Part shown: in pieces, positions 1 through 41,003 of the stretch
Layout of the letters: each line of letters begins with the position of its first letter
Position numbering within the stretch: the first letter of the stretch is position 1
Virus record (IMG/VR): IMGVR_UViG_3300045988_002471
Coordinates: 1-41,003 of that record
Reading direction: 5' to 3' (one strand)
Origin: a virus
Lineage: Duplodnaviria > Heunggongvirae > Uroviricota > Caudoviricetes
Length of the DNA: 41,003 bases
Notes under the pieces: generated by a model
The model's input: the letters and a program-made list of their open reading frames with translations, nothing else
Databases searched by the model: none
What the model was told of the DNA's origin: nothing
Position numbers and translations under genes: made by a program

Positions 1-55
1 ATGCGCCGCGCGTACAAAGACGGTTAATTCTGTACTGGCGGAAGAACTTGAAGAC
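1..55. repeat. 55-bp direct duplication of window end (identical to 40949..41003); circular closure / terminal redundancy
   Basis: Bases 1..55 are identical to 40949..41003 by direct reading; an ORF reads through the junction in frame. Confidence 0.9.
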
Positions 56-436
56 GACTTTGTGCTGGAACTGACGACGGAGCAACTCGTAGTTGAGTAT
101 GAGAAGTTGCCGCTGTTACGCCAGCACATCGACAAGGTTGAGAAAGCGATGTCCGCCGCATTGCATTCCGGTAAGAAAGTGCCAGGGTACAAACTGGTAG
201 AAGGTCGCCCGGGTAATCGTGCGTGGAAAGATGCCGATGCGATTGAAGTGTCACACGGCGACATTCTCAAAAAAGAGGTATTGATGTCCCCTACGGAGGC
301 AGCAAAAGTTCTTTCTGCGGATGAGATGGCAGCGCTTGAGCCGTTTATTACCCGTAAGCCAGGTGCACCATGTGTCGCAACGGCAGACGACAAACGTCCT
401 GAGTGGAATCAGGTTAGTGAAGAAGATTTGGAATAA
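1..436 (+). CDS. C-terminal part of the Cas4-like exonuclease that starts at 40101 (partial in this window)
   Basis: Frame continues from 41003 through the duplicated 55 bp into track ORF 62..436; stop at 434..436. Confidence 0.6.
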   Translation, partial: CAARTKTVNSVLAEELEDDFVLELTTEQLVVEYEKLPLLRQHIDKVEKAMSAALHSGKKVPGYKLVEGRPGNRAWKDADAIEVSHGDILKKEVLMSPTEAAKVLSADEMAALEPFITRKPGAPCVATADDKRPEWNQVSEEDLE

Positions 437-441
437 AGTGT

Positions 442-470
442 TGACACCCGAATAGTTAGCTATTATAGTT
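442..470 (+). promoter_or_regulatory. Sigma70-like promoter TTGACA-N17-TATAGT with embedded operator GAATAGTTAGCTATTA (451..466)
   Basis: -35 at 442..447, -10 at 465..470; near-identical to promoter/operator at 39210..39238. Confidence 0.6.
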
Positions 471-522
471 CTAATCACTGGCCGGGCAGTTCCCGGAGTA
501 AACTGAAAAGCGAGAAATCACG

Positions 523-1149
523 ATGGGTATTAAACTGAATCTGCGTAAAGTAAACACTGCATGGGTTAACGTATTCGAACGCGAAAAAGACCGTGAAAAC
601 GATGATGGCTCAATCACTAAAGGCCAGTACAGCGCGACTATCATCCTGCCGTCTGACCACGCACAAATCGACGCGCTCTACGACACCGTTTACGCTGTGG
701 TTGAAGAAGCGTTGGGCGCAGCTGCCGCTGAGAAGTGGATGAAGTCCAACTATGGCGAAGGTAAGCACATGGATAAATGTGCGATTAAAGACATTACCGA
801 GCGCGACAATCCGTTTGAAGACTTCCCGGAAGGCTTCTACTTCAAGGCGAAGGCACAGAAACAGCCACTGATTGTAACCTCTAAAAAAGGCGAGACTCAG
901 GTAGAACAGGACTTCAATGTAGACGGCGAACAGATTGAAGGTGAACAGGTTTACAGCGGCTGCGTCGCTAACGTAAGCGTTGAAATCTGGTTCAGCCAGA
1001 AATATAAAGTTCTCGGGGTTAACCTGCTGGCGATTAAATACGTAGGCGAAGGTAAAGCGTTCGGTGGTTCTAAAGTCGCTGCAAGCGTCGATGACCTTGA
1101 AGACGATGAAGAGGATGAAGCACCGCGCCGCGAACGTCGTCGCCGTTAA
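523..1149 (+). CDS. Phage single-strand DNA-binding protein-like (DUF2815-like), acidic C-terminal tail
   Basis: 208-aa ORF next to the DUF2800-like exonuclease; MGIKL start and DDLEDDEEDE tail; family assignment from memory. Confidence 0.5.
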   Translation: MGIKLNLRKVNTAWVNVFEREKDRENDDGSITKGQYSATIILPSDHAQIDALYDTVYAVVEEALGAAAAEKWMKSNYGEGKHMDKCAIKDITERDNPFEDFPEGFYFKAKAQKQPLIVTSKKGETQVEQDFNVDGEQIEGEQVYSGCVANVSVEIWFSQKYKVLGVNLLAIKYVGEGKAFGGSKVAASVDDLEDDEEDEAPRRERRRR

Positions 1150-1168
1150 TATCTGAATCAATTTAACT

Positions 1169-1192
1169 AAGGCCCTTCATTGGGCCTTTTTA
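1169..1192 (+). terminator. Rho-independent terminator hairpin (AAGGCCC-ttcatt-GGGCCTT + T-run)
   Basis: GC stem followed by TTTTTA directly after the SSB-like gene. Confidence 0.6.
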
Positions 1193-1203
1193 CCGGAGTC
1201 AGA

Positions 1204-1677
1204 ATGGAACATATAAAAGATTTTCTAAGCTACGACCGAGAAACCGGGGTATTCACGTGGATACAGCCTACTTACCGTCGAGGGCGACCGGGAGACATCG
1301 CGGGGTGCATCAATAGTAGTGGATACTGGCGAATTCCGTACATGGGTCGATATTACATGGCGCACAGGCTGGCGTGGTTTTTCGAGTATGGTGAATGGCC
1401 CGAAGGTCCTCTTGATCATATAAACCGTGACAGGTTAGACAATAGGATTTCTAACCTAAGGAAAGCAACAACCGCCGATAATGTGCGAAACGCTAAAAAT
1501 AAGGGAGCTAGAACAGGAGTAAAGGGAGTAGTTAAAAACGGCAACCGATTTTACGGGCGTGTGCATTTTAACTACAAAAGTTATAACGCCGGTAGCTACG
1601 GAACTCTTGAAGAAGCAGAAAGCGCTGTAAAGAAATTAAGAGAAAAACTGCACAAGGAATTTTATTGCCATGACTAG
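1204..1677 (+). CDS. HNH homing endonuclease with C-terminal AP2 domain
   Basis: DHINRDRLDNRISNL HNH motif and GVKGV...GRVHFNYKSYNAGSYGTLEEA AP2-like region; start moved to ATG 1204 after RBS GGAG because the track start lies in the terminator. Confidence 0.75.
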   Translation: MEHIKDFLSYDRETGVFTWIQPTYRRGRPGDIAGCINSSGYWRIPYMGRYYMAHRLAWFFEYGEWPEGPLDHINRDRLDNRISNLRKATTADNVRNAKNKGARTGVKGVVKNGNRFYGRVHFNYKSYNAGSYGTLEEAESAVKKLREKLHKEFYCHD

Positions 1678-3847
1678 TTTATTATACCTGGATACCGAGA
1701 CGTTCTCTGGAGCGGACTTAAAGAAAGTCGGGTCGTATGCGTACGCGGAGCACCCGACGACAGAGGTTATAATTTGCACATATGCCGTTGATGATGGTCC
1801 TGTAGAAGTATGGGATTGCACTTCCGAAACAGTAATGCCAATAAGCCTCCGTGTTGCGCTCCGTAATGTTATGCGCGGACGTATGAAAATCGTGGGCCAT
1901 AACTTTTTAATGTTCGACCGTCTCATCATGAAGCACTGCTGGGGTTTTGATATTCCCGTAAGCAACACCATTGATACGATGATTTGGGCGTTTCGTCACG
2001 CGCTGCCGGGTTCACTCGACGCATTGTGCGAAGTGCTTGGCGTGTCTGCAGACAACGCGAAAGACAAACGAGGCAAAGCGCTTATTCAGCGTTTCTCTAA
2101 ACCGACGCCGAAGAACTACAAAATTCGCCGCTACACTGCTGAAACGCACCCGGATGAGTGGGCGCTGTTCATCAAGTACGCCGTTAGCGACATCACCGCG
2201 ATGCGTGAGGTCTTCCATAAGTTGCCGCGTTGGGGTAACTCAGAGTTTGAAGACCGTGTACTGGAACTGGACCAGTTAATTAACGACCGCGGGTTTAAGG
2301 TCGACGTTGCGCTGGCGGAAGCCGCAATTGAAGCTGTGGAGAAACACAAGGCACAGTTACAGGAAGAAGCCCAACGTAAATACGGCGGCTCGCTTACAGG
2401 TAAGGACTTCCTGCCGATTCTGCGTGAACTGGCGCCTGCGCATCGCATCCACAACGCGCAGAAGTCTACGCTTAACGACCTGCTTGCTGACGATGATTTA
2501 CCGGACGACGCCCGCACGATTATAGAAATGCGCCTCGGGGCGGCATCCACTGCGTCAACGAAATATAACCCGCTGCTGTTAGGCCGCTCGTCTGACGACC
2601 GCCGTCGCGGTTGCATCCAGTATGGTGGAGCTAAACGTACGTTACGATTTGCTGGTAAAGGCTTCCAGCCGCAGAACCTGGCGCGTGGGTACTATCACGA
2701 TGATGAACTGGATAAAGGTATTTCAGCATTACTTAAGGGCCGAGCACATCGCCGTTTTGATGTAGCCAAGCTAACGGCATCTACGGTTCGCAGCTGCATT
2801 ATCCCGGAAGCCGGACATAAGTTTGTCGTCGCCGACTACTCGAACGTTGAAGGCCGCGGGCTTGCGTGGCTGGCGGGGGAAGAAACCGCGCTAGATACGT
2901 TCCGTGCCGGACTGGATATTTACTGCGTAACCGCGGGTAAGATGTTCGGTATGGAGCCGGATTACATTAAGAAAGAACGTAAAGATTTGCGCCAGATTGG
3001 TAAGGCCTGCGAACTTGGGCTTGGCTATGCGGGCGGTGTCGGCGCATTCGTACAGTTCGCCAAGAACCTTGGCCTTGACCTGGTTGATATGGCAAAAACA
3101 ATGGATGGGACTTTCCCCGACCACATCTGGGCCGCTACCTCACGTGGATATGAGTGGGCGCGTATTCAGGAAGCCAAGCGACCACCACGTCCAGGTGAAA
3201 AGGATGACCGACCATCATATATTCTTGATAAGAAAGTGTGGCGTACCTGTGACGCTATCAAGCGTATGTGGCGTGAGTCACACCCGGAAACAGTAGCTTT
3301 CTGGCGGGATATTGAAGACGCAGCTATGGCAGCTATCCGCAATCCGGGCAAAGAGTTCACCGCAGGGCCGCGGGGAGTTAAGTTTTCGCGCAACGTAGAA
3401 ACGGACAACAACGGCAACAAAGTCGCCGGTTGGTGGTTGCGGATGACGTTGCCGTCGGGCCGCGTTATGTCTTATCCGGGTGTTGGGCTAAGCGTGTCGA
3501 AAGAGACAGACGAAGACGGGAAGGTGTCTACCAACGTGCGCATCAAGTACCAGGGCGAAAACCAGTTAACCCGTCAGTGGGGCTTCCAGTACACCTACTC
3601 TGGTAAACTGGTGGAAAACTGCACTCAGGCGCTGTGCCGTGATTTGTTGGCTAATGCACTGCTGAACGTCGAAGCAAACGGCTACCCGATTGTGCTTCAT
3701 GTTCACGATGAGATTATCTGCGAGACACCAGATTTACCAGAATACAATGTCGCAGAACTGGAACGATTGATGTGCGAATTACCAGAGTGGGCCGAGGGGT
3801 TCCCTCTTGTAGCAGAAGGCGCGGAGATGAAGCGTTATGCCAAGTAA
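1670..3847 (+). CDS. DNA polymerase, family A (Pol I-like) with 3'-5' exonuclease domain
   Basis: 725 aa; N-terminal LYLDTETF Exo I motif; C-terminal polymerase region with HVHDEI; start overlaps HNH stop. Confidence 0.85.
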   Translation: MTSLLYLDTETFSGADLKKVGSYAYAEHPTTEVIICTYAVDDGPVEVWDCTSETVMPISLRVALRNVMRGRMKIVGHNFLMFDRLIMKHCWGFDIPVSNTIDTMIWAFRHALPGSLDALCEVLGVSADNAKDKRGKALIQRFSKPTPKNYKIRRYTAETHPDEWALFIKYAVSDITAMREVFHKLPRWGNSEFEDRVLELDQLINDRGFKVDVALAEAAIEAVEKHKAQLQEEAQRKYGGSLTGKDFLPILRELAPAHRIHNAQKSTLNDLLADDDLPDDARTIIEMRLGAASTASTKYNPLLLGRSSDDRRRGCIQYGGAKRTLRFAGKGFQPQNLARGYYHDDELDKGISALLKGRAHRRFDVAKLTASTVRSCIIPEAGHKFVVADYSNVEGRGLAWLAGEETALDTFRAGLDIYCVTAGKMFGMEPDYIKKERKDLRQIGKACELGLGYAGGVGAFVQFAKNLGLDLVDMAKTMDGTFPDHIWAATSRGYEWARIQEAKRPPRPGEKDDRPSYILDKKVWRTCDAIKRMWRESHPETVAFWRDIEDAAMAAIRNPGKEFTAGPRGVKFSRNVETDNNGNKVAGWWLRMTLPSGRVMSYPGVGLSVSKETDEDGKVSTNVRIKYQGENQLTRQWGFQYTYSGKLVENCTQALCRDLLANALLNVEANGYPIVLHVHDEIICETPDLPEYNVAELERLMCELPEWAEGFPLVAEGAEMKRYAK

Positions 3848-3968
3848 ACTGATTATCGCGGTACTGGCGGGATTTGCTGCCGGTGTCTACTGTCACGAGG
3901 GTCAATACGGCATGATGGTTGCTATATTGGGTATGTTCATCGCAATTTATCTGTGGGTGCTGGAATGA
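3837..3968 (+). CDS. Small hydrophobic protein (43 aa), putative membrane peptide
   Basis: Own translation MPSKLIIAVLAGFAAGVYCHEGQYGMMVAILGMFIAIYLWVLE; below the ORF-track size cutoff. Confidence 0.3.
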   Translation: MPSKLIIAVLAGFAAGVYCHEGQYGMMVAILGMFIAIYLWVLE

Positions 3969-4063
3969 AAATCTACTGGTTTTATGAAGAAGACTGTCGA
4001 ATCTGTCCGCGCTGCGGTATTGAACATACGAAACGTGAGGGGTGTATAGATGAGTACGCCTGA
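3965..4063 (+). CDS. Small CxxC...CxxC zinc-ribbon-like peptide (32 aa)
   Basis: Own translation MKIYWFYEEDCRICPRCGIEHTKREGCIDEYA; ATGA overlap with upstream stop; overlaps VRR-NUC start. Confidence 0.25.
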   Translation: MKIYWFYEEDCRICPRCGIEHTKREGCIDEYA

Positions 4064-4355
4064 GGGGCGCATCCAGAAATACGCAAAAGAGCGATTCGAG
4101 GCCCTCGGTGGCCTCGTTCGAAAGCTGTCTTATGAGGGGCGCTCAGGCGCCCCCGACCTGCTGGTAATTCTTCCCGGCGGCATCGTCTGGTTCGTCGAGG
4201 TTAAGAAAGACGAAAACACGAAGCCAGACCCGCACCAGATACGTGAGCACGAGCGGATGCGTAAACGCGGTGCAAATGTTTTTGTAGTTGGTTCGCTCAA
4301 ACAGGTTGACGACCTAATAGCAAACTATTATAGTAGTCATACACCAACAATATAA
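4050..4355 (+). CDS. VRR-NUC domain nuclease (PD-(D/E)XK)
   Basis: 101 aa with GAPDLLVI...VWFVEVKK (D...E-V-K) core; RBS GAGGGG upstream. Confidence 0.7.
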   Translation: MSTPEGRIQKYAKERFEALGGLVRKLSYEGRSGAPDLLVILPGGIVWFVEVKKDENTKPDPHQIREHERMRKRGANVFVVGSLKQVDDLIANYYSSHTPTI

Positions 4356-4366
4356 GGAATTGAGAA

Positions 4367-4561
4367 ATGAAACACGAATACGACCGCAAACCAGCACGTG
4401 ACATCGTACCTGGCGACATGATTTTCAACGTTAAGACCCGTCGCCCTGTTGCCGTTGATACGGTGTTCGTCGAGTCGAACGGTAAACTGGTTATCGAAGA
4501 TGTAACGGGCAACGTTACCGCGTTCGGGCGTAAAGAGCTGGTACTCTACGTTAAGGATTGA
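4367..4561 (+). CDS. Hypothetical protein (64 aa)
   Basis: ORF with RBS AAGGA; between VRR-NUC and helicase. Confidence 0.45.
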   Translation: MKHEYDRKPARDIVPGDMIFNVKTRRPVAVDTVFVESNGKLVIEDVTGNVTAFGRKELVLYVKD

Positions 4562-4563
4562 GC

Positions 4564-5988
4564 ATGTCTAAATTTATCCGTCGAGAGTACCAGAAGCTCA
4601 TGACTTCGTTCATGTTGCAACACCCTCGCTGTAATATCTGGTGCGGCATGGGAGGGGGTAAAACCTCCTCTACTATGTGGGTGCTAAATCGACTGTTCCG
4701 TAATGGGCAACTTAATGACGACGACCGAGTGTTAATTCTGGCCCCTTTACGTGTTGCGTCCGGTACGTGGCCCGCAGAACAAGAGAAATGGAACTTCCCT
4801 TGTCTGCGTGTCGTCGATGCGACCGGTTCAGAGAAGCGCCGCATCGCGGCGCTGGAGTCAGATGCTAACGTGGTGTGCACAAACTACGAAGTTATCGAGT
4901 GGCTGATTGACTACTACGGCAAAGACGACTGGCCTTTTACGGTTATCGTTGCTGATGAGAGCACGAAGCTGAAATCTTTCCGTAGCCGTTCTGGAGGAAG
5001 CAAACGGGCTAAGGCGCTAAGCAAAGTGGCGTTCGGAAAGGTTAAGCGTTTCATTAACCTGACAGGCACACCGTCGCCGAACGGCCTCAAGGACTTGTGG
5101 GGGCAGAACTGGTTTATCGACGCTGGCGAGCGCCTTGGTTCTTCGTACACGGCATTCACCGACCGCTGGTTTAACTCAGTACAGAAAGGCAAGTCGGCGA
5201 TGGCGCGGGAGTACCACGCACGCCCGGGCGCGGATAATGAAATTCACCAGAAGATGAAAGACATAAGCCTCACTATTGACGCCGCTGAGTGGTTCGGGTG
5301 TGAAGCGCCGATTATTGTTCCGGTTGAAATCGACCTGCCGAAGAAAGCACGTCAGGCGTACATCGATATGGAGGAGAAGTTATTCGCGGAACTTGAGAGC
5401 GGGGAAGTGGAAGCTGCTAACGCTGCTGCGAAGACGTCGAAGTGCTTGCAAATTGCATCCGGTGCCGTATATGTATCGGGGCCAGACGGCGAAGCAACCA
5501 AAGAATGGGAGAAAGTGCACGACACGAAACTGGACGCGCTTGAGTCGATTGTGGAGGAGTTACAGGGTGCGCCGCTGCTTGTGGCCTATCAGTTCAAGCA
5601 CGAACTGGAGCGTATCCTTAAGCGATTCCCACAAGCACAGGCGTTTGCCAAAGGAGCGAAGGGTAATAAGCAGATGGAAGCGTGGAATCGTGGAGAAATC
5701 GAAATCTTATGCGTACATCCTGCGTCAGCGGGCCACGGCATATCGCTACAAGACGGCGGCCATCATATGGCGTTTTTCAGTCAGGGATGGAACCTCGAAC
5801 ACTATTTGCAGGTTATCGAGCGTATAGGTCCAACACGGCAAAAGCAATCTGGGTACAATCGCACCGTTTTTATCTACAAGATTATCGCTAAAGATACGTT
5901 GGATGAAGTAGTTGCGGCTCGTACCGACGAGAAAAAACAAGTACAAGACATACTACTAGAGTATATGAAGCGCAGAGGTAAAAAATGA
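4564..5988 (+). CDS. SNF2/DEAD-like superfamily 2 DNA helicase
   Basis: GMGGGKT Walker A-like, VIVADESTKLK DExx box, LTGTPSPN motif; start set to ATG 4564 after RBS AAGGA. Confidence 0.8.
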   Translation: MSKFIRREYQKLMTSFMLQHPRCNIWCGMGGGKTSSTMWVLNRLFRNGQLNDDDRVLILAPLRVASGTWPAEQEKWNFPCLRVVDATGSEKRRIAALESDANVVCTNYEVIEWLIDYYGKDDWPFTVIVADESTKLKSFRSRSGGSKRAKALSKVAFGKVKRFINLTGTPSPNGLKDLWGQNWFIDAGERLGSSYTAFTDRWFNSVQKGKSAMAREYHARPGADNEIHQKMKDISLTIDAAEWFGCEAPIIVPVEIDLPKKARQAYIDMEEKLFAELESGEVEAANAAAKTSKCLQIASGAVYVSGPDGEATKEWEKVHDTKLDALESIVEELQGAPLLVAYQFKHELERILKRFPQAQAFAKGAKGNKQMEAWNRGEIEILCVHPASAGHGISLQDGGHHMAFFSQGWNLEHYLQVIERIGPTRQKQSGYNRTVFIYKIIAKDTLDEVVAARTDEKKQVQDILLEYMKRRGKK

Positions 5989-6482
5989 CCTATTGGAATG
6001 AGCTTTTTAATTACGACCCTAATACCGGGGTACTATCATGGAAAAAGTGGCGTAGGGGTGCAAAAAGAAGTTTAGTAGCGGGCACAAAGGAGCGTGACGG
6101 GTATGTGCGTGTGAAACATAAAAACAAGCATATCCCCGTTCACAGAATAATTTGGGATATGTGCAACCCTAATGATGTTCTGACTCCCGGATTCGAGATA
6201 GACCATATAAATCACATAAGGGATGACAATAGAATATTAAACTTGAGAAAAGTAGTTAAGATTGATAACAACCGCAACACGACAAGAAACAAGGCTAATA
6301 CTTCTGGGGTTGTAGGTGTACATTTTAACCGTTCGAGAGGTAAATGGGTCGCCGTTATCTACGACAATCGTAAGCTCGTTTTCTTGGGGCACTTCTCTGA
6401 TTTCAAAGACGCTGTTGCTGTCAGGAAAGCAGCGGAAATAAAATACAATTACCACGAAAACCACGGGTCAGAAAAACCATGA
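5985..6482 (+). CDS. HNH homing endonuclease with AP2 domain (paralog of 1204..1677)
   Basis: IDHINHIRDDNRILNL HNH motif plus SGVVGVHFNRSRGKWVAVI AP2-like region. Confidence 0.75.
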   Translation: MTYWNELFNYDPNTGVLSWKKWRRGAKRSLVAGTKERDGYVRVKHKNKHIPVHRIIWDMCNPNDVLTPGFEIDHINHIRDDNRILNLRKVVKIDNNRNTTRNKANTSGVVGVHFNRSRGKWVAVIYDNRKLVFLGHFSDFKDAVAVRKAAEIKYNYHENHGSEKP

Positions 6483-6616
6483 ACATCATAGCCCCGATTC
6501 CGGCATTGCAAAAACGTATCAAGGAACTCGAAGAAGAGGTTCTACGACTACGGCAGCAAAGAGACGCCGCTAATGCACAACTGGCGTTCATACTGGAGAA
6601 GTTATCTGAAGGGTAG
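6479..6616 (+). CDS. Small coiled-coil protein (45 aa)
   Basis: Own translation MNIIAPIPALQKRIKELEEEVLRLRQQRDAANAQLAFILEKLSEG; ATGA coupling to HNH stop. Confidence 0.3.
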   Translation: MNIIAPIPALQKRIKELEEEVLRLRQQRDAANAQLAFILEKLSEG

Positions 6617-6620
6617 AGAA

Positions 6621-6648
6621 AAGGCCCCGTTTGGGGCCTTAGTTTTAT
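6621..6648 (+). terminator. Rho-independent terminator (AAGGCCCC-gttt-GGGGCCTT + T-run) ending the plus-strand early operon; convergent with tailspike 3' end
   Basis: Perfect 8-bp GC stem then AGTTTTATTT. Confidence 0.7.
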
Positions 6649-9599
6649 TTATCTTCTAGTGCTGCCAGCCTCTTCTCGAACTCGCGCATCTTCTTACGCT
6701 GATAGGCAATCTCTATGAAGAACATCTGGTCCGCCCTAACCCCCCATCTGCCGCCGGGAGGGGATACTTGTACAGTCTGGCCCTCTTCATCAATATCATA
6801 CGCAGCTTCAATTGGGTCGTAGCACAAGAAAGCATATTTACAATCGGTAGAATCTTTCTCCATAAGCCCATGGTTGACCAAGATGTCTCGCACATCTTGG
6901 GCTATCACACCGAAGTGTATCCTTGCAGTGTCACCCTTGATTGCTAGGCTTTCAAGCCACTTAAAAGATATTACATGTATATCTTCCCATGCGGTAAGGA
7001 GTTGTCCCTCAATTTCCTCTTTATTCGTCTTAAGTGTACCATCAGACGTGTTTATCGTACCGGTGGTCGCGTACACCGTAGTCCACCTGTTACCTGCCGA
7101 ACCTAAAGGCACTTGCGAGTCTAAGTAAGGAAGGAAATTGTTGTATGAGTAGAAGCCTCCTGACGCATACATAATAGCCCTGTTAGGCGTTGCATGGTTT
7201 GCCCCGTACAGTTGCAGCAACGCACCATCGGAACTGGATGCGCCATCACCACCGCTAACTATCAGTCTTTGAACCGATGGGGTTTTAGTGGGGACTGTTT
7301 TTGAAATCAGCCCGTAATCACCATCAAACCGTGCGCGCACGGCAGACTGTTGTGTACCATCGTATTCCAGCCCCGTTACATGCAGGGAGTACACGCTTAC
7401 ATCATTGTCAAACGTTAAAGGTGCTTCTACATGGCGTACACCATCTACCCCCATGGCGACAGGTATTGTACGGTTAGGAGTTGCTCCGTATTTGAAATCA
7501 CGTGATACGTACGGGTGGTCTTCAATCTTTATCCGGTAGCTATATAAGTCAGCCGGATGCCCATCATGTTTGTACCATAACTTCGCACTGTTATCCCCTA
7601 TGCTCCAGGGAGAGAAGAAGTCTTCCCCACCAAAGATATAGTACAACCAGCCATCTTTAACACAGACCGAGCCGACGCCGACAGCAGAGTTAACGATATG
7701 ACCCTGGTATATTTGGTCGGTAATATTAAACCACTGAACATCATCTAAAGATGAAGGCCAGGACGACACATTGACTTTGCACATAAAGGTCCGTGGATAC
7801 GAACCTTCATAGCGGCTGTCCGGCTCGCCTCCTTCCCACTCGCCAAAGGCACGCTCTGTACCAAAGATGTAGAGATAGTCACCTACTTTAGCGAACGGAA
7901 GATTGGAGTGATGTACATTGTTCGGAAATCGCAAGTAGCTCCAGTTTTGCCCAGAATCGGTGCTCATCGCCAGTGTAGAGCCAGGGGAAGTAGGTAATGT
8001 GCCGCGTGTGGTAAGGTAGAGCACCCCACCATAACTTTTCACGCACGGCTCAGAAGCGTTATCAGCGTATGCCTGAGCGACAGTGCGACGAACGAATACG
8101 CCTGGATTGTCATACACGTTACTAAAATACAAGACGCCAAGACGACGAGGGGACACATCGCCGTTGTGGTAGCCGACAGCGATAGTGTAGTTAACATCAT
8201 CTATAACCGCAAAACTATGTGTCTCCGTGACACACAAATCAGCGTTAGTGGAGTATGCTACCCCAGGCAATTCGGTAATTTCCCACGGGCTGTCCCAGAA
8301 TCGCGTTGCGAAGTTCCAGGTAACACCCGCATTGTTTATGGTGGAACTCGCCGGGGTTGAGAGCGTAACAGTGAACGTATTTCGGTTAATTATAGACGAA
8401 ACCGTCATATTACCCGATACGCCAGTTGCCGATGTATTAGAGAAGTTAACCGCATCTCCTGCTTTTAGACCATGATTTTCTATAACAATGGTAGCAGTAG
8501 TGGAGCCAGAACTAATAGTTATTCCGCCGGTTGGGTGTCTAAAATACGGCATTGGGCGTGACCAAAGTTCTGCCTTCTTCATCCGCATATTAGATAAGTA
8601 GCGGGTTTCTATAACTGCATATAATCGGTTGCCGCACGTACCCATGCTCATGCAGTGGTAGTTAACTCTGTCCGAGGAAACACTAGCATTATAGTCAGCA
8701 TGGATCGGGGTCAACCACTCAGGCATTGACCAAGTCTGCCCGTCGTCACCAGAGCGAACCCAAGCTACATGTAAGTTTTGAACGCCATGTCGTTCGCCTG
8801 CCATAAACGGAGCGTAAATAACATTGTCGTAGACGAAAGTTTTATCCTGCGTCCATGCGTTGTAGAACGGGGTATCCGTCACCTTAGTTAGTGAGCCGTT
8901 AAAGAAGCCATCAGCTACATAAGTAAGCGGTTGCCCAGCTACGCGCTCGTAAACGAATGCAGCATTCTTAAATTTACTAATGTCAGGTAATTGGGAAACT
9001 TTATAAGTCAAACCCCTGCCGTCTATAATCCAATTGTTGGGGGAAGCTGCTAATACATTAAAAATAGATTGAGTATCATCAGTTACGCCGTCGCCCACGG
9101 CGCCCCATGCGCGCAGGTCGTATTCGTCCTTCCATCGCGCCACATGTAAATCTGGGTACAGAATTGCACCGTTTACATCAGATATTTGATGCCGCAGTAT
9201 GACCGACCCGACGGGCTGCCATGCCCCATCTGCCACGCCACCGGTGGACTGCGGAGAGGATGACGCTGGGATAATTTTTGGCAGAGCACCCAACCAATAG
9301 TACCAGTCCCCGTCACCGCCAGAGGACGACGGCCACAAAACTGCGGTGTTTCGGTCGTTAGCGGATAGTGTACCGCCTGACGTGAAATCAAAATCTGCCA
9401 GTTTAAAACCTGCGTCACGCAACACAGCCGGCAGTGTCTTCTGTGTCTGCCCTGTAACTGCGTTGGTCGCGTAATCGATATCAGAGCCACCAGCAACGCC
9501 GCCGGATTTACCAGTGATAACCTCGGCTTCGAAAATCTGGTGTTTCGTGGCGGTCTGTAAATCCGCCAGGCTTAAAACGTCACCGCATCCGCTTGACAT
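6645..9599 (-). CDS. Tailspike, sialidase-like (Asp-box/BNR) with C-terminal intramolecular chaperone (peptidase S74-like) domain; possible endosialidase
   Basis: 984 aa; Asp-boxes SGDDGQTW and STDSGQNW; GAVGDGVTDDT motif; C-terminal ...HFGVIAQDVRDIL...AALEDK autoproteolytic chaperone signature. Confidence 0.8.
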   Translation of the reverse strand: MSSGCGDVLSLADLQTATKHQIFEAEVITGKSGGVAGGSDIDYATNAVTGQTQKTLPAVLRDAGFKLADFDFTSGGTLSANDRNTAVLWPSSSGGDGDWYYWLGALPKIIPASSSPQSTGGVADGAWQPVGSVILRHQISDVNGAILYPDLHVARWKDEYDLRAWGAVGDGVTDDTQSIFNVLAASPNNWIIDGRGLTYKVSQLPDISKFKNAAFVYERVAGQPLTYVADGFFNGSLTKVTDTPFYNAWTQDKTFVYDNVIYAPFMAGERHGVQNLHVAWVRSGDDGQTWSMPEWLTPIHADYNASVSSDRVNYHCMSMGTCGNRLYAVIETRYLSNMRMKKAELWSRPMPYFRHPTGGITISSGSTTATIVIENHGLKAGDAVNFSNTSATGVSGNMTVSSIINRNTFTVTLSTPASSTINNAGVTWNFATRFWDSPWEITELPGVAYSTNADLCVTETHSFAVIDDVNYTIAVGYHNGDVSPRRLGVLYFSNVYDNPGVFVRRTVAQAYADNASEPCVKSYGGVLYLTTRGTLPTSPGSTLAMSTDSGQNWSYLRFPNNVHHSNLPFAKVGDYLYIFGTERAFGEWEGGEPDSRYEGSYPRTFMCKVNVSSWPSSLDDVQWFNITDQIYQGHIVNSAVGVGSVCVKDGWLYYIFGGEDFFSPWSIGDNSAKLWYKHDGHPADLYSYRIKIEDHPYVSRDFKYGATPNRTIPVAMGVDGVRHVEAPLTFDNDVSVYSLHVTGLEYDGTQQSAVRARFDGDYGLISKTVPTKTPSVQRLIVSGGDGASSSDGALLQLYGANHATPNRAIMYASGGFYSYNNFLPYLDSQVPLGSAGNRWTTVYATTGTINTSDGTLKTNKEEIEGQLLTAWEDIHVISFKWLESLAIKGDTARIHFGVIAQDVRDILVNHGLMEKDSTDCKYAFLCYDPIEAAYDIDEEGQTVQVSPPGGRWGVRADQMFFIEIAYQRKKMREFEKRLAALEDK

Positions 9600-9611
9600 A
9601 TAGAGTCCTCT

Positions 9612-12167
9612 TTAATTAAAACCATCGCTGAATCCGTCGGAGAAACCGCTGCCGTATGGCGCGACGCCGTCGTATTTATAGAAACCTTCATCATAGTTGT
9701 AGCCAGTAATCTTGACCGTGCGGTCGTCGCCCGGGTCGATTGAAGAAACAACTATCTTCTGTGCATTATGCCTTGCTTCGTTGCCGAATGAAAACTCAGT
9801 TTTTAGTGCGCTATTCCCTGTGTAGATTGCTTCCTCCGGCGCCGATAGCATAATCACCTCGCGGTCGTGGCTTCCTTGAATAACGGAGATACTCTGCACT
9901 GAGCCGTCGCGCTTCTTAAGAATGATGGAGTGGTCATCGCCCGCGGTAAACGTAACAGGCTGCGACAGCGTCAGCGTAAGCCCATTAACGGCAACAACAT
10001 AGCCGTCTTGTGGCGCAATACGCGAGCCTTTAACCACGCTGATTACGCCGCCGGGAGTAGCGAGCGCACCTTCTTCAGTAGCTTCGAACTCTACGACAAC
10101 TTTACTTAACGCATTGCGCTGATATCGACGCCACGCAAGCCAGTACGCCTGCTGGTAGTTGCGCACGCCCTTCGATTCGTATTCCTCAGTGTTTGCGCCG
10201 AGTTCTTCCGGGATATAAATAGTTTCCCGTACGTTAGTATCTGGGTCGATGTACGAGAACGAAAGGCTATCGTAGGTAGTCGAATCGTTGAACGTGCGGG
10301 TCCATTTCTCTGTACCGGTAGTTTTGCTGCGGTGGGTGAACACCATTTCAGGCCCCGCAACCGGACGGTCGAATCGCAACATAATATCCGCACCTTTACG
10401 GTACGCAGTACAGAAAACGGCTTCCGCTATGGTCTGAACAATGTCCTGCATCGTGGTGTCGTAGTCGTCGAACGTGTAGCAGAATTGTCCGGCTAATTCG
10501 CTGCCAAAATAGGACTCAATTTCTTCCTGCACAGCGAGTAACTTATCCATATTTGCCGTTGTCAGTTCCAGATTACCCACCGCCGGGTCTCGAGCCAGTC
10601 TGATTAGAGATTGCACGGCCTGAGTATTTGGGGTCATTACAGTATCGAACGTCCCATTGCCGAGGTATTTGTAGCACATCTCGGTCGCAATCATGCGCAG
10701 TTCCGGGTTGTCTATACTCGCCGCCCGCGGGGTCTGTTTACGGGCGCAATGTACGGTAGTTCGGTTGCCGTAGTGCGGTGTGGGGTCCAGAGACTGACCG
10801 TACAGGTTGATGAAGGTTATCTCGTCACTTACCGTGCCGTTGTAGTCTTTATCGAAATTCGTTATACGGCGCATGCGGGCGCGGAAACGCGATGCGGTTG
10901 GCAACTGCCCATAAATGGACGTGCCGACGTAATCCGTGCTATTACCAGTAATCGTAGCCTGTACCGTGTAAATATCGCTCAACGGGTTGCGTTGAGAATC
11001 AATCATCTGGTACTGGAGTTCTACGGTTACGCTGGTGCGGTTATAGCCGCCGTCGTATTTGTAGAGGCCGTTCTGCCCGGCAACGTTAGCAAGTACCCGG
11101 TCAACCTCTCCGCGCACCATGTAATACCAGTCCGTAAGAGATACGTCATAGGTGTTGCTTGGGCCTATAAACGTATCCGAACGCTCTGTAAGTGCGTAAG
11201 TCTCCCCGTTATTAAGGTTACCCCAGTTACCTATATCCCCGACGTACAACCGAACCTCAAAGTCGTCGACGTATAAAACTTCAAACGAGCCGTTTAGGTT
11301 AGTGACGTCCTTAACGTCGAAATTGCTCAACACTGCGACATCACCAACACTAAGAAACTCAGAAAAAGCAGAGTCACCCGACGGGTCATATAGGTAGCCG
11401 GTGGTCGAAATACGTTTGGCGGTTCCACCGGAGCTTGGGTTAGCTCCAATGTCGTTTGGCGCTTTCAGTACAATACCGTCAACGTCGTCGTTAGAGTACG
11501 TCACATAGAGTTTCTGGTCGATGACGTCGCCGATTTGTAGTTGCGGCGATGTGGTGTTGTTCGGTGACGTATACGGCGCGTATACGGCAACAGAGGAACC
11601 TGTGATGTCGCTTATCAGGGTGTCACCTTCCGTGACGCCATCCGCCTCAATATGCAGATGTCCGCGCCCGGCGTCGTAGTACGAATACTCCAGCAAAGCA
11701 CCAGTGGAGTTGAACGCCTTATACGTCTGCATCATGTCGTTAGGGATTGTCTGCACAGTCCCGCAGATGTCATAAGAGCGCTCGTAAGGGCGCGGCTTGT
11801 TTGAGCGGTCGGTAAGGCTGTTATTTGGCGATGTTGTCTGGTTATTAGTCGCCGTGTAGTTGGCGTTTGCAGACATGTTCAGGCCGAGCAACTTAGCGAT
11901 TGGCTTAAGGATAAAACCAAACACCTTACTAACGGCACCAAGCGCCCCGCTACCAGCGCCCTCAATAATGTGGTATACCGCGTCTTCATCTTTAAGCGCG
12001 TCGAAGTCGTCGGTGACATCAGTATCGTCACCAATCTCACCGAGGTAGACGCGCACCGGCACACCGTCCGGGATACGGTTAACGACAAACTCCATCGGCA
12101 TCCCGACGTGTTTTGTACGGTCGAAAGCGCCATCAGCGTTTCGCGTGTAGTGCAGGATTATCGCCAA
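9612..12167 (-). CDS. Large distal tail protein (tail tip / host-specificity J-like)
   Basis: 851 aa, between minor tail genes and tailspike. Confidence 0.5.
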   Translation of the reverse strand: MAIILHYTRNADGAFDRTKHVGMPMEFVVNRIPDGVPVRVYLGEIGDDTDVTDDFDALKDEDAVYHIIEGAGSGALGAVSKVFGFILKPIAKLLGLNMSANANYTATNNQTTSPNNSLTDRSNKPRPYERSYDICGTVQTIPNDMMQTYKAFNSTGALLEYSYYDAGRGHLHIEADGVTEGDTLISDITGSSVAVYAPYTSPNNTTSPQLQIGDVIDQKLYVTYSNDDVDGIVLKAPNDIGANPSSGGTAKRISTTGYLYDPSGDSAFSEFLSVGDVAVLSNFDVKDVTNLNGSFEVLYVDDFEVRLYVGDIGNWGNLNNGETYALTERSDTFIGPSNTYDVSLTDWYYMVRGEVDRVLANVAGQNGLYKYDGGYNRTSVTVELQYQMIDSQRNPLSDIYTVQATITGNSTDYVGTSIYGQLPTASRFRARMRRITNFDKDYNGTVSDEITFINLYGQSLDPTPHYGNRTTVHCARKQTPRAASIDNPELRMIATEMCYKYLGNGTFDTVMTPNTQAVQSLIRLARDPAVGNLELTTANMDKLLAVQEEIESYFGSELAGQFCYTFDDYDTTMQDIVQTIAEAVFCTAYRKGADIMLRFDRPVAGPEMVFTHRSKTTGTEKWTRTFNDSTTYDSLSFSYIDPDTNVRETIYIPEELGANTEEYESKGVRNYQQAYWLAWRRYQRNALSKVVVEFEATEEGALATPGGVISVVKGSRIAPQDGYVVAVNGLTLTLSQPVTFTAGDDHSIILKKRDGSVQSISVIQGSHDREVIMLSAPEEAIYTGNSALKTEFSFGNEARHNAQKIVVSSIDPGDDRTVKITGYNYDEGFYKYDGVAPYGSGFSDGFSDGFN

Positions 12168-12523
12168 AATTCAATCTCCGTGTACGTGTCTCTGAGGTCC
12201 GCCAGCCTGTCAAGCCGTACCTGGCGGGATGCAAGCTCGCAATGGCTGACCATCCCGTCGAAGTAAACTCCCGCATGCCACACGATACGACCCCCGCGGC
12301 GATAACCCATAAGCACCGCGCAGAAGTTTTCAGGCTTATCAATTTTTGTAAGCCCCTTCGTGTTGCGATGTCCTTCGTCGAACGCTTCATTAATTGCCGT
12401 TGGGCTTGTGACGTCGAACGCCGGGGTTTCTAACCCGGCATCCGCGCGGACAATGCGCACGTGATGCCAGCAATTGCGTTTGCGAAAGTCGTAAGGTATG
12501 CCCGTGTAGTCGTTAATATTCAT
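12158..12523 (-). CDS. Minor tail / tail assembly protein (possible Cys-His-His NlpC/P60-like motif)
   Basis: 121 aa; position in tail module; ATGA coupling. Confidence 0.4.
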   Translation of the reverse strand: MNINDYTGIPYDFRKRNCWHHVRIVRADAGLETPAFDVTSPTAINEAFDEGHRNTKGLTKIDKPENFCAVLMGYRRGGRIVWHAGVYFDGMVSHCELASRQVRLDRLADLRDTYTEIEFWR

Positions 12524-13035
12524 GTCGTCAACAGGCCGCGCAATAACGGTATCTCTTTAGGTGTCATCAGTATACCAGTGCTTCGTTGGTTCAGCATAGG
12601 TGTACCAACATCCGCGGAGAACTCACCCTTCTCCTGGTTGATGGCCTGCAACTCGTACACGACGGGGCCGTCAGCCGGGTAAGACAGGTCGGTGCTGACG
12701 TAACGGCGAAATACGAACTTCGGCAACTCAGTATTGCTCATAGGGATTTTATCCATCTCATCATCAAGTTGATCGAGAATATCCGGTAAAGTAAACGTAG
12801 TCGTCTGGTCCATATCGCTATTATTAGCAGCCCCTGACGCTTCCATCGGGGTGGGTTCGAACGTGACTGTTTCACCTGTCTCTAGTGTTGCCGTAAGTTC
12901 CTGTAACCCGCGCACAAGGTAATACGTCTTCGACAGCAACGGGTGGCTTATTTGCAGAGTGATATAGTCCATCTCACCGTCGGGATTTGAGGCCAGCTTA
13001 CGGCGATAGGCGGCTTCTACTGATTCCTGACTCAT
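12520..13035 (-). CDS. Minor tail protein
   Basis: Track ORF; start set to ATG 13035 (ATGA overlap with upstream stop). Confidence 0.45.
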   Translation of the reverse strand: MSQESVEAAYRRKLASNPDGEMDYITLQISHPLLSKTYYLVRGLQELTATLETGETVTFEPTPMEASGAANNSDMDQTTTFTLPDILDQLDDEMDKIPMSNTELPKFVFRRYVSTDLSYPADGPVVYELQAINQEKGEFSADVGTPMLNQRSTGILMTPKEIPLLRGLLTT

Positions 13036-13532
13036 TGCATAGGGTCCCAAATTCGTGGAAACGTTGATTGTGCGGTTCCGTAGGCTTTAAGGAAACACCC
13101 CAGCCCATCACCATAGCAGCCGTACAAATCGGGCAGATTGTTAATCAGGCACTGGTTCTCAAGGTCCTGGAACGGTGATTTCTCGGCGGTTGCCGTGAAG
13201 GTGATTGTCCAGTTAATCCCGTCTTCGGTGGACTCGGCGATAGTGGACGTAATGGTTACCTGATAATCTTCGATGCCCATGCCGAAGTCGTGCGCCATCC
13301 AGAAACTTGACGCACCACCGTCTACTTTTTCGAGGAACGACAGAAACGCCTGCCGTCCCAGTGCCGATGTAATCAGGGTTACGCTAACAGGGAACACGTC
13401 GTAATACGTGTCACGGCCCTGACGCACCCCGCCACCGGCTAAATCTACACTCCAGACGTTGTTACGTCTGGTCATTGAGTAGCCTTTCGATACAATTGGC
13501 TTAAGGCTACGTGGGAAATATAAGTCGCTCAT
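13032..13532 (-). CDS. Minor tail protein (distal tail, downstream of tape measure)
   Basis: 166 aa; start overlaps tape-measure stop. Confidence 0.45.
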   Translation of the reverse strand: MSDLYFPRSLKPIVSKGYSMTRRNNVWSVDLAGGGVRQGRDTYYDVFPVSVTLITSALGRQAFLSFLEKVDGGASSFWMAHDFGMGIEDYQVTITSTIAESTEDGINWTITFTATAEKSPFQDLENQCLINNLPDLYGCYGDGLGCFLKAYGTAQSTFPRIWDPMQ

Positions 13533-15805
13533 TATTTAAACCCCGGCGCATTTCTTGTGGCTTTGCGGGCCTTGCTAATCTTACTGTTGCTGTTCTGCAA
13601 AGATGCAGCAACTTGCTCTTCTATGATGATACGCAGACGGCCTTCATCATCTTGCTCAGTAGATACGTTGCCAATTTGAGAACTCGTGTTGTTTACGATA
13701 GTAACATTAGACGGGCCGGAAGAAGACCCGTTTTGCCCCATAATTTCTTTCATCTGCTGCGCGGTGCGAACACGCGATGCACCCGCGGGCATGATAACTT
13801 CTGGTTTACCGCGTTCAGCGATAGTAGAAGCCTGCCCGGCGGATAACTGCCCACCCTGTTCACGCGCAGACCTGATAGCGGAAACCTGCGCCATACCCGC
13901 CCCAACGGCAGCGGCGGCCGCTACAGGCGCTAAGAACGGGCCGACTACAGGGATAGCCGCCGTTGACTTATACGCCTCAATAGCCGCGGTGTACGTGGCG
14001 ATGGTGGCCTGTACGATAGCGAATGCCTTGTACGCACCAGAAGCCTCCCCCAACGCAGACCCGATGTTTGAGGCCATGTTACCAAAGGCGGTTGCCGTTG
14101 CGTCGGCGCGCTTCGTAGCATACTGCTCGTTGATGGCGTTAAGCGCGGCCTGGTACTGTTTCTCATTAATAAGCCCCTGCTCACGGTACTTATCCGCTAC
14201 CGCCAGTTTCTGCTGTTCCTGGATGTCGAGAAGCTCAAGCTCAGTAGCGTTCTGACCCATAATCTGAGCCATGAAGTCGTCACCTTTCTGCTGCTTTTCC
14301 TGGGCTTCTTTCTGGCGTTTATCCAGTTCATCTTGCCGTTTTTGCCCGGCTTCGAGGACGATAGCTGTTTTAGCCTGTTCGTATTCTTTCAGCGACAGCG
14401 CGCCCTGGCTGTAGAACTCTTTTGCCTTAGCCAGTTTCTGCTGTTCCTGCGCGTCGATAGCCTTTAACTCATCGTTGTTCTGGCGAGCCAAAGTGTCGAG
14501 GTAATCCTGCGCCTGATTCCGCAATTGTTCTGCTTTCTTGGCGGCGGCTTTTGCTGCTTTATCGTCGGTGTTTCCTGCCCCGCCAGTTCCGCCCTTTTTA
14601 TTAACAAGACTGGCTAAGTCAATTTCTTGCTTCTTGCGCTCGTCGTACTGCTTGCGCTGTTCCTCAATTTCTTTCTTACGCTGCTTAGACCTGTTGGTAA
14701 TGGCCTGTGATTCTGCCTCAGCGCGTTTTATGCTAGCGGCGTACGCGGCGTCGGCCTCTGCGGTCAGGTTTTTAAATGTTAGCGCCGCCGTTTTGCTCGG
14801 GTCAAACACGTCGGCAAGGGTCTGCCCTAACGCTACAGCGTAATCGTCGATGCGCTGGAACCACGCAATAACCTCGTGAAATGTCTGCTGGATGTCCGGC
14901 AACCACTCACGGATGGCATCCGGTATAGTCCCCAGCGAGTCAGACATATCAACGGATTTGTCATCGGTATCGAATGCCAGGTCATTCAAGGCGTCGGAAA
15001 TAAACTTGAATGACTCATTGAACAGCGCCACCCAATCCTGGAGCGTGGCGGCTATCTCATTAGACGCGATGGCGTCGGTAAGCGCCGTGATAGCGTCTTC
15101 CGCTGTGGCCGCTTGCTCACCTACGGCGCCGCCAAAACCAGACCGCGCCACCGCAAGAACAAGACCGTCGAAGGAGTCGGCGAGGCTCGATAACTGGCCG
15201 TCTAGCGTCTTAGAGCGCGTCTCCATCGCCCCGGCAAAATCGGTGTTGCCGATATTCAGGAGGTATTTCTGAATCTCTTCGGAGTTCTTCTTAACCGTGG
15301 TCGTTACGCCGCGGAACGTGAACGAAACTGTATCTGCCTGTTGCGACGACTTGATGCCGAACTCTTTTAAGCGCTCAAATTCAAATGTACTGGCGTCGGC
15401 AACTGCCTCAATCATCTGATTAAGGTCTTTACCCATAGCCGCCGCGGTGTTGCCGTAGGAGATTAATGCCTCTTTGCTGGGGTTCAGACCGAGCGCAACG
15501 AGCTTGGTAAACCCCTCTACCGCCTGATTGAGACCGTACGGGGTCTCTTTTGCGAACTGTTGCAGGACGCTGAAAGCCTTAGCCGCGTTCTCGGCGCTCC
15601 CGGTCATCGTGATGAGGCTGGAGTTCAGCTTATCGAAGTTTCGCTGGGAATCCACCAGCGCGCTGAACACCTGCTTAGCGGTTTCCAGACTGACAACGGC
15701 GGCGGCGGCGGCCCCCGCCGCCTTGGTAAGCCCGTTCAGTTGTGATGTGGTTTTATCGACGCCGGTCGATGATACTCGTACTATCAAGCTAGCGGTATCA
15801 GCCAT
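13532..15805 (-). CDS. Tail tape measure protein
   Basis: About 757 aa, Ala/Gln-rich coiled-coil composition; follows chaperone pair; start set to ATG 15805 after RBS GAAGG (track start is TTG). Confidence 0.8.
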   Translation of the reverse strand: MADTASLIVRVSSTGVDKTTSQLNGLTKAAGAAAAAVVSLETAKQVFSALVDSQRNFDKLNSSLITMTGSAENAAKAFSVLQQFAKETPYGLNQAVEGFTKLVALGLNPSKEALISYGNTAAAMGKDLNQMIEAVADASTFEFERLKEFGIKSSQQADTVSFTFRGVTTTVKKNSEEIQKYLLNIGNTDFAGAMETRSKTLDGQLSSLADSFDGLVLAVARSGFGGAVGEQAATAEDAITALTDAIASNEIAATLQDWVALFNESFKFISDALNDLAFDTDDKSVDMSDSLGTIPDAIREWLPDIQQTFHEVIAWFQRIDDYAVALGQTLADVFDPSKTAALTFKNLTAEADAAYAASIKRAEAESQAITNRSKQRKKEIEEQRKQYDERKKQEIDLASLVNKKGGTGGAGNTDDKAAKAAAKKAEQLRNQAQDYLDTLARQNNDELKAIDAQEQQKLAKAKEFYSQGALSLKEYEQAKTAIVLEAGQKRQDELDKRQKEAQEKQQKGDDFMAQIMGQNATELELLDIQEQQKLAVADKYREQGLINEKQYQAALNAINEQYATKRADATATAFGNMASNIGSALGEASGAYKAFAIVQATIATYTAAIEAYKSTAAIPVVGPFLAPVAAAAAVGAGMAQVSAIRSAREQGGQLSAGQASTIAERGKPEVIMPAGASRVRTAQQMKEIMGQNGSSSGPSNVTIVNNTSSQIGNVSTEQDDEGRLRIIIEEQVAASLQNSNSKISKARKATRNAPGFK

Positions 15806-16130
15806 GATTTCTACCTTCAAAGATTGCTTCTAAGCCCATGATAATGTCTATCTCGAACAGGCTAAGCTGTTTTTGCGTAACATCGAGATAGGCTTTCAGG
15901 TCTTGCCACGTAACAGATTCTCTTGCAAACAATACTACAGCGTCCTCGCGCACGTGTCGCGTAAACTTAATGTCGCAATACGTCTCAAAGGTGGATATAA
16001 AAAGGGGCGGGCATTCTGGCCCGCCCCGTCGCGCTGCACGTTTTTTCTTATCGATTACACCCATCGCGATAAGCGCCTGTTCGTGTCCGTCGGCGATAGA
16101 ATCAAACTCTCTGATTTTATGCTTATCCAC
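15798..16130 (-). CDS. Tail assembly chaperone T-like frame, probably expressed as a G-T fusion by -1 frameshift
   Basis: Frame is open from 16181 with no ATG; -1 relative to the upstream gene; GGAAAAG at 16166..16172. Confidence 0.45.
   Translation of the reverse strand: MDKHKIREFDSIADGHEQALIAMGVIDKKKRAARRGGPECPPLFISTFETYCDIKFTRHVREDAVVLFARESVTWQDLKAYLDVTQKQLSLFEIDIIMGLEAIFEGRNHG
16004..16035 (-). terminator. Intragenic terminator-like hairpin (GGGGCGGGC-N6-GCCCGCCCC then TTTTTATAT on minus strand) inside the T-like frame
   Basis: Perfect 9-bp GC stem at 16004..16027 with a U-run on the coding strand. Confidence 0.45.
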
Positions 16131-16162
16131 AAACTCGTAGGTGGCGAACCTGTACAGCGCGT

Positions 16163-16579
16163 CTACTTTTCCTGTAATACTTTACGCTCGGCGTTATGGA
16201 ACGCCGCCACCTGTGTGCCTAATGCCTTGAACTGGTCCAGCAATTTGTTAAATGCTTCTTTAGAGAAAGGCTCATCAAAGCTCCAGCCGTTTACGACTTC
16301 TGCCGCGAGTTGCCGGTTGAGGTCTTCCGCCAGTTCGTTAATAGCCAGGTTATATTCAGTATAGTCGCCGGATTCTTTGGCGGCTTTTTCCAGTTCTTCG
16401 AAACGCGCCAACCCGCGACGGTACGCAATAATGAAAGCACGCCCCGCTTTAACGGCGACATCCGCATCGGGACTTACAACGTTAAGCCATTCACCGGAGT
16501 CTTCGCCGTTTGGCAGGAGAATCGGCATCTTCTTGCCCGCCAGTGCTTTCTCTTCGAAATAAAAATCAGAAAGTTTCAT
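16163..16579 (-). CDS. Tail assembly chaperone (lambda G-like)
   Basis: 138 aa, acidic; directly upstream of T-like frame and tape measure. Confidence 0.55.
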   Translation of the reverse strand: MKLSDFYFEEKALAGKKMPILLPNGEDSGEWLNVVSPDADVAVKAGRAFIIAYRRGLARFEELEKAAKESGDYTEYNLAINELAEDLNRQLAAEVVNGWSFDEPFSKEAFNKLLDQFKALGTQVAAFHNAERKVLQEK

Positions 16580-16687
16580 TCTTTAATCCTTTGGTTAAGA
16601 GGTTACAGGTTAACGATAAATGCGCCAGACGGGAACCACCCGCTTTTCGTGTGCGACACTAGGCGCAAACTTATTCTATCACATTAC

Positions 16688-16716
16688 TTGCACACCCCAA
16701 TATAATAGGGTACTAT
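16688..16716 (+). promoter_or_regulatory. Promoter TTGCAC-N17-TACTAT with operator-like palindrome (16703..16720) driving the plus-strand island
   Basis: -35 at 16688..16693, -10 at 16711..16716; the ~38-bp block recurs at 34662..34700 and 35663..35700. Confidence 0.55.
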
Positions 16717-16746
16717 TCACTTACACCAACAATGAAGGGGTTTAAA

Positions 16747-16938
16747 ATGTCCAGTTTACCAGTTTCCTTAATTCTGTTTGCACTGCTCGCTTATTTCGCG
16801 CCTTTCCTGGTTGCGTACTTCCGTAACCATAAAGCGAAGTTAGCGATATTCATGGCTAATCTGTTTCTTGGTTGGGTTCTGCTGCCGTGGGTATTTATTT
16901 TAATCTGGGCTTGCAACTCGAATGTCAAAGAGAAGTGA
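16747..16938 (+). CDS. Small two-TM membrane protein, superinfection-immunity (Imm)-like
   Basis: MSSLPVSLILFALLAYFAPFLVAYF...NLFLGWVLLPWVFILIWACN; start at ATG 16747 after RBS AAGGGG; Imm assignment is from memory of the family motif. Confidence 0.45.
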   Translation: MSSLPVSLILFALLAYFAPFLVAYFRNHKAKLAIFMANLFLGWVLLPWVFILIWACNSNVKEK

Positions 16939-16976
16939 GCTAGTATAGGACAAATCCTAAACACGAGGAAATAGGC

Positions 16977-18107
16977 ATGGCCCAGAAGAAAATAACCGAC
17001 GAACAGTTACAGGAAGAATTGAACGCTGGGATGAAGAATATCGACATTGCTCGTAAATACGGCATCTCAGACCGCGTAATTCGTATCCGTAAAGCGAAGC
17101 TGGCTAAGAAAGGCGTAGGTCACGGGCGCGACGTTAGTCACCTTGTGCCGGACGGCTACAAGATTAAAGGAACGTCGTCACTGGTGGACGAGTTCGGCAA
17201 CACTAAGTTGCAATGGGTTAAAACCGACACTGACGCCGAACGTCAGGTTGAGTTGATGAAGGCCGTAATCGAGGGCATGAAGTCGGAGATTACCCCCGTT
17301 GCTCCTGTTAAAGCCGTTCGCGCCAAACGAGACGACAAGCTACTCAACCTTTACACTGTGTCTGATTTCCATCTCGGTATGCTGGCCTGGGCTGACGAGA
17401 GCGGCGACGACTGGGACATGAAGATTGCGGAAGACCTGTTCTCCCGCTGGTTCGACGCAGCGTTCCAGAAAGCACCGGATGCAGGAACAGGAGTTATTAA
17501 TCTGCTGGGCGACCTTGCGCATTTTGATAGTCTGGACGCCGTTACACCTGCCAGTGGTCATGTTCTTGACGCTGACACCCGCTATCAGAAACTTGTACGC
17601 TACATGATTCGTATGGTCCGCCGTGTCATTGATATGGCTCTCGTTAAACATAAAAATGTTCGCTTGCTTATCGTGCAAGGTAACCACGACGAAAGCGGAA
17701 TGATTTGGTTGGCTGAGATGTTCAGTACGCTATACGACAACGAGCCGCGTGTGTTCGTCGATACGTCGCCGGATGTTTACAAGATGGTGCAACACGGCAA
17801 AACTACGCTGTTCTTTCACCACGGCCATAAAGCACGATTCGATGCTATCGAACCAGTTATGATCGCCAAGTTCCGCAAAGCGTTCGGCGAGAGTGTTTAC
17901 AGCTACGCCCATATAGGACACCTGCACCATCAGAAGATTGTAGAAAGCCGTAACATGATTGTTGAACAACACCGCACCCTGGCGGCTAAAGACGCCTACG
18001 CCTCGCGCGGCGGATGGATGTCGGGCCGCAGTGCAAACGTAATTACTTATAGTGCCGAATATGGCGAGGTCGCACGTTTAACTATTTCACCGGAGATGCT
18101 TGGATGA
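16977..18107 (+). CDS. Calcineurin-like metallophosphoesterase with N-terminal HTH-like domain
   Basis: Phosphoesterase motifs DFHLG, GDLAHFD, GNHDE, HHGH, GHLHH; N-terminal about 60 aa resemble a small HTH. Confidence 0.7.
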   Translation: MAQKKITDEQLQEELNAGMKNIDIARKYGISDRVIRIRKAKLAKKGVGHGRDVSHLVPDGYKIKGTSSLVDEFGNTKLQWVKTDTDAERQVELMKAVIEGMKSEITPVAPVKAVRAKRDDKLLNLYTVSDFHLGMLAWADESGDDWDMKIAEDLFSRWFDAAFQKAPDAGTGVINLLGDLAHFDSLDAVTPASGHVLDADTRYQKLVRYMIRMVRRVIDMALVKHKNVRLLIVQGNHDESGMIWLAEMFSTLYDNEPRVFVDTSPDVYKMVQHGKTTLFFHHGHKARFDAIEPVMIAKFRKAFGESVYSYAHIGHLHHQKIVESRNMIVEQHRTLAAKDAYASRGGWMSGRSANVITYSAEYGEVARLTISPEMLG

Positions 18108-18589
18108 AAGATATTGTGATTTTCGATTTAGACGGGACATTGGCAGATGGTACTCATCGTTTACACCTGCTGCCGAAAGATAACTACGGCGAAACCTGGG
18201 CGTGGAAACCATTTAACATGGCGTGCAAAGACGATGCACCCATTAAAGATAACATCGAACTGTGTAACGCCATTAATCGTCGCTATGCCGTTATTATCTT
18301 AACAGGCCGTAGTGATGACGCGGAAAAAGAAACCAGAATGTGGTTGCAGCGCCACCGCGTCGAATTTTATCAGTTAATCATGCGCAGCAAACACGACAAC
18401 AGAAAAGACATCGTAATTAAAGAAGAGGTGTTGCGTGCTATTGGGCCGGAGAGAATCTTGTGTGCATTCGACGACTCTCCAGCGGTAATAAAGCATTTCC
18501 GCGAACTCGGCATAACCACTCACGCAGTTACTGAATACGACTGTAACGGGAACTCTACACACTTAAAACCACATGGGAGTGATAAATAA
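18104..18589 (+). CDS. HAD-family phosphatase, T4 polynucleotide kinase 3'-phosphatase-domain-like
   Basis: VIFDLDGTLA (DxDGT), IILTGRS, K, AFDDSP motifs; resemblance to T4 Pnk phosphatase domain recalled from memory. Confidence 0.65.
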   Translation: MKDIVIFDLDGTLADGTHRLHLLPKDNYGETWAWKPFNMACKDDAPIKDNIELCNAINRRYAVIILTGRSDDAEKETRMWLQRHRVEFYQLIMRSKHDNRKDIVIKEEVLRAIGPERILCAFDDSPAVIKHFRELGITTHAVTEYDCNGNSTHLKPHGSDK

Positions 18590-19143
18590 TGGCTAAGGTA
18601 ATTATTCTTAATGGTCCTGCGGGCTGCGGGAAAGACACACTTGCTAGGGCGCTGGTAGAAATGGGCTTTGCGAAGGGTGTCGCCAGTTTCAAGAATCCGA
18701 TGTTCAATATTGCTATGGCTGCGTTAGGCCAGGATGCTTACCGCGAGTTTCTCGACGGCTACGACGACCGGGCGCGGAAAGAAAAGCCAGAGGGTTTCCT
18801 TAACGGGTTGTCTCGGCGTCAGTTCATGATTGCCATTTCCGAGCAATTCATTAAACCGGTATTCGGTGATGATTATTTCGGCAAGTATCTTGCCGGAAAC
18901 TTGCCCGACGGCAACGAAGTTTTTGTAGTGTCCGACGGTGGATTCGCCAGCGAAGTAGCCCCTATCGTTGCCGCGGGGCATGATGTGAGAATCGTCCGCT
19001 TGCACAGAGACGGCCATACGTTTGAAGGGGACAGCCGCGGTTACCTGTACGATATTGATGGTGTAAAAGATTACGACACCTACATCATACCGGGTGACGT
19101 TAAATCGAACGTTATAGACATTGCTTTAAAATTAGGTTTGTAA
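18589..19143 (+). CDS. P-loop kinase (dNMP-kinase-like or polynucleotide-kinase-like)
   Basis: Walker A GPAGCGKDT; about 184 aa; start overlaps upstream stop. Confidence 0.6.
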   Translation: MAKVIILNGPAGCGKDTLARALVEMGFAKGVASFKNPMFNIAMAALGQDAYREFLDGYDDRARKEKPEGFLNGLSRRQFMIAISEQFIKPVFGDDYFGKYLAGNLPDGNEVFVVSDGGFASEVAPIVAAGHDVRIVRLHRDGHTFEGDSRGYLYDIDGVKDYDTYIIPGDVKSNVIDIALKLGL

Positions 19144-19180
19144 GAAAAAAAAAAAGGCCCCGAAAGGGGCCTTAGTTTTA
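19144..19180. terminator. Bidirectional rho-independent terminator (A-run, AAGGCCCC-gaaa-GGGGCCTT, T-run)
   Basis: Perfect stem flanked by A12 and T-run between convergent genes. Confidence 0.75.
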
Positions 19181-20350
19181 TGCGTAGGTGATACGTTGAA
19201 TTACGATAGACGACTGGTACTGATTGCCGGTAGCCTGGCCTTCAATGGACTGAGTGATTGACTCAGGCCCACCAATCTCAGGTGTAACCGCCGTAAGCTC
19301 TGCACGTTTCAAACTGAAAGACATAGCCCCGTTTACCCCTGCCAGAATAGAGTTAATCTCTACCTGCTGCTCGTTGATAAACTTCTGAATCATCGCCATG
19401 TCGTACAGCTTGCCAGAGATAGAGAATGTGTTAGCTGCGCGTCCACGTTCGACGAACGCCACGCTACTGTTACCGAGTTCGAACTGCGCGGAAGCTCCGT
19501 TGTCGTTGGTGATGGTGAGAGTATCGCAACGCAACGGCGTGGAGCCATCGAACACCGACACATCTACCGACGAGAACGGCTCATCGGTGAACGTAACCTG
19601 AGAGAAATCAGAGCCAGACGGCGACGCGGTAAGAATCTCCTGACTCAGGCCGATGAACGGGAAGCTGCCGGTGACCATGGCGTTAACCGCCTGCTCTACG
19701 GTAAAGCCAGAGATTTCCACACCTTTGGTCAGCATGTACGCGTCCGGGGTACCACACTGGCCCTTGAACCACGTCAGGATGGAGAACGTCTTACACGCGT
19801 TACCGGTTTCCAGCTTGTCGCCAGTTTTTGCGTCAGTGGTTACTGTCTCTGCTGTCAGCGTGTGCTGAATACCTGCGCCCGTAACTACCAGAGCGGAAAC
19901 CGCGGTCACGATAAACGGTTTTGCGTTGTCGCCGGTTAAGTCGGTGAACGCAATCAGGTCGCCAACTTCAACGCCGTCGGTAATAAAGCTGCCATCGGCA
20001 CGGGTGAACGTCTTGCCTGCGGGTGCAACGGTAATCGATAACCCTGACAGAGAAACCCCGGACTGCCACGTAGAGCCTAAAGCGCCCGCCAGCCAGTCGT
20101 CCTGGCTTTTCGAGCTAAGCTCAATTGCGTACTCCCCGCTAACCTGTTTGTTGCCGGTGCGGATGGAGGTAGTTTCACGGCTGCCGTCCAGTTCGTTGGA
20201 TGTCAGTGTGTCGCGGGTAATGGCAGGAACGCCACCCGTGTTACGCAACGGCGACCATACCGGGTTAGTCGGTGTTACACCCGGGGTCGCTTCCGCCACA
20301 TAGAATTGCGCCGTATTCGCGCCCTTAAAAGGAGTTGTAGCCATATTCAC
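19178..20350 (-). CDS. Major tail protein (putative)
   Basis: 390 aa; directly downstream of tail-completion genes; ATGA coupling. Confidence 0.55.
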   Translation of the reverse strand: MNMATTPFKGANTAQFYVAEATPGVTPTNPVWSPLRNTGGVPAITRDTLTSNELDGSRETTSIRTGNKQVSGEYAIELSSKSQDDWLAGALGSTWQSGVSLSGLSITVAPAGKTFTRADGSFITDGVEVGDLIAFTDLTGDNAKPFIVTAVSALVVTGAGIQHTLTAETVTTDAKTGDKLETGNACKTFSILTWFKGQCGTPDAYMLTKGVEISGFTVEQAVNAMVTGSFPFIGLSQEILTASPSGSDFSQVTFTDEPFSSVDVSVFDGSTPLRCDTLTITNDNGASAQFELGNSSVAFVERGRAANTFSISGKLYDMAMIQKFINEQQVEINSILAGVNGAMSFSLKRAELTAVTPEIGGPESITQSIEGQATGNQYQSSIVIQRITYA

Positions 20351-20760
20351 AGCCTCTTGGTGAATGCAATAAAGTTAATTGACAATGGTCGTTTGGCCCA
20401 TCCGTTTTCTACAATCAGCGGCCCCAGGCTAACCGATTGAACCTCGGCGCAGATGTCGTTACGTGAAAATGACTTACCTGCTTTAAACGCCGTGTTAAGT
20501 AAGTCTGCCATTTTATTGATCGGCGCGCTACCTTTCACCGATGCGTAGTTAATGTTGACCTGATAGATGCCCGCGCGTTGTTCCGTGAAGAACAAATCTG
20601 CTTGCTCCGTATCCGCCAGCAACATGTAACTTGCCAGATACGGCGTATCGGTTGACGTCGGCGCGTCGATGTTTTCAAGCGCGACCTTAATGCCGTTGGT
20701 GGTTCCGAAGGCTACCAGCGGCACATCGAACGCTTTCGTTAAGTCCTCAAAGTAGCCCAT
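20347..20760 (-). CDS. Tail terminator / tail completion protein (putative)
   Basis: 137 aa; position just upstream of the major tail gene. Confidence 0.45.
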   Translation of the reverse strand: MGYFEDLTKAFDVPLVAFGTTNGIKVALENIDAPTSTDTPYLASYMLLADTEQADLFFTEQRAGIYQVNINYASVKGSAPINKMADLLNTAFKAGKSFSRNDICAEVQSVSLGPLIVENGWAKRPLSINFIAFTKRL

Positions 20761-21155
20761 TATTTCACCTTGTTGGCTTCTTCGTTAATGAGTTGCTGGA
20801 AACGCGATATATTAGTTCTTACCATACCTTGTGGTGCCTGTCGCGACCAGCCATACTCCAGCCGTTGTGCATACGGCAGATTATTTGTCAGCGTGAACTC
20901 GCGCCAGTCTGTAGCTTTAAGCACGAAACTTGTAGCGTTTCCGGTTGCCGTGTTTCCTGATTTATCCGTAGCGTCTGTAATTCCGGAAGCGGGAGTGCCG
21001 CCAGACGCCATCCAGTTCATACGAAAGCGACCTGTATCTACCGGACTTGCCTTTATGATAGCGGAAAACAGTTTGATAGACACCTGACGCATCACCTTCT
21101 CGGGGTTCTTCTTCGCCTTTTCCACGAACTTAGAGACATCAAGCGCGAAACTCAT
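20760..21155 (-). CDS. Head-tail joining protein, HK97 gp10-like (putative)
   Basis: 131 aa with PVDTGRFRMNW motif recalled for this family. Confidence 0.45.
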   Translation of the reverse strand: MSFALDVSKFVEKAKKNPEKVMRQVSIKLFSAIIKASPVDTGRFRMNWMASGGTPASGITDATDKSGNTATGNATSFVLKATDWREFTLTNNLPYAQRLEYGWSRQAPQGMVRTNISRFQQLINEEANKVK

Positions 21156-21511
21156 TTTCTCACCTGAATAAAATACGCCACGACATCATCGTTAACCATC
21201 TTCTTCTCGATAGCTACGACAGACCATTGCTCGCCGCCGAATTGTACCTTGTCTTCCATTTTTGGCACGACACTGCAATCCGCTTTAACAACCATGTCGC
21301 CAGCCTGAATCGTCGTACCATTAACCAGTCCCACGTTAACCGGAACCGGAACGGCCTTCAACGGCAGCACTTCATCGTCAGGCCATACGTACTCACCGAG
21401 AACTTCATCCCACACTTTCGATCCAGCACGAACCAGAGATACCGTGCTCCCGAATTTGGTTAGCAGTCGTGTACCAACGCCTTGCATACGTTTACTGAAA
21501 GCAGTGCTCAT
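21152..21511 (-). CDS. Head-tail adaptor/connector protein (putative)
   Basis: Start set to MSTAFSK (ATG 21511, ATGA overlap with upstream stop). Confidence 0.45.
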   Translation of the reverse strand: MSTAFSKRMQGVGTRLLTKFGSTVSLVRAGSKVWDEVLGEYVWPDDEVLPLKAVPVPVNVGLVNGTTIQAGDMVVKADCSVVPKMEDKVQFGGEQWSVVAIEKKMVNDDVVAYFIQVRK

Positions 21512-22125
21512 CTGGCGGCCTCCAGTCTCGAAATAACCAGTAGCGCGGACGGTGCTGTGCCCCATGCGGTTACGGTAGCGACTTGTGGGTACACGCCGCC
21601 GAAGTTAGTTCCGGCGCTATCCCGCATAATCTGTATAGCCAGCGTCTGACCGGCAGCAGGGTTAACAACTACACGCGATTCGATCGGGATTGTTACGTCG
21701 GCGCTTACCAGTTTAGTTGCTGCGGGAGAACCGTACTGAGCACCATTAAGAAGAATGCGCGATAACAGGATTGACGTTCCGCTAGCGCCCGTGCGCCCGG
21801 CCTGTAACTTGATGCGAACGGCATAGTTTACGGGGGTGTTGAACGTAACCAGCCCCGCAGCATTAATCATTACCGGGTCGGATGCGCTACCCTGAGCAGA
21901 GCCGAAAGTTAACTGCAACGCCGTGTCTACTGCGGTAGGCGCTTGAGCTACAGTAACCGCAGCACGGAGAACTTCAACTTCTTTAACGCCTGGAGTGGCG
22001 TAAATAGGAGAGTCCGCCATCTGTGTCATTACTTCGCGTAACTTCGCGGGGGTGATAAGCCCGGTGGTGTTGTCGGGAAGATTCGCACCGATAAGGGTGA
22101 ACATCTCTGTTTTAGTTTTCACCAT
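21508..22125 (-). CDS. Virion structural protein (hypothetical, 205 aa)
   Basis: Track ORF within the structural block. Confidence 0.45.
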   Translation of the reverse strand: MVKTKTEMFTLIGANLPDNTTGLITPAKLREVMTQMADSPIYATPGVKEVEVLRAAVTVAQAPTAVDTALQLTFGSAQGSASDPVMINAAGLVTFNTPVNYAVRIKLQAGRTGASGTSILLSRILLNGAQYGSPAATKLVSADVTIPIESRVVVNPAAGQTLAIQIMRDSAGTNFGGVYPQVATVTAWGTAPSALLVISRLEAAR

Positions 22126-22127
22126 TT

Positions 22128-22640
22128 TTAACCCCGGTACACGTTAAACGAGAAGCCATTGTTAAGACCGCCGCACAGTAACGGGCGTAATGCGTCGTCA
22201 GCAGCGGTAATCGCGGTTGTAGCTCCACTGCTGCCGTTGTTGAAGTAGGTTACAGTCACCGCACCCTCGACACGCTCAGTCTGCACGGAACGACCGTCTG
22301 AGTTGGCCCGCACCTCAGTACCCGCACCATATGTAGCGGCAGCGATTACCTGCGCAAGAATCACCTGCTTCGGAATGGTATTGTTAGCTACCGAGAAGCC
22401 ATTCAACGTTACCCCAGTGCGGGGGTACGCCAGCGACTGTTCAGCGGATACACGGCTACCGCACATCTGAGGTTCTGCAAGCCCAACATAAGTAGCACCG
22501 TTGCGCAGGGCCACCTCTGCGGCGGTATCGTCTGCTGGTAACCCAAGACCGTAATTAGCCGCTAACGCGCGGGCGTCGGCCAGACTAACGTAACTGTCGG
22601 CATCAGGTACTATCGACCCATCTTCCACGATTAGCGGCAT
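22128..22640 (-). CDS. Virion structural protein (hypothetical, 170 aa)
   Basis: Track ORF within the structural block. Confidence 0.45.
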   Translation of the reverse strand: MPLIVEDGSIVPDADSYVSLADARALAANYGLGLPADDTAAEVALRNGATYVGLAEPQMCGSRVSAEQSLAYPRTGVTLNGFSVANNTIPKQVILAQVIAAATYGAGTEVRANSDGRSVQTERVEGAVTVTYFNNGSSGATTAITAADDALRPLLCGGLNNGFSFNVYRG

Positions 22641-22643
22641 AAA

Positions 22644-22811
22644 TTATTCCTCTGATTTAGCCCGACGCTGGCGGCGCGGTGTCTCTTCTTTAGCCGATTC
22701 TACCACGGTGCCTTCTGGTGCGAAACGAGCATCTACCACACGGAACCCCTGGCGGTTATACTCGCGCTTCTGCTCGATGGTAATCGGCATTGGTACATAT
22801 TTAATTTCCAC
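22644..22811 (-). CDS. Small basic protein (55 aa, GTG start)
   Basis: Own translation VEIKYVPMPITIEQKREYNRQGFRVVDARF...; RBS AGGAG 9 nt upstream. Confidence 0.3.
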   Translation of the reverse strand: MEIKYVPMPITIEQKREYNRQGFRVVDARFAPEGTVVESAKEETPRRQRRAKSEE

Positions 22812-22828
22812 TTTAATTTCTCCTAGTA

Positions 22829-22858
22829 AAAAGGGGCCGTAGCCCCTTTGTTTTTACC
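22829..22858 (-). terminator. Terminator-like hairpin after the capsid gene (AGGGGC-tacg-GCCCCT + T-run on minus strand)
   Basis: GC stem plus TTTTTAC just 3' of the capsid stop. Confidence 0.5.
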
Positions 22859-22868
22859 ACTAACTGTA

Positions 22869-23837
22869 TCACTTGTCCGCGTCGGCGATTGCCAGAGTAC
22901 CGAGGGTGTGTTTGTTCTCGGCAACAGCTTTGCCCCAGTTGGCCTCGGTGAACAGTTCTTCGTCCAGCGGAGATTTACCGCCGTTGGTGACATCCCAGCT
23001 ATAGCCTTTCAGTTTCAGGCCGAAGCTGTAATCCGCCTGCCAGGTGGTCTGGATGCGGGTGTTACCGTTGCTGGTATCAATGTTGCTGATAATATCAGAA
23101 GCATTATCAACGATGATGCCGTTGGCAACTACGGACAGGACCTTAGTCTTGTTCGGAGTACCGGCCTCGTACAGCGCAGGAATGTCAGAGATTACGTAAC
23201 GCTTGCCGAGAACATCGACAACCATAACGTTACCAGCAACGAACAGCTGGTTTGCGTTAGTCAGCGCTTTATCTACCAGCGTGTGGTAAGCAGCACCGGT
23301 CATGATGTCGGTAATCAGCAGCTGAGACTGGTCGCCGAATTTAGCGTGGCTGTTGTTCAGCACGTTCAGGGACAGACCCACGGTTGTAGATACATCGTTA
23401 ACCAGCGCGGCCTGACCAGATACCGCCGCAACAGCTGCACCAACAGCGGTGTTGAGCTGGTCTGCTAACAGTGCATCGGAGAAGCCTTCGGAAATAGCAC
23501 GAATCGCGCTTGCTGGGTCTTCGTTAAGCCAGGTCATTTGCGCAGGCTCGAACAGTACCGGTCCGAAGCCGCCAGCGACTTTAACGCCCACATGCTCGCC
23601 CTGAGTCAGCGCGGTAGCTGCCTGAGACTCGATAGTGGCGTAACGGTCAACGCGGCGTTTAGCGGAGGCAATCTGGTTAAAGAAAGACTCACGGGAGAAG
23701 TCACCGCGCCATGAAGCGGTAGACAGTACAATTGCGCCGCCGGAGGCTGCGTTAAACTGGTCAGTTTTCTGACCAAGCAGTTCGATAGTGGTACCGACGA
23801 TATCGTCGTTATAAACCTTCATATCTGACAGAGACAT
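22869..23837 (-). CDS. Major capsid protein
   Basis: 322 aa; follows scaffold; terminator downstream. Confidence 0.75.
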   Translation of the reverse strand: MSLSDMKVYNDDIVGTTIELLGQKTDQFNAASGGAIVLSTASWRGDFSRESFFNQIASAKRRVDRYATIESQAATALTQGEHVGVKVAGGFGPVLFEPAQMTWLNEDPASAIRAISEGFSDALLADQLNTAVGAAVAAVSGQAALVNDVSTTVGLSLNVLNNSHAKFGDQSQLLITDIMTGAAYHTLVDKALTNANQLFVAGNVMVVDVLGKRYVISDIPALYEAGTPNKTKVLSVVANGIIVDNASDIISNIDTSNGNTRIQTTWQADYSFGLKLKGYSWDVTNGGKSPLDEELFTEANWGKAVAENKHTLGTLAIADADK

Positions 23838-23843
23838 ATTCTG

Positions 23844-24470
23844 TTATCCTCGTTTGCCGTATTTGGCGTTAAGTTTTTGCTGAATTACGTCAGTACCACC
23901 GGCCCCGCCAGTAGAATTTTTGTTACCGGAAGCCCCGCCGCCGGTTGCTGCATCTGCTTTAATCAGATGCGAAAATGCTTTGTGCTCACGCAGATACTTT
24001 TTAAATTGCTCTGCGTCGGTGGTGATGACATTACCGTCTGCACCAGTGAACTTGGTAACAACGTCATCGCCGTCGAACTCGGTCTTGACCATCATAGCGA
24101 TGATATCCGCTGCGCTCTCATCAATCAACATGCCAGACAACTGGCTGATAACTGATTTACGTTCCGCGCCGAGGATACGCTCAGCCATTTTGCTAATCTT
24201 ACCGTCTTTCTCGGCGAGTACTGGCTCATACTGACTGCGCAACGTTTTCTCGAATGCCTCAAGTTCGCCGTTCTGTTTTGCGCGTTCCTGTTCGGCTTTC
24301 AGCTTCGCATCTGCGGCTTCTTTAGCGGCAGCGGCAGCAGCTTTCTTTTCAGACAAGAGTTTCTCGTTGTTAGCTTTAAGACCTGATACCAGCGCGTCAA
24401 CTTCTTCTTTGGTAAACGTGGTCTTAGTCTCTTGTTGTTCGATAGTTTCGTCTTTCACTTCTTCGCTCAT
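23844..24470 (-). CDS. Scaffolding protein
   Basis: Acidic, Ala/Lys/Glu-rich coiled-coil upstream of capsid; start set to MSEEVK (ATG 24470) after RBS. Confidence 0.55.
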   Translation of the reverse strand: MSEEVKDETIEQQETKTTFTKEEVDALVSGLKANNEKLLSEKKAAAAAAKEAADAKLKAEQERAKQNGELEAFEKTLRSQYEPVLAEKDGKISKMAERILGAERKSVISQLSGMLIDESAADIIAMMVKTEFDGDDVVTKFTGADGNVITTDAEQFKKYLREHKAFSHLIKADAATGGGASGNKNSTGGAGGTDVIQQKLNAKYGKRG

Positions 24471-24549
24471 CAGTATGTCCCCTGGACGTTGGAATCCGGG
24501 CCTCCCGGATTTACATGTCAAGAATAAATTATTCCAACATACAAGGCAA

Positions 24550-24813
24550 CTATTCCAGAATATTCCTCACATAATCCTGCAACATGAACACTTTCAGTCT
24601 CAACTGCCGTACACATTCGGCGTTCTGAACGTCGATAGCTAAATCCTCGTCAGAGTCGCTACTTGGCGCCGCCAGTTTGCACGGCGGCTGCATCATCGTC
24701 GTATCCGGGGATGGAATTGGCGTTTGCGACGGCGCGGGACTTGAGCAGGACGCGAGCATCATCGAAAGTGCACACGCTGCGACCCGGCGTTTTAATGTAC
24801 TTAACGACTTCAC
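24550..24813 (-). CDS. o-spanin (Rz1-like outer-membrane lipoprotein), overlapped with i-spanin
   Basis: Lipobox-like MMLASC then Pro-rich periplasmic region; starts inside i-spanin in a different frame. Confidence 0.55.
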   Translation of the reverse strand: MKSLSTLKRRVAACALSMMLASCSSPAPSQTPIPSPDTTMMQPPCKLAAPSSDSDEDLAIDVQNAECVRQLRLKVFMLQDYVRNILE

Positions 24814-25045
24814 GGGTGATTACCTCTGATTTCGTCTTGCCTTCGTTATCAGCGGCGGCGGCCTTTGATTCATCCTGCTGCTGCCGTTGTGTTTTCTTCG
24901 CTAACTCAGCCTGTGCTTCCTGCTGTTGCTGCGAAACGAGATTCGCCCGGCCTTCGTTCCAGCCGCTGTGATACTGGTAGATGCCGTGGGCATAAGTCAG
25001 GATGATAAAACATGCCCCCGCTACGACAGTTGCTTTAAGATTCAT
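24659..25045 (-). CDS. i-spanin (Rz-like)
   Basis: N-terminal TM helix ATVVAGACFIILTYAHGIY then Gln/Ala-rich coiled coil. Confidence 0.6.
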   Translation of the reverse strand: MNLKATVVAGACFIILTYAHGIYQYHSGWNEGRANLVSQQQQEAQAELAKKTQRQQQDESKAAAADNEGKTKSEVITREVVKYIKTPGRSVCTFDDARVLLKSRAVANANSIPGYDDDAAAVQTGGAK

Positions 25046-25071
25046 GTTTCCCCTTTCTCGATAAGTAAAGC

Positions 25072-25096
25072 CCCGCCTTAAAGCGGGGCGCTAGTC
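25072..25096 (-). terminator. Terminator-like hairpin (GCCCCGC-N6-GCGGGGC + U-rich tail) in the leader just upstream of the spanin RBS
   Basis: 7-bp GC stem then TTTACTTAT on the minus strand. Confidence 0.45.
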
Positions 25097-25168
25097 CTTA
25101 TCATTTAAACATAGAAACGGCGTAATCTCAGTAAACCAGTTACTTTTTACACAAGCAATAGAGTATGG

Positions 25169-25263
25169 CCCTTCCGAACGCGTCAGCGTAACTACACTCA
25201 GGACTTACGTCCCGCTCCGTTACCTGCCCGCGCCGCGGTCGCTTGTTCATACTTCACAAGCTC
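25169..25263 (-). ncRNA. Candidate structured leader RNA / cis-regulatory element, copy A
   Basis: Conserved blocks shared with 35876..35971; two hairpins at matching positions with different sequences; dedicated upstream promoter. Confidence 0.4.
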
Positions 25264-25269
25264 AGGTGG

Positions 25270-25298
25270 AGCTTAGCACATTTTCAGTGAAAAGTCAA
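25270..25298 (-). promoter_or_regulatory. Promoter TTGACT-N14-TGc-TAAGCT (extended -10) for element copy A
   Basis: -35 at 25298..25293, -10 at 25275..25270; same promoter at 35978..36006. Confidence 0.45.
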
Positions 25299-25361
25299 CT
25301 ATTCGAATAGTTTATTCCAACATTTACAATTATGTGGAATAACTGGAATAATCACAGGCGC

Positions 25362-25385
25362 TAAAAAGCCCCTTTCGGGGCTTAA
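25362..25385 (-). terminator. Rho-independent terminator after the Ig-like gene
   Basis: AAGCCCC-tttc-GGGGCTT with T-run on the minus strand. Confidence 0.6.
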
Positions 25386-25387
25386 GT

Positions 25388-25849
25388 TTATTCTGGCTTC
25401 GTAGCCTTCGCAGCTTTACTCACCGCCTCAACTCCAGTGGCATCAGTAACTTTAACGAAGTATTCACCCACCGCGTTAACCGTCAGAGACAAAGCCTCTT
25501 CCGGGGCGTTTACCACTTCCTTGCCGTCTTTGTACCAGGTCAGAGTATACGGCGCTTTACCTGCCTTAACTTCGACGGTGATGGTGGCGCTACCGTCGAC
25601 CAGCTCGGTGTCTTTCGGTTGCACCGAGAAATACACGTCACCTGCATCCGCCAGATACGGAATCTCGTAAAGCATACCCGCCGCGGGCAACGCAATGCCC
25701 GTTTTATCTGCAAACGGCATATCGTCTACAGGGGTACCCAGTACACTTTCATCATCAATAAACACCACGTTCTCACCAGAGCCAGACACGCGGGCGTACT
25801 GGACTACGCGACGTGACGGTACATCAGTTACTTTGAAAAAGCCCATCAT
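25388..25849 (-). CDS. Ig-like domain structural protein (possible head decoration)
   Basis: C-terminal TITVEVKAGKAPYTLTWYKDGKEV...EYFVKVTDATG; start overlaps upstream stop. Confidence 0.5.
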   Translation of the reverse strand: MMGFFKVTDVPSRRVVQYARVSGSGENVVFIDDESVLGTPVDDMPFADKTGIALPAAGMLYEIPYLADAGDVYFSVQPKDTELVDGSATITVEVKAGKAPYTLTWYKDGKEVVNAPEEALSLTVNAVGEYFVKVTDATGVEAVSKAAKATKPE

Positions 25850-26892
25850 TAATCCCCTTTCAGATAATCAGCAACACGTTTATCGAGTTCCGCCATCTGC
25901 TTAAGCGTGAGCGGATTCCCGAAACCATCTACAGATATTACGCGAAACTCTTCCGGAGATATACCGCTGTTACGGAAAATCTTACCGCGAACAGGGCCGA
26001 GGGCCTGTTCCTGGAACCACGCCGGTTGTTGCTTCAGGAACTCGTAGTAAGTGGTGTCTGCGCTTACCTGAGTACCACCATCTGCGCCTTTAGCCGCTCG
26101 TTTTGCGCCCTTATCGAGGAAGTCGAACTCCGAGCTAATTACCGGCGCAGTGGTACTTCGGCAATTCGGATGCGCCGGCGGCATCGGCCCCTTACCGATT
26201 TCCCACGTCATCCCGTCCCGGGCCCTGCAAATCGTACTGGTACGGCTGTCAAGCGTTGACACCCACTCATATTTCTCGATGATGTCGTCGTTCTGGCGGT
26301 ACGTCTCGTTACGGGCTTCGTTGGATACGTGAGACAGCGCAGTGCGGGTTACCGTCGCGGCGTTACGCTCAGAGATGTCCGCCAGCCCACCAGCGCCAAC
26401 AACATTCTTAACAATCTGCCGTGTTGTCTGACCTTGTACAAAGCCCATCTTAACGCCGGTTACAAGACGTGCTACTTCCGTTTCACCCCAACCTGACATC
26501 AGTTTAGTGAAATCAACGGGCTTGTCGCTTAACGATAATGGCTGAAACTCAGCAGCGGCCCATACCTGTTCCGCGGTAGGTGTAACAAATTCTGCGTTAA
26601 CGTTGGCAGTCAGCGTTTTTACGTTCCACTCAGCCTCATACGCCGCCAGTTCCTTGAGGTCTTCTGTCAGCTTTGTTTGCCAGTCACCTGTAATCCCTGT
26701 CAGTGCTTCTTCAAGGTCGCGTAACAATTTATTCAGTCGCGCGGTGCTGCGACCGTCGTCGCCGAATAGCAACACCTGCCGTTTGATTTCGTCCCGCATC
26801 TCCTGAATGAACGGCGCAAGGTCTTTCACTTCGCCGGATGCGGTGCGTTGCAGCCATATCTGGTGGCTGATTAGGGATGTCAGTAAGCTCAT
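25849..26892 (-). CDS. Head morphogenesis protein (Mu F / SPP1 gp7-like, putative)
   Basis: 347 aa; located downstream of portal; RBS AGGAGG. Confidence 0.6.
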   Translation of the reverse strand: MSLLTSLISHQIWLQRTASGEVKDLAPFIQEMRDEIKRQVLLFGDDGRSTARLNKLLRDLEEALTGITGDWQTKLTEDLKELAAYEAEWNVKTLTANVNAEFVTPTAEQVWAAAEFQPLSLSDKPVDFTKLMSGWGETEVARLVTGVKMGFVQGQTTRQIVKNVVGAGGLADISERNAATVTRTALSHVSNEARNETYRQNDDIIEKYEWVSTLDSRTSTICRARDGMTWEIGKGPMPPAHPNCRSTTAPVISSEFDFLDKGAKRAAKGADGGTQVSADTTYYEFLKQQPAWFQEQALGPVRGKIFRNSGISPEEFRVISVDGFGNPLTLKQMAELDKRVADYLKGD

Positions 26893-26973
26893 ATACCCTC
26901 CTGTTTCGATATGACAATCATATCAGTCGGTAACGTATTGGCATAATCATACGCATTTAAGGTTAAAAAGAGC

Positions 26974-27007
26974 TTGATTAAATTCTACATTCAAATGTAG
27001 AATTTAA
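26974..27007 (+). promoter_or_regulatory. Promoter TTGATT-N18-TAGAAT overlapped by a 13-bp-arm inverted repeat (26978..27007)
   Basis: TTAAATTCTACAT-tcaa-ATGTAGAATTTAA spans the spacer and -10 upstream of the KilA-N gene. Confidence 0.55.
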
Positions 27008-27034
27008 ACGTACACTTAAACAGGAGAAATACGC

Positions 27035-27688
27035 ATGAAACTGCAAACATTAGAGTTCCCTTATGGAGAAATCACTTTTGACCGTGAAAACTTTATTAAC
27101 GTAAACGAGCTGGTTGACCAGATGAACCGTTGGCGTTTAGACAACGGCATGGGGACAAGAGAGCTTCGCCAGGTCATGGCAACGGATGGCTTCAAGATTT
27201 TCAAGGAGGAATGCGAAAAACAACTCGGAATCGAGAATGCCATAAGGGCGACGAAAGGCCGAAACGGTCGCACCTTTGCATGTCTCCATCTGGCAGTATA
27301 TATTGCTGAGCAATACAGCGCCTATTTCCATTTCCTCGTTATCGACCGCTTTATCACACAACGGCAGGTAGAACTACGAAACATTGGCGCGGTGAGCTTT
27401 GTCGAGCTTAACGCTGCCGTTAGTCGAATGATTGAGCGCACGGAGGGAAGAATTGGCCACAGTGGACACTTCATACAGGTGGCTAAAGCGGTAAAGGAAT
27501 CCGTAGATATCCGCGACGTAACGGGTTTCGATACATGGGACTCTCAGGATGCGAAGACCAATCAGTTGCGAAGTGACATCCAGAAAGCTCTGGTGACACT
27601 TCTTGACATGGAGGCCGTTAATACATGGGGTGAACTGAAAGAGGCGATACCCCGGGTTGTGCGTAAATGTGCGGCTAATATACGTTAA
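27035..27688 (+). CDS. KilA-N domain protein
   Basis: N-terminal ...INVNELVDQ...GRNGRTFACLHLAVYIAEQYSAYFHFLVIDRF matches KilA-N/APSES pattern from memory; only plus-strand gene inside the head module. Confidence 0.6.
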   Translation: MKLQTLEFPYGEITFDRENFINVNELVDQMNRWRLDNGMGTRELRQVMATDGFKIFKEECEKQLGIENAIRATKGRNGRTFACLHLAVYIAEQYSAYFHFLVIDRFITQRQVELRNIGAVSFVELNAAVSRMIERTEGRIGHSGHFIQVAKAVKESVDIRDVTGFDTWDSQDAKTNQLRSDIQKALVTLLDMEAVNTWGELKEAIPRVVRKCAANIR

Positions 27689-27692
27689 AGCT

Positions 27693-27720
27693 AAGGCCCC
27701 TAGCGGGGCCTTTCTATTTA
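27693..27720 (+). terminator. Rho-independent terminator (AAGGCCCC-tagc-GGGGCCTT + T-rich) between KilA-N gene and portal 3' end
   Basis: Perfect 8-bp stem then TCTATTTA. Confidence 0.6.
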
Positions 27721-29199
27721 CTCCTGCTGTTGCGCCGACTGCGGAATCTCGCCAGTTACCTGAGTAACAGCGCCTAACGGCACAGGTGCATCCTCAATAG
27801 CCGTTGTAATCTCCTCGTCAGTCCAGTCAGTTACCCCAGCCTTACGCAACGCGGCGTAGTAAGCAGTTGCCGGTAGTAAACCGGCATTAATGTCTGCCAT
27901 CCACTGCGCACGGTCCTGAGCGGTCATTGGTTGCAGGAAGAACTCCATGTTCAGTTTGAACTCAATTTCAGTGCTGTCGCTAATCCCAAGCATACCCGCG
28001 ACCCAGCGCAACGCATCGGTATACGCCATGCTTACGTTACGTGCGATTGTTGCCATAACGGACGTATCAGCGCCGCGTTGCAGACGCGCCGATTCAGCAG
28101 TGATTTGCTGCGTCGGGGTAATAAGCTGTGCACCAATCTGGATAGCCTGATTCTCTTTATCCAGCATGTTCTGTTTGGCGAGGTTGTTCTCTCCTGCCTG
28201 AACCAGAAACGCATTGCCGCCGTAACCGATGTTATGGCCTGAACGCGACCCCATGCGCACGCCGTGAGGGTTAGCTTCTTTCCACTGCGCCATGCTCATA
28301 TTCTCACCGGGGGCGATGAACAGAGTAGGCTGGCCTACGACGAAGCTGGACTCCTCATTGTCCGCGCTGTTGCGGAAGTGCCCGATATTAAGTTCAGCCA
28401 ACGGCAGCAAAGGTGCATCGTCAGGGGTTGGGTCGTTATTTCCCGCGCCGATGAACGTGAACGGAATCACCCCGACCGGAATATTACCGAGTTTCGGGAA
28501 TATTTCGATATAGCCACCTTCCATCAGTGCACCTTTCTGGTTAAAGCGGTACAGACGCTGGCGATACTGGCCTTCGAAAATATCAAGGACGCGGTATTGC
28601 TCGCCGTAGTTGGGGCTGAACTCATCCGCGCCATCGGTGTACTCGTATTCCTCACGCAATACAACCATAACCACACGATTAACAGACCCGACGCGCTGGA
28701 GACGCCAGTTGATGATGTTCTCTGCGGTGTAGAAAGCGATTGTTGGGTTTAGTAAACCCTCGTTTTGCTCTGCCATGGTAGCTACTTCTACCGCGGGGGC
28801 GTCAACCAGCAAACCACCGCGACCAACAGCATCAATCTCATACAGAGTATCCTGTGCGTGCTGCCACAGGCCAACGCCCGACCCGTCACAGTTAGTGGTC
28901 AGGTATTCCATCTGAGACGGAATAATCATCTCGGGGTCTTTGCGCATTACGCTGCCGACCATGCCTGAAAGCGTTCGCTTGGTGAAGTTGTAGCAAATTG
29001 CCCCCGCTTCGTATTCAGCCTGACGCTGGCGACCGTAAACCGGGTCCGGCTCGTTCTTACTGACGTCACGTAGATACGATGTCAGGTCGCCAGAAAGCGC
29101 ATGTCGCACCTTCTGCCACTTAGGGAAATACTCTTCGTACTGGCGGTGGCGGGTTTTAACGTTCTGCCCTTGCCCTGCGTTAATGTTTGCGGAAACCAT
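27718..29199 (-). CDS. Portal protein
   Basis: 493 aa directly downstream of terminase large subunit. Confidence 0.75.
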   Translation of the reverse strand: MVSANINAGQGQNVKTRHRQYEEYFPKWQKVRHALSGDLTSYLRDVSKNEPDPVYGRQRQAEYEAGAICYNFTKRTLSGMVGSVMRKDPEMIIPSQMEYLTTNCDGSGVGLWQHAQDTLYEIDAVGRGGLLVDAPAVEVATMAEQNEGLLNPTIAFYTAENIINWRLQRVGSVNRVVMVVLREEYEYTDGADEFSPNYGEQYRVLDIFEGQYRQRLYRFNQKGALMEGGYIEIFPKLGNIPVGVIPFTFIGAGNNDPTPDDAPLLPLAELNIGHFRNSADNEESSFVVGQPTLFIAPGENMSMAQWKEANPHGVRMGSRSGHNIGYGGNAFLVQAGENNLAKQNMLDKENQAIQIGAQLITPTQQITAESARLQRGADTSVMATIARNVSMAYTDALRWVAGMLGISDSTEIEFKLNMEFFLQPMTAQDRAQWMADINAGLLPATAYYAALRKAGVTDWTDEEITTAIEDAPVPLGAVTQVTGEIPQSAQQQE

Positions 29200-29210
29200 T
29201 TGTTGTCCTC

Positions 29211-30461
29211 TTAAAGTGCGAAAGTCACAGGGATGTTGATTACTGGTTTAACCACCGGCATCTCGTAAACTACAGGATAGCCGAGAGCATCCGCCATATG
29301 GTCAATGATGCCGTCTTTAGCTGGCTCTCCGTTATCGTCGTATGCCTGCTGCTCCAGCGTCTTCGCTATCTCAGGGCATAAGTGGTCGTTAATCCACAGT
29401 TTACCTTTTTCCAGTGCGGTATTCACGGCTAAAACACGGTCTTTAACCGGAGGGTTGGCGGATTTAGCGCGAACATCGAAACCTGCCTGCTGGAGTAACG
29501 CAATATCTGAGATTGACGCCGAGTTGGTCTTGCGGTTCTTGCCGCTGGCGTCCGGGTAAACGACTATGCGGTGGCCCTGCGACTTCCACTTCTCAGTAAT
29601 TACGCGCACGGTATCCGGTGTATCGAACAGGCCTTTCAGTTCTGCTACCGCGTGCCAGCCGTCTTTACGTTGCACATACACGGCGCTTGCGTTCTTCGTA
29701 ACGTTGAAGTCCTGCCCGATGTACAACGTGTCACCCGGTTGAATTACCTCTTTGCTGCGGTGCTTACGGCGGTCATATGCGTAATACACGCTGCCGGAGG
29801 TAAGGTTGACGAACTCACCATTCAGATACGCGTTAATCAACTGCGCCGGATAAGTCTCGGTCAGCGAACTAATGTAGTCAGGCGGCAGGAATCGCGCGTT
29901 CTCGTGTGTAGAAGCCTGCACCATCGAGTAACTCGGCGTCGGGTTCTCTTTGAACTTGGCGTAGACGAACTTGAACCCTTCCGGTGTCGTGGTGACAGAG
30001 ATGTGGTTAATTACACCAGGAATAACAAGACGCATACGGGCGACAATTTTGTTCCACGCCAGCTCAGCTTTCTCACGGCTCAATACATCAAGCTCATCCA
30101 CGACCGCAGCGGCGATTTTGAAGCCGACTATCGAGCCTGGGTTATCCATAGAACGGCAGATAACTGTACCGAGCACCGTCTTACCGCGAGTAACCACGAC
30201 TTCTTTGTCGCCAGATTTAACCAGCACATCGAGGCCGAGCAGGTTAGCGGCTTCCTCAAATGTCGGGTAGAAGATGTCACGGATAGCCGGGTATGTCGGG
30301 CCGAAGTAACCCAGGCGCGTACCTGGATGCTTGAGCATAAACGTAAGCAGGTCAAGGCAGCCAACAAATGTCTTGCCACTGCCGAAGCCGCCGACGTAGG
30401 CCTTGTATTTATTATCGCAATTCAGGAACAGCGCCTGAGGGGCGGATAGCTGAATACTCAT
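29211..30461 (-). CDS. Terminase large subunit
   Basis: Walker A GGFGSGKT near N-terminus; 416 aa; ATGA coupling to upstream small subunit. Confidence 0.85.
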   Translation of the reverse strand: MSIQLSAPQALFLNCDNKYKAYVGGFGSGKTFVGCLDLLTFMLKHPGTRLGYFGPTYPAIRDIFYPTFEEAANLLGLDVLVKSGDKEVVVTRGKTVLGTVICRSMDNPGSIVGFKIAAAVVDELDVLSREKAELAWNKIVARMRLVIPGVINHISVTTTPEGFKFVYAKFKENPTPSYSMVQASTHENARFLPPDYISSLTETYPAQLINAYLNGEFVNLTSGSVYYAYDRRKHRSKEVIQPGDTLYIGQDFNVTKNASAVYVQRKDGWHAVAELKGLFDTPDTVRVITEKWKSQGHRIVVYPDASGKNRKTNSASISDIALLQQAGFDVRAKSANPPVKDRVLAVNTALEKGKLWINDHLCPEIAKTLEQQAYDDNGEPAKDGIIDHMADALGYPVVYEMPVVKPVINIPVTFAL

Positions 30462-31003
30462 TCCTCTACCTCGCCCATGTTTGTGGTAACTATTTTGCCT
30501 ACGGGCTCCGCAACACTGAAAATAATCTCAGTCGGTGCCGTTTCTTCGGTGGATTCGACCGGTTTCTCTTTGCTAAGGCCTAGCTTCGCGGCAGCAAATG
30601 TAGCCGAGATGCCCGCGGCCCCGGTCTCGGTGAAGTATGCCTCTTCCAGTGCCTGTGCAGTTTCATAGGCTTCTGCAAATGCGGGAATCTCGCGCAGCCA
30701 CAGCTTAATAATCGGGATAGTGACGCCGATGTGCAGGGCGAAGCGGGCCAGTGATGGGGGTTTATCCTGAATCAGCGGGCGCTCTTCACCCTTGGACGTA
30801 GGCACAAGTTCCCATGACGTGCGGTCGAAGAACTCGATTAGCGCGTCGCAATAATCCGGGTCCCACAGCGCGGCGGAATTACGGGATGATTGATAAAGGC
30901 TCTGTTTACCGCGCGGTCGTTTACGTCGGCGGTTTGCGCTAACAGCTTCTTCATGTGCAGCTTGCACCACCTCTGGCGATGGCTGCTTGAGTTTCAGCTT
31001 CAT
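30458..31003 (-). CDS. Terminase small subunit (putative)
   Basis: Immediately upstream of and overlapping the large subunit; start set to ATG 31003 after RBS AAGGGGA. Confidence 0.5.
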   Translation of the reverse strand: MKLKLKQPSPEVVQAAHEEAVSANRRRKRPRGKQSLYQSSRNSAALWDPDYCDALIEFFDRTSWELVPTSKGEERPLIQDKPPSLARFALHIGVTIPIIKLWLREIPAFAEAYETAQALEEAYFTETGAAGISATFAAAKLGLSKEKPVESTEETAPTEIIFSVAEPVGKIVTTNMGEVEE

Positions 31004-31095
31004 ATAATCCCCTTGCATATGCGTCTGACCATCAGAGCGCACCAGACGCGCCCTACGCGTCTAAAGGGATTATATAAGGGGATTGGGCGGGATGT

Positions 31096-31121
31096 ACAGA
31101 AAAGCCCTCGGTAGAGGGCTT
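31096..31121 (-). terminator. Terminator-like hairpin (AAGCCCTC-ggta-GAGGGCTT) ending the small-ORF operon
   Basis: 8-bp stem plus T-rich tail on the minus strand. Confidence 0.45.
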
Positions 31122-31124
31122 GTA

Positions 31125-31226
31125 TCAGTTGTATAGGCCGTGGCGTGGTGCTCTTTTACCGTCGCCGCCGTAATGGTCGTTAGCTACGGGAATGGCCCAG
31201 GCGTTAGGGATGATTAGTAGTCTCAT
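31125..31226 (-). CDS. Tiny ORF (33 aa)
   Basis: Own translation; ATGA coupling to upstream ORF. Confidence 0.2.
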   Translation of the reverse strand: MRLLIIPNAWAIPVANDHYGGDGKRAPRHGLYN

Positions 31227-31381
31227 TTGAAGAAACCATCCTCGACAAGCTGACGGTATAGTTTAGCTGCGTAACGCTCTGCCTGGCCTTTGCGCCGAAA
31301 TATTTTCCCATTAACTGAATACTTATTTAACTCTGGCTCGTACCAAACTTGGTTGTCGATGAACTCCAGAATACTAATCAT
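31223..31381 (-). CDS. Small ORF (52 aa)
   Basis: Own translation MISILEFIDNQVWYEPELNKYSVNGKIF...; ATGA coupling. Confidence 0.3.
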   Translation of the reverse strand: MISILEFIDNQVWYEPELNKYSVNGKIFRRKGQAERYAAKLYRQLVEDGFFK

Positions 31382-31614
31382 TCCCCACTCTCCTCTTTAG
31401 CAATACGTTGCTCAGTTTTAGTGATACCCCGGCGCGTGAATAACACCGGGCTTGTCTTAACGTGCGTCATCAGACGGTTGTTATAAATTACATGGCGCTC
31501 GCAGTTAACGTCTTTGCTGTACTTGGCAATCGTCATTTCGTTGATGCCGGTTTGTCGGCATGTCTCAGCCATCGTGCCGTATTCTTTAATCAGGTTCGGA
31601 ATGCTGGTAATCAT
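31378..31614 (-). CDS. Small protein with possible HTH (78 aa)
   Basis: Track ORF trimmed to MITSIPNLIKEYGTMAETCRQTGINEMTIAKYSKD... (ATGA coupling). Confidence 0.4.
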   Translation of the reverse strand: MITSIPNLIKEYGTMAETCRQTGINEMTIAKYSKDVNCERHVIYNNRLMTHVKTSPVLFTRRGITKTEQRIAKEESGE

Positions 31615-31781
31615 CCTAAGAAATTCCTCGTTGTCCACATCGCATTCGGATATTTGTTATCGCGGTCCCGCACTACGGCAACCATGTTACCGCGTTGCAC
31701 CAGGCAAAAGTGCCGTTGTTGCTCGCCGTTGTAACGACGCCAGATTGCCTCTTCGATTGCTGCGTTAATGTCACTGAACAC
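31611..31781 (-). CDS. Small ORF (about 56 aa, GTG start)
   Basis: Track ORF has TTG start; GTG with RBS chosen instead. Confidence 0.3.
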   Translation of the reverse strand: MFSDINAAIEEAIWRRYNGEQQRHFCLVQRGNMVAVVRDRDNKYPNAMWTTRNFLG

Positions 31782-31866
31782 TGCCTCTACCCCACATAAA
31801 CCCAATCAACACGCCGATGAAATAACCGGCCGCCACAAGACCGATAACCACTTCAAGGCTCATACA

Positions 31867-32058
31867 TTACCCCACTATCTCATCACCGAGCCACGCCGTT
31901 TCTCGTATATCGTCGACCACACAAGCGGCGTGCTCACGGCTAATTGCAAAAATGTAGAAGCTGAACTTCTTCCCGTCGGCGTCGATGTGGTTAACCGAGT
32001 ATGGTTTCCACAGGACGCCATCGATAACTACGGGTTCAGGCGCTTTCATACCCATCAC
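31867..32058 (-). CDS. Small hypothetical protein (63 aa)
   Basis: Track ORF in the coupled small-ORF operon. Confidence 0.4.
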   Translation of the reverse strand: MMGMKAPEPVVIDGVLWKPYSVNHIDADGKKFSFYIFAISREHAACVVDDIRETAWLGDEIVG

Positions 32059-32233
32059 CCCGGGATTTGTTCAGGTTGAAGCGGTTAATCAGTTCACGGC
32101 GTGTCTCATAAAGCGACTCCACCATTTGCTCGGCTACCGCGATTTTAGTATTCAGGACGCGCATCACGTGGCTGATGTCTACGCCGCCGTTAACGGCCTC
32201 TACCATCATCTTTTCGTATTCACGGTCGGTCAT
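32036..32233 (-). CDS. Small hypothetical protein (65 aa)
   Basis: Start set to MTDREYEK (ATGA coupling, RBS GGGGAGAG). Confidence 0.4.
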   Translation of the reverse strand: MTDREYEKMMVEAVNGGVDISHVMRVLNTKIAVAEQMVESLYETRRELINRFNLNKSRGDGYESA

Positions 32234-32385
32234 TTTTTCTCTCCCCACATGCGATTGAGATACTTGTTCTTGTCCGGCCCCGGGAAACTGTTACGTTTCA
32301 TCAGTTCCTCGCGTGACGGGAACGGGACGTGACTGACTTTACGGCCTACTCGTAACGGCTGGCTTACTGGGCCTTGTTCGCTCAT
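32230..32385 (-). CDS. Small ORF (51 aa)
   Basis: Own translation MSEQGPVSQPLRVGRKVSHVPFPSREELMKRNSFPGPDKNKYLNRMWGEKK; RBS AGGAGA. Confidence 0.35.
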   Translation of the reverse strand: MSEQGPVSQPLRVGRKVSHVPFPSREELMKRNSFPGPDKNKYLNRMWGEKK

Positions 32386-32531
32386 TTCTTCTCTCCTGCA
32401 TAAGCTGCTTTAAGTGTCTGCATCGCGGCGAACCAGAACGCGTCCGCTGGAATGCTGTTGCTCAGGTTACTAATGGCGATGCGCGCCATCAGTTGTGCGT
32501 CTTTGAATGCTTCGGTATCTGTGATTTTCAT
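32382..32531 (-). CDS. Small ORF (49 aa)
   Basis: Own translation MKITDTEAFKDAQLMARIAISNLSNSIPADAFWFAAMQTLKAAYAGEKK; ATGA coupling both ends. Confidence 0.35.
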   Translation of the reverse strand: MKITDTEAFKDAQLMARIAISNLSNSIPADAFWFAAMQTLKAAYAGEKK

Positions 32532-32719
32532 TTATCATCTCCGTAAAAAGCTGCCACTTGCCCAACAATAATCATAAAATCATCCAGGCTCACATTAACA
32601 TTAGCTAATTCGTCACTATCTCCGTCGGTGCAAGTTATAAGTAATGAACCATCCCTGCACTTCTCTATCTCCAGGAAATCGCCCCAGTTATCGGTATGCT
32701 TAATCTTAGTAATTTTCAT
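32528..32719 (-). CDS. Small acidic hypothetical protein (63 aa), first gene of the operon
   Basis: Track ORF about 30 nt downstream of promoter 32753..32781. Confidence 0.45.
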   Translation of the reverse strand: MKITKIKHTDNWGDFLEIEKCRDGSLLITCTDGDSDELANVNVSLDDFMIIVGQVAAFYGDDK

Positions 32720-32752
32720 CTTCTCTACTCCGTTCTCGTTGTCGATGGAGTA

Positions 32753-32781
32753 AATATAATAGGGTCGATGGTAATAGTCAA
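32753..32781 (-). promoter_or_regulatory. Sigma70-like promoter TTGACT-N17-TATATT for the small-ORF operon
   Basis: -35 at 32781..32776, -10 at 32758..32753 on the minus strand. Confidence 0.55.
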
Positions 32782-32802
32782 CTAGTCATTACAGAAAATA
32801 GA

Positions 32803-32836
32803 TAAAAAAAATCCCGGCTGGGTCAGGGCCGGGATA
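32803..32836 (-). terminator. Rho-independent terminator after the endolysin gene
   Basis: ATCCCGGC...GCCGGGAT stem then T8 on the minus strand. Confidence 0.7.
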
Positions 32837-32899
32837 AAACTGGAGAGCAGAGGGATGGAGCAGGAGGTGATTTAAGTATCGTCGGATTAGTCTCAGGTG

Positions 32900-33403
32900 T
32901 CAACCTTTCACCGCGCGCCCAATAGCCTCAGCCTCTTGCCACGGTTTACCGTCGAACAGCGCCAGACGCCCGGCTGTACGGCGACGCAGGCCAAGTAGTG
33001 GTTTGCCGTTCTGGTTGATGAACAGCGCCAGCTTAGCCCGCAGTGTTGCAGTATCACCAGAACGCAGTGCCTTGCCTGTGCCCGTAGTAGACGCAATCAC
33101 GCCAGCACCTGCGTTATACACCAGGTCACACACCGCATCGAACTGTGCCTGTGTAAGCGAATGGTGTGCTGCTGCGTCAACCGCAGCTACAGCCTTAGCC
33201 ATATCGCGATTCAGTAACAGTAAGCCCTGTCCTGGTGTGATGGTCTTACCTGGTGTTACGTCCGGCCCGTAGTGACCATAACCAATAGTCAGGTACTTCT
33301 CGTTCGGCGTAGCGCGATATGCAGTACCGCGGAACCCCTCGAACGCGGCGGTAAAATGCAATCCATTATCTGAAATATTTCGAGACACGCTTATGTCCTC
33401 CAT
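32900..33403 (-). CDS. Endolysin, lysozyme-like (GH24-type)
   Basis: FTAAFEGFRGTAY...TIGYGH lysozyme signature; start set to MEDISV (ATG 33403). Confidence 0.7.
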   Translation of the reverse strand: MEDISVSRNISDNGLHFTAAFEGFRGTAYRATPNEKYLTIGYGHYGPDVTPGKTITPGQGLLLLNRDMAKAVAAVDAAAHHSLTQAQFDAVCDLVYNAGAGVIASTTGTGKALRSGDTATLRAKLALFINQNGKPLLGLRRRTAGRLALFDGKPWQEAEAIGRAVKG

Positions 33404-33638
33404 ACGACAGCCACGCCTGGCGAATCTGACGCAGTGCAACTAAAGTGATTAATGTCTCAGGCAGCGTAGGCGACATGCTGCCCTGTAACAGGTGAATACA
33501 TCCGGCGGCGCAGACAATAGCGGTCAGGATATAGAGCACCCGGCCAAATAATCCGTCGTCCACGCTGGGATGATATACATTAAACAGCGATGCGCCACCG
33601 ATTGCCAGCATACCGCCGAACCAGAATAGCTCATTCAT
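33366..33638 (-). CDS. Small two-TM membrane protein (holin/antiholin-like)
   Basis: Two hydrophobic segments; start set to MNELFWFGG; overlaps endolysin start. Confidence 0.4.
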   Translation of the reverse strand: MNELFWFGGMLAIGGASLFNVYHPSVDDGLFGRVLYILTAIVCAAGCIHLLQGSMSPTLPETLITLVALRQIRQAWLSYGGHKRVSKYFR

Positions 33639-33939
33639 CAGGGCCTCCTCGACGTGCAATGTATTCTCCGGCGACGATACCGGAGAGGCGGGAATAGAGG
33701 GGCATCCAGAGAATAGCAATGATGAACCCAAGGCCCGCTATTTCGCGTTCACCTGTGATACCGAACCATTGTGCTGCGAGAGGCGCACCAAATACGGCGC
33801 AGGTGAAGCCAGTTGCAATAAAGCAGAAGCCGTCAATAGGGCCAGAAATAACGGACTTATGTTGCCTTAGTCCGATTACCCCACCAGCTAGTGCGGCGGC
33901 GAGAAGCCACCCCGTCACTGTTTCAGTAAATTTATCCAA
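33631..33939 (-). CDS. Holin (three predicted TM segments), TTG start
   Basis: 102 aa, hydrophobic segments, charged C-terminus; RBS GGAGGA 6 nt before TTG. Confidence 0.55.
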   Translation of the reverse strand: MDKFTETVTGWLLAAALAGGVIGLRQHKSVISGPIDGFCFIATGFTCAVFGAPLAAQWFGITGEREIAGLGFIIAILWMPLYSRLSGIVAGEYIARRGGPDE

Positions 33940-34014
33940 GATGAATCCTCCAGGTGCGTATTAAGTATGCAGTAACTGGAGGATACCACGGGTAGGAATT
34001 ATCCTAATAACGGT

Positions 34015-34308
34015 TTATTTATGTCTCCAGATGTATTGGCGTCTCTGCGGTTTCGTCGGAATATCATCGTATCCCAACGATTTCCAGTAATTAAATAGCC
34101 GATTAGCGATTGCTGCGCGTTCCTGTGTTTTAAACTCACCGAGATTCACAGCCTTCCCGTTCTGGAATCCACAGGCGCGTACCGCTTTGCGTCTGGCCTG
34201 AATCTCGGGGTACAGTGCATTACGGCGGCGCTTGTGTATACGCGTATTCGCTCTCGGCGACAGCGGCGCAAGGCCGCTTCGTTTCAGGATGTCAGTTGCT
34301 AACGACAT
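34015..34308 (-). CDS. Hypothetical basic protein (97 aa)
   Basis: Track ORF coupled to upstream gene. Confidence 0.4.
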   Translation of the reverse strand: MSLATDILKRSGLAPLSPRANTRIHKRRRNALYPEIQARRKAVRACGFQNGKAVNLGEFKTQERAAIANRLFNYWKSLGYDDIPTKPQRRQYIWRHK

Positions 34309-34637
34309 TATTTCTCCTGTTTACCAAGTCGCTTAGGTGAGCAGATAGCGCGTACCTCCGAACCGTACGCACCTTTGCGGATAAGTTTGTATGCCTCCAC
34401 GTCACCAGTAGCCTCGGCCAATGCCAGATGCAACTCCTTAACTTGCCCTGTCAGGTGCGATATGTGCTCAGATTTCTTAATGTTGTCTTCCCGCAACTCC
34501 TTAATCTGCGCCGACGCATCACGTAACTGATTCTTAAGTGACTGCACCTCATGCGCCAGGTCTTCGCTCCGGCTGTTATTTACCTGCTGCCGTAGCTGGT
34601 CGATCAGGTACTCGAATATTTCGTTTTTGTTACTCAT
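34308..34637 (-). CDS. Hypothetical coiled-coil protein (about 109 aa)
   Basis: Start set to MSNKNEIF after RBS GAGGGGA. Confidence 0.4.
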   Translation of the reverse strand: MSNKNEIFEYLIDQLRQQVNNSRSEDLAHEVQSLKNQLRDASAQIKELREDNIKKSEHISHLTGQVKELHLALAEATGDVEAYKLIRKGAYGSEVRAICSPKRLGKQEK

Positions 34638-34661
34638 CTCTGTCTCCCCTCTCATTTGTGT

Positions 34662-34700
34662 AAATGAATAGTAGCCTATTCTATCTTAGTGTGCAAGTAA
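34662..34700 (-). promoter_or_regulatory. Promoter TTGCAC-N17-TACTAT with palindromic operator GAATAGTAGCCTATTC (34666..34681)
   Basis: Perfect 6-bp half-site inverted repeat overlapping the -10. Confidence 0.55.
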
Positions 34701-34703
34701 ATT

Positions 34704-34877
34704 TTATTGGTGTGTTATAGAGTCGATGAACGCCAGTAACTCCCTTTCCGCTTCTGCTTCTCTTTCTTCAAGCGACCAGGTAGCGGATTCCTCTGTTGCC
34801 GTTGCTAAATCGGTTTTTACGTCAATCATCGTGTCGATTAACGTGATTAGTCGTTCAGCCTGTTCTTTAGTAATCAT
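34704..34877 (-). CDS. Small acidic ORF (57 aa)
   Basis: Own translation MITKEQAERLITLIDTMIDVKTDLATATEESATWSLEEREAEAERELLAFIDSITHQ. Confidence 0.3.
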   Translation of the reverse strand: MITKEQAERLITLIDTMIDVKTDLATATEESATWSLEEREAEAERELLAFIDSITHQ

Positions 34878-35001
34878 TGTTGCATCTCCTGCAATAGTCG
34901 CTTCGATTGTTGCGTTTGATGAAAGTGTCGCCTTTTGACGACACTAAGTTAAAGTTGTACGCTGCTGTGTAGCAGCGTAAGTCATTAAGCCAAATAGTAA
35001 G

Positions 35002-35163
35002 CTATTGACCTGTTACACCACCTGTTACACCGGCACGATATTGCACACCAGCTTTCCACGCCCGCCACGCAAGACGCGTCTTAACGTTCAGGTACTCTTT
35101 CTTCGAACCCTTGTTAACTGGCAGACCCTCGACGACGGCCCACCGCTCAAATGCTTCTCTCAT
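35002..35163 (-). CDS. Small ORF (53 aa)
   Basis: Own translation MREAFERWAVVEGLPVNKGSKKEYLNVKTRLAWRAWKAGVQYRAGVTGGVTGQ; RBS GGAGGA. Confidence 0.3.
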   Translation of the reverse strand: MREAFERWAVVEGLPVNKGSKKEYLNVKTRLAWRAWKAGVQYRAGVTGGVTGQ

Positions 35164-35166
35164 AAC

Positions 35167-35367
35167 TTAGTCCTCCAGAACTTCGCATTCACTTGCATAC
35201 ACAACTACATACCCCGCGTCACGTTCAATAATGAACATAGCGGAACCGGCGTGTGTAACCTCAAACTCATCTCCTACTGCAACGCCCCAGTAACTAAGCG
35301 GCAAATCGTCACCATCGCGCGGGTCCACATAATCAATATCAGTTATACGAATTCTTATTAACGGCAA
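35167..35367 (-). CDS. Small acidic hypothetical protein (66 aa)
   Basis: Track ORF in minus-strand early operon. Confidence 0.4.
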   Translation of the reverse strand: MPLIRIRITDIDYVDPRDGDDLPLSYWGVAVGDEFEVTHAGSAMFIIERDAGYVVVYASECEVLED

Positions 35368-35415
35368 CCTCCATCAGAGTCGTCGGCACTGGCGCCATGA
35401 TTCGGCGCCGTGGGT

Positions 35416-35634
35416 TTATTTAAAGTAGATAGCGAATTTCTTGTAACCCGCGGGCTCATTACGAAGCCCCTTACCGATAGCGAAACGTTGTACGTTGTTA
35501 AAATCGTTTCCATCCATACCGTCGGTGCCGAACGTAAAGAAGTTGCGTTTGTTCCCGATAATTACGCGCTCTGAAATATCGATGCCGTAAACTTGTTTGA
35601 TTGCGGAAACTACGCTTGCGGTCGCTTTGTTCAT
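35416..35634 (-). CDS. Hypothetical protein (72 aa)
   Basis: Track ORF just downstream of promoter 35663..35700. Confidence 0.45.
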   Translation of the reverse strand: MNKATASVVSAIKQVYGIDISERVIIGNKRNFFTFGTDGMDGNDFNNVQRFAIGKGLRNEPAGYKKFAIYFK

Positions 35635-35662
35635 TTCTAAATTCCTTATGTCTCGTTTCGAT

Positions 35663-35700
35663 AAGTGAATAGTAACCTATTATGTTGGGGTGTGCAAGAT
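35663..35700 (-). promoter_or_regulatory. Promoter TTGCAC-N18-TACTAT with operator GAATAGTAACCTATTA (35667..35682)
   Basis: About 38-bp block nearly identical to the reverse complement of 16688..16725. Confidence 0.55.
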
Positions 35701-35875
35701 AATAGTTACGTTGCCGTTGTGATTCTTTCGTTTCTTAAAAGAGTACGCAACGCAGTGGGTGGGCGTTAGCCCACCCCAGCGGAGTGAAGTACTCTCTACC
35801 TTGCTCACGGCAACTATAGAAACTTTTAATTATCAGTGACTTGGATATTTAGGCGGGATTAACAATAGACTTTGA

Positions 35876-35971
35876 CCCTTCCGAAAGCGTCAGCGGAACT
35901 ACACTCAAGTGCCTAATGGCACGCGTTGCGTTCCCTGCCGCTCCGCGGTCGCTTGCGATATCTCACAAGCT
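35876..35971 (-). ncRNA. Candidate structured leader RNA / cis-regulatory element, copy B
   Basis: Shares conserved blocks with 25169..25263; hairpin GTGCC-atta-GGCAC at 35909..35922 replaces GGAC-ttac-GTCC of copy A. Confidence 0.4.
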
Positions 35972-35977
35972 CAGTGA

Positions 35978-36006
35978 AGCTTAGCATATTTTCAAGTAAA
36001 AGTCAA
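35978..36006 (-). promoter_or_regulatory. Promoter TTGACT-N14-TGc-TAAGCT for element copy B
   Basis: -35 at 36006..36001, -10 at 35983..35978; conserved with copy A. Confidence 0.45.
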
Positions 36007-36053
36007 TACCAGTAGCATCTTTTGTATTTTAGTAACTTTGCGTGGTGTTTTGG

Positions 36054-36082
36054 TTGCTTTTACAAAGTTACCGCCTTATACT
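36054..36082 (+). promoter_or_regulatory. Sigma70-like promoter TTGCTT-N17-TATACT for the plus-strand early operon
   Basis: Motifs about 30 nt upstream of the AlpA-like gene RBS. Confidence 0.45.
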
Positions 36083-36111
36083 TCGATACATATTACACAG
36101 GAGAGCGCGAG

Positions 36112-36282
36112 ATGACTATCAATGAAGTTGCAGAATTAATCGGCGTCACCCGCCAGACGATCAATAACTGGATTAAGAGTGGAAAGTTTCCTGATTGCAG
36201 CGTTAAAGTAATGGGGCGCCGTTTACCAGGAACATTTGACCGTAATAAAGTTGAAGCGTGGATTAAGGAGAACGTGAAATGA
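36112..36282 (+). CDS. AlpA-family HTH DNA-binding protein (Xis/AlpA-like)
   Basis: MTINEVAELIGVTRQTINNWIKSGKFPD...; start set to ATG 36112 after RBS CAGGAGAG. Confidence 0.6.
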   Translation: MTINEVAELIGVTRQTINNWIKSGKFPDCSVKVMGRRLPGTFDRNKVEAWIKENVK

Positions 36283-36569
36283 AAGGTGTAATTTTCCACG
36301 ATAAAGAAAATGACAGTGCTTATATGGTCTATTTAGTGCAAGGTGAGTATGCGTTGTGTTTTAACGTTTCCTGTAAACTGGACTCATATTTGCCGTTTTG
36401 CGTTACAGAAGAATTGCAGTTGATTAGTCTAAGAAGACTCAGCACAATGTCGGCTTCCATCGATGTCTCCGACCACCTATCCTACGTTTATCAGTATTTC
36501 GGGGATGAGATTGTCGCAGATTATTACCGTAAGTACGCGCATTTGATGGAATGTCTGGCTAATAGATAA
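36279..36569 (+). CDS. Hypothetical protein (96 aa)
   Basis: ATGA coupling to AlpA-like gene. Confidence 0.4.
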   Translation: MKGVIFHDKENDSAYMVYLVQGEYALCFNVSCKLDSYLPFCVTEELQLISLRRLSTMSASIDVSDHLSYVYQYFGDEIVADYYRKYAHLMECLANR

Positions 36570-36626
36570 AAGAAGGCCCCAGCGTTAGAGCGCCGAGGCC
36601 AAATTACTTGCTGAAGGAAATACAAC

Positions 36627-38912
36627 ATGTCCGATGTAATTTTATCCTACTCGTGGTCACGCCGCAACGCGCGGGCGGGAAAAAAGGATATAAATGTCAG
36701 AACCGCACACACGGCAACACTGGACGACCTGAAAGAGTTAATCCAGCCGCTCGATGCCGTTCGCGACGGGATTAACCCTAAGACCGCGCCCGGTTATATC
36801 ACCGCCGCGTGCGACTCAACGCACAGCACCGTAAAAGACCCGGAAACTGGAGACTTTAAGCAAGCGCGTAAAGGTTTTTTCTACCGCTGCGATGCGTCTG
36901 TAAGCAAATCGTCGCTGGCCTATCTGGATTTCGACAGCACAACACCGGAAGAGTATCAGGAAGCGGTGCGCCTGGTTAAGCGCAGCCGCTGGGCCATGTG
37001 CCTCTATACCACGGCATCACATACTGATGAGTCACCGCGCTTTCGCGTCGTAATGCCACTGGCCCGTCCGGTGGAGGGTGGTGACATCATCCGTGTTCGT
37101 CATGGGTTGCTGGAGCACTTCTTCAAAGGCATGGGTGCGGACCGCAGCGGGTTCACTCTGTCGCAGCCGATGTACCTGCCGCCGGTTGGCTCTACCGTTA
37201 TCTGGTCGCGCCGTAACGACCTGATTGACCCGGACGAATTACTGGAAGGCGTACCGGATTACGAGGTGAGCAGCGCCTCGGATTACCAGATACCGGAAGA
37301 ACTGCGCACTGCGTTTACTGATGCGTTCGAGGCACTGGCGTTTGAGTACGGTGGCGTCATGACGCCTCGTGGCCTTAAAATGCCCGCTACGCCAGAACAC
37401 GCGGAGAACTACAGCGACCCGACGCCGCGCCCGGACGACTTCCTGCTGTGTTTCCCGCGCGAGGGATATGAAGCGCCTAACGTAACAATGATTCACGACA
37501 CCGACATTACGGCGACCGAAGGCATGTCACCGAAAGAGGTGTGGAAGTACGCGTGCGATGCGACCGGGCTGCCGTTCAGTGAAGTCGCAGAGGCCATCGG
37601 TTGGGGGGCGCGTGAATCTGTCTCATGCAGCCTCGACGACCTGGAAGACGACGAGGACTCAGAGGAGGACGAGTTACCAGAACCGGTAAAGGCTGATTTC
37701 GTCGTTGAGGGGTACATGCCGTCGGATTGTATCTGGGATATTGTCGGGGAATCCGGCACGTACAAATCATTCTATACGCTGGGGATGATGTACCTGAGCG
37801 CCGCCGGGTACCGGTTTGCGGGGGCTGACACCCAACGTTGCCACCATTTCTATATTGACGGCGAGGGTGGTGCAGCTACACGAACACGTATTGATGCACT
37901 CGCGGCTAAATATGGCGAGGAAGGTAAAGATTATGTACATGTCATCGATATGGGCGAAATACTCGCTACGCATGGTGATAAAAAAATTCCAGCTCTAATC
38001 CGCAGGATGCGCGAAACCGCAGGGGATGAACCTATTGGCATGGTTGCCTTCGACACCCTTAACCAGACGCTGGCCCTGACGATTGATAAGTTCGACGAGA
38101 ATAGTTCATCAACAGCAATCGGCATGGGTAAAGTTATCGCCATTCTGAAAGAAGTACGCGATGCAACTAAAGCCGCAGTAGGCGTTGTCCACCATACGCC
38201 GAAGGGTGGAAAGAAAGCACGCGGCAGTGGGGCGCTGTATGCGGGTGTTGACGTGGAACTGACAATCGAACGTGCAACCGACCGTCAGATAAACGTATAT
38301 CACTCGAAATTCAAGCACGGGCCTCAGCAGAAGACGGTTGGCATGGTGCTGGAGTCGGTACAGTTCCGTGAAGCGCCGCCGCCTAAAGAATACCGAGCGG
38401 TTGAGTTCCTGGGTAGCACAGAGGAATACGGCACAATCGTAAACCTGGACCTGCCTGAACCACACAAGGCGCTTGTGTTGATGCCGTGGGGTTTCGAGCC
38501 GTTCAAAACTGACGAGGAGAAAGAGCGGGAAGAAGGGTTGACGAAAGAAGGTAAAGAAAATGTACGTAAAACCGTAGAGAACGCCGTCAACAGTTCGGAG
38601 GCCACGATACTCGCGGCGTTTGAACTGGCGGAAGGAACCTACAACGGCAACGAGGGCATCACGGTATCCGCAGCGAATAAGCTCGCGCAGTCTGACCCCA
38701 ACGCAAAGGCGTTTAACTCCAAAGAAGCCATAGAACGCGGGAAGATTAAGAAAATGGTTGAGGCTGGGTATCTTGTTCCGGGTACTGACGAAAACAATCA
38801 GATAATCACAGGCCGTTACAGGCTGAATACCCGGATAACGGATAACAAGATTCCGAAGACACTATACGAACCGAATGAAATGCTGGTGGTGACCGAGGAT
38901 GATTTGGAATAA
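36627..38912 (+). CDS. Replication protein: primase-like N-terminal region fused to RecA-like ATPase/helicase
   Basis: 761 aa; Walker A GESGTYKS and Walker B-like VAFDTLN in the C-terminal half; N-terminal primase assignment is inferred. Confidence 0.6.
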   Translation: MSDVILSYSWSRRNARAGKKDINVRTAHTATLDDLKELIQPLDAVRDGINPKTAPGYITAACDSTHSTVKDPETGDFKQARKGFFYRCDASVSKSSLAYLDFDSTTPEEYQEAVRLVKRSRWAMCLYTTASHTDESPRFRVVMPLARPVEGGDIIRVRHGLLEHFFKGMGADRSGFTLSQPMYLPPVGSTVIWSRRNDLIDPDELLEGVPDYEVSSASDYQIPEELRTAFTDAFEALAFEYGGVMTPRGLKMPATPEHAENYSDPTPRPDDFLLCFPREGYEAPNVTMIHDTDITATEGMSPKEVWKYACDATGLPFSEVAEAIGWGARESVSCSLDDLEDDEDSEEDELPEPVKADFVVEGYMPSDCIWDIVGESGTYKSFYTLGMMYLSAAGYRFAGADTQRCHHFYIDGEGGAATRTRIDALAAKYGEEGKDYVHVIDMGEILATHGDKKIPALIRRMRETAGDEPIGMVAFDTLNQTLALTIDKFDENSSSTAIGMGKVIAILKEVRDATKAAVGVVHHTPKGGKKARGSGALYAGVDVELTIERATDRQINVYHSKFKHGPQQKTVGMVLESVQFREAPPPKEYRAVEFLGSTEEYGTIVNLDLPEPHKALVLMPWGFEPFKTDEEKEREEGLTKEGKENVRKTVENAVNSSEATILAAFELAEGTYNGNEGITVSAANKLAQSDPNAKAFNSKEAIERGKIKKMVEAGYLVPGTDENNQIITGRYRLNTRITDNKIPKTLYEPNEMLVVTEDDLE

Positions 38913-38920
38913 GTAAAAAG

Positions 38921-38940
38921 AAAGGGGCATTAAGCCCCTT
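38921..38940 (-). terminator. Terminator-like hairpin (GGGGC-attaa-GCCCC) with T-rich tail on the minus strand, overlapping the repressor stop
   Basis: Short GC stem followed by TTTCTTTTTAC on the minus strand. Confidence 0.4.
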
Positions 38941-39145
38941 CACCGAACGCCAGCCACTTGGCGTCTACTTGTAGCACTTCCGCCAGCTTGAACAGCGTCG
39001 CCGGCCGGACGTCCTGAGTTACCCCGAGCGCAAGCTGGTTAATCGCGCCCTGGGAAACGCCAGCCAGGACCGCCAGACGGCGCTGGGAGATGCCGAGTTC
39101 TTTACGGCGTTGTTCTACGCGGATACCTAGTTCAGATGGTTGCAT
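38930..39145 (-). CDS. XRE-family HTH transcriptional regulator (Cro/CI-like)
   Basis: LGISQRRLAVLAGVSQGAINQLALG helix-turn-helix; 71 aa; divergent from operator-bearing promoter. Confidence 0.8.
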   Translation of the reverse strand: MQPSELGIRVEQRRKELGISQRRLAVLAGVSQGAINQLALGVTQDVRPATLFKLAEVLQVDAKWLAFGEGA

Positions 39146-39172
39146 GTCAATTATTCCTTAGTCAGTTGATAT

Positions 39173-39190
39173 GTGAATAGTACCATATTA
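39173..39190. promoter_or_regulatory. Operator-like site GTGAATAGTACCATATTA upstream of the repressor gene
   Basis: GAATAG half-site shared with five other sites. Confidence 0.45.
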
Positions 39191-39209
39191 ATTATTTTAG
39201 AAAAGCCCA

Positions 39210-39238
39210 TTGACACGTGAATAGTTCGCTATTATAGT
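39210..39238 (+). promoter_or_regulatory. Promoter TTGACA-N17-TATAGT with embedded operator GAATAGTTCGCTATTA (39219..39234)
   Basis: Consensus -35 and near-consensus -10; operator occupies the spacer. Confidence 0.65.
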
Positions 39239-39269
39239 TAACCCATACCAAACGAGAGGAGAGAAACAA

Positions 39270-39788
39270 ATGTTAGAACAATTCTTAAAATTACTGGAAC
39301 GTTTCGTAGTTGCACATGAACTGATTGCTGCGAACAGTGCACGCCGTACTGAACTGCCGAAGGCTATCACGGCGCCATATGGTAAAGACGTCGACAGTGG
39401 TGTAGCAGAAACTGCAACAATCACGCCTACTGTTGTGAAAGAAGAAACAAAAGAAATCCCGGTTGAAGGTGAAGACGTAGTTGACACCAAACCGGCGGAG
39501 GAAGAGAAGCCAAAACGCAAGCCGCGTAAAGCTAAAGTAGAGGAACCTGCGCCAGAACCGGAAGAAGATAAAGAAGAAGTCGATTACCAGTCTCTTCGTG
39601 ACCAGATTCAGGCTATCGACGATGCAATTAACGAAGGTCCTAGCGATGCCGCTTGCGATGATTCTGATGAACTGCTGGAAGAGTTCACGGGTAAGAAAAT
39701 GAAGATTGCTGCGATTAAAGACGAAGACCTGGCTGAGTATCTGGAGCGCCTGACGGCAATCAAGAACAAGTATTTCGAAGAAGAATAA
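39270..39788 (+). CDS. Highly acidic protein (172 aa), first gene of the operator-controlled plus operon
   Basis: Roughly 50 Asp/Glu versus about 25 Lys/Arg by eye; low-complexity Glu/Pro/Lys-rich centre. Confidence 0.5.
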   Translation: MLEQFLKLLERFVVAHELIAANSARRTELPKAITAPYGKDVDSGVAETATITPTVVKEETKEIPVEGEDVVDTKPAEEEKPKRKPRKAKVEEPAPEPEEDKEEVDYQSLRDQIQAIDDAINEGPSDAACDDSDELLEEFTGKKMKIAAIKDEDLAEYLERLTAIKNKYFEEE

Positions 39789-39794
39789 CTATCC

Positions 39795-39815
39795 CGCGGC
39801 CTTCGGGCCGCTTTA
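39795..39815 (+). terminator. Terminator-like hairpin GCGGCC-ttcg-GGCCGC + TTTAAC
   Basis: 6-bp GC stem with tetraloop after the acidic-protein gene. Confidence 0.45.
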
Positions 39816-39831
39816 ACTGAGGGTCGGAATT

Positions 39832-40104
39832 ATGATTTACCAACTCTACCGCGCCGTAGACAGGCGGGACAACACAGAGGCGCTATGGCTGTTGCGCGCG
39901 CCGTCCGGTGCGCACCAGATGGAAGAGATGGCGTACTTAGGCAAAGTGCCGCGACCTAAAGACATAGGCCGTCACGTGTCGCAGATTAAGCGCACGACTT
40001 TCGCCAAACCTGACTTTTATGTCTTCGAGTCGATGTATGGGTGGGCTATGCACTGCCAGCACCAGACCAGGCATTTAATCGACCAGTGGGAGAACAGGGT
40101 ATGA
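39832..40104 (+). CDS. Hypothetical protein (90 aa)
   Basis: Track ORF; stop overlaps exonuclease start. Confidence 0.45.
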   Translation: MIYQLYRAVDRRDNTEALWLLRAPSGAHQMEEMAYLGKVPRPKDIGRHVSQIKRTTFAKPDFYVFESMYGWAMHCQHQTRHLIDQWENRV

Positions 40105-41003
40105 TTCTTAAAGAACGCGGTGGAAATAACGATGTTCACGCATTACTGTCGCCGTCTGGGGCTAAAAAGTGGCTAAGCTGTGCCGCATCACTGGCCTGTG
40201 AGAAAGATATTCCTAACTCGTCCGGCAAAGCTGCCGTATTAGGTACAGCAATGCACACCATAGCAGAGATGCATCTTAACCAGTACATCAAAGGCACTGC
40301 GCTGCCGTTAGAGCGCGAAGTCGGGGCTTACGTGCTGGATGAAGGTAAAGGCCAGATTAAGGCTCTAATCAGCCCGATGAAAGGCGCGGTACTTATTACG
40401 GCGGACATGATTGAACAGGTGCGCAAGTACACCGACTACTGCAAAGCGATTATAGACGTAGCTACTTACGCTAAGCTGGAAATGCGCGTCAATCTTACAC
40501 AGATTCTACACCCCGGGTACAAAGTACCCGTTGAAGGTGAAGAAGGCGAGGAAGATGATTTAGAGACGTTCGGAACGGCTGACCTTGTTGCCGTTCAGGA
40601 ACTGGCTAACACCGACGAGTACATGCTCATTATTGGCGACCTTAAAACGGGTCGGCATCGTGTCGAAGCGAAAGAAAACAAGCAGCTTATGCTTTACGCT
40701 CTCGGTGTTTATCGCAGACTCAAGAGACGTTATAACATCACCGTTGTCCGTCTGGTTATCTTCCAGCCGTACGCGGGCGGTGCGTCGGAGTGGGACATCT
40801 CGGTTGAGGGACTTGAACTGTTCGCTAAGTTCGCACAGAAACGGGCGCTGTTGGCCCTTGATGCCTATTTCCGTGGTAAGAAGAACCTGAAAGCGTCGGA
40901 CTTCAAGCCATCAGCCGATGGTTGCCAGTGGTGCCGGTTCTCTGAACAATGCGCCGCGCGTACAAAGACGGTTAATTCTGTACTGGCGGAAGAACTTGAA
41001 GAC
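40101..41003 (+). CDS. PD-(D/E)XK exonuclease, Cas4-like / DUF2800-like, N-terminal part (continues as 1..436 across the junction)
   Basis: Own translation from ATG 40101 (ATGA overlap with upstream stop): GTADLV...IGDLKTG nuclease motifs, QLMLYALG (QxxxY) motif, N-terminal C..C and C-terminal CQWCRFSEQC cysteine cluster; no stop before window end. Confidence 0.7.
   Translation, partial: MILKERGGNNDVHALLSPSGAKKWLSCAASLACEKDIPNSSGKAAVLGTAMHTIAEMHLNQYIKGTALPLEREVGAYVLDEGKGQIKALISPMKGAVLITADMIEQVRKYTDYCKAIIDVATYAKLEMRVNLTQILHPGYKVPVEGEEGEEDDLETFGTADLVAVQELANTDEYMLIIGDLKTGRHRVEAKENKQLMLYALGVYRRLKRRYNITVVRLVIFQPYAGGASEWDISVEGLELFAKFAQKRALLALDAYFRGKKNLKASDFKPSADGCQWCRFSEQCAARTKTVNSVLAEELED
40949..41003. 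repeat. Second copy of the 55-bp junction duplication
   Basis: Identical to 1..55. Confidence 0.9.

Follow-up and report, generated by a model that had tools for sequence, protein, structure and literature searches.

A plus-strand operon in a Kagunavirus genome encoding a metallophosphoesterase, a stand-alone Pnk-type phosphatase and a predicted dNMP kinase, a candidate module for nucleotide supply

Organization of the locus

The window (the whole stretch of DNA analyzed, 41,003 nt, IMG/VR record IMGVR_UViG_3300045988_002471) comes from a K1G-like coliphage of the genus Kagunavirus (Guernseyvirinae). The plus-strand island under study has the following features.

16678..16706, + strand: sigma-70-like promoter candidate (ATCACA-17-TATAAT, 10/12, from a consensus scan only) at the head of the island
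16732..16938, + strand: first gene of the island, a small membrane protein of the superinfection-immunity (Imm) family (Pfam Imm_superinfect, 9.3e-13)
16977..18107, + strand: 376-aa protein with a helix-turn-helix (HTH) and a calcineurin-like metallophosphoesterase (MPE) domain, a putative nuclease (phrog_704, motifs)
18104..18589, + strand: 161-aa stand-alone HAD phosphatase, predicted member of the T4 Pnk phosphatase clade (HAD_PNKP, phrog_415)
18589..19143, + strand: 184-aa P-loop kinase, predicted by homology to be a dNMP kinase (DNK family, gp1-like fold), ortholog of R1DNK
19154..19173, no strand assigned: likely bidirectional intrinsic terminator, a GC-rich hairpin flanked by an A-run and, at its opposite end, a T-rich tail

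The MPE, HAD and kinase genes overlap and form a single plus-strand operon inside the tail-gene block, bounded by a promoter-like site and a terminator. The end of the MPE ORF (16977-18107) overlaps the HAD start in the sequence ATGA. The TAA stop codon of the HAD gene and the ATG start codon of the kinase gene share one A (TAATG), and a Shine-Dalgarno sequence (GGGAG) is located 9 nt upstream of the kinase gene. A preliminary description of this DNA had proposed separate, translationally coupled genes with the phosphatase before the kinase, and the two overlapping ORFs agree with it. The exact HAD/kinase overlap is present in all 15 Kagunavirus loci found in IMG/VR (15/15). It is not universal, as the two genes of phage Rao1 are 50 bp apart. 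The hairpin at 19154..19173 was detected on both strands in a scan and separates the island from the convergent tail-tube gene. The Imm family annotation of the first gene matches that in the genome of a relative.

The HAD and kinase ORFs are real genes and not chance motifs, because they have Pfam/PHROG matches and hundreds of full-length homologs. GenBank relatives already bear these annotations, and the module is an ordinary one. No match above cutoff was found in NCBIfam for the MPE, HAD or kinase protein, and a PADLOC search returned no matches.

Sequence relationships of the three proteins

The HAD protein matches the Pfam model HAD_PNKP (PF25109) at 9.6e-20 and 71.6 bits (gathering cutoff 27.6) over profile positions 2 to 140 of 143, and phrog_415 at 2e-66. 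Its sequence matches in the PDB are Pnkp1 (4xrp) and T4 Pnk (1ltq). The two motifs reported earlier, DLDGT and FDDSP, were located in ORF 18104-18589 as FDLDGTLA (D8, D10, T12) and FDDSP (D123, D124). In a BLASTP alignment with a T4-type PseT (1e-11), residues 5 to 146 pair with residues 163 to 301 and the catalytic residues are aligned. D8, D10, T67, K106 and D124 are found opposite T4 Asp165, Asp167, Ser211, Lys258 and Asp278; R19, R69, D102 and D123 are found opposite T4 R176, R213, D254 and D277, which we take to be essential residues. In T4 Pnkp, Asp165 is the nucleophile, Asp167 the acid-base residue and Asp278 the Mg residue. Across 20 homologs the aligned HAD residues show no or almost no variation. 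By this alignment evidence the protein very likely belongs to the T4 Pnk phosphatase clade, as the preliminary description had it: the HAD_PNKP match is far above cutoff and all the catalytic residues checked are present. The characterized relatives found by these searches, T4 Pnkp and Pnkp1, act in nucleic-acid end repair and not in salvage; T4 Pnkp also hydrolyzes 3'-dTMP. A T4-like phage with its own pseT carries in addition a 41%-identical stand-alone HAD gene, which is coupled to nrdB. Pbunavirus gp68, in which HAD_PNKP is combined with 180 aa at the C terminus, was considered as a HAD-kinase fusion and rejected, since these C-terminal residues show no match to the kinase family.

The P-loop of the kinase, GPAGCGKDT, was confirmed in ORF 18589-19143 (GPAGCGK15D16T17), and 31 homologs all have G14, K15 and D16. 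The protein matches phrog_139 (3e-46) and shows 51% identity to Rao1 gp58 (R1DNK) over 172 residues (E 2e-62), including the catalytic K15. A gp1-like NMP-kinase fold was found, and T4 gp1 dNMP kinase is the best structural match; the preliminary description had noted a resemblance of the P-loop to that of gp1. HMM searches gave no direct link between the window kinase and T4 gp1. The window kinase has 184 aa compared to 241 aa in T4 gp1 (PDB 1DEK) and misses an insertion of about 40 residues. Tentative equivalents exist for gp1 R68, R132, M135, D175, E181, R197 and D204, and most of these are invariant or nearly invariant in the family. In an hhalign alignment of low confidence (probability 74%), R61, R77, D116 and E122 fall opposite gp1 R68, R132, D175 and E181, and F39 and G118 opposite gp1 K37 and R177. 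gp1 R11, K37 and R177 have no aligned equivalent; the window kinase has G12, F39 and G118 there. No homology was detected to the N-terminal kinase domain of T4 Pnk, and the P-loop alone aligns with T4 PseT. The earlier view of a Pnk-like pair is thus retained for the phosphatase, which falls in the T4 Pnk clade, and not for the kinase. We abandoned the term split polynucleotide kinase, because the kinase is 51% identical to R1DNK, falls in the DNK family and has no Pnk-type kinase domain. It is very probably a broad-specificity dNMP kinase of the DNK family (dNMP to dNDP), and its homology to R1DNK makes all four dNMPs probable substrates.

The kinase also occurs in other gene contexts. A natural kinase-dUTPase fusion is located in a replication module. 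The neighbors of HAD-less kinase lineages include a T4 RNase H-like exonuclease (16 of 27), RuvC (10 of 27) and ribonucleotide reductase. The kinase gene of one large phage is adjoined by 5'(3')-deoxyribonucleotidase, thyA and ribonucleotide reductase genes. An NT5C-type 5'(3')-deoxyribonucleotidase gene comes after the kinase homolog of a 142-kb Salmonella phage. Upstream of that kinase, the Salmonella phage has a 'DNA polymerase exonuclease subunit', which is a DEDD (RNase T-like) exonuclease and not an MPE.

The MPE protein consists of an N-terminal helix-turn-helix and a calcineurin-like metallophosphoesterase domain. It matches phrog_704 ('DNA repair exonuclease') at 2.2e-167; its Pfam Metallophos matches are below the cutoffs (21.4 vs 27 and 19.0 vs 21.5). 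Five metal-binding motifs (D130-x-H132, G178-D179, G235-N236-H237 (GNHD), H282/H284 and G314-H315-x-H317) are invariant in nine orthologs, down to 41% identity. The MPE domain gave no significant PDB match in sequence or profile searches. The sequences listed in the MPE homolog search were all at least 97% identical, and the structure model, built from a shallow alignment, had a pLDDT of 42.3, too low to be usable. The PHROG family name and the motif resemblance point to a putative nuclease. An Aeromonas 'phosphoesterase' belongs to a different MPE family.

Distribution of the cassette and comparison with known systems

The gene order MPE, HAD, kinase is found in Kagunavirus, Webervirus, Braunvirinae, Rao1 and AAS23-like phages, and the three-gene cassette is common to Rao1 and phages of three unrelated families. 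The order recurs in an Autographiviridae phage with a second, unrelated MPE type. A 403-aa HAD_PNKP-kinase fusion (P0367), with the phosphatase first, occurs on three contigs and is followed by a 69%-identical MPE. The HAD gene is found upstream of the kinase gene on the same strand in 10 of 37 kinase lineages, and never downstream or on the opposite strand. It is absent near the kinase in the other 27, and 7 of 17 HAD lineages have no kinase within 4 kb. The partnership is frequent, not obligatory.

The closest described system is that of the T1-like siphovirus Rao1, in which gp56-gp57-gp58 is the same cassette in the same order (45% identity to the window for the MPE, 49% for HAD and 51% for the kinase). 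The Rao1 cassette is located between replication and lysis genes, whereas that of the window is inside the tail block and its HAD and kinase genes overlap. R1DNK (gp58) efficiently phosphorylates dAMP, dGMP and dCMP, and also dTMP, in vitro, and its K15A mutant is inactive (bioRxiv 10.1101/2024.12.20.629578). The dAMP level goes up during Rao1 infection and deletion of the R1DNK gene lowers dATP, with no fitness cost in the laboratory; R1DNK also triggers Kongming/KomABC immunity (bioRxiv 10.1101/2024.12.20.629578). gp56 and gp57 are not discussed in that paper.

T4 Pnkp/PseT and bacterial Pnkp1 have a phosphatase domain homologous to the window HAD. In T4 Pnkp the kinase is N-terminal in a single polypeptide, whereas the window has two polypeptides, the phosphatase gene first, and a gp1-like dNMP kinase. 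T4 gp1 itself acts on dGMP, dTMP and hm-dCMP; the wider phage DNK family includes T5 Dnk and P. putida PP_1964. Phage T5 also has a HAD-type phosphatase (Dmp) and a dNMP kinase (Dnk) in one genome, linked via dNMP pools. Unlike the overlapping window genes, the T5 genes are non-adjacent: dmp is in the first-injected part of the genome, and its expression precedes the entry of dnk into the cell. T5 Dmp and the window HAD share an N-terminal DLDGT...HR motif; residues 4 to 51 (48 residues) align at a pairwise E of 1e-4, with no full-length homology.

A 2026 paper on phage KanT1 described the Drexlerviridae block 'DNA repair exonuclease - PNK - dNMP kinase' and suggested 'enhancing nucleotide supply' for this gene order (PMC13164509). 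That description is annotation-based and limited to Drexlerviridae; the window block belongs to Guernseyvirinae and is embedded in tail genes.

Proposed role and alternative explanations

We consider it probable that the locus is an operon for nucleotide supply composed of a dNMP kinase, a stand-alone Pnk-type phosphatase and an MPE. That all three proteins share one salvage pathway has about an even chance. Its most probable task is the conversion of degraded DNA into precursors for replication. The MPE would release 5'-dNMPs, and the HAD phosphatase, judging from the in vitro range of T4 Pnkp, would strip 3'-phosphates that block ends or are carried on mono- or oligonucleotides. The kinase would convert dNMPs to dNDPs, a reaction shown for the 51%-identical ortholog, and host Ndk would finish the conversion of dNDPs to dNTPs. 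We infer the phosphatase and nuclease steps. T1 and TLS break down host DNA and recycle the nucleotides. For Kagunavirus the sole hint of host-DNA degradation is indirect: Guernseyvirinae are sensitive to the dinucleotide-sensing defense protein ApeA.

The HAD-kinase pair could instead heal ends as a functional analogue of Pnkp, in which a non-homologous kinase replaced the Pnk kinase domain. HAD would remove 3'- or 2',3'-cyclic phosphates, the gp1-like kinase would phosphorylate 5'-OH polynucleotide ends and a host ligase could reseal breaks in phage or host nucleic acids, such as those made by a defense nuclease. HAD is placed clearly in the Pnk phosphatase clade and retains all catalytic residues, which argues for it, as does the coupling of phosphatase and kinase, which are fused in P0367, like Pnkp enzymes. 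The bacterial Pnkp kinase is likewise accompanied by an MPE. Unlike the T4 Pnkp system, that of the window phage lacks a partner ligase for RNA or DNA: no ligase gene was found in the Kagunavirus genome that would finish an end-repair pathway, which we count for salvage. We regard end healing by the pair as very unlikely. It is highly improbable that HAD and the gp1-like kinase are one end-healing enzyme, a complex here and a fusion (P0367) elsewhere. If true, a dNMP-kinase fold would have displaced the Pnk kinase domain and would phosphorylate 5'-OH ends of DNA or RNA besides dNMPs, and the phage would possess a ligase-independent system for repair or processing, which draws on the ligases of the host.

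An unlikely alternative is that HAD is a mononucleotide phosphatase (Dmp-like or 3'-nucleotidase-like) that trims or balances dNMP pools and possibly blunts Kongming like T5 Dmp. The NT5C-type gene after the kinase homolog in the Salmonella phage, the nrdB-coupled HAD gene in the pseT-bearing T4-like phage and the hydrolysis of 3'-dTMP by T4 Pnkp are consistent with it. T5 Dmp is a divergent HAD enzyme with the shared motif. Dmp genes, which are found together with DNK genes, block Kongming (bioRxiv 10.1101/2024.12.20.629578). However, the similarity to T5 Dmp covers just 48 residues and T5 Dmp has no Pfam model match. Rao1 is Kongming-sensitive despite gp57, its ortholog of the window HAD (49%), while T5 Dmp in trans protects. 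If the HAD part of P0367 were a 5'-nucleotidase, its fusion to a dNMP kinase would also create a futile cycle. It is quite unlikely that the genes are independent accessory neighbors with no shared pathway, co-travelling via the same early/accessory region. Either gene occurs without the other and a gap of 0.6 to 1.5 kb separates them in T1-like phages. Rao1 escape mutations fall in the gp58 coding sequence or its promoter region (bioRxiv 10.1101/2024.12.20.629578), and the Rao1 kinase therefore has its own promoter. On the other hand, unrelated phage families share the same order and strand, down to about 40% identity, the natural fusion preserves the same order, and the MPE still adjoins the pair where the order is rearranged.

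HAD genes are commonly annotated as 'polynucleotide kinase', which is misleading for a protein that lacks a kinase domain. The adjoining gene, called 'ATP-binding protein', 'ATPase' or 'hypothetical', is better named dNMP kinase. The kinase family matters for phage therapy, since the Kongming defense detects its activity. If the phosphatase acts on DNA breakdown products, as the nucleotide-supply role would have it, the Pnk phosphatase clade would gain a physiological role outside nucleic-acid repair.

A + strand island among the tail genes

The window is a Kagunavirus sequence (Guernseyvirinae, K1G-like siphovirus). The segment 16900-19200 shows 96% identity to Escherichia phage vB_EcoS_fTaEco01, and 220 phage records were matched. 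The genes for an Imm-family protein, a metallophosphoesterase (MPE), a HAD phosphatase and a P-loop kinase form a + strand island (16678-19173) within - strand tail genes, flanked at one end by the tail assembly chaperone and at the other by the tail tube and tail terminator genes.

16678-16706, +: promoter-like site ahead of the island (sequence scan)
16732-16938, +: small Imm-family membrane protein (Pfam, 9.3e-13)
16977-18107, +: MPE, 376 aa; 3' end overlaps the HAD gene start by ATGA
18104-18589, +: HAD phosphatase, 161 aa; motifs FDLDGTLA and FDDSP
18589-19143, +: P-loop kinase, 184 aa; motif GPAGCGKDT
19154-19173, both strands: likely bidirectional terminator hairpin ending the island (sequence scan)

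The phosphatase and kinase were described in the preliminary description as separate, translationally coupled genes with the phosphatase first. Both are genuine ORFs at the coordinates given there, and they bear this out: the HAD stop and kinase start overlap in TAATG, with a GGGAG ribosome-binding site 9 nt upstream. An insertion point in the - strand tail block, with the assembly chaperone and tail tube genes to either side, is unusual for nucleotide-metabolism genes; T1-like phages carry the same cassette between replication and lysis genes. In the annotation of the close relative fTaEco01, programmed frameshift products appear as CDSs joined from two pieces for both the tail assembly chaperone and a tail protein; their first parts correspond to window ORFs 16163-16579 and 20760-21155 (regions ~15400-16600 and ~20760-21500, - strand).

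The HAD phosphatase and the kinase

The HAD protein scored 71.6 bits against Pfam HAD_PNKP (cutoff 27.6) and matched phrog_415 at 2e-66. Of the proteins with solved structures, its sequence matches T4 Pnk and Pnkp1, the latter from a bacterial RNA-repair complex. BLASTP with T4-type PseT (1e-11) aligned HAD residues 5-146 to PseT 163-301, in which HAD D8, D10, T67, K106 and D124 pair with T4 Asp165 (nucleophile), Asp167 (acid-base), Ser211, Lys258 and Asp278 (Mg ligand), with the residue roles taken from PMC3592404. HAD R19, R69, D102 and D123 align with T4 R176, R213, D254 and D277. All nine residues are invariant or near-invariant among 20 homologs. The HAD_PNKP score, the PseT alignment and the conserved catalytic residues therefore bear out the earlier assignment of a T4 Pnk-like phosphatase. 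By tblastn the family was found in 2986 phage records, including pseT of T4-like phages (27-31% identity).

Besides its own pseT, the T4-like Escherichia phage vB_Eco_SAP has a second HAD_PNKP phosphatase that stands alone (locus L083:3498-3974) and shares 41% identity with the window HAD protein. Its gene overlaps the end of nrdB, to which it is translationally coupled, and a few genes further downstream come denA-like and RNA ligase genes. In Pbunavirus Epa14, gp68 (338 aa, L093:2477-3493) has an N-terminal HAD_PNKP domain and is annotated as '3'-phosphatase 5'-polynucleotide kinase'. No match to the dNMP-kinase family or to a Pfam model was found for its C-terminal 180 residues. On one side of the gene is thyX, on the other a 3'-5' exonuclease/DNA polymerase pair.

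Profile comparison of the kinase with T4-type PseT gave an alignment limited to 29 P-loop columns, and with T4-type gp1 a full-length alignment at low stringency (E 3e-5). In the latter, kinase R61, R77, M80, D116, E122, R140 and D148 are paired with gp1 R68, R132, M135, D175, E181, R197 and D204, the roles of which are listed in Table 2 of PMC10653934; gp1 R11, K37 and R177 have no kinase equivalent in this alignment. R1DNK (phage Rao1 gp58) efficiently phosphorylates dAMP, dGMP and dCMP, and also phosphorylates dTMP. Its K15A mutation abolishes function, deletion of its gene lowers dATP, and R1DNK is the phage-side trigger of Kongming (KomABC) immunity (bioRxiv 10.1101/2024.12.20.629578). 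Over 172 residues the window kinase and R1DNK (sequence taken from the supplement) are 51% identical (E 2e-62), and their K15 positions coincide. Kongming-triggering kinases of vB_KpnS-VAC2 and KarlJaspers carry the same family motifs as these two. The window kinase therefore belongs to a dNMP-kinase family that has been characterised experimentally. The preliminary caveat that GKDT resembles gp1 was the right reading. The proposed split Pnk pair holds for its phosphatase half, which is Pnk-like; the second gene encodes a dNMP kinase rather than the kinase part of a split Pnk.

The cassette and its first gene across phages

The three genes are arranged likewise in Rao1, where gp56 shares 45% identity with the window MPE and gp57 49% with the HAD protein, gp58 being the kinase. 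The MPE-HAD-kinase order is also found in Webervirus KLPPOU149 (gp07-09), Braunvirinae SU57 and AAS23-like contigs, and in Autographiviridae Ahphunavirus with an unrelated MPE type in first position. The 80 IMG/VR loci retrieved with the kinase as query group into 37 lineages at 85% identity. The HAD gene is upstream on the same strand in ten of the 37, and downstream or on the opposite strand in none. Seven of these ten have the window kind of MPE (type 1) and one has the unrelated kind (type 2); two further lineages have a type-2 MPE directly before the kinase without a HAD gene. With the HAD protein as query, a set of 80 loci groups into 17 lineages, ten of them with the kinase downstream. 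The other seven lack it and are on ~44 kb contigs (one short contig excepted), usually with a type-2 MPE nearby; in Drulisvirus KpV2883 (~44 kb) the HAD gene is within an exonuclease-endonuclease cluster.

Among 1.84 billion cluster representatives searched, 6629 members of the kinase family were detected, the majority stand-alone and 180-200 aa long. Of the longer ones, a 403-aa HAD_PNKP-kinase fusion keeps the gene-pair order; three contigs carry it, and the next gene encodes an MPE with 69% identity to that of the window. One copy (L091:6001-8500, Logan ERR14657200 contig, 60.8 kb) has HAD_PNKP at 3-142, a linker of ~65 residues and the kinase at 210-394; beyond the MPE lie PAPS-reductase-like and Dam methylase genes, in that order. 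A 373-aa kinase-dUTPase fusion (L092:6001-7122, Logan SRR18474655 contig, 53.7 kb) lies in a replication module, which also includes primase-helicase, DNA polymerase A, 5'-3' exonuclease and ligase-like genes.

Among the 27 kinase lineages without HAD, recurrent neighbors are a T4 RNase H-like 5'-3' exonuclease (16/27), RuvC (10/27), ribonucleotide reductase subunits and glycosyltransferases. In 12 of the 27, the last are no more than 3 kb away from the kinase (e.g., L049:7423-8382 and L044:2877-3695), and in those phages the kinase may serve a modified-nucleotide (DNA glycosylation) pathway. A 142-kb Salmonella phage has the order HTH-DEDD exonuclease, short hypothetical ORF, kinase homolog and NT5C-type 5'(3')-deoxyribonucleotidase; thyA and ribonucleotide reductase genes are close by.

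The window MPE keeps all five metal-binding motifs and falls in a PHROG family named 'DNA repair exonuclease'. No significant PDB match was found. Its structure model (pLDDT 42.3; input alignment 97-99% identical throughout) was unusable. The MPE N-terminus (16977-17120) is an HTH segment with weak GerE and FixJ-like matches. A similar HTH is on the DEDD exonuclease of the 142-kb phage (L090:2813-2885), so the same kind of DNA-binding head occurs on two different nucleases, the MPE being a putative one. Type-2 MPEs (~324 aa) are found directly upstream of the kinase, the HAD gene or both, and some have an N-terminal HTH-like segment (L034, L080, L038, L088, L117-L133). Type 2 looks like a non-orthologous replacement of the first cassette gene.

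Proposed role in nucleotide salvage

GenBank relatives already label the pair 'putative polynucleotide kinase/phosphatase' and 'putative deoxynucleotide kinase'. In the pathway proposed as most likely, the MPE, judged by its metal-binding motifs and PHROG name, would act as a nuclease supplying 5'-dNMPs. Removal of 3'-phosphates, whether from DNA ends, from oligonucleotides or from 3'-phosphorylated mononucleotides, would fall to the HAD enzyme; T4 Pnkp hydrolyses 3'-dTMP (PMC3592404). The kinase would convert dNMPs to dNDPs, the step demonstrated for its ortholog R1DNK.

A kinase role in Pnkp-like end healing is unlikely because of the kinase fold, the characterised ortholog and the fusion partners. 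Mere adjacency of genes with no shared pathway is contradicted by a gene order conserved across phage families and by the natural HAD-kinase fusion. There is some support for a Dmp-like HAD protein that depletes dNMPs, possibly countering Kongming: T5 Dmp, itself a divergent HAD enzyme, shares an N-terminal motif with the window protein, and a nucleotidase lies beside the kinase homolog in the 142-kb Salmonella phage. However, Rao1 has the orthologous HAD gene yet is Kongming-sensitive unless T5 Dmp is added, and the fusion of a dNMP kinase to a 5'-nucleotidase would create a futile cycle.

Several observations fit the salvage pathway. Phages T1 and TLS break down host DNA and recycle its nucleotides. 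Rao1 infection is accompanied by a rise in dAMP (bioRxiv 10.1101/2024.12.20.629578). There is no ligase gene in the Kagunavirus genome to complete an end-repair pathway. A 2026 paper on Drexlerviridae (KanT1) noted the exonuclease, PNK, dNMP-kinase order and suggested enhanced nucleotide supply (PMC13164509).

Follow-up and report, generated by a model that had tools for sequence, protein, structure and literature searches.

Conserved GGAATA/TATTCC hexamer clusters suggest a bipartite operator-type element on late promoters of a Kagunavirus

Two clusters of three GGAATA/TATTCC hexamers lie on either side of the spanin cassette in the stretch of viral DNA analyzed here (41,003 nucleotides, referred to as the window). 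These clusters are real, non-random, and deeply conserved. Judging from their position and phyletic pattern, they are best explained as a control element of an ordinary kind, confined within the virus's subfamily to the branch that encodes NinH-like proteins. That they constitute a bipartite operator-type element on late promoters, with a dimer of a NinH-like protein as the most likely ligand, is a reading suggested by the sequence to which we give slightly less than an even chance.

Hexamer clusters around the spanin cassette

The window represents a complete or nearly complete genome of a Kagunavirus, a K1H-like siphovirus (coliphage) of the Guernseyvirinae, and Escherichia phages L AB-2017, UTI89UKE1, and K1H are 94 to 96.5% identical to it over the region tested. 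Its structural and late genes are carried on the minus strand, and the local gene order was taken from the ORF list and from annotated relatives (Table 1). Two hexamer-bearing promoter regions, designated site 1 and site 2, flank the spanin cassette. Downstream of site 2 lies a conserved RNA of ~190 nt, of which a second copy with an identical promoter is present near position 35983. The single-sequence fold of this RNA is marginally better than those of shuffled sequences (z = −1.7), consensus folding from a MAFFT alignment of the divergent copies yielded no usable structure, and Rfam scans of the whole window and of the region 24400..25420 revealed no family at or near the threshold.

Table 1. 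Features of the window that bear on the hexamer clusters (strand: −, minus; +, plus;., both or neither)
Feature	Position	Strand	Remark
Head morphogenesis gene	25849..26892	−	First in local transcription order
Hoc-like decoration gene	25388..25849	−	Follows the head morphogenesis gene
Bidirectional terminator hairpin	25366..25383	.	Closes the operon of the Hoc-like gene; precedes site 2
Site 2, pair A, GGAATAACTGGAATA	25336..25350	+	Two hexamers 9 bp apart, over the putative antisense spacer and extended −10
Antisense promoter-like site	25323..25352	+	TTTACA, 18 bp, TG-extended AATAAT
Site 2, pair B, 15-bp dyad GGAATAAACTATTCG	25304..25318	−	Between the back-to-back promoters
Palindrome CTATTCGAATAG	25299..25310	.	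Right half of the dyad plus GAATAG abutting the −35
Structured-RNA promoter (predicted)	25270..25298	−	TTGACT, 17 bp, TG-extended TAAGCT; conserved
Conserved RNA, ~190 nt	25066..25263	−	Downstream of site 2; own terminator at 25070..25089
i-Spanin gene	24659..25045	−	o-Spanin gene embedded
o-Spanin gene	24550..24813	−	Stop codon TAG at 24550..24552, then site 1
Site 1, pair A, distal GGAATA	24561..24566	−	~−52 to −47 of the inferred scaffold promoter; in o-spanin codons
Site 1, pair A, proximal GGAATA	24551..24556	−	Abuts the −35 (GGAATAG/TTGCCT); part of the o-spanin stop TAG
Scaffold/major capsid promoter, inferred −35 TTGCCT	24544..24549	−	TTGCNT conserved, 17 bp upstream of TATTCT
Site 1, pair B, 15-bp dyad GGAATAATTTATTCT	24521..24535	−	Predicted −10 formed by the right half, TATTCT (24521..24526)
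Stem-loop in the scaffold 5′ leader (AAUCCGGG-AGG-CCCGGAUU)	24493..24511	−	Past the predicted −10; helps to place the transcription start
Scaffold gene	23844..24470	−	Likely start is an ATG with Shine-Dalgarno AGGGGA
Major capsid protein gene	22869..23837	−	Followed by a terminator
KilA-N protein (weak match)	27035..27688		Missing from Sciku and phiEap-2
NinH-like HTH gene (78 aa)	31378..31614	−	Candidate ligand of the hexamer sites
HTH_17 protein	36112..36282		Missing from phiEap-2
Cro-like HTH_3 protein	38930..39145		Present in all whole genomes compared

These hexamers had first been pointed out in a sequence-only reading of the window, which correctly located the second block (25311..25353) and the palindrome CTATTCGAATAG, a 12-bp sequence that is unique in the window. 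It placed the first block at 24521..24560; the 40-mer concerned, AATTATTCCAACATACAAGGCAACTATTCCAGAATATTCC, has a single occurrence at 24527..24566, six bases to the right. A shorter word, TTATTCCAACAT, occurs exactly twice, at 24529 and 25312. The motif enrichment proposed as a check was found in the clustering, which is far above chance, and scarcely in the words themselves. Genome-wide, GGAATA is mildly enriched (25 copies versus 16.7 expected; 2 of 100 shuffled sequences attained this number), and GAATAG shows no enrichment (17 copies versus 16.6 expected). As for clustering, 6 of the 25 hexamers fall within two stretches of 36 to 38 nt, such that two clusters of at least three hexamers in 45 nt were observed against ~0.009 expected at the observed density (Poisson P of ~4e-5). 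None of 300 first-order Markov simulations generated a cluster of this kind, and local permutation of both AT-rich segments gave P ≤ 1e-4. Two other matches were discarded: the dyad-like sequence at 22637 (GGAATAATTTATGC) is the ribosome-binding site and ATG of the next gene, and the Cro-like gene has its Shine-Dalgarno region at the GGAATA of position 39152.

Pattern scans of IMG/VR with the 14-nt TATTCCAGTTATTC and the 16-nt GGAATATTCTGGAATA returned mostly unrelated chance matches and nothing outside the family. Similar sequence is absent from 5,426 complete E. coli genomes, and a host origin of the hexamer sites was rejected on this ground. Searches of the accessible literature yielded nothing relevant on Kagunavirus or Jerseyvirus promoters or on the exact site sequences, and the one Kagunavirus RNA-seq paper contains no promoter information.

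Both sites share the same layout, in which a hexamer pair 9 to 10 bp apart is separated by 21 to 23 bp from a 15-bp dyad, GGAATA-N3-TATTCN. Read in the gene direction, site 1 is GGAATA-N4-GGAATA, 15 nt, and GGAATA-ATT-TATTCT, and site 2 is TATTCC-N3-TATTCC, 17 nt, and GGAATA-AAC-TATTCG, which gives hexamer center spacings of 10, 21, and 9 bp at the former and 9, 23, and 9 bp at the latter. The dyad forms the proximal element of each site, with no other such dyad in the window, and the hexamer pair forms the distal element, about three helical turns away. Each of the two dyads of the window, GGAATAATTTATTCT and GGAATAAACTATTCG, is imperfect at one end. The minus strand of site 1 reads AGGAATATTCTGGAATAG/TTGCC. 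The first block had been described as lying upstream of the scaffold gene, but two of the three site-1 hexamers are not in non-coding DNA; they fall where the o-spanin gene ends, within its final five codons and stop (AGG AAT ATT CTG GAA TAG, encoding R N I L E and stop).

Predicted late promoters beneath the hexamers

Promoters and transcription starts were inferred from sequence and conservation. At site 1, the arrangement TTGCNT-17-TATTCT is kept in Kagunavirus, Jerseyvirus, phiEap-2, and Cornellvirus-like contigs, and it is also kept in Pantoea phage AH01 and the metagenomic contig L341, which belong to a group of relatives devoid of the hexamers (AH01 and several metagenomic contigs, L298, L301, L307, L321, L341, and L345). 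In the latter two, the scaffold promoter reads TTGCAT-17-TATTCT (AH01) and TTGCTT-17-TATTCT (L341) and leads into the leader stem-loop and ribosome-binding site seen in the window, whereas other hexamer-less contigs have a different −35/−10 pair at this place, which in L345 is TTGTTA-17-TATATT. In other clades the leader stem is kept via different sequences, with NGG as its loop. Since the same arrangement and leader occur in relatives without hexamers, the scaffold/capsid promoter is probably an ancestral sigma-70 promoter over which the hexamers were laid later, and the persistence of core promoter and leader hairpin in their absence suggests that the hexamers represent an added regulatory layer. 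The window promoter itself, TTGCCT-17-TATTCT, does not vary among the hexamer-bearing clades. It matches the sigma-70 consensus at 8 of 12 positions, which is under the scan threshold, and neither this promoter nor the RNA promoter was called in a promoter scan of the window. A TTGACA at 24516..24521 was rejected as a −35 element, for it reads TTGTTA in Jerseyvirus and no −10 follows it.

Relative to the predicted scaffold start, the three hexamers would lie at about −52 to −47, −42 to −37 (abutting the −35), and −21 to −16, and the putative −10, TATTCT, would itself be a fourth half-site. Site 2 is situated between two promoters that are back to back. The −10 of the RNA promoter matches at 3 of 6 positions and carries a TG extension. 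On the opposite strand, the hexamer pair GGAATAACTGGAATAAT forms the spacer and −10 of the antisense promoter-like site, which faces only the terminator hairpin in the window and a real gene in phiEap-2 and some Kagunaviruses. Counted from the predicted starts of the RNA and antisense promoters, the center of the site-2 dyad would lie at about −48 and about −45, respectively.

Conservation across the Guernseyvirinae

To examine the sites in relatives, 47 loci around spanin homologues were fetched, from which alignments of 43 unique sequences at site 2 and 21 at site 1 were obtained. All six hexamers occupy the same positions in nearly all 47 loci, including Jerseyvirus-type loci whose spanin is only 61 to 65% identical, and they are almost invariant among Kagunavirus, Jerseyvirus, Cornellvirus-like, and phiEap-2 relatives. 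Column identity to the window reached 90 to 100% within the hexamers versus 10 to 60% in the adjacent non-coding sequence, and flanking preferences extend the motif to approximately (T/A)GGAATAA. In the five o-spanin codons that the hexamers overlap, synonymous change is essentially absent (one variant sequence), whereas codons just upstream vary freely (GGATTATGTG versus GGAGTACATA). Synonymous sites that are fixed under the hexamers and free immediately upstream point to a constraint on the nucleotides. Beyond the hexamers, conservation is confined to narrower groups. The exact 12-mer common to both sites, ATGTTGGAATAA, is a Kagunavirus feature, with TAAGTGGAATAA at site 1 and ATTCAGGAATAC at site 2 as the Jerseyvirus equivalents. 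The palindrome is likewise palindromic only in Kagunavirus and reads TATTCAAAAAG in Jerseyvirus, and thus it is no conserved unit.

The hexamers have also been rearranged. In Enterobacter phage phiEap-2, site 2 contains the perfect dyad GGAATAAATTATTCC, site 1 has an inverted pair (TGAATAAATTATTCC) in place of the direct pair of Kagunavirus, and a third cluster, AGAATAACTTATTCC-N8-GGAATAACTGGAATA, is found beyond an inserted, divergently transcribed gene. In the Cornellvirus-like contigs L317, L324, and L327, an inserted gene separates site 1 from the spanin genes, and despite this insertion they keep GGAATAG/TTGCCT-N7-GGAATAATTTATTCT. Survival through inversion, re-spacing, and placement on both strands is as expected of protein half-sites in DNA and unlike the expectation for an RNA motif or for chance, and the occurrence of both hexamer orientations argues for recognition at the DNA level. 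Mosaic junctions adjoin both sites. Taken together, the conservation of the hexamers against variable flanks, their rearrangement, and their position on promoters lend indirect support to the earlier suggestion that they may be binding sites of a regulator of late promoters.

Candidate ligands and rival explanations

The other part of that suggestion, namely, kinship with a GAATAG operator and binding by the same repressor family, is not supported. Early operators of this phage are AATAG-N4-CTATT dyads over the −10 of early promoters. Exact copies start at 451, 4316, 16704, 34667, 34993, 35668, and 39220, and none of the seven falls inside site 1 or site 2. The context was read for four of them: the copies at 451 and 39220 lie within TTGACA-N17-TATAGT promoters, and those at 16704 and 35668 lie in divergent intergenic regions with no good −35 hexamer. 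These operators resemble the hexamer sites in the pentamer GAATA, in a dyad that overlaps a −10, and in occurring several times per genome, but they differ in half-site and spacing (AATAG-N4-CTATT versus GGAATA-N3-TATTC), promoter class, and phyletic behavior. AH01 has none and phiEap-2 has one, whereas the GGAATA sites persist in phiEap-2. The early operators are presumably bound by the Cro-like HTH_3 protein. The Cro-like proteins are 37 to 52% identical, and their recognition helix differs in Kagunavirus, Jerseyvirus, phiEap-2, and AH01, which fits lineage-specific early operators and not a hexamer that is invariant across the first three of these clades.

A NinH-like protein is the leading candidate for the ligand of the hexamer sites, as judged from its distribution, predicted fold, and gene position. 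In a whole-genome comparison, Sciku, Jersey, and phiEap-2 had it and AH01 did not; the HTH_17 and KilA-N-like proteins are each missing from one or more of the hexamer-bearing genomes (Table 1). For a second check on distribution, 80 loci were fetched around the large terminase gene. Every hexamer-bearing locus that covers both regions has the NinH-like gene; gene and sites occur together in the Cornellvirus-like L317, L324, and L327 and in the phiEap-2-like L323 and L326, and an HMM search (E ≤ 10) detected no NinH-like ORF in AH01, L298, L301, L307, L321, L341, or L345. A screen of all 600 stop-to-stop ORFs identified just two genuine genes that Sciku, Jersey, and phiEap-2 share and AH01 lacks, namely, the NinH-like gene and a holin-like gene, all remaining matches being overlapping shadow frames. 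The NinH-like gene is therefore the only recognizable DNA-binding gene in that screen whose distribution matches that of the hexamers, a co-distribution that may reflect one or two evolutionary events and is phylogenetically non-independent.

The protein matches Pfam Phage_NinH (PF06322) with an E value of 2.5e-5 and a score of 24.6 bits, the gathering score being 29.8, and it falls in phrog_268 (function unknown). Its N-terminal 40 residues were modeled as a three-helix HTH (pLDDT of 76 to 88), for which Foldseek gave generic HTH matches only (E > 0.5). Family members are 59 to 88% identical to the window protein, and E26, T28, K31, and Y32 of the putative recognition helix are invariant. Profile-based locus searches and a search of 5.8 billion proteins retrieved Guernseyvirinae only, plus one homologue at 51% identity. 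In Klebsiella phage PMBT64, which is outside the subfamily, a homologue with 50% identity carries a different recognition helix, NTMTILKF, and that phage has no GGAATA dyads. In the window, the NinH-like gene is the penultimate one of the long early operon and shortly precedes the small terminase gene, and the Q gene of lambda occupies a similar position.

The geometry of the sites was compared with that of NinH and Fis sites. In Fis and lambda NinH, an arginine contacts the outer G; in lambda NinH it is R30, which probably aligns with a Glu in the NinH-like protein. Lambda NinH is a homodimer that bends DNA, its HT-SELEX motif is the palindromic 5′-G-N13-C-3′, and NinH/Fis sites have a pyrimidine-purine step at −4/−3 and +3/+4 (PMC7166090). 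The phage dyad GGAATA-N3-TATTCC has the G-N13-C geometry and an A/T-rich center and is perfect in phiEap-2 (GGAATAAATTATTCC), but it has A-T rather than a pyrimidine-purine step at −4/−3 and +3/+4. Lambda NinH/Fis sites and the phage sites are alike in a 15-bp dyad with G/C ends and an A/T-rich center, and the phage encodes a NinH-family candidate whose gene, as in lambda, is just upstream of the late genes. As in Fis arrays, several phage sites lie on one DNA face. They are unlike in that lambda NinH is described as a degenerate nucleoid-type binder and has no known target promoter, whereas the half-sites of the phage are invariant.

Late-control systems of other phages offer partial parallels. 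The lambda series of PR′, 6S RNA, and tR′ resembles the succession of predicted strong site-2 promoter, ~190-nt RNA, intrinsic terminator, spanin, and then head genes, with regulator sites (putative here) at the promoter. However, the phage hexamers are upstream of the −35 and not between −35 and −10; the RNA, unlike 6S, is conserved and present in two copies; and no Q-like protein was detected in the phage. The dyads of the Mu activators Mor/C are centered at about −43.5 and that of P2 Ogr at about −55. The site-2 dyad, about −45 to −48 from both promoters, and the site-1 hexamer that abuts the −35 are similar in placement, but the site-1 dyad overlaps the −10, and Pfam and PHROGs searches revealed no Mor/C or Ogr homologue in the phage.

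Another kind of ligand would be a host transcription factor present before infection, for example a NanR-like repressor of the GntR type, which would keep the late promoters silent up to the point of its titration or inactivation. We regard this as unlikely. Such a factor would account for the silence of sigma-70 late promoters at time zero, and the phage pair GGAATAACTGGAATA presumably differs by one base per hexamer from the nanA operator GGTATAACAGGTATA, with the same 9-bp period. Fis, Fur, RcsAB, ARG-box, and DnaA-box consensus sequences do not seem to fit the sites well, and we know of no host factor with a GGAATA consensus. The operator of NanR in the E. coli sialoregulon, (GGTATA)3, consists of tandem hexamers to which dimers bind cooperatively; at least two closely spaced GGTATA repeats are needed, and repression is exerted from the promoter region (PMC8012715). 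The phage pairs resemble these tandem hexamers, which are 8 to 9 bp apart over promoters, in that the site-2 pair has a period of 9 bp, the site-1 pair has one of 10 bp, and both are on or beside core promoter elements. Against this, the third base is A in every copy of all relatives, with no GGTATA variant at these positions; inverted dyads of the GGAATA-N3-TATTCC type, which the phage sites contain, are not part of the NanR layout, nor is their further element at a distance of three turns; no gene for a GntR-type protein is present in the phage; and the E. coli genomes, as noted above, lack similar sequence. Hexamer-bearing phages infect Escherichia, Salmonella, and Enterobacter, and the hexamer-less AH01 infects Pantoea, a pattern in favor of a host factor, but host range is confounded with phage clade. 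About equally improbable is another phage protein, either one without a recognizable DNA-binding domain or the Cro-like repressor at secondary sites. A number of small, conserved early proteins are indeed unannotated, but those conserved across the hexamer-bearing clades also occur in hexamer-less AH01. For the Cro-like repressor speak the GAATA shared by hexamers and early operators and the GAATAG that abuts the −35 at both sites in Kagunavirus; the latter is not conserved at site 2 in Jerseyvirus, and the differences in dyad spacing, half-site, and recognition helix described above stand against it.

It is also conceivable that no dedicated regulator exists and that the hexamers are promoter elements for the host RNA polymerase, such as overlapping −10-like or extended −10 sequences in divergent promoters, or reflect a coding or module-boundary constraint, an account we consider a shade less likely again. 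It draws on TGGAATAAT, which forms the TG-extended −10 of the plus-strand promoter that faces a real gene in some relatives, on TATTCT as the putative scaffold −10, on the two hexamers that overlap o-spanin codons, and on the mosaic junctions beside both sites. Yet hexamers at about −52/−42 and between back-to-back −35 elements lack a core promoter role, relatives have this core promoter but unrelated sequence where the hexamers would be, and coding leaves the invariant wobble positions unexplained. Dyad symmetry, the repeated 9-10/21-23/9 bp layout, and six-base invariance likewise exceed the behavior of a −10. Very improbable is a motif acting at the RNA level, such as CsrA-type GGA protein sites or pairing sites in the spanin-scaffold transcript. 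Site 1 does present three sense-strand GGAAUA upstream of the scaffold ribosome-binding site, but two of the three site-2 hexamers are on the other strand, the site-1 hexamers are inverted in phiEap-2, all of them are upstream of the predicted scaffold transcript start, and the complementary UAUUCC is absent from nearby RNA.

Proposed mechanism and its meaning

Under the favored reading, GGAATA/TATTCC would be the half-sites of a bipartite element superimposed on the sigma-70-type promoters that flank the spanin cassette. The element at site 1 would cover the scaffold/capsid promoter from about −52 to −7, with the −10 TATTCT as one half of the dyad, and that at site 2 would sit between the structured-RNA and antisense promoters, overlapping the spacer and −10 of the latter. 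The NinH-like HTH protein would bind as a dimer to dyads of the G-N13-C type, and by occupying them it would control how strongly or when scaffold/capsid, spanin, and RNA are transcribed. We lean slightly toward negative control by occlusion where the sites overlap the core promoter, with the upstream pair providing cooperativity, possibly combined with a positive effect from that pair; lambda CI at PRM is an analogy for such mixed control.

Both activation and repression nevertheless stand as readings, with occlusion slightly preferred. On the side of repression are the dyad over the scaffold −10, the hexamer pair over the antisense spacer and −10, a core scaffold promoter no weaker than those of hexamer-less AH01 and L341 (which have the same −10), and an RNA promoter near consensus. 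On the side of activation are a hexamer that abuts the −35 with another one turn upstream, a Cornellvirus-like hexamer between back-to-back −35 elements, and a NinH-like gene positioned like the gene of a late activator. It is possible, though we would sooner doubt than assert it, that the NinH-like protein is a sequence-specific regulator of GGAATA-N3-TATTCC that coordinates the scaffold/capsid, spanin, and small-RNA promoters via the bipartite operator.

Many phages that infect E. coli K1 and Salmonella strains of clinical relevance belong to the Guernseyvirinae (Kagunavirus, Jerseyvirus, and their allies), and in the literature we found no description of the timing of late transcription in this subfamily. 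The present analysis offers a putative cis-element on the promoters of the most abundant virion proteins and of part of the lysis cassette, together with one candidate trans-factor. Should the NinH-like protein prove to be the wrong candidate, the sites could still be used to track down the true regulator and to engineer the expression of late genes in these phages. If it is the right one, these promoters would be the first physiological targets for the NinH family, to which no role in lambda has been assigned, and the element would represent the switch for late genes in the Guernseyvirinae, of which ~500 phages have been sequenced.

Scaffold start and the overlap of coding bases with putative regulatory hexamers

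The longest scaffold ORF begins with a TTG at 24521 (minus strand), a position that falls inside the inferred promoter, and the K1H RefSeq record annotates the scaffold start at the corresponding TTG. The ATG at 24470 (minus strand) is preceded by AGGGGA and yields a gene of 208 aa (23844..24470); we regard this ATG as the more plausible start. A stem-loop is present in the scaffold 5′ leader (see the table), the stem of which is wholly different in sequence between clades (AAUCCGGG/CCCGGAUU, ACACCGGG/CCCGGUGU, GCGAGC/GCUCGC, and GCGGC/GCCGC), and both the pairing and an NGG triloop are kept in all of them. This suggests a functional mRNA 5′ hairpin with a role in stability or processing.

At site 1, the GGAATA/TATTCC hexamer cluster over the inferred scaffold/capsid promoter, two putative regulatory hexamers extend over the 3′ end of the o-spanin gene, covering its five final codons and the stop (24550..24566, minus strand). 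Synonymous variation in the codons under these hexamers is essentially nil across relatives, and the same bases appear to be used for both coding and regulation. Outside the sites, two TTGGAATAA matches (428..436 and 38904..38912, plus strand) arise because two unrelated genes, one an exonuclease-like ORF and the other coding for the 761-aa helicase, both end in GAT TTG GAA TAA (D-L-E-stop), a common ending that is probably a coincidence.

Putative regulatory and RNA elements found in the window
Feature	Position	Strand	Location
Stem-loop	24493..24511	-	scaffold 5′ leader
Conserved RNA, two paralogous copies	25066..25263; about 35770..35972	- (both)	
Perfect 11-bp inverted repeat, AAATTCTACAT-TTGA-ATGTAGAATTT	26980..27005		divergent region flanked by the head morphogenesis gene and the 27035..27688 gene
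Terminator, conserved -10-like TATATAAT, conserved hairpin (AGACGCGUAGGGCGCGUCU), in this order	about 31045..31120	-	upstream of the small terminase gene
AATAG-N4-CTATT, seven copies	451, 4316, 16704, 34667, 34993, 35668, 39220		

Two-copy conserved RNA and other predicted promoter regions

The two copies of the conserved RNA are preceded by almost identical promoters (TTGACT-17-TG-extended TAAGCT), and each is followed by a terminator and then a long operon. Common blocks lie in the 5′ ~100 nt of both copies, e.g., GAGCUUGUGA...CAAGCGACCGCGG...GAGUGUAGUU.CGCUGACG...CGGAAGGG. This layout is reminiscent of lambda PR′-6S-tR′ or of the two put RNAs of HK022. No Rfam match was obtained for the RNA; variants of it were found in relatives, with Pantoea phage AH01 and a Cornellvirus-like contig carrying a different, longer type.

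The order of elements upstream of the small terminase gene recurs in Jersey, phiEap-2, and AH01, and the region is predicted to be a third late-region promoter, at which no GGAATA sites were found. As for the early pattern AATAG-N4-CTATT, the copies at 451 and 39220 overlap the -10 element of early promoters with the layout TTGACA-N17-TATAGT; two others, at 16704 and 35668, are located in divergent intergenic regions. The Cro-like protein (38930..39145) probably uses the copies of this pattern as its operators; no copy was found in AH01.

Mosaic junctions and possible exchange among relatives

Close to the perfect inverted repeat in the head module lies a second dyad, GATATGA-TTG-TCATATC, and the two may constitute another operator. 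The adjacent gene (27035..27688, plus strand) is an opposite-strand gene within the head module whose identity varies among relatives: in the window and in Jersey its product is a 217-aa protein assigned to PHROG "amidase" with a weak KilA-N match, and in Sciku the equivalent slot is taken by a protein of 173 aa that carries a sliding-clamp annotation. The position looks like a swappable moron slot.

In Enterobacter phage phiEap-2, two hexamer clusters in inverted orientation (11501..11537 and 11841..11903 of locus L266) lie on either side of an inserted, divergently transcribed gene, and every hexamer pair in them adjoins a terminator or a promoter. Since the clusters of other relatives are likewise located at mosaic junctions, hexamer clusters may mark recombination boundaries. 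At the AH01 equivalent of site 2, the cluster at the structured-RNA promoter, a different motif (TTGATAG/CTATCAA) occurs four times as two inverted pairs (12054..12150 of loci L263/L265), which suggests a lineage-specific exchange of regulator and site at the same promoter.

Follow-up and report, generated by a model that had tools for sequence, protein, structure and literature searches.

The locus examined here raises the question of whether two overlapping genes lying among the head genes of a tailed phage, far from its holin and endolysin genes, encode a two-component spanin, and, if so, whether such a placement is unusual and whether the genes are regulated apart from the remaining lysis functions. 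The window (the whole stretch of DNA that was analysed, 41,003 nt) begins and ends with the same 55 nt, an exact repeat (1-55 = 40949-41003), and was therefore read as a complete, circularly closed assembly of ~40.9 kb; it is identified from its sequence as a complete Kagunavirus genome (Guernseyvirinae; a K1G/K1H-like E. coli siphophage). The spanin region was found to be 94-96% identical to that of E. coli Kagunavirus siphophages including L AB-2017, fKuEco01, K1H, K1ind1-3 and Sciku, with approximately 180 Salmonella Jersey-like phages as more distant matches. The genes of the locus, their translation signals and the surrounding head and lysis genes are as follows.

25849..26892, Mu F-like head-morphogenesis gene (profile match)
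25388..25849, minus strand, Hoc-like/Ig head-decoration gene (profile match)
25050..25056, minus strand, Shine-Dalgarno sequence AAGGGGA of the i-spanin gene, followed by its ATG start (sequence reading)
24659..25045, minus strand, i-spanin gene, 128 aa (ORF, hydropathy, phrog_2536, AF2 helix)
24823..24827, minus strand, ribosome-binding site AGAGG of the o-spanin gene, 9 nt ahead of its GTG (sequence reading)
24659..24813, minus strand, 155-nt stretch read in two frames, as the i-spanin C-terminus and, in the +1 frame, the o-spanin N-terminus (ORF comparison)
24550..24813, minus strand, o-spanin gene, 87-aa precursor with a GTG start (ORF, phrog_5672, phrog_1267, lipobox)
23844..24470, minus strand, head scaffolding gene, the next cistron past the spanins (phrog_206, 4.2e-43)
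22869..23837, minus strand, Gp13-like major capsid gene (profile match)
33631..33939, minus strand, first holin gene (phrog_2359, 3.9e-29)
33366..33638, minus strand, second holin/antiholin gene (phrog_2508, 1.4e-33; same length as K1H gp47)
32900..33439, minus strand, endolysin ORF (phrog_7, 6e-40; phrog_33703, 8.5e-48), whose true start is probably ATG 33403 or GTG 33388

The upstream gene of the pair encodes a protein with a single hydrophobic stretch, at residues 5-23 (Kyte-Doolittle 19-residue maximum 1.59), so that by hydropathy it has one N-terminal transmembrane domain (TMD) and a remainder that is predicted to be periplasmic, as in an i-spanin. Past the TMD the protein is rich in Q, A, E and K and has a lone periplasmic cysteine, C92. 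A single-sequence AF2 model of the monomer placed helices at residues 3-84 and 94-107, with pLDDT values of 75-89 across the first ~60 residues and above 70 only to about residue 60; the model supports a description of the predicted protein as a TMD plus a long helix, whereas a coiled coil is only a possibility. For the corresponding Jersey family, two helices and a beta-containing linker have been predicted (PMC6139136). The protein matched the PHROG profile phrog_2536 ('Rz-like spanin') at 1.5e-54, was 93.8% identical to its K1H counterpart (record L008, tblastn) and had homologues in 634 phage records.

The downstream gene overlaps the i-spanin gene by 155 nt in the +1 frame, and its product has the features of an outer-membrane lipoprotein precursor: a signal peptide with a basic n-region (KSLSTLKRR) followed by a hydrophobic core, and a lipobox, LASC, with the cysteine at position 23. 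Lipoprotein status was assigned by a PROSITE-style motif rule, with which ACALSMMLASC agrees. The +2 residue is serine, and there is thus no Lol-avoidance aspartate, the inner-membrane retention signal. The mature part comprises 65 aa, of which 8 are proline, and contains Cys45 and Cys67; together with C92 of the i-spanin, these predicted periplasmic residues provide cysteines for intermolecular disulfides. The o-spanin matched two PHROG 'Rz-like spanin' profiles (phrog_5672, 4e-30; phrog_1267, 5e-18) and was 86.2% identical to the K1H protein (L008, tblastn). When every ORF in the whole window was scanned for lipoprotein-type N-termini, it was the sole credible lipoprotein/spanin candidate.

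These results bear out the first-pass annotation of the locus, which had been made from the sequence alone and which proposed an overlapped i-/o-spanin pair at 24550-25045: both minus-strand ORFs were recovered at exactly these coordinates and matched PHROG spanin profiles. The N-terminal transmembrane segment that it had noted in the i-spanin-like protein was seen as the hydrophobic stretch at residues 5-23 (1.59) and as the start of the AF2 helix at residue 3, and the Pro-rich, lipoprotein-like character of the o-spanin and its different frame were recovered as LASC with Cys23, 8 Pro and the +1 frame. A signal peptidase II (SPII) site was looked for in the o-spanin and the lipobox rule was matched, at Cys23. 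Its account of the surroundings was also confirmed, in that the pair lies between the Ig-like head gene (Hoc-like, 25388..25849) and the scaffold gene (23844..24470), and the holin and endolysin genes, which it had put about 8 kb away at 32900..33939, have PHROG matches at a measured distance of 7.85 kb.

Conservation of the pair was assessed in a comparison set of 30 distinct spanin pairs, taken from related contigs and from database records. Of these, 28 retain the two frames, the 155-nt overlap, the GTG start, the lipobox cysteine and Cys45/67, the two exceptions being pairs cut by contig ends or by sequence extraction, and the two ORFs are therefore not considered to be chance open frames. 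Among relatives the lipobox cysteine stands at position 22 or 23 and the residues at -3 to -1 vary while obeying the motif rule (variants LASC, LSAC, LTSC, LNGC and LSGC). No Pfam model of the lambda-type Rz/Rz1 families was matched above its gathering score by either protein; sub-threshold matches were to LysC (PF23793; 13.7 bits vs a cutoff of 27, E=0.061) and to DUF2514 (16.9 bits vs a cutoff of 26, E=0.0066). The pair is thus one that is predicted to work like Rz/Rz1 and yet is outside the Rz/Rz1 sequence families of Pfam.

On this evidence the pair is very probably a two-component spanin of the Jersey/K1G family, forming the first two cistrons of a late unit and acting in the manner of Rz/Rz1. 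A reading in which the i-spanin-like ORF alone is real and the 87-aa +1-frame ORF is a chance open frame could draw on the GTG start of the latter, on its position mostly inside or just past another gene and on the annotation of a single spanin in some records; the comparisons effectively refute it, since the frame, start, lipobox cysteine, Cys45/67 and the C-terminal 40 residues are kept in relatives at ~72-74% i-spanin identity, independent PHROG families exist for the 87-aa product and its ribosome-binding site is correctly spaced. It is also very improbable that the products, although a lipoprotein and a small membrane protein, have a role other than lysis, for example in superinfection exclusion or as a head-assembly accessory. 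Such a role would explain the placement among head genes, which is unusual relative to lambda-like cassettes, and would sit well with the sub-threshold Pfam scores, but the TMD, lipobox, +1-frame overlap and cysteines that mark two-component spanins are all present, there is no other spanin in the holin-endolysin cassette and no other candidate in the genome, and the host is Gram-negative, so that disruption of the outer membrane is required for lysis. In addition, T4 pseT.3/pseT.2 offers a good precedent for spanins unlinked to the lysis cassette (PMC6139136).

The identity and position of the pair were compared with published descriptions and database records. Kongari et al. (2018) defined overlapped-class Jersey i-spanin and o-spanin families of 27 members each, which include Jersey, SETP3, K1G, K1H and K1ind1-3, with a 155-bp gene overlap and invariant Cys45 and Cys67 in the o-spanin (PMC6139136). 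In GenBank, K1H gp06/gp07 are annotated 'Rz-like spanin' in the same slot, CPT_Sciku_008/009 of Sciku are annotated 'i-spanin' and 'o-spanin', and gp10/11 of fBC-Eco01 are the same two genes with i-/o-spanin annotations. The fBC-Eco01 paper places the spanins and the holins/endolysin at opposite genome ends (PMC9825357), the spanin of Golestan is ORF7/8 with the holins and endolysin as ORF66-68 (PMC7203180), and a related genome announcement also describes spanins that are genetically apart from the holin and endolysin. The spanin pair is therefore already known, as a Jersey spanin family member in its usual place.

The distance from the end of the endolysin ORF to the start of the i-spanin gene is 7.85 kb, and examination of the ORFs of the holin-endolysin cassette revealed no spanin of its own. 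The slot occupied by the spanins, with the head morphogenesis/decoration genes preceding them and the scaffold gene following, was found to be the same in Dhillonvirus SO-1 and in Pantoea phage AH01, a distant member of the Guernseyvirinae. Because homologues share the slot in SO-1 and AH01 and the literature describes the arrangement, the placement of spanins in the head module is, as judged from these comparisons, old, stable and documented; in this phage group the spanin genes normally stand in the head module, a long way from those of the holin and endolysin, and the finding, although correct, is an ordinary one. The head module thus encodes the outer-membrane lysis step in Guernseyvirinae and Dhillonvirus, so such phages should not be scored as 'spanin-less' from the holin-endolysin cassette alone.

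The question of regulation was approached through the transcription signals around the pair, which are listed from the upstream side.

25363..25385, minus strand, canonical intrinsic terminator (stem followed by UUUUU, -13 kcal/mol) closing the portal/head-morphogenesis/Hoc-like unit
25299..25310, palindrome CTATTCGAATAG, perfect and directly next to the -35 hexamer, built from the half-sites of the genome-wide GAATAG/CTATTC motif
25270..25298, minus strand, predicted sigma70-type promoter, TTGACT-N17-TAAGCT, with a TGn extended -10
25070..25089, minus strand, GC-rich 8-bp hairpin (-17.2 kcal/mol) followed by UUUACUUAUC, a weak U tract
24493..24511, minus strand, hairpin in the spacer that separates the o-spanin stop from the scaffold start, lacking a U tract
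22830..22849, next canonical terminator, past the capsid gene

The predicted promoter at 25270..25298 is near-consensus, and a 'host promoter' is given at the equivalent spot in the fBC-Eco01 record. The hairpin at 25070..25089 lies 16 nt upstream of the i-spanin ATG, where a terminator is annotated in fBC-Eco01; its stem is kept by compensatory changes in relatives (GCCCCGC / GCCCAGC / GCCCTGC), and it is predicted to be a terminator-like attenuator. It may stop the majority of transcripts, and an antitermination step would then be needed for the spanins to be expressed. The hairpin at 24493..24511 is also conserved, with a compensatory change in relatives L020/L021; it was rejected as a terminator as it has no U tract. 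Transcription from 25270..25298 would accordingly pass through a structured leader and the weak hairpin to reach the spanins as the first two cistrons of its unit, and would continue into the scaffold and major capsid genes to end at the terminator at 22830..22849. Since no terminator stands between the spanins and the scaffold/capsid genes, the spanins probably start the late head operon and are, with somewhat less assurance than attaches to their identity, read as the first cistrons of a late scaffold/capsid unit rather than as a separately regulated mini-operon.

The competing arrangement would be a dedicated mini-operon transcribed from 25298, gated by the leader and hairpin and ended or processed at 24493..24511, with the scaffold and capsid genes served by an activator-dependent promoter in the 78-nt spacer between spanin and scaffold genes. 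This spacer repeats ATGTTGGAATAA and then TTGACA, in the arrangement seen ahead of the leader promoter, and the maintenance of the hairpin past the spanins by compensatory changes is a further point in its favour. However, no acceptable -10 element follows the spacer TTGACA, a promoter scan found none in the spacer, the hairpin at 24493..24511 has no U tract, and the spanins of SO-1, translationally embedded within its head operon, have no promoter of their own. A dedicated mini-operon is consequently considered improbable, and a continuous spanin, scaffold and capsid unit is preferred.

Two repeated motifs were recorded in this region. An operator-like palindrome, GAATAGTnnnCTATT, is strongly over-represented, with 20 matches in the window vs 2.75 expected, and is known as a repeated motif in fBC-Eco01 (PMC9825357). 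A phage HTH protein (ORF 36022..36282, with a probable start at ~36109) is a candidate for binding the GAATAG/CTATTC palindromes, that at 25299..25310 among them. One 12-mer, TTATTCCAACAT, stands in identical form on either side of the promoter-leader-spanin block, at 24529 and 25312. It was considered as a possible insertion scar, but the pair is not significant alone (by estimate, the genome would contain ~2 pairs of this kind less than 1 kb apart), and it fits better into the repeated arrays of GAATAA/GAATAG half-sites.

The leader between the predicted promoter and the i-spanin gene is ~200 nt long overall, with a structured core of ~115 nt, and a search of the window with the promoter pattern returned exactly two occurrences, both on the minus strand, the second of which is also followed by a leader core and a hairpin.

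25156..25269, minus strand, conserved structured leader core, consisting of a P1 hairpin and a long P2 hairpin (covariance model, 138 bits)
35978..36006, minus strand, second copy of the predicted promoter (pattern match)
35863..35977, minus strand, second copy of the leader core (covariance model, 107 bits)
35757..35777, minus strand, hairpin following the second leader copy

The spanin-side leader was 96-99.6% identical in 179 of 181 phage records. In Salmonella phage S103 the leader was 99.6% identical and the i-spanin only 77% at the protein level. All leader variants folded into a short 5' hairpin (P1) and a long hairpin (P2). Two pairs in P2 occur with three Watson-Crick types each (C-G/U-A/A-U and U-A/A-U/G-C), and the apical stem was found in four self-complementary versions (GGGAC/GUCCU, CGGAC/GUCCG, GGUGC/GCACU and GUGCC/GGCAC); as these compensatory changes preserve pairing among the variants, the helices are taken to be maintained. 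A 36-aa ORF in the leader (25140..25250), which is a 'hypothetical protein' in Sciku and fBC-Eco01, was rejected as a coding sequence because many variants either cut it to 8-21 aa or have lost its ATG, and copy 2 does not contain it.

The leader was compared with known RNA families and related phages. There was no match in Rfam 15 at gathering thresholds for the whole window, and a search with the two leader regions at E<=5 gave only chance-level matches at E>=1. A covariance model of the leader (R1) was then searched in K1H, SO-1, AH01 and HK022. K1H had the spanin-side copy only, copy 2 being absent, and no leader match was obtained in SO-1 or AH01, nor at the put sites of HK022. The best match in HK022 (14.7 bits, in the PR' late-promoter region) was treated as chance; it aligns the small P1 palindrome only, which there spans the -10 hexamer, and does not include P2.

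The second leader place was present in ~54 of the 181 records, with a near full-length match in 20, and one contig had a copy-2-type core at the spanin position, a sign that the leader copies exchange. In the window, the ~115 nt downstream of the two promoter copies are 80-85% identical. Copy 2 heads a leftward operon that runs from 35.6 kb, via small genes, towards the holins and endolysin, and on the way from it to the holins lie two more promoter-like sites on the minus strand (35662..35698 and 34655..34700), both belonging to the GAATAG/CTATTC-operator class. Because a promoter-leader copy heads the operon towards the holins and endolysin, the arrangement argues for coordinate rather than independent control of the spanin and holin-endolysin units, which would share a promoter-leader type.

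The first-pass annotation had placed the spanins behind a structured leader and terminator at 25072..25298, and both elements were located (leader core 25156..25269, terminator-like hairpin 25070..25089). Its suggestion that the spanins may on that account be regulated separately from the rest of the lysis cassette holds in part. The terminator after the Hoc-like gene, the promoter at 25270..25298, the leader and the hairpin agree with it; the lack of a terminator before the scaffold/capsid genes and the similar promoter and leader copy ahead of the holin/endolysin operon do not.

A more speculative proposal is that the promoter, leader and hairpin form an undescribed cis-acting regulatory RNA that times the late spanin/scaffold/capsid operon, whether as an attenuator or antitermination device like lambda PR'-6S-tR' or HK022 put, as a small RNA of ~200 nt or as an RNase III processing site; we regard this as possible, if on balance unlikely. 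The proposal draws on the 96-99.6% identity of the module among the phage records, even next to an i-spanin of only 77% identity, on the compensatory changes in its helices and on its absence from Rfam. If it were true, the copy at 35863..36006 would couple leader control to the leftward holin/endolysin operon of the phage studied here. The only item with some novelty is this structured leader, together with its duplication, which corresponds to no named RNA family. To our knowledge, nothing is known about temporal transcription control in the widely used therapeutic Salmonella and E. coli siphophages of this group, and the highly conserved structured leader with which the capsid operon begins, and which partly recurs ahead of the lysis operon, offers a concrete, testable handle on it.

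The proposed mechanism of lysis takes its steps from established Rz/Rz1 biology. The N-terminal helix of the i-spanin would fix it in the inner membrane, with its helical domain reaching into the periplasm, and the o-spanin, once exported, would receive its lipid at Cys23 via the SPII pathway and be delivered to the outer membrane. The C-terminal domains of the two proteins would then bind, and disulfide-linked complexes would build up late, caged by peptidoglycan. Following triggering by the holins (33.4-33.9 kb) and clearance of the murein by the endolysin, the spanin complexes would fuse the inner and outer membranes and lysis would be completed. As timing is set by the holin, spanins are needed only late, and any place in a late transcription unit is possible for their genes; for the same reason, co-expression with the head genes would meet the need for late accumulation of spanins.

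The pair resembles lambda Rz/Rz1 in comprising a predicted type II inner-membrane protein and an outer-membrane lipoprotein in the +1 frame, with periplasmic cysteines in both systems, and in a predicted mechanism whereby the outer membrane is disrupted after the action of holin and endolysin. There is no significant sequence similarity to Rz/Rz1 (Pfam matches being sub-threshold), and the gene architecture also differs, as Rz1 is fully embedded in Rz, whereas here the o-spanin gene runs past the i-spanin gene (the overlapped class). The layout of the unit is formally like that of lambda, in which PR', the 6S leader and tR' are followed by the lysis genes and then the head genes: here too a predicted promoter, a leader of ~200 nt and a terminator-like hairpin precede the spanins, which would open a late operon whose following cistrons are head genes. 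In lambda, however, the spanins are contiguous with S and R, whereas the holins and endolysin of this phage are 7.9 kb off in another operon, and no Q-like antiterminator was identified here. In T4, the genes of the two-component spanin PseT.3/PseT.2 likewise lie a long way from those of the holin (t) and endolysin (e), so linkage to the lysis cassette is not required; unlike the pair described here, the T4 genes have a 'separated' architecture and are non-homologous, and T4, a large myovirus, follows a different regulatory programme.

The closer comparisons are with phages that share the genomic slot. Dhillonvirus SO-1 encodes distant homologues (~51-54% identity over residues 76-112) in the same order of head morphogenesis gene, spanins and scaffold, but the start of its i-spanin gene overlaps the stop of the preceding head-morphogenesis gene and no promoter, leader or hairpin stands ahead of it. 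The K1H-type alleles have LSAC with the cysteine at position 22, where the present o-spanin has LASC with Cys23, and the differences from these are only allelic. The pair agrees with the Jersey family in the lengths of its products (128 and 87 aa), in the 155-nt +1-frame overlap, in Cys45/Cys67 of the o-spanin and in the location of the genes, which have head morphogenesis/decoration genes on one side and the scaffold gene on the other.

A promoter followed by a structured leader was found to occur twice in the window, both copies lying on the minus strand:

25156-25298 (-), promoter and leader, copy 1, upstream of the spanin, scaffold and capsid genes
35863-36006 (-), promoter and leader, copy 2, upstream of a leftward operon running towards the holins and endolysin

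The promoter (TTGACT-N17-TGnTAAGCT) is identical in both copies, and the leader of approximately 115 nt is 80-85% identical between them, with its helices maintained through compensatory changes; neither copy of the leader gave a match in Rfam. Among 181 phage records, 179 keep copy 1 at 96-99.6%. Only a subset has copy 2, which is absent from the related phage K1H. When two relatives were compared (L044, IMGVR_UViG_3300045988_039442, against L050), the spanin-side position of the former was seen to hold a leader core of the copy-2b type, which points to recombination or conversion of the leader copies between their two loci.

An ORF of 36 amino acids lies inside the leader (25140-25250, minus strand) and is annotated as a 'hypothetical protein' in the related phages Sciku and fBC-Eco01. 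It is probably not a gene, as many relatives, and copy 2 as well, carry a frameshift or truncation in it or are without its ATG. A possible homologue of the leader in phage HK022 was also rejected: the best match there to a covariance model built from the leader scores 14.7 bits and lies at 36886-36956 on the plus strand, in the PR' late-promoter region, with Q on one side and the holin on the other. It was judged a coincidence because the palindrome of the short 5' hairpin (P1) alone aligned, spanning the -10 hexamer.

The promoter-leader-spanin block is bracketed by two exact copies of the 12-mer TTATTCCAACAT (coding strand ATGTTGGAATAA), at 24529-24540 and 25312-25323; in both cases TTGAC(T/A) comes next, within 7-13 nt. 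Most relatives keep the downstream copy, and the pair by itself is without statistical significance; the repeat could be either a regulator site or the trace of a duplication. One further element lies downstream of the o-spanin stop, ahead of the scaffold start:

24493-24511 (-), conserved hairpin without a U tract

Its stem shows compensatory change in Salmonella-phage relatives (AUCCGGG/CCCGGAU versus CACCGGG/CCCGGUG), and the hairpin may act in processing or stabilisation.

The operator-like palindrome GAATAGTnnnCTATT, known from fBC-Eco01 as a repeated 'phage promoter' motif (PMC9825357), has 20 matches in the window against 2.75 expected. Operator-like palindrome sites were located as follows:

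441-470, 4306-4335, 16687-16723, 34655-34700, 35658-35698 and 39170-39239, operator-like palindrome sites
25289-25310 and 32772-32787, further sites

On both strands, GAATAGTnnnCTATT lies inside the spacers of sigma70-like promoters, and the -35 of the spanin-leader promoter is adjoined by CTATTCGAATAG, a perfect palindrome of related sequence. This pattern suggests that a single phage DNA-binding regulator may serve most transcription units.

An exact direct repeat of 55 nt was found at the window ends (1-55 and 40949-41003); the window represents a complete genome plus an assembly overlap, and the genome itself measures about 40,948 bp. One gene lies on the opposite strand between the portal and head-morphogenesis genes:

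27035-27688 (+), gene of 217 amino acids
27686-27719, GC-rich hairpin at its 3' end

In Sciku the same slot holds a gene with the annotation DNA polymerase III sliding clamp; a similar gene in the Dhillonvirus SO-1 has been termed a possible moron.

Two further putative promoters lie around copy 2:

about 36056-36084 (+), TTGCTT-N17-TATACT, a candidate promoter directed rightward and identified by eye
35658-35687 (+), weaker operator-type promoter

The former would serve an HTH gene and the primase-helicase operon and stands back-to-back with the copy-2 promoter (35978-36006, minus strand), while the latter faces that promoter and would produce an antisense overlap across the leader. Such a promoter layout would be reminiscent of early-left/early-right control regions.

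Follow-up and report, generated by a model that had tools for sequence, protein, structure and literature searches.

Two Copies of a Block at the Head of Leftward Transcription Units

What is encoded in the 342-bp gap that separates the Hoc/Ig-like gene (edge at 25388) from the Rz-like spanin gene (start at 25045) of a phage genome, and why does a block from this gap recur elsewhere in the same genome? The window, i.e., the whole stretch of 41,003 bp that was analyzed, showed 92–96% identity to Escherichia phages of the genus Kagunavirus, subfamily Guernseyvirinae, and by its sequence is a complete Kagunavirus (Guernseyvirinae) genome. An exact 55-bp duplication at the ends of the window (1–55 and 40949–41003) probably represents the assembly overlap of a circularly permuted or terminally redundant genome. 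The extent of the gap, as proposed in an earlier reading of the letters without database searches (the sequence-only reading), was borne out by the gene bounds, and copy A of the block lies inside it. Past the spanin gene, the scaffold, major capsid, head-completion and major tail genes are found.

The sequence-only reading had described the repeated block at 25169–25298 and 35876–36006. Both copies were recovered, the second one extending over 35870–36006, and the shared strings were located where that reading had placed them. A repeat search matched 25156–25200 to 35863–35907 at 89%, and the alignment of copies A and B with their flanks had a mean column identity of 81%. The repeat is far above chance. 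With covariance model R1, built from relatives, only two matches were obtained in the window, i.e., copies A and B, with E-values of 5e-27 and 2e-16, respectively, the E-values of the models used here being rough. According to the ORF map, both copies are located at the head of long leftward multigene transcription units (Table 1).

Table 1. Features of the two element loci and related sites. Coordinates refer to the window unless another record is named; CM, covariance model.
Feature	Position	Strand	Basis or remark
Hoc-like/Ig-like head decoration gene	25388–25849	minus	PHROGs
Rz-like spanin gene	24659–25045	minus	PHROGs
Element copy A: P1 hairpin, P2-P3-P4 long hairpin, GGAAGGGCC tail	25163–25268	minus	CM 128.8 bits (model R1), 114.8 bits (model R2); folds; covariation
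P1, 5'-terminal hairpin GCUUGU/ACAAGC	25241–25261	minus	folds; Jerseyvirus has UACGCU/AGCGUA (compensatory)
P2, 5' strand CCG[C]GGCGCG	25229–25238	minus	invariant save one covarying pair; two invariant G·U pairs
P2, 3' strand CGCGUUCGG	25174–25182	minus	alignment
P3 (CAG|GUAAC / GUUAC-G-CUG), internal loop (GGA / GAGUGUA), apical P4 (GGGAC-GUAA-GUCCU, 25200–25213)	25184–25226	minus	folds, covariation
Single-stranded tail GGAAGGGCC	25167–25175	minus	invariant in 42/42 aligned members; retained in the diverged phiEap-2 version
Element copy B: P1 35951–35970; P2 35939–35948 with 35881–35889; P4 35909–35922; tail 35874–35882	35870–35977	minus	CM 81.2 bits (R1), 102.7 bits (R2)
Promoter P_A: −35 TTGACT 25293–25298; 17-nt spacer ending TGC (extended −10); −10 TAAGCT 25270–25275	25270–25298	minus	pattern count, conserved architecture
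Promoter P_B: TTGACT-14-TGC-TAAGCT, cassette identical to P_A	35978–36006	minus	pattern count
P_A upstream control region: palindrome ACTATTCGAATAGT 25298–25311 abutting −35, plus three TTATTCC/GGAATAA repeats (25312, 25336, 25345)	25298–25351		sequence
AATAG-N4-CTATT copies	451–464, 4316–4329, 16704–16717, 34667–34680, 34993–35006, 35668–35681, 39220–39233
Intrinsic terminator t_A: GCCCCGC-UUUAAG-GCGGGGC then UUUACUUAUC	25060–25089	minus	terminator scan; stem variants; phage Sciku annotation
GC-rich hairpin GGGUGGGC-UAAC-GCCCACCC, no U-tract	35757–35776	minus	about 95–100 nt past copy B; not called terminator-like
Canonical intrinsic terminator in the P_A operon, just past the major capsid gene: AAAGGGGC-UAC-GGCCCCUUU then UUUUAC	22830–22849	minus	terminator scan
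GGG(C/U)C-N3-5-(C)UAU(A)UUG motif	25150–25166, 35857–35873; L066 10712–10730, ~40495–40515

Coding Potential and Known RNA Families

No ORF of at least 50 aa lies over either copy in the ORF map. A protein-coding reading was rejected: only type A has an ATG in its P1 loop, with none in type B or in Jerseyvirus, and indels of 1, 2 and 4 nt separate the types. In phage Sciku, a 36-codon ORF over the element (L001 2036–2146) is annotated as hypothetical protein CPT_Sciku_007, and the annotation of a 'hypothetical protein' over the element in several GenBank records is likely a mis-annotation.

The Rfam search with covariance models that the sequence-only reading had proposed returned no family reaching threshold: Rfam 15 gave no match at the gathering threshold in the whole window, and at E ≤ 10 only three sub-threshold matches were obtained on 25050–25330, with 14–16 bits as compared to thresholds of 35–70. 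ARAGORN detected neither a tRNA nor a tmRNA in the window. A tRNA-Ser(tga) call made by ARAGORN and in a GenBank record for Salmonella phage wast (L040 1014–1092; wast 10477–10554), antisense to the late genes, overlaps the 3' end of the Hoc-like gene and the terminator of that gene; this call is probably spurious because the window has no tRNA.

Literature searches retrieved no description of the element, and one RNA-seq paper on a Kagunavirus gives timing at the gene level only. The element is a previously undescribed RNA, probably a promoter-proximal cis-regulatory leader, which may represent a new class of antiterminator RNA.

The Element Folds into Two Neighboring Stem-Loops Supported by Covariation

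Relatives were gathered by pattern scans of IMG/VR and metagenomes, and phages from GenBank were added. The sequence types comprised A_K (Kagunavirus and some Salmonella phages), B1, B2 and B3 (second copies of some Kagunaviruses) and A_J1-3 (Jerseyvirus). Model R1 was built from five sequences and recovers all other types. When each type was folded singly, a common architecture emerged, consisting of a 5' P1 hairpin, a linker of 0–2 nt, P2, P3, an internal loop, a variable apical P4 and the tail. P1 plus P2-P4 span 84–99 nt as two neighboring stem-loops. The consensus of P2 is CCG[C]GGNGCG with CGCN'UUCGG, and that of the tail is GGAAGGG(C/U)C.

The covariation alignment held 42 matches, i.e., 31 distinct sequences from Kagunavirus, Jerseyvirus and metagenomes. 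Standard pairs filled 96.7% of the cells in the 31 distinct sequences as compared to 28–42% with the partners slid by 1–3 columns, and two-sided changes were observed in 15 of the 28 pairs, the alignment having been fitted to the model, which favors structure. The observed covariation score was reached by none of 500 shuffles. RNAalifold independently gave P1-P4, together with two extra pairs flanking P4, and the single-sequence folds agreed. The sole variable pair in P2 is C-G in 14, U-A in 13 and A-U in 3 sequences. P1 and P4 have wholly different sequences between types, yet pair every time, and their loops vary freely among types.

The sequence-only reading had pointed to pairing that is kept between blocks of differing sequence, and the alignment of the copies with homologous phages that it had suggested confirmed this, with stems that hold across the 31 distinct sequences and changes that are compensatory. 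GGAC-ttac-GTCC at 25201–25212 and GTGCC-taat-GGCAC at 35909–35922 were both present and both self-pairing, and the P1 arms GCTTGT...ACAAGC and GCTTG...CAAGC were found at 25241–25261 in copy A and at 35951–35970 in copy B, respectively. Its proposal of a noncoding structured element on the minus strand is thus supported by the fold, by the compensatory stem changes and by the lack of a shared ORF. The RNA is assigned to the minus strand, downstream of the promoter, because the two invariant G·U pairs of P2 would be A·C on the opposite strand.

In total, 38 alignment columns are invariant, loops and tail included, and the primary sequence of P2 is frozen even where it is paired. This bears on the possibility that the element is an mRNA stabilizer or a processing signal, in which P1 blocks 5'-end-dependent decay and/or the long hairpin is an RNase III site. 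RNase III sites are known in T7 early mRNAs and in the lambda N leader, and the T7 sites have the format of a long helix with internal loops. The P2-P4 helix, of about 24 bp with internal loops, shares this format, and in every main type, P1 starts no more than about 2 nt from the inferred 5' end. However, such signals need shape rather than sequence, whereas the primary sequence is conserved here as described, and a simple 5' hairpin would be enough for protection. We consider a role in stability or processing improbable.

Each Copy Is Preceded by the Same Extended −10 Promoter

The same extended −10 promoter had been noted ahead of each copy, and a pattern count agreed: TTGACT-N14-TGC-TAAGCT occurs twice in the window as compared to 0.02 expected occurrences, both times on the minus strand directly upstream of the copies. 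Promoters of the same architecture are present in Jerseyvirus (TAGACT-17-TGT-TACGCT) and in Enterobacter phage phiEap-2 (TGGACT-17-TGA-TAACCT). A generic sigma-70 scan did not call P_A, since its −10 hexamer alone is weak (3/6). In all types, P1 begins 3–5 nt past the −10 hexamer, and from the −10 spacing alone the transcription start would be placed about 0–2 nt from P1.

A second −10-like hexamer is found just past the −10, namely TGAGCT in Kagunavirus and, as an exact repeat, TACGCT in Jerseyvirus. A sigma-dependent pause element was not adopted, as the Kagunavirus hexamer is without the critical A at position 2 and phiEap-2 is without the repeat.

The TTATTCC/GGAATAA repeats upstream of P_A (window 25312–25351) are also found upstream of the Jerseyvirus and phiEap-2 elements and are absent upstream of copy B and P_B. 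They are candidate binding sites of a late activator. The palindrome CTATTCGAATAG, which abuts the −35 of P_A, is related to the inverted repeat AATAG-N4-CTATT, of which the window contains 7 copies as compared to 0.05 expected. Each of these copies is located between the −35-like and −10-like hexamers of a promoter-like site, with TTGACA-17-TATAGT at 441, 4306 and 39210, and the repeat has the appearance of an operator or promoter motif that is specific to the phage.

A longer block, AAGTGAATAGTA(A/C)CCTATTAT(G/A)TTGGGGTGTGCAAG, is common to 35658–35706 (plus strand) and 16700–16745 (minus strand). At 16700 it is oriented toward the tail operon, and at 35658 it is directed rightward, antisense across copy B and P_B, toward the HTH and replication genes. 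Since the promoter-like block at 35658 points through copy B, this copy may also be transcribed antisense.

The surroundings of copy B would also suit a role in replication, be it at the DNA level or through a primer RNA, as a transcript-primed origin or a single-strand initiation signal. Copy B lies at a divergent early control region and at the minimum of the cumulative GC skew. The phage's own replication genes follow downstream of the divergent promoters, with a primase-helicase-sized ORF of 761 aa at 36627–38912, and homologues in relatives are annotated as DNA polymerase I and helicase-primase. However, the universal copy A sits between head genes, far from the skew extremes, copy B is present in a minority of phages only, and the skew tracks gene orientation anyway. 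Moreover, the G·U pairs and the coupling to a promoter point to RNA. A replication role is thus extremely improbable.

Hairpins Downstream of the Element Fold Independently of It

The terminator-like hairpin that had been noted at 25072–25096, about 70 nt after the element and ahead of the spanin ribosome-binding site, proved to be a canonical intrinsic terminator (t_A). It is located 73 nt past copy A and about 15 nt ahead of the spanin ribosome-binding site. In the terminator scan, it showed the 8 pairs (7 of them G-C), 4-nt loop and U-rich tail of an intrinsic terminator, and the hairpin 25070–25089 followed by TTTACTTATC scored as terminator-like. The stem of t_A covaries, with the variants CCCTGC/GCAGGG and CCCAGC/GCTGGG, and the record of phage Sciku labels it a terminator. 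Stable hairpins also follow copy B, B3 and the Jerseyvirus copy, but these have no U-tract and thus are not canonical terminators. The hairpin stems after both copies of the window are preserved through compensatory changes.

The promoter scan revealed no promoter-like site between t_A and the spanin-scaffold-capsid genes. Since there is no promoter-like site between t_A and these genes for abundant structural proteins, their expression would need efficient readthrough of t_A. Similarly, the second canonical terminator of the P_A operon (22830–22849) implies that the head-completion and major-tail genes need readthrough or another promoter.

The spacer between the element and the hairpin is 70–105 nt long and differs in length and sequence between types. 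In folds of both full leaders, A and B, the element and the downstream hairpin formed independently, and no alternative antiterminator pairing between element and terminator was found. An expression platform of the attenuator or riboswitch type was rejected, since element and hairpin fold independently and there is no competition with the terminator stem. Independent folding and the variable spacer fit processive rather than attenuator-type control. A riboswitch-like ligand sensor acting on the downstream hairpin would account for conserved nucleotides in the internal loop and junction, variable peripheral helices and a leader ahead of a terminator. Nevertheless, no Rfam match was obtained even at E ≤ 10, the context contains no metabolic gene, the pairing of the element does not compete with the terminator across an unconserved spacer of 70–105 nt, and most of the downstream hairpins are not canonical terminators. 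A ligand sensor is very unlikely.

The distance from promoter to hairpin, about 190–200 nt for P_A to t_A and about 210 nt for P_B to its hairpin, would also be that of a small noncoding RNA gene, whose product acts in trans on targets in the host or the phage, or sequesters a host protein. Readthrough would then be a side effect, lambda 6S/PR'-tR' and oop being examples. Such a gene would consist of the parts seen here, namely a promoter, a structured RNA and, without an intervening ORF, a canonical terminator, and the invariant single-stranded GGAAGGG could serve as a seed. In addition, leader A as a whole, spacer and terminator included, shows stronger conservation than the neighboring genes. 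However, spacer and hairpin are not conserved among the A_K, A_J and B types, and the B and Jerseyvirus hairpins are without U-tracts. A trans target of the GGAAGGG tail within the phage was sought and rejected, as no complementary CCCUUCC was found on any phage transcript in the window. Furthermore, both units lie exactly where operon promoters are needed, and there is no alternative promoter ahead of the genes. A small RNA gene, with readthrough as a by-product, is regarded as rather unlikely.

Terminators are not confined to operons headed by the element; this idea was rejected, because the tail operon, which is without an element, carries a strong terminator-like hairpin at 16004–16027 on the minus strand (9 G-C pairs followed by UUUUU). 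This hairpin is located within a tail-assembly-chaperone-like gene region upstream of the tape measure gene and could be a terminator or a frameshift stimulator. Near-identical hairpins of the form AAGGCCCC-N4-GGGGCCTT were observed at operon boundaries (6619–6648, 19152–19181, 25363–25392 and 27693–27712). They look like bidirectional terminators, and the one at 19154–19173 has a minus-strand T run.

Distribution and History of the Two Copies

Copy A, upstream of the spanin-scaffold-capsid operon, was found in about 450 phage records. Of the 181 matching phage records (Escherichia, Salmonella, Raoultella and Shigella), 179 contained type A_K at ≥95% identity, and the Jerseyvirus type was present in 268 further records, always as a single copy and at the same position. 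PhiEap-2 carries a diverged version at the same site that scored just 14.6 bits and has kept the promoter, CGUAAC/GUUACG and CGGAAGGGCC. The metagenome pattern scan yielded the same sequence types only, other matches being GC-rich coding sequences, and complete E. coli genomes contained no copy of the element.

A second copy was found in only about 29–43 Kagunavirus records. In 398 Guernseyvirinae records, the position of copy B is occupied by another leader, conserved and structured, which is about 330 nt long and carries a TTGACT promoter of its own as well as a strong terminator. Since most Guernseyvirinae carry this other leader there, copy B is read as a promoter-plus-RNA cassette swapped for the 5' module of the early-left leader. 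By this distribution, copy A is the ancestral, near-universal copy, and copy B is a cassette that a minority of phages acquired by exchange within another leader; the sequence-only reading had noted neither point.

In Salmonella phage wast (L066 40310–40640, plus strand), the alternative leader folds strongly (z = −2.9) and has 5' hairpins and a GGGCAGG/CCUGCCC-UUUAGUU terminator. The alternative early-left leader is possibly a second undescribed family of leader RNAs of equivalent role. The motif GGG(C/U)C-N3-5-(C)UAU(A)UUG occurs after both copies, after the Jerseyvirus copy and in this unrelated wast leader; as DNA, it includes an AATAG half-site.

Exchange between the copies was visible in an IMG/VR contig (3300045988_039442; L058 2215–2321), where a B2-type core (P3/P4) lies within A-type flanks at the A position, a sign that the two copies have undergone recombination or gene conversion with each other. 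A weak model match (13 bits, E = 2.1) was obtained antisense within tail gene gp37 of wast (L066 27242–27342, minus strand). It comprises exact ACCGCGGU...AUUCGGAAGGGC and an adjoining small hairpin, has no promoter, and is either a chance match or a decayed copy.

In the Salmonella phages FSL SP-101, LSPA1 and SETP13, leader A (25050–25300) is 92–100% identical to the window, as compared to 60–90% for the flanking genes. Conservation of the whole 250-bp leader, including spacer and terminator, is as compatible with a discrete RNA gene of about 190 nt or a recombining module as it is with a cis element.

Comparison with Known Antitermination Systems

The put RNAs of phage HK022 comprise about 70 nt in two stem-loops, and putL starts at +3 of the PL transcript. 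They bind the zinc-binding domain of the beta' subunit, and no phage protein is needed. In the cryo-EM structure of put, the 5' strand pairs into the loop of stem I (triplex/pseudoknot), and a single G is found at the stem junction.

The element resembles put in being present in two copies per genome, on the nascent RNA directly downstream of a sigma-70 promoter. Like put, it forms two adjacent stem-loops with internal loops and non-canonical pairs within about 70–100 nt, a likeness of architecture only, with the start placed by inference. Both are located upstream of terminators at the head of long operons, the predicted terminators being 25070–25089 and 22830–22849 in this case. The fixed distance of 3–5 nt between −10 and P1 and the two adjacent irregular hairpins were counted toward a put-like reading.

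The sequence-only reading had drawn an analogy to put. As relatedness, this was not borne out, and a put homologue was rejected: at E ≤ 10, neither R1 nor R2 had a match in the complete genome of HK022, and when aligned locally to putL the element scored 12–18 as compared to a shuffle mean of about 14, which is not significant. Secondary-structure tools revealed no conserved complementarity of the tail or the 5' end with any loop and no evident put-like pseudoknot or triplex. Whereas put belongs to lambdoid temperate phages, where it is associated with PL and PR, the element belongs to virulent Guernseyvirinae, and its conserved copy heads a structural (late) operon.

The late unit of lambda (PR'-qut-6S RNA-tR' with Q) offers the same order of promoter, untranslated RNA of about 190 nt, intrinsic terminator, and lysis and structural genes. 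In contrast to lambda, no Q gene is annotated or recognized in the relatives, and the conserved feature is a covarying RNA fold rather than a DNA element bound by Q with a sigma-dependent pause.

Nut-type sites of lambda and rrn share with the element a leader hairpin beside a short pyrimidine-rich motif, in the rrn order of hairpin and then boxA. This raises the possibility of a protein-dependent leader site, nut-like or operator-like, in which a phage protein or a host Nus protein binds the internal loop or tail. Binding would load an antitermination complex or control the fate of the leader, and timing would be set by the protein. The strict conservation of loops, bulge and tail in primary sequence is in line with such a site, as are the apparent regulator sites upstream of P_A and a pyrimidine-rich motif after both copies (ACUCUAUUG / AGUCUAUUG / AGCUAUAUUG) that is weakly similar to boxA GCUCUUUA. 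On the other hand, the best boxA-like strings, ACUCUAUU and AGUCUAUU, match boxA (CGCUCUUA / GCUCUUUA) at only 4–5 of 8 positions. The loops of the hairpins vary, nothing like a boxB hairpin of constant loop sequence was found, and no N- or Q-like gene is annotated in the relatives, so that the element does not qualify as nut. No ORF for an early factor lies between element and hairpin, and the element hardly changes between phages with proteins that differ by 10–40%. We therefore regard a protein-dependent site as unlikely.

The eps-associated RNA (EAR) is a structured cis-acting RNA in or ahead of a long operon that promotes terminator readthrough. The element is likewise a structured RNA at a long operon, for which a readthrough role is proposed here by analogy; unlike EAR, it has no Rfam match and differs in fold and host range.

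A Putative Antiterminator Leader RNA

The reading that we tentatively prefer, and that is quite possibly correct, is a leader RNA that acts in cis and modifies RNA polymerase such that it antiterminates, as an analogue of put. Host sigma-70 RNA polymerase would initiate at the extended −10 promoter of each cassette, and the first 85–100 nt or so would fold into the 5' P1 hairpin and then the irregular P2-P3-P4 hairpin with its invariant base and two G·U pairs. The folded RNA would also bear a bulged C, a purine-rich internal loop and the GGAAGGG tail, and the nascent RNA would remain bound to the polymerase that made it. The polymerase modified in this way would resist pausing and termination, so that transcription could cross the hairpin 70–100 nt downstream and later terminators of the operon, e.g., the one after the major capsid gene. 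It might also escape Rho on long untranslated leaders. In this scheme, we infer the transcription start, the contact with RNA polymerase and antitermination itself.

The primary sequence stays invariant among Escherichia, Salmonella and Raoultella phages, which suggests that a conserved macromolecule, e.g., host RNA polymerase, recognizes it. In some phages, the cassette stands in place of the 5' part of another conserved leader, which argues for a portable, self-contained function. The three annotated relatives that were examined have no antiterminator protein in their annotation. Against antitermination, the hairpins after copy B and the Jerseyvirus copy are without U-tracts and may not terminate, Jerseyviruses have one copy only, and the terminator-like hairpin of the tail operon is not preceded by an element.

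A more far-reaching version of the proposed antitermination function, which we consider somewhat doubtful, is that the element constitutes a second, evolutionarily independent class of factor-independent antiterminator RNA with an unrelated fold. Hundreds of virulent Escherichia and Salmonella phages would carry it as a portable cassette of promoter and RNA that drives their structural-gene operon. To our knowledge, put is the only RNA family that makes bacterial RNA polymerase termination-resistant alone. If true, a second, unrelated fold in E. coli and Salmonella would show how RNA reprograms RNA polymerase. The compact promoter-plus-leader cassette could serve as an expression part. Many Guernseyvirinae phages have been proposed for therapy. 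Whatever the mechanism, an unannotated and strongly covarying RNA lies ahead of the head and lysis operon in about 450 sequenced Guernseyvirinae phages.

Follow-up and report, generated by a model that had tools for sequence, protein, structure and literature searches.

The window, the whole 41,003-nucleotide stretch of viral DNA analysed here, comes from an Escherichia coli K1 phage of the Kagunavirus type (K1G-like). A 217-aa open reading frame with an ATG start at 27035..27688 (+) is the sole plus-strand gene in a structural block of about 12 kb, in which all other genes, from 19178 to 31042, lie on the minus strand. It had been predicted to stand alone on its strand between the portal and head-morphogenesis genes, and its neighbours do all run in the opposite direction. 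The head-morphogenesis gene is 94% identical to that of Kagunavirus L AB-2017, and the nearest DNA relatives are Kagunaviruses. The locus comprises the following features.

25849..26892, minus strand: head-morphogenesis gene (SPP1 gp7 / Mu F family), left flank (Pfam Phage_Mu_F, E = 2e-13; PHROG 241)
26893..27034, no strand assigned: AT-rich intergenic control region (33% GC), from junction alignment and GC content
26917..26944, minus strand: candidate leftward promoter for the head-morphogenesis gene, ATGCCA-N16-TATGAT with an upstream TG (consensus scan)
26974..27003, plus strand: predicted sigma-70-type promoter of the KilA-N gene, TTGATT-N18-TAGAAT (consensus scan, 9 of 12 matches)
26978..27007, no strand assigned: perfect palindrome, putative operator, TTAAATTCTACATT-CA-AATGTAGAATTTAA, with 14-nt arms and a 2-nt centre
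27022..27026, plus strand: ribosome-binding site AGGAG, 8 nt 5' of the ATG (read from the sequence)
27035..27688, plus strand: KilA-N coding sequence, 217 aa, N-terminal KilA-N/APSES fold and helical C-terminal domain (PHROG 6095)
27149..27283, plus strand: variable segment, residues ~39–83, with helices at 44–48 and 51–64 and a beta-hairpin at 70–83 (alignment, model)
27350..27685, plus strand: C-terminal all-helical domain, residues ~106–217 (alignment, structure model)
27693..27720, no strand assigned: predicted terminator, GC hairpin AAGGCCCC-TAGC-GGGGCCTT followed by a T-run, shared with the convergent portal gene
27718..29199, minus strand: portal gene, right flank (Pfam DUF4055, E = 6e-24; PHROG 145)

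Substitution patterns mark the KilA-N gene as a genuine coding gene under purifying selection, with a dN/dS of 0.03–0.09 in both halves in comparisons with relatives. An identical 217-aa protein is encoded on at least 24 metagenome contigs. In the literature on Jerseyvirus, Kagunavirus and Guernseyvirinae, we found nothing on this gene, neither an experiment nor transcript data.

The Pfam KilA-N profile (PF04383) matched the 217-aa protein over profile positions 10–100 of 107 with 21.0 bits (E = 3e-4), below its gathering score of 23.8 bits. The same profile was matched by 18 of 21 close homologs at E ≤ 0.01 (best 2.9e-5) and by 33 of 50 distant homologs (best 7.1e-18), several of which exceed 23.8 bits. 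Foldseek against viral models (BFVD) retrieved KilA-N proteins, and the top PDB matches of the family profile were to Mbp1, aligned at the G-x-G-K...T-W...A motif. The modelled protein has the N-terminal beta strands, helix-turn-helix (HTH)-like helices and beta-hairpin wing of the APSES/KilA-N fold; the model has a pTM of 0.53 and modest inter-domain confidence. The KilA-N identity proposed in the original prediction is thus supported indirectly, through homologs and fold, with a sub-threshold match of the protein itself. PF04383 proteins, including P1 KilA, baculovirus Bro, poxvirus N1R/p28 and fungal APSES proteins such as Mbp1, have the same N-terminal beta/alpha DNA-binding fold, share with the 217-aa protein the G-x-G...T...A-x-x-x-A motif and the fusion to an unrelated C-terminal module, and are typical of phages and large DNA viruses, as here. 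By contrast, the C-terminal domain here falls outside ANT/KilAC, Bro-C, RING and T5orf172, as it does outside every other described family: it matched no Pfam or PDB family. The original prediction had noted that KilA-N proteins are often antirepressor-like or host-toxic, but a Pfam search did not find the antirepressor domain ANT/KilAC (PF03374) in the 217-aa protein. ANT was matched instead by Jersey gp22, encoded elsewhere in the Jersey genome (E = 1.5e-9).

The two halves of the protein differ in how they vary. Residues ~39–83, which align with the HTH and wing of Mbp1 in the profile alignment, fall into discrete variants, whereas the C-terminal domain is nearly invariant across Jersey-like phages (dN 0.02–0.06, with dS saturated in several pairs). 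Non-coding constraint at the nucleotide level was rejected as the cause of the conserved 3' half: dS is saturated against several relatives and dN stays at 0.04, which indicates that the constraint acts on the protein. The low dS of the gene against AG11 and Jersey reflects mosaic recombination. A PADLOC search for defence systems returned only a chance-level match to the protein (E = 0.002, 15 bits over 53 residues).

PHROG 6095 and many GenBank records call the product of this gene an 'amidase'. That label is wrong, and the product is a KilA-N DNA-binding protein. An amidase or lysis function was rejected: Pfam and NCBIfam found no catalytic domain (Amidase_2/3/5, CHAP), even at E ≤ 10 for the C-terminal half, and amidases were absent among the structural matches of the 217-aa protein. 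The label needs correcting in several hundred Jersey-like genomes, many of them from phages proposed for Salmonella biocontrol. The Jersey record separately annotates a holin–endolysin module elsewhere in the genome.

Morons are extra genes with their own promoter and terminator that lie between conserved genes, as in lambdoid and HK97-type phages. In the three cassette-free Kagunaviruses examined (L AB-2017, Bas73 and RP180), the portal and head genes are separated by an empty site of about 70 bp that contains the same hairpin. The backbone of the window is 93% identical to K1G-like phages, and the gene occurs in 3 of about 110 Escherichia/Kagunavirus records compared with 335 of about 359 Salmonella Jerseyvirus records (around 93%), some relatives carrying it at other genome positions. 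Among 13 carrier genomes, the cassette is 96–100% identical despite flanks that are only 84–93% identical, which argues for horizontal acquisition. The gene has a GC content of 48.2% (GC3 51.8%) against 53–54% (GC3 57–62%) for the flanking genes, a modest gap. Together, the empty site, the sporadic distribution, the lower GC and the lesser divergence support the view, already put forward in the original prediction, that the region at ~26893..27692 is an inserted moron, and point to a horizontally acquired accessory cassette of Jerseyvirus type.

Like the morons of other tailed phages, the cassette is missing at this junction in closely related phages, has a predicted promoter and terminator and an orientation of its own, and is lower in GC than its flanks. 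Unlike the usual moron, it resides in a virulent phage rather than a prophage, so lysogen fitness offers no rationale; its terminator is borrowed from the insertion site; and it interrupts a late operon, for which it probably must supply a restart promoter. As accessory genes go, it is well constructed but rather unremarkable. Its near-identity across flanks that have diverged by 7–16% makes it a clean case of the spread or retention of an accessory gene in recombining virulent-phage backbones, and its near-identity in diverged E. coli phages implies a selected function.

A different account of this spread is that the gene descends from a free-standing homing endonuclease of the GIY-YIG type, has lost the nuclease and survives as a relic, distributed by past homing and with little function today. 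Full-length distant homologs do add N-terminal GIY-YIG, MUG113 or T5orf172 nuclease domains, and selfish elements concentrate in the terminase–portal–head region of this phage group: in Jersey, a homing endonuclease lies between portal and terminase, and in locus L033 an intein interrupts the head-morphogenesis gene. The sporadic occurrence in Kagunaviruses of a near-identical cassette in diverged backbones would also fit. These GIY-YIG/T5orf172-KilA-N endonuclease-like proteins share the KilA-N and helical C-terminal domains with the 217-aa protein over its full length, but their N-terminal nuclease domain of ~100 residues is missing from it. The protein opens with the KilA-N domain, and most members of its family are likewise ~200–225 aa long. 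A functional free-standing homing endonuclease was rejected, as no nuclease domain or motif (GIY-YIG, HNH, LAGLIDADG) was found. Because the low dN/dS and the near-universal retention in Jerseyviruses point to a current function, we regard a relic as very improbable.

The cassette brings its own control region. In alignments with empty-site Kagunaviruses, Jersey and AG11, 26893..27034 came with the cassette, taking the place of ~45 bp found at cassette-free sites; within it, the head gene's ribosome-binding site becomes Jerseyvirus-type. The predicted KilA-N gene promoter has a long spacer (18 nt), and the transcription start is predicted near 27010. Four such sites were found in the region against 3.0 expected, so that the promoter score alone is not above chance. 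However, the position of this promoter, presumably an active one, and its layout (a -35, a 17–18-nt spacer and TAnnAT) are kept in all relatives, and the GenBank records of AG11 and Jersey carry RpoD-type promoters, annotated by their authors, at the corresponding position. On the other strand, the block CAATCATATCAG at the candidate leftward promoter is conserved in Jersey, AG11 and loci L018, L020 and L041–43, and 26917..26944 (-) may thus serve the head-morphogenesis gene. Downstream of the KilA-N gene, the expected hairpin is present as an 8-bp GC stem (27693..27712) followed by TCTATTT. Because the cassette-free site of related phages already has this hairpin, the cassette did not bring it but shares, with the convergent portal gene, an element that was already in place. 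The cassette had been called self-contained, which is correct only in part, as the terminator hairpin was there before it.

The palindrome lies over the promoter at the predicted coordinates, with arms of 14 nt rather than the 13 reported before. Its left arm begins inside the -35 hexamer, its right arm includes the -10 hexamer, and its core, AAAT-N18-ATTT, spans 26 bp (26980..27005). No longer perfect inverted repeat was found in the window, and, folded as single-stranded DNA, the palindrome has a z-score of -6.0. A role as a transcription terminator was rejected, because the stem is AT-rich, is not followed by a T-run on either strand and lies upstream of the predicted start. Rfam searches over the palindrome and the gene gave only chance-level matches, far below gathering scores.

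We compared operators at ~55 loci, only 4 of which were contributed by metagenome and genome-collection scans. Five operator types share a 26-bp AAAT...ATTT geometry that runs from the -35 across the spacer and the -10. In the palindromic types A, B, D and E, compensatory changes were found at 4 of 11 arm positions, and 96% of cells are paired, compared with 27–55% when the partners are slid. Each operator type accompanies one variant of residues ~39–83, with types A and B found in three upstream contexts. The type A site reads AAATGGTATAT... Types D and E are symmetric only in their outer 8–10 bp, leaving 8–11 central bases unpaired, and the SETP3-like type C, the most numerous variant, offers only a single good half-site together with a weak palindrome of 6 nt. 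At P0033-type loci, a palindrome with 8-nt arms lies downstream of the putative -10, and the upstream regions of the distant homologs L038 and L039 are suggestive rather than systematic. AG11-like phages (~39 records) combine an A-type protein with a B palindrome that has a damaged -35 (TCGGTT) and with an added A-type promoter and palindrome upstream; this one mixed case supports matching protein/operator pairs. Fewer than 300 bp separate the sequences that define operator type and N-domain type, so plain linkage could also account for their association. What is shown is that the palindrome is unique in the window and that it covaries across phages.

Symmetry of this kind need not imply a binding partner. 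The palindrome may be a by-product of template switching seeded by the -10, or a cruciform that tunes promoter strength. Perfect symmetry can arise mechanically by template switching at quasi-palindromes, and palindrome centres are indeed flipped between loci (CA/TG, CTAT/ATAG and GTCTGGAT/ATCCAGAC), which shows that such events happen here: the centre has been flipped in at least two instances among cassettes of 97–100% identity, and also in types A and E, which demonstrates active template switching or inversion. In locus L028, moreover, the arms have been homogenised to 24 nt, mirrored -35 included. Against this, the 26-bp frame and its place relative to the -35 and -10 are common to four unrelated arm sequences; the outer-only symmetry of types D and E fits two protein half-sites better than a hairpin; and single-mismatch variants are rare (L055, L034–37). 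We therefore consider a palindrome with no binding partner improbable.

If a protein does bind, it could be another regulator, an early phage protein or a host factor, with the KilA-N protein acting elsewhere. The palindrome overlies a promoter for which the KilA-N protein is only a putative binder, and the phage has other small DNA-binding proteins, for example the HTH and excisionase-like regulators annotated in Jersey. Yet the site is confined to one promoter: neither the window, where a second copy is absent (0 expected by chance), nor Jersey, where the type A palindrome is single, contains similar sites, so no regulon is visible. The site type also shifts with the adjacent KilA-N variant in several contexts and positions, and the cassette functions in a backbone, that of a Kagunavirus, from which Jersey-specific genes are otherwise missing. 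Control by another regulator is thus unlikely, although slightly less so than the alternatives above.

A further reading, which we consider rather unlikely, is that the palindrome is a self-recognition site instead of, or besides, an operator: the protein would act on the DNA of competing phages or of the host, and its cognate site would neutralise or redirect it. A precedent is BstA/aba, an abortive-infection system of the Salmonella prophage BTP1, in which BstA, a 307-aa KilA-N-like prophage defence protein, loses its activity to a variant-specific DNA element located at the 5' end of its gene; this element, aba, is 63 bp long, has direct CCCGCC repeats and overlaps the start codon (PMC8585504). 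Both systems pair a KilA-N-like N-terminal domain and a second domain with a short 5' DNA element in a variant-specific way. Such a role would explain why specificities diversify beside an invariant C-terminal effector domain, and the variant-specific protein/site pairs across KilA-N loci and the presence of the gene in most Salmonella Jerseyviruses but few E. coli relatives are in keeping with it. On the other hand, homology to BstA was rejected (hhalign probability 0.1%; BLASTP E = 0.055 over 28 residues). What overlies the promoter here is a 26–30-bp palindrome, whereas aba has terminal direct repeats and no palindrome; the 217-aa protein belongs to a virulent Kagunavirus, not to a prophage; and exact placement on the spacer and -10 in every type is needed by a repressor but not by a decoy. 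Were it true, the KilA-N variants and palindromes would form a self/non-self DNA recognition system of virulent Guernseyvirinae for phage–phage competition or host takeover, a prospect we rate just as low. The variable HTH and wing would then recognise the site of their own type, while DNA, or some conserved target in the host, would be attacked or silenced by the invariant C-terminal domain, and the phage's own single site would both throttle expression and mark 'self'.

The conserved geometry, the compensatory changes and the tracking of types favour negative autoregulation instead and strengthen the original suggestion of it. We infer from them that the KilA-N protein binds the palindrome as a dimer and represses its own promoter; the timing of its expression is likewise deduced. 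That a moron of Jerseyvirus origin controls itself in this way, taken as a whole mechanism, we place just on the probable side. Sitting in a K1G-like Kagunavirus, with the portal terminator hairpin on one side and the head-morphogenesis gene on the other, the cassette would be transcribed from TTGATT-N18-TAGAAT by the host sigma-70 RNA polymerase, presumably early in infection. The N-terminal KilA-N/APSES-fold domain would read DNA, and the near-invariant helical C-terminal domain would contribute dimerisation, an effector role or both. A dimer on the two half-sites (AAAT-TC-TAC) of the 26–30-bp palindrome, which fills the spacer and contains the -10, would shut the promoter, so that a DNA-binding protein with the potential to do harm stays scarce and constant in amount. 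As the late operon is interrupted by the cassette behind the portal terminator, a leftward promoter for the head gene is probably supplied by the intergenic region as well.

Negative autoregulation of this kind has parallels in other accessory operons. In Aca-controlled anti-CRISPR promoters, AcrIIA1 and I-TevI, a DNA-binding protein encoded by the operon itself recognises an inverted repeat that overlaps a strong or constitutive promoter, and AcrIIA1 is bifunctional, with an N-terminal repressor domain fused to a C-terminal effector domain. The KilA-N cassette resembles them in its inverted repeat over the promoter, the binding here being putative, and differs in that those regulators use HTH domains whereas its protein uses KilA-N. 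To our knowledge, how phage KilA-N domains read DNA has hardly been studied; the four palindromic operator types and their matched HTH/wing variants make up a compact natural series in which that recognition is directly testable.

Direct reading of 26700..27900, with the open reading frames of the region listed, placed the gene in a block (19178 to 31042) of tail and head genes, head-morphogenesis, portal, and large and small terminase genes. It is the sole plus-strand gene in this otherwise minus-strand block, and a consensus scan recovered the promoter proposed for it.

Features of the cassette and its flanks
25849..26892, minus strand, head-morphogenesis gene (Phage_Mu_F)
26944..26917, candidate leftward head-gene promoter, conserved TGATATGAT (consensus scan and junction alignment)
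26974..27003, plus strand, predicted promoter TTGATT-N18-TAGAAT (consensus scan)
26978..27007, inverted repeat, perfect 14-nt arms and 2-nt centre
27035..27688, plus strand, KilA-N open reading frame, 217 aa, ATG start, AGGAG ribosome-binding site 8 nt upstream
27693..27712, hairpin with T-run (consensus scan)
27718..29199, minus strand, portal gene (DUF4055)

A second opposite-strand island within the structural block (16977..19143, plus strand) has three products: a metallophosphoesterase-like protein of 376 aa, a PNKP-type HAD phosphatase of 161 aa (E 1e-19) and a 184-aa AAA_18 kinase-like protein. They look like a split polynucleotide kinase/phosphatase set for RNA or DNA end-repair.

Homology and fold place the protein in the KilA-N family. 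Its Pfam KilA-N match covers nearly the whole profile (21.0 bits, E 3e-4), though below the gathering score of 23.8 bits, and searches with homologs and structures support the predicted identity. KilA-N matches were found in 18 of 21 close homologs and in 33 of 50 representatives from an exhaustive profile search (best 7e-18), which yielded 142 representatives, mostly of 200-225 aa and aligned over their full length. Foldseek against viral models returned KilA-N and N1R/p28 proteins, and the best matches of the family profile among PDB sequences were to Mbp1, with the conserved G-x-G-K...T-W...A motif brought into register. PHROGs assigns the protein to phrog_6095, labelled 'amidase' (E 8e-121), and NCBIfam gave no match for it. 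No search (Pfam, NCBIfam, structure) gave an amidase domain or fold, so the protein has inherited its 'amidase' name in error, and the annotation should be corrected to KilA-N protein. The label is widespread and traceable to the SE2, wksl3 and E1 records; some UniRef and NCBI entries already use the name KilA-N domain protein. Amidase, Ant/KilAC antirepressor and homing endonuclease were each ruled out, their defining domains having been tested for and found absent. Some distant full-length homologs carry an additional N-terminal GIY-YIG, MUG113 or T5orf172 nuclease domain, which the window protein lacks. No Pfam or PDB family was found for the C-terminal domain. The best whole-chain Foldseek match (E 6e-3, low TM) was DdrC, which binds DNA as a dimer and combines a winged-helix N-domain with a helical C-domain; this is only a hint of a similar architecture.

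Both halves of the gene encode protein under purifying selection. In an alignment of Jersey-like homologs, residues ~39-83 are variable and 84-213 almost invariant; by the Nei-Gojobori method, the C-half has dN 0.016-0.06, dS from 0.2 to saturation and omega 0.03-0.09, and the N-half has dN 0.08-0.46 with saturated dS. The N-half comes in discrete types, and the gene as a whole is a mosaic whose breakpoint lies close to the domain border. That the C-terminal domain is invariant and the gene retained in ~93% of Salmonella Jerseyviruses implies selection for an interaction with some conserved partner. An old record of phage SS3e (L016, AY730274.2) has a frameshift after codon 19, which could be a sequencing error or mark a pseudogene.

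The palindrome over the promoter lies at the predicted position, with perfect arms of 14 nt rather than 13, and is the longest perfect inverted repeat found across the whole window. No second copy exists in the window with up to three mismatches allowed, half-sites elsewhere in it do not exceed chance, and an Rfam scan at the palindrome returned nothing real. The whole-window scan also gave two long imperfect inverted repeats, at 34949..34988 (18-nt arms, 78%) and 6871..6907 (16-nt arms, 81%).

Across ~55 loci, the promoter always has a TTGnnn -35 hexamer, 17-18 nt and then a TAnnAT -10, and the palindromes fall into operator types, each with one variant of residues 39-83.

Operator types, paired residue 39-83 variants and loci (L numbers denote compared homologous loci)
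Type A: AAATGGTATAT-N4-ATATACCATTT; FKHLRQLMTT...; Jersey, L018-21, L041-43
Type B: AAATTCTACATT-[CA or TG]-AATGTAGAATTT; TRE[LI]RQVMATD...; window, EcoPhCCP1, L008-10, L022, L024, L048-60; imperfect in L034-37
Type C: single good half-site, TATAAT-TT itself; LQPRNLAQILKTDDC...; SETP3-like loci, most numerous
Type D: GAATACTA-N10/11-TAGTATTC; EKNLSQLLSTEQ...; L016, L033, L046
Type E: AAATACTAC-N8-GTAGTATTT; TKNLSQLLATEQ...; L026-29

In types A, B, D and E, the symmetric element starts at or inside the -35 and stops just beyond the -10, with 26 bp between its outer AAAT...ATTT ends (27 bp for SS3e, L016). Types differ at half-site positions 1, 5, 6 and 9, which are altered on both arms. In 14 distinct sequences, the changes compensate each other at 4/11 arm positions, and pairing holds in 96% of cells, compared with 27-55% when partners are slid. 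The specificity dinucleotide coincides with positions 3 and 4 of the -10 hexamer, where constraint on the hexamer is weakest. The type-A half-site occurs nowhere else in the whole Jersey genome, being unique to the KilA-N gene promoter. Residues 39-83 align with the helix-turn-helix helices and wing of Mbp1, the DNA-contacting elements in Mbp1 structures, and protein and operator similarity give the same grouping (A with B, D with E). Physical linkage could account for the pairing of operator with protein types. Types A and B each keep their pairing in three unrelated upstream contexts. AG11-like phages (~39 records) alone show a mixed arrangement: their A-type protein follows a B palindrome with its -35 degraded to TCGGTT, and immediately upstream they have gained a complete A-type promoter with its palindrome, bounded by a 29-bp direct repeat.

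Template switching also bears on the symmetry. The type B centre (window 26992..26993) has flipped between CA and TG at least twice independently among cassettes that are 97-100% identical (L003, L048-L060), and centres are likewise flipped in type A (CTAT/ATAG; L002, which is Jersey, L018 and L043) and type E (GTCTGGAT/ATCCAGAC; L026 and L028). Such flips bear the mark of template switching, or of inversion of the spacer, at the palindrome. In L028, homogenisation has produced perfect arms of 24 nt (56 bp in total, ~-70 to -15 upstream of the gene) that take in a mirrored copy of the -35 hexamer; this would make the promoter fully symmetric and potentially bidirectional. Because template switching clearly acts on these palindromes, perfect symmetry alone is weak evidence for autoregulation.

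From the position, symmetry, uniqueness and covariation of the palindrome, we infer that negative autoregulation is the best reading: the KilA-N protein, as a dimer, would occupy both half-sites and block the spacer and -10 of the gene's own sigma-70 promoter. Type C, which lacks a full palindrome, is a caveat, and the P0033-type loci (named after a homologous protein), with the palindrome downstream of the putative -10, are another. The covariation of operator and DNA-binding domain is a tidy, testable series. The nearest functional analogy is BstA/aba of prophage BTP1: BstA is a KilA-N-like protein, each variant of which has a cognate DNA element at its own 5' end (PMC8585504), although the two systems have no sequence relationship and their cis elements differ in kind. 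The self-repressing accessory operons of Aca/anti-CRISPR, AcrIIA1 and I-TevI follow analogous logic. In a metagenomic phage-like contig (L038), two distant family paralogs lie close together (4001..4651 and 5703..6356) beside an HNH gene, with a terminator ahead of each; a palindrome with 11-nt arms (AAAAGTAACAT) accompanies the second, together with a third arm copy upstream.

The window is a K1G-like Kagunavirus (93% identity to K1G, K1H and UTI89UKE1 over 25 kb). The prediction of an inserted gene is supported by the Kagunaviruses L AB-2017, Bas73 and RP180, in which portal, ~70 bp and the head-morphogenesis gene follow one another with no gene between. In the junction alignment, the left boundary is the head gene start codon, where the ribosome-binding site changes to the Jerseyvirus form, and the right boundary is a GC hairpin. 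The empty site already has this hairpin (the RP180 copy has T-runs on both sides), so the terminator predicted at 27693 pre-dates the cassette: it is the portal terminator, now common to two convergent genes. The hairpin probably stops late transcripts, making a leftward head-gene promoter in the intergenic region likely. The feature is real and its original interpretation essentially right; operationally it is a moron, differing from a self-contained one in having borrowed its terminator from the insertion site.

The KilA-N gene occurs in 342 phage records (335 Salmonella, only 3 Escherichia); for the flanking head gene, matches number 359 among Salmonella and ~110 among Escherichia/Kagunavirus records. 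GC content is 48% in the cassette, 33% in its intergenic part and 53-54% in the flanks. A few relatives have the gene elsewhere: ahead of the small terminase gene in P0033-type copies, and next to unrelated upstream sequence in L008-L010. In pairwise comparisons of 13 cassette-bearing Kagunavirus-like genomes (L003, L048-L060), a few pairs of which are near-identical, the cassette (26893..27692) is 96-100% identical. Most pairs share 87-93% identity in the head-morphogenesis gene and 84-92% in the portal 3' part. The lower divergence of the cassette indicates that, compared with the backbone alleles, it is a recent arrival in the gene pool, and since then it has either spread or been retained while its flanks recombined. 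The 3' part of the window's own portal gene (27718..29188) stands apart, at 75-78% to all others, which suggests a recombinant allele.

Two host labels probably reflect phage DNA contaminating assemblies: a Jersey-like contig with the gene filed under Taishania pollutisoli (Bacteroidota; L025, NZ_JACVEL010000022.1) and a homolog labelled Acinetobacter baumannii (P0019). Phage horsemountain (L044, NC_073171.1, 1257..2726) has two truncated gene copies, of types C and D, with duplicated portal/head fragments and N runs between them; it looks as if a mixed phage population had been assembled together, and less like a true tandem duplication. In this phage group, selfish elements have a hotspot in the terminase-portal-head region: in Jersey, a homing endonuclease gene (5045..6424) separates portal from terminase, L033 has an intein (PF14890) inside the head-morphogenesis gene (1..1322), and inteins are also probable in the head genes of RP180 (L006, 1833..3626) and S55 (L046, 1860 nt), which are much longer.

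Follow-up and report, generated by a model that had tools for sequence, protein, structure and literature searches.

The hp1 and hp2 hairpins of the ompA 5' UTR and the leader of T7 gene 10 are 5'-terminal stabiliser stem-loops known from the RNase E/RppH literature. Such stabilisers place one hairpin right at the 5' terminus, with hardly any single-stranded overhang, and a second hairpin near an accessible SD, and they stand at the head of a highly expressed message. In phage T4 genes e, soc, 49, and I-TevI, an upstream segment pairs with the SD and AUG in long read-through transcripts; RNAs from each gene's own promoter, which lies in the DNA encoding this inhibitory 5' strand, do not contain the strand and are translated (PMC3014915). 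The put RNAs of HK022 bind RNA polymerase and act as cis-acting antiterminators for which no dedicated protein is needed; each consists of two adjacent stem-loops, placed where a sigma70 transcript begins and in front of an operon with terminators (PMC9378689). The element described here is, like lambda nut, a leader RNA element downstream of a promoter, and it precedes the terminase genes of a virulent siphophage.

The window, that is, the whole 41,003-nt stretch of viral DNA that was analysed (IMGVR_UViG_3300045988_002471:1-41003), represents an essentially complete Kagunavirus-type genome. Its top match was Escherichia phage G AB-2017 (95.7% identity), and phages K1G, K1H, and K1ind are close relatives. 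About 28 kb of the minus strand form a block that begins with the lysis genes (34655..32900), passes through small ORFs to terS, and continues with terL, portal, head, and tail genes and finally the tailspike, ending at 6645. Within this block, terS is gene 1 of a packaging/structural operon of about 24 kb, which begins as follows.

30458..31003, minus strand: terS, 181 aa (MKLKLKQ...), annotated in relatives as terminase small subunit
30461..29211, minus strand: terL, directly after terS
29199..27718, minus strand: portal gene, after terL

The two-hairpin element is located in the 120-nt gap preceding terS. Along the minus strand, this gap contains a terminator-like hairpin, a promoter, the segment CCCUUU, hairpins HP1 and HP2 separated by a single G, the tetranucleotide AUGC, the SD, UUAU, and the AUG.

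31102..31121, minus strand: terminator-like hairpin, AAGCCCUC-uacc-GAGGGCUU and then UUCUGU; a perfect 8-bp inverted repeat with a 4-nt loop
31069..31098, minus strand: predicted sigma70-type promoter (consensus scan, 10/12 matches)
31098..31093, minus strand: -35 box TGTACA, 18-nt spacer to the -10 box
31074..31069, minus strand: -10 box TATAAT
31044..31062, minus strand: HP1, AGACGCGU-agg-GCGCGUCU; 8-bp stem, triloop AGG, pair probability 0.99
31019..31042, minus strand: HP2, GUGCG-c-UCUGA-ugg-UCAGA-CGCAU; pair probability 0.975
31014..31008, minus strand: SD AAGGGGA, then the spacer UUAU
31003..31001, minus strand: start codon AUG of terS

The terminator-like hairpin adjoins the -35 box and is predicted to close the upstream transcription unit of lysis genes and small ORFs. 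Its stem covaries (CCCUC/GAGGG in Kagunavirus, CCCGC/GCGGG in Jerseyvirus, GCCCGC/GCGGGC in Cornellvirus-like lineages), and the counterpart in phage PVP-SE2 is annotated as a rho-independent terminator. Homology with many Jerseyviruses starts exactly at this hairpin. A simple terminator scan missed it because its longest stem takes in two T residues of the tail.

The sequence TAYAAT was invariant in 20/20 lineage representatives, and the spacer sequences were scrambled. A -35-like hexamer (TGTACA, TTGCCW, TTGCGT, TTGCTA, or TTCCCC) was kept at a distance of 17-18 nt, its place being taken in Dhillonviruses by an extended -10 box, TGnTATAAT. In all 20 representatives, HP1 starts 6-9 nt past the -10 hexamer, with a purine as the first base in nearly all of them; in the window, the distance is 6 nt, which puts the first base of HP1 at the predicted 5' terminus of the RNA. 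From this promoter prediction, we infer that HP1 should occupy the extreme 5' end of the RNA.

The leader of the window, from the -10 region to the start codon, folded with z = -4.9 relative to shuffled sequences. HP2 consists of a 5-bp lower stem, one bulged C, a 5-bp upper stem, and the triloop UGG. For comparison, leaders were gathered via homology of the TerS protein and not via leader similarity, which avoids bias, from IMG/VR, JGI and ENA metagenomes, and GenBank phages. They represent Kagunavirus (K), Jerseyvirus (J), Cornellvirus-type phages (C1 and C2), a metagenomic "D" type, and at least eight further metagenomic lineages (L123, L124, L135, L136, L138, L141, L146, and L147). When each leader was folded from the predicted +1, HP1 was found at the 5' end in every lineage, with HP2 0-1 nt later and the SD free.

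Covariation was counted on a MAFFT alignment of 44 distinct leaders, for which RNAalifold predicted exactly HP1 and the upper stem of HP2. In this two-hairpin model, 96.5% of the cells could pair, as against 17-54% in all slid registers, and double changes occurred in 8/13 pairs. The double-change cells numbered 53 versus 15.4 +/- 3.4 in shuffles that ignore phylogenetic relatedness, 0/500 of which reached 53. Taken separately, HP1 paired in 94.6% of cells with double changes in 5/8 pairs, and the HP2 upper stem paired in 99.5% of cells with double changes in 3/5 pairs (C-G/A-U/G-C and U-A/C-G). The upper stem accordingly reads UCUGA/UCAGA in K, UAUGA/UCAUA in J and C, UGCGA/UCGCG in D, UACCGA/UCGGUA in L123, GUGUGA/UCACAC in L124, and GCGUA/UACGC in Klebsiella phage VLCpiS11a. 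The lower stem was judged from per-sequence folds; the 83% obtained from the model-based alignment is an underestimate, the lower-stem register of K and J being off. Folded alone, each sequence gave an HP2 of 9-12 bp with one bulge, in every lineage. Together, these comparisons show HP1 and HP2 as two adjacent, independent RNA hairpins, kept by compensatory evolution on the terS sense strand.

From 31063 to 31015, the minus strand reads U-AGACGCG-UAGGG-CGCGUCU-G-GUGCGCUCUGAUGGU-CAGACGC-AUAUGC. An earlier sequence-only reading had pointed out three copies of GCGTCTG/CAGACGC in this segment and RNA structure in the terS leader. The copies do exist, and a repeat search recovered both inverted pairs, namely AGACGCG/CGCGTCT (arms 31044-31050 and 31056-31062, 5 nt apart) and GCGTCTG/CAGACGC (arms 31021-31027 and 31043-31049, 15 nt apart). 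The count of three is correct for the hexamer AGACGC/GCGTCT but not for the heptamer GCGTCTG, which occurs only twice at the locus. The word itself is not rare, with 11 occurrences of GCGTCTG in the whole window versus 5.9 expected; the arrangement is nevertheless far beyond chance, because it is kept with covariation in relatives. A fourth, degenerate copy (GCG-c-UCUG, 31040..31033) had been overlooked. This copy is the true partner of the third one (31027..31021), and the two form HP2. The structural part of the claim is thus supported, in the form of two hairpins with compensatory changes in relatives.

The same reading had proposed that the middle arm pairs either within HP1 or with the third copy, so that two mutually exclusive hairpins would result and, through them, attenuation or translational control of terminase. 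The 7-bp complementarity between GCGUCUG and CAGACGC that such a switch would use is present in the window and in other Kagunavirus-type leaders, and the two pairings do exclude each other on paper. However, when the leader was folded, which was one of the checks the reading had named, the two-hairpin fold reached -23.1 kcal/mol versus -14.8 kcal/mol with the alternative helix. The latter was therefore 8.3 kcal/mol worse in this window, with a computed pair probability of about 1e-5. The other check, comparison with the terminase leaders of relatives, found HP1 and HP2 conserved but not the alternative helix. Across the 44 distinct leaders, only 62.7% of its cells could pair, its covariation was not above that of controls, and its central pair was confined to the 18 Kagunavirus-type (K) rows. 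At the position of the third copy, Jerseyvirus has CAUACGC, and Cornellvirus-type phages have CAUACAC or CAUAACC; the substitution that breaks the alternative helix elsewhere (G to U or C) is compensated inside HP2 (C-G to A-U, G-C, and others). Moreover, HP1 would be transcribed and folded before the third copy emerges, and the SD stays free whichever state forms. In no lineage is HP1 or HP2 followed by a U-tract, so that neither hairpin is an attenuator terminator. Mutually exclusive hairpins are refuted as a conserved mechanism, and a toggling middle arm is extremely unlikely to explain the locus. Translational control of terS remains plausible by another route, the pairing of the -10/discriminator segment with the SD described below, and not by way of alternative hairpins.

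To locate the element in other sequences, a covariance model of HP1 and HP2 (R1) was used, with the following match in the window.

31015..31063, minus strand: match of R1 covering HP1 and HP2, 66.3 bits, E 2e-15

The element is single-copy in the window, the next-best match scoring 8.4 bits with filters off. R1 recovered all K, J, C, D, and L lineages of the sample at 48-71 bits. In Dhillonvirus, it gave a match before terS at 22.5 bits (E 4e-5), which inspection by eye confirmed in nine distinct leaders. The group of Klebsiella phage VLCpiS11a has the same architecture with different stems and was missed by R1. In R1 searches, the module was lacking in more distant TerS relatives; no TerS relatives were found in bacteria or prophages among 185,579 species genomes, and Rfam 15 gave no relevant match at E <= 1 for window positions 30000-32500 and eight divergent loci. 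Over the stretch from -10 box to SD, leaders of Kagunavirus and Cornellvirus-type phages share 73-80% identity, whereas the figure for their TerS proteins is only 29-30%. The predicted module persists across Guernseyvirinae, Dhillonvirus, and metagenomic relatives, even at about 30% TerS identity.

This two-hairpin leader RNA is previously undescribed and is common to hundreds of phages. Hundreds of sequenced phages, comprising Kagunavirus, Jerseyvirus, Cornellvirus, Dhillonvirus, and uncultured relatives, bear the module at the sole entry to their packaging and structural genes, and many of them are candidates for phage therapy. The module is unannotated and absent from Rfam, and many GenBank records split it in the middle.

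The last point touches on whether the inverted repeats act as DNA, either as a pac/terminase site or as the operator of a dimeric regulator at +1 to +45. A packaging site had also been the alternative offered by the earlier reading. The position just 5' of terS is typical of packaging signals, as in SPP1, and HP1 is a near-perfect palindrome across the predicted +1. Jerseyviruses package by a headful mechanism (PMC10783031), presumably from a pac site. Under a DNA-level function, the covariation would reflect half-sites co-evolving with a protein, which is possible in principle for a palindrome and a dimeric binder. Because a palindromic protein site could also give symmetric covariation, asymmetric departures from pairing were counted. 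On the terS sense strand, HP1 and the HP2 upper stem contained 42 G.U versus 7 A.C cells, these cells not being independent events. All A.C cells were outermost: HP1 had six, within its three outermost pairs, and the HP2 upper stem had one, at its outermost pair. In the five inner pairs of HP1, the count was 31 G.U to 0 A.C. Counted by distinct pair type, the ratio was 10 versus 4, which is not significant. The direction of the wobbles points to an RNA on the terS sense strand, and a bias of this kind is not predicted by DNA recognition.

Published data on genome ends bear on the same question. Terminus analyses of Jerseyviruses gave random, permuted ends (PMC9409062 Table 2; PMC10783031): PhageTerm assigned such ends to SeF1, and K47 showed no submolar pac fragment (PMC9409062; PMC10783031). 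Many GenBank records begin at window position 31042, exactly between HP1 and HP2. Since the published ends are random and permuted, these record starts are a convention, and a physical genome end or pac at the HP1/HP2 boundary was rejected. In addition, the bulge of HP2 may lie on either strand and its lower stem may differ in length, and this tolerance, together with the published ends, makes a pac or operator reading unlikely. The element also remains the same in phages whose TerS proteins have diverged to about 30% identity. On balance, a role as a DNA site has only a slight probability, and the wobble asymmetry favours RNA.

RNAs that start upstream of the promoter are predicted to contain an additional outer helix, P0, formed by an anti-SD segment and the SD region.

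31063..31075, minus strand: anti-SD, 5' arm of P0, AUAUAAUCCCUUU; overlaps the -10 box and discriminator
31084..31071, minus strand: second direct copy of the anti-SD, AAUCCCCUUAUAUA
31001..31014, minus strand: SD-to-AUG region, 3' arm of P0; predicted to be single-stranded in the promoter-initiated transcript

The anti-SD lies upstream of the predicted transcription start and covers the last bases of the -10 box and the 6-9 nt discriminator. It forms inverted repeats with the SD region of 13 nt at 92% and 14 nt at 86%. For RNA that begins upstream of the promoter, the MFE fold was a three-way junction (-41 kcal/mol, z -4.9) in which AUAUAAUCCCUUU pairs with AAGGGGAUUAUAU, from the SD to the AUG. 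The arms of P0 covary between lineages: CCCUUU/AAGGGG in K, CAAUCC-UUAA/UUAA-gaga-GGAUUG in J, UAAUCaCCUG/CAGGaGAUUA in C1, GAACCU/AGGUUC in D, CCGUU/AACGG in L135, UAAUCCU/AGGAUUA in L147, CCCUU/AAGGG in Dhillonvirus, and CCCAUUA/UAAUGGG in VLCpiS11a. TAYAAT is invariant even where its pairing partner changes, indicating that its role in the promoter, and not pairing, keeps this box conserved.

In RNAduplex comparisons, a lineage's own SD region was the best partner of its anti-SD in 8/14 lineages, a result equalled by 0/20000 permutations (p < 5e-5), and own duplexes averaged -6.95 kcal/mol versus -4.46 kcal/mol for cross-lineage pairs. In the window, the mean unpaired probability from SD to AUG was 0.23 for read-through RNA and rose to 0.62 for RNA beginning at the predicted +1. 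Across lineages the change was modest: read-through RNA gave 0.44, compared with 0.62 for RNA beginning at the predicted +1 (p 0.02) and 0.51 for RNA with a shuffled anti-SD (p 0.05). P0 was clear, with covariation, in K, J, C1, L124, L135, L147, Dhillonvirus, and VLCpiS11a, and weak or absent in C2, D, L123, L136, L141, and L199. The Kagunavirus variants CCAUUU, CCAAUU, and CUAUUU weaken P0 without compensation. Covarying complementarity between the putative anti-SD and the SD is shown in about 10/16 lineages, and we regard the P0 layer as probably real in many lineages but accessory. L136 appears to be a recombinant.

The explanation towards which we lean, tentatively, is that the 5' leader shields the late mRNA and presents the terS RBS, read-through RNAs being locked by the anti-SD. 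Transcription would start about 7 nt past TATAAT, and HP1 would cap the 5' end of the late mRNA, leaving 0-2 unpaired nucleotides. HP1 and HP2 may then guard this long mRNA against 5'-end-dependent decay (RppH/RNase E) and keep the terS ribosome-binding site open, both in the manner of the ompA 5' UTR. The anti-SD would be present only in transcripts that read through the upstream terminator, and transcripts from the local promoter would lack it; in the read-through RNA, it would pair with the SD and AUG as P0 of the three-way junction and leave terS untranslated. Silencing of read-through RNA in this way would follow the logic of phage T4 genes e, soc, 49, and I-TevI.

The resemblance to ompA-type leaders lies in the position of HP1 within about 0-3 nt of the predicted 5' end and of HP2 near an accessible SD. 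In contrast, the sequence is unrelated, the ompA UTR with its 133 nt is far longer, and the hairpin tips, unlike those of an ompA-type cap, are invariant in sequence across very divergent phages. With the T4 genes, the locus shares the arrangement in which promoter DNA, here that of the -10 box and discriminator, encodes an anti-SD predicted to be absent from promoter-initiated RNA. However, the promoter is of sigma70 type (TGTACA-18-TATAAT or TTGCCW-17-TATAAT) and not a gp55 late promoter (TATAAATA), and the phages are siphophages without gp55; the locus is therefore an analogue and not a member of the T4 system. It also differs in that P0, instead of a simple stem-loop, closes a three-way junction enclosing two conserved hairpins, and in that P0 is found in about 10/16 lineages with a modest predicted effect. 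Concealment of an RBS in read-through RNA, as in T4, appears to occur also with sigma70 promoters in an unrelated phage group. As a covariation-supported RNA motif, the element offers a way to study the timing and protection of late genes in virulent siphophages that use host RNA polymerase. In phage engineering, the terminator-promoter-leader-RBS unit of about 130 bp is best left intact.

The tips of the hairpins are near-invariant, HP1 having GC(NGG)GC or GC(A/U)GGGC, and HP2 having GA(UGG)UC or GA(U/C)GGUC. The closing A-U and G-C pairs of HP2 were constant in 44/44 leaders, while the remaining parts of the stems drift. Because the closing A-U never covaries, it speaks for specific recognition, which the stabiliser model does not explain. 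A generic stabiliser hairpin needs no near-invariant loops or closing pairs, and this counts against the protective-cap model. Conservation of the tips suggests that some partner also reads them; if they do bind RNA polymerase or a protein, the importance of the element would be considerably greater.

A rival explanation carries this further and treats the hairpins as a recognition element for a trans-acting partner, with a main job that is regulatory and not protective. In one form, the nascent RNA would bind RNA polymerase and make it terminator-resistant along the late operon of about 24 kb, like HK022 put; in another, a phage or host protein would bind the two similar NGG-triloop tips and control translation or elongation. 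Such recognition would fit tips that are almost invariant on stems that drift compensatorily, as well as a leader that changes less than TerS itself. However, the analysis identified no candidate for a binding protein, and CsrA-type sites were rejected on reading the sequence, as the loops contain no GGA. We regard recognition as the main job as possible but rather unlikely.

The put-like form finds further parallels in position. As in putL, a pair of adjacent hairpins begins at +1 to +3 of a sigma70-type transcript that leads into a long operon (PMC9378689), and the hosts are gamma-proteobacteria in both cases. Downstream on the same strand lie strong internal terminator-like hairpins (25089..25070, 19173..19154 with T10, and 16027..16004). 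HP1 also shares the arms AGACG/CGUCU with stem I of putL. This is not a family feature, since putR has UACCG/CGGUA, and the similarity does not extend to sequence or profile: R1 scored at most 9.2 bits (E 0.65) on the whole HK022 genome, where one weak match overlaps putL. Homology to put was rejected, as these arms covary within put and its conserved segments (the AACGGC loop and the GGAUGA...CAAUG core of stem II) are absent from the leader. With about 48 nt, regular stems, and NGG triloops, the element here differs from put, which has about 73 nt, irregular, bulged stems, and a base triple (triplex); the element is present in one copy per genome of virulent siphophages, and put in two copies per genome of temperate lambdoid phages. 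By analogy with put, HP1 and HP2 could form a compact, protein-independent RNA that, on emerging, binds host RNA polymerase and makes it terminator-resistant over the late operon, with the NGG tips contacting the polymerase, but we consider this improbable. If true, it would constitute a second, unrelated class of processive antiterminator RNA, in Guernseyvirinae and Dhillonvirus.

Regarding lambda nut, the 5' strand of HP2 in Kagunavirus reads CGCUCUGA, which resembles boxA (CGCUCUUA). This likeness was rejected, as the word is paired and occurs in Kagunavirus only, other lineages having CGCUAUGA, CGUUAUGA, UGUUGCGA, and AUUACCGA. Unlike nut, the leader has no GNRA-like pentaloop of the boxB type, and no N-like protein was identified.

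Finally, the HP2 loop (GAUGGUC) contains an AUG, which could open a short upstream ORF translationally coupled to terS. In L124 and L052, ACG replaces this AUG, which elsewhere is preceded by no SD and lies inside a stable triloop. The length of the ORF (5 to >20 codons) and its frame (0, 1, or 2) vary, and it is in frame with terS in four lineages; coupling through this ORF is accordingly a most improbable function of the leader. Nevertheless, the AUG itself is found in almost all lineages, and the stop codon overlaps the terS AUG in K, C2, L136, and L177. The window's version of the ORF reads MVRRICKGII, and its stop codon and the terS start share the sequence AUGA.

The linearisation point of many Jerseyvirus and Kagunavirus records in GenBank and IMG/VR lies 39 nt 5' of the ATG of terS, the terminase small subunit gene. 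This cut point corresponds to 31042/31043 of the window (minus strand), exactly at the boundary between HP1 and HP2, the two adjacent leader hairpins before terS. Records that start or end at this boundary include SETP3, SETP7, SETP13, AG11, Bas73, Bas75, SeF1, and PVP-SE2 (loci L025, L034, L042, L045, L046, and L053). Because these records were linearised between HP1 and HP2, the element was divided between two record ends and missed by annotation.

HP1-HP2 was compared with putL and putR, the cis-acting antiterminator RNAs of HK022 (L181, NC_002166). In putL, located at 28312..28240 on the minus strand, the arms of stem I (A3-G7/C15-U19) are AGACG/CGUCU, followed by CGCG, which are the same words as in HP1 of the window. 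In contrast, the arms of putR differ (UACCG/CGGUA), and for this reason the shared words were judged to reflect coincidence or convergence, and homology between HP1 and putL was rejected. The match is still striking because putL begins at +1 to +3 of its transcript, as HP1 is predicted to do.

In nearly all lineages, the first base after the -10 hexamer of the predicted promoter preceding HP1 was C (TAYAATC), and the discriminator was C/G-rich (CCC, CGC; 31068..31063 in the window and the equivalent position in the other lineages). This pattern is reminiscent of rRNA-type discriminators, which give rise to short-lived open complexes; it could couple the activity of the late promoter to host physiology. 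Alternatively, the C/G-rich discriminator could simply mirror the anti-SD, the -10/discriminator segment at 31063..31075. In a published PHIRE analysis of Kagunavirus fBC-Eco01, the palindromic motif tgAATAGTa-ccTATTat-T occurred seven times, and its authors interpreted these sites as phage promoters, though these phages encode no RNA polymerase (PMC9825357).

A 10-codon ORF (MVRRICKGII; 31032..31001, minus strand) begins at an AUG within the HP2 loop, and its UGA and the start codon of terS overlap in the sequence AUGA. The Cornellvirus-type lineage C2 shares this arrangement, as do L136 and L177; in other lineages the frame and length of this ORF vary, and in L124 and L052 the AUG is replaced by ACG. 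In Dhillonvirus Maverick (L182/L186, 706-730), the annotated terS start (ATGAACAAAAGGG...) lies directly 3' of the HP2 3' strand, with the final HP2 base (the U of ...GCGCAU) just before the A of this start. A second ATG occurs 21 nt 3' of the annotated start with an SD (AAGGG) ahead of it at the proper distance, suggesting that the downstream ATG is the likelier terS start in this phage.

One small ORF adjoins the terminator hairpin upstream of the promoter:
31125..31226, minus strand, 33-aa ORF (MRLLIIPNAWAIPVANDHYGGDGKRAPRHGLYN) just 5' of the terminator

The DNA directly 5' of the terminator (~31228..31141) showed 75-89% identity to E. coli phages that are 50 kb long and belong to a different group (swan01, JLBYU01, Tuinin, FritzSarasin, and tiwna), and in L110 a similar C-terminal peptide (…DHYAGDGQRARRHGIYN) stops shortly before the terminator. 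The 33-aa ORF looks like a small, conserved putative gene travelling beside the module. Two genes 5' of terS, an 86-aa ORF (31378..31638, minus strand) gave a sub-threshold match to NinH (24.3 bits vs a cutoff of 29.8). Small ORFs near it are annotated variously in relatives as a transcriptional regulator, a zinc-finger protein, or a DNA-binding protein, and the 86-aa ORF could encode a regulator of the adjacent promoter.

An opposite-strand ORF and terminator-like hairpins were also located within the late operon:
27035..27688, plus strand (opposite to the late genes), 217-aa ORF between the portal and head-morphogenesis genes
19154-19173, bidirectional terminator-like hairpin (AAGGCCCC-nnnn-GGGGCCTT) with a perfect stem and T10 on the minus strand
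25089..25070 and 16027..16004, other strong minus-strand hairpins

The 217-aa ORF, which showed a weak KilA-N match (21 bits, under the Pfam cutoff), has its own terminator-like hairpin at 27693-27712. The ORF and its hairpin are a moron-like insertion that late transcription would have to cross. The hairpin at 19154-19173 marks the junction between the minus-strand tail genes and a three-gene plus-strand cassette (16977..19143).
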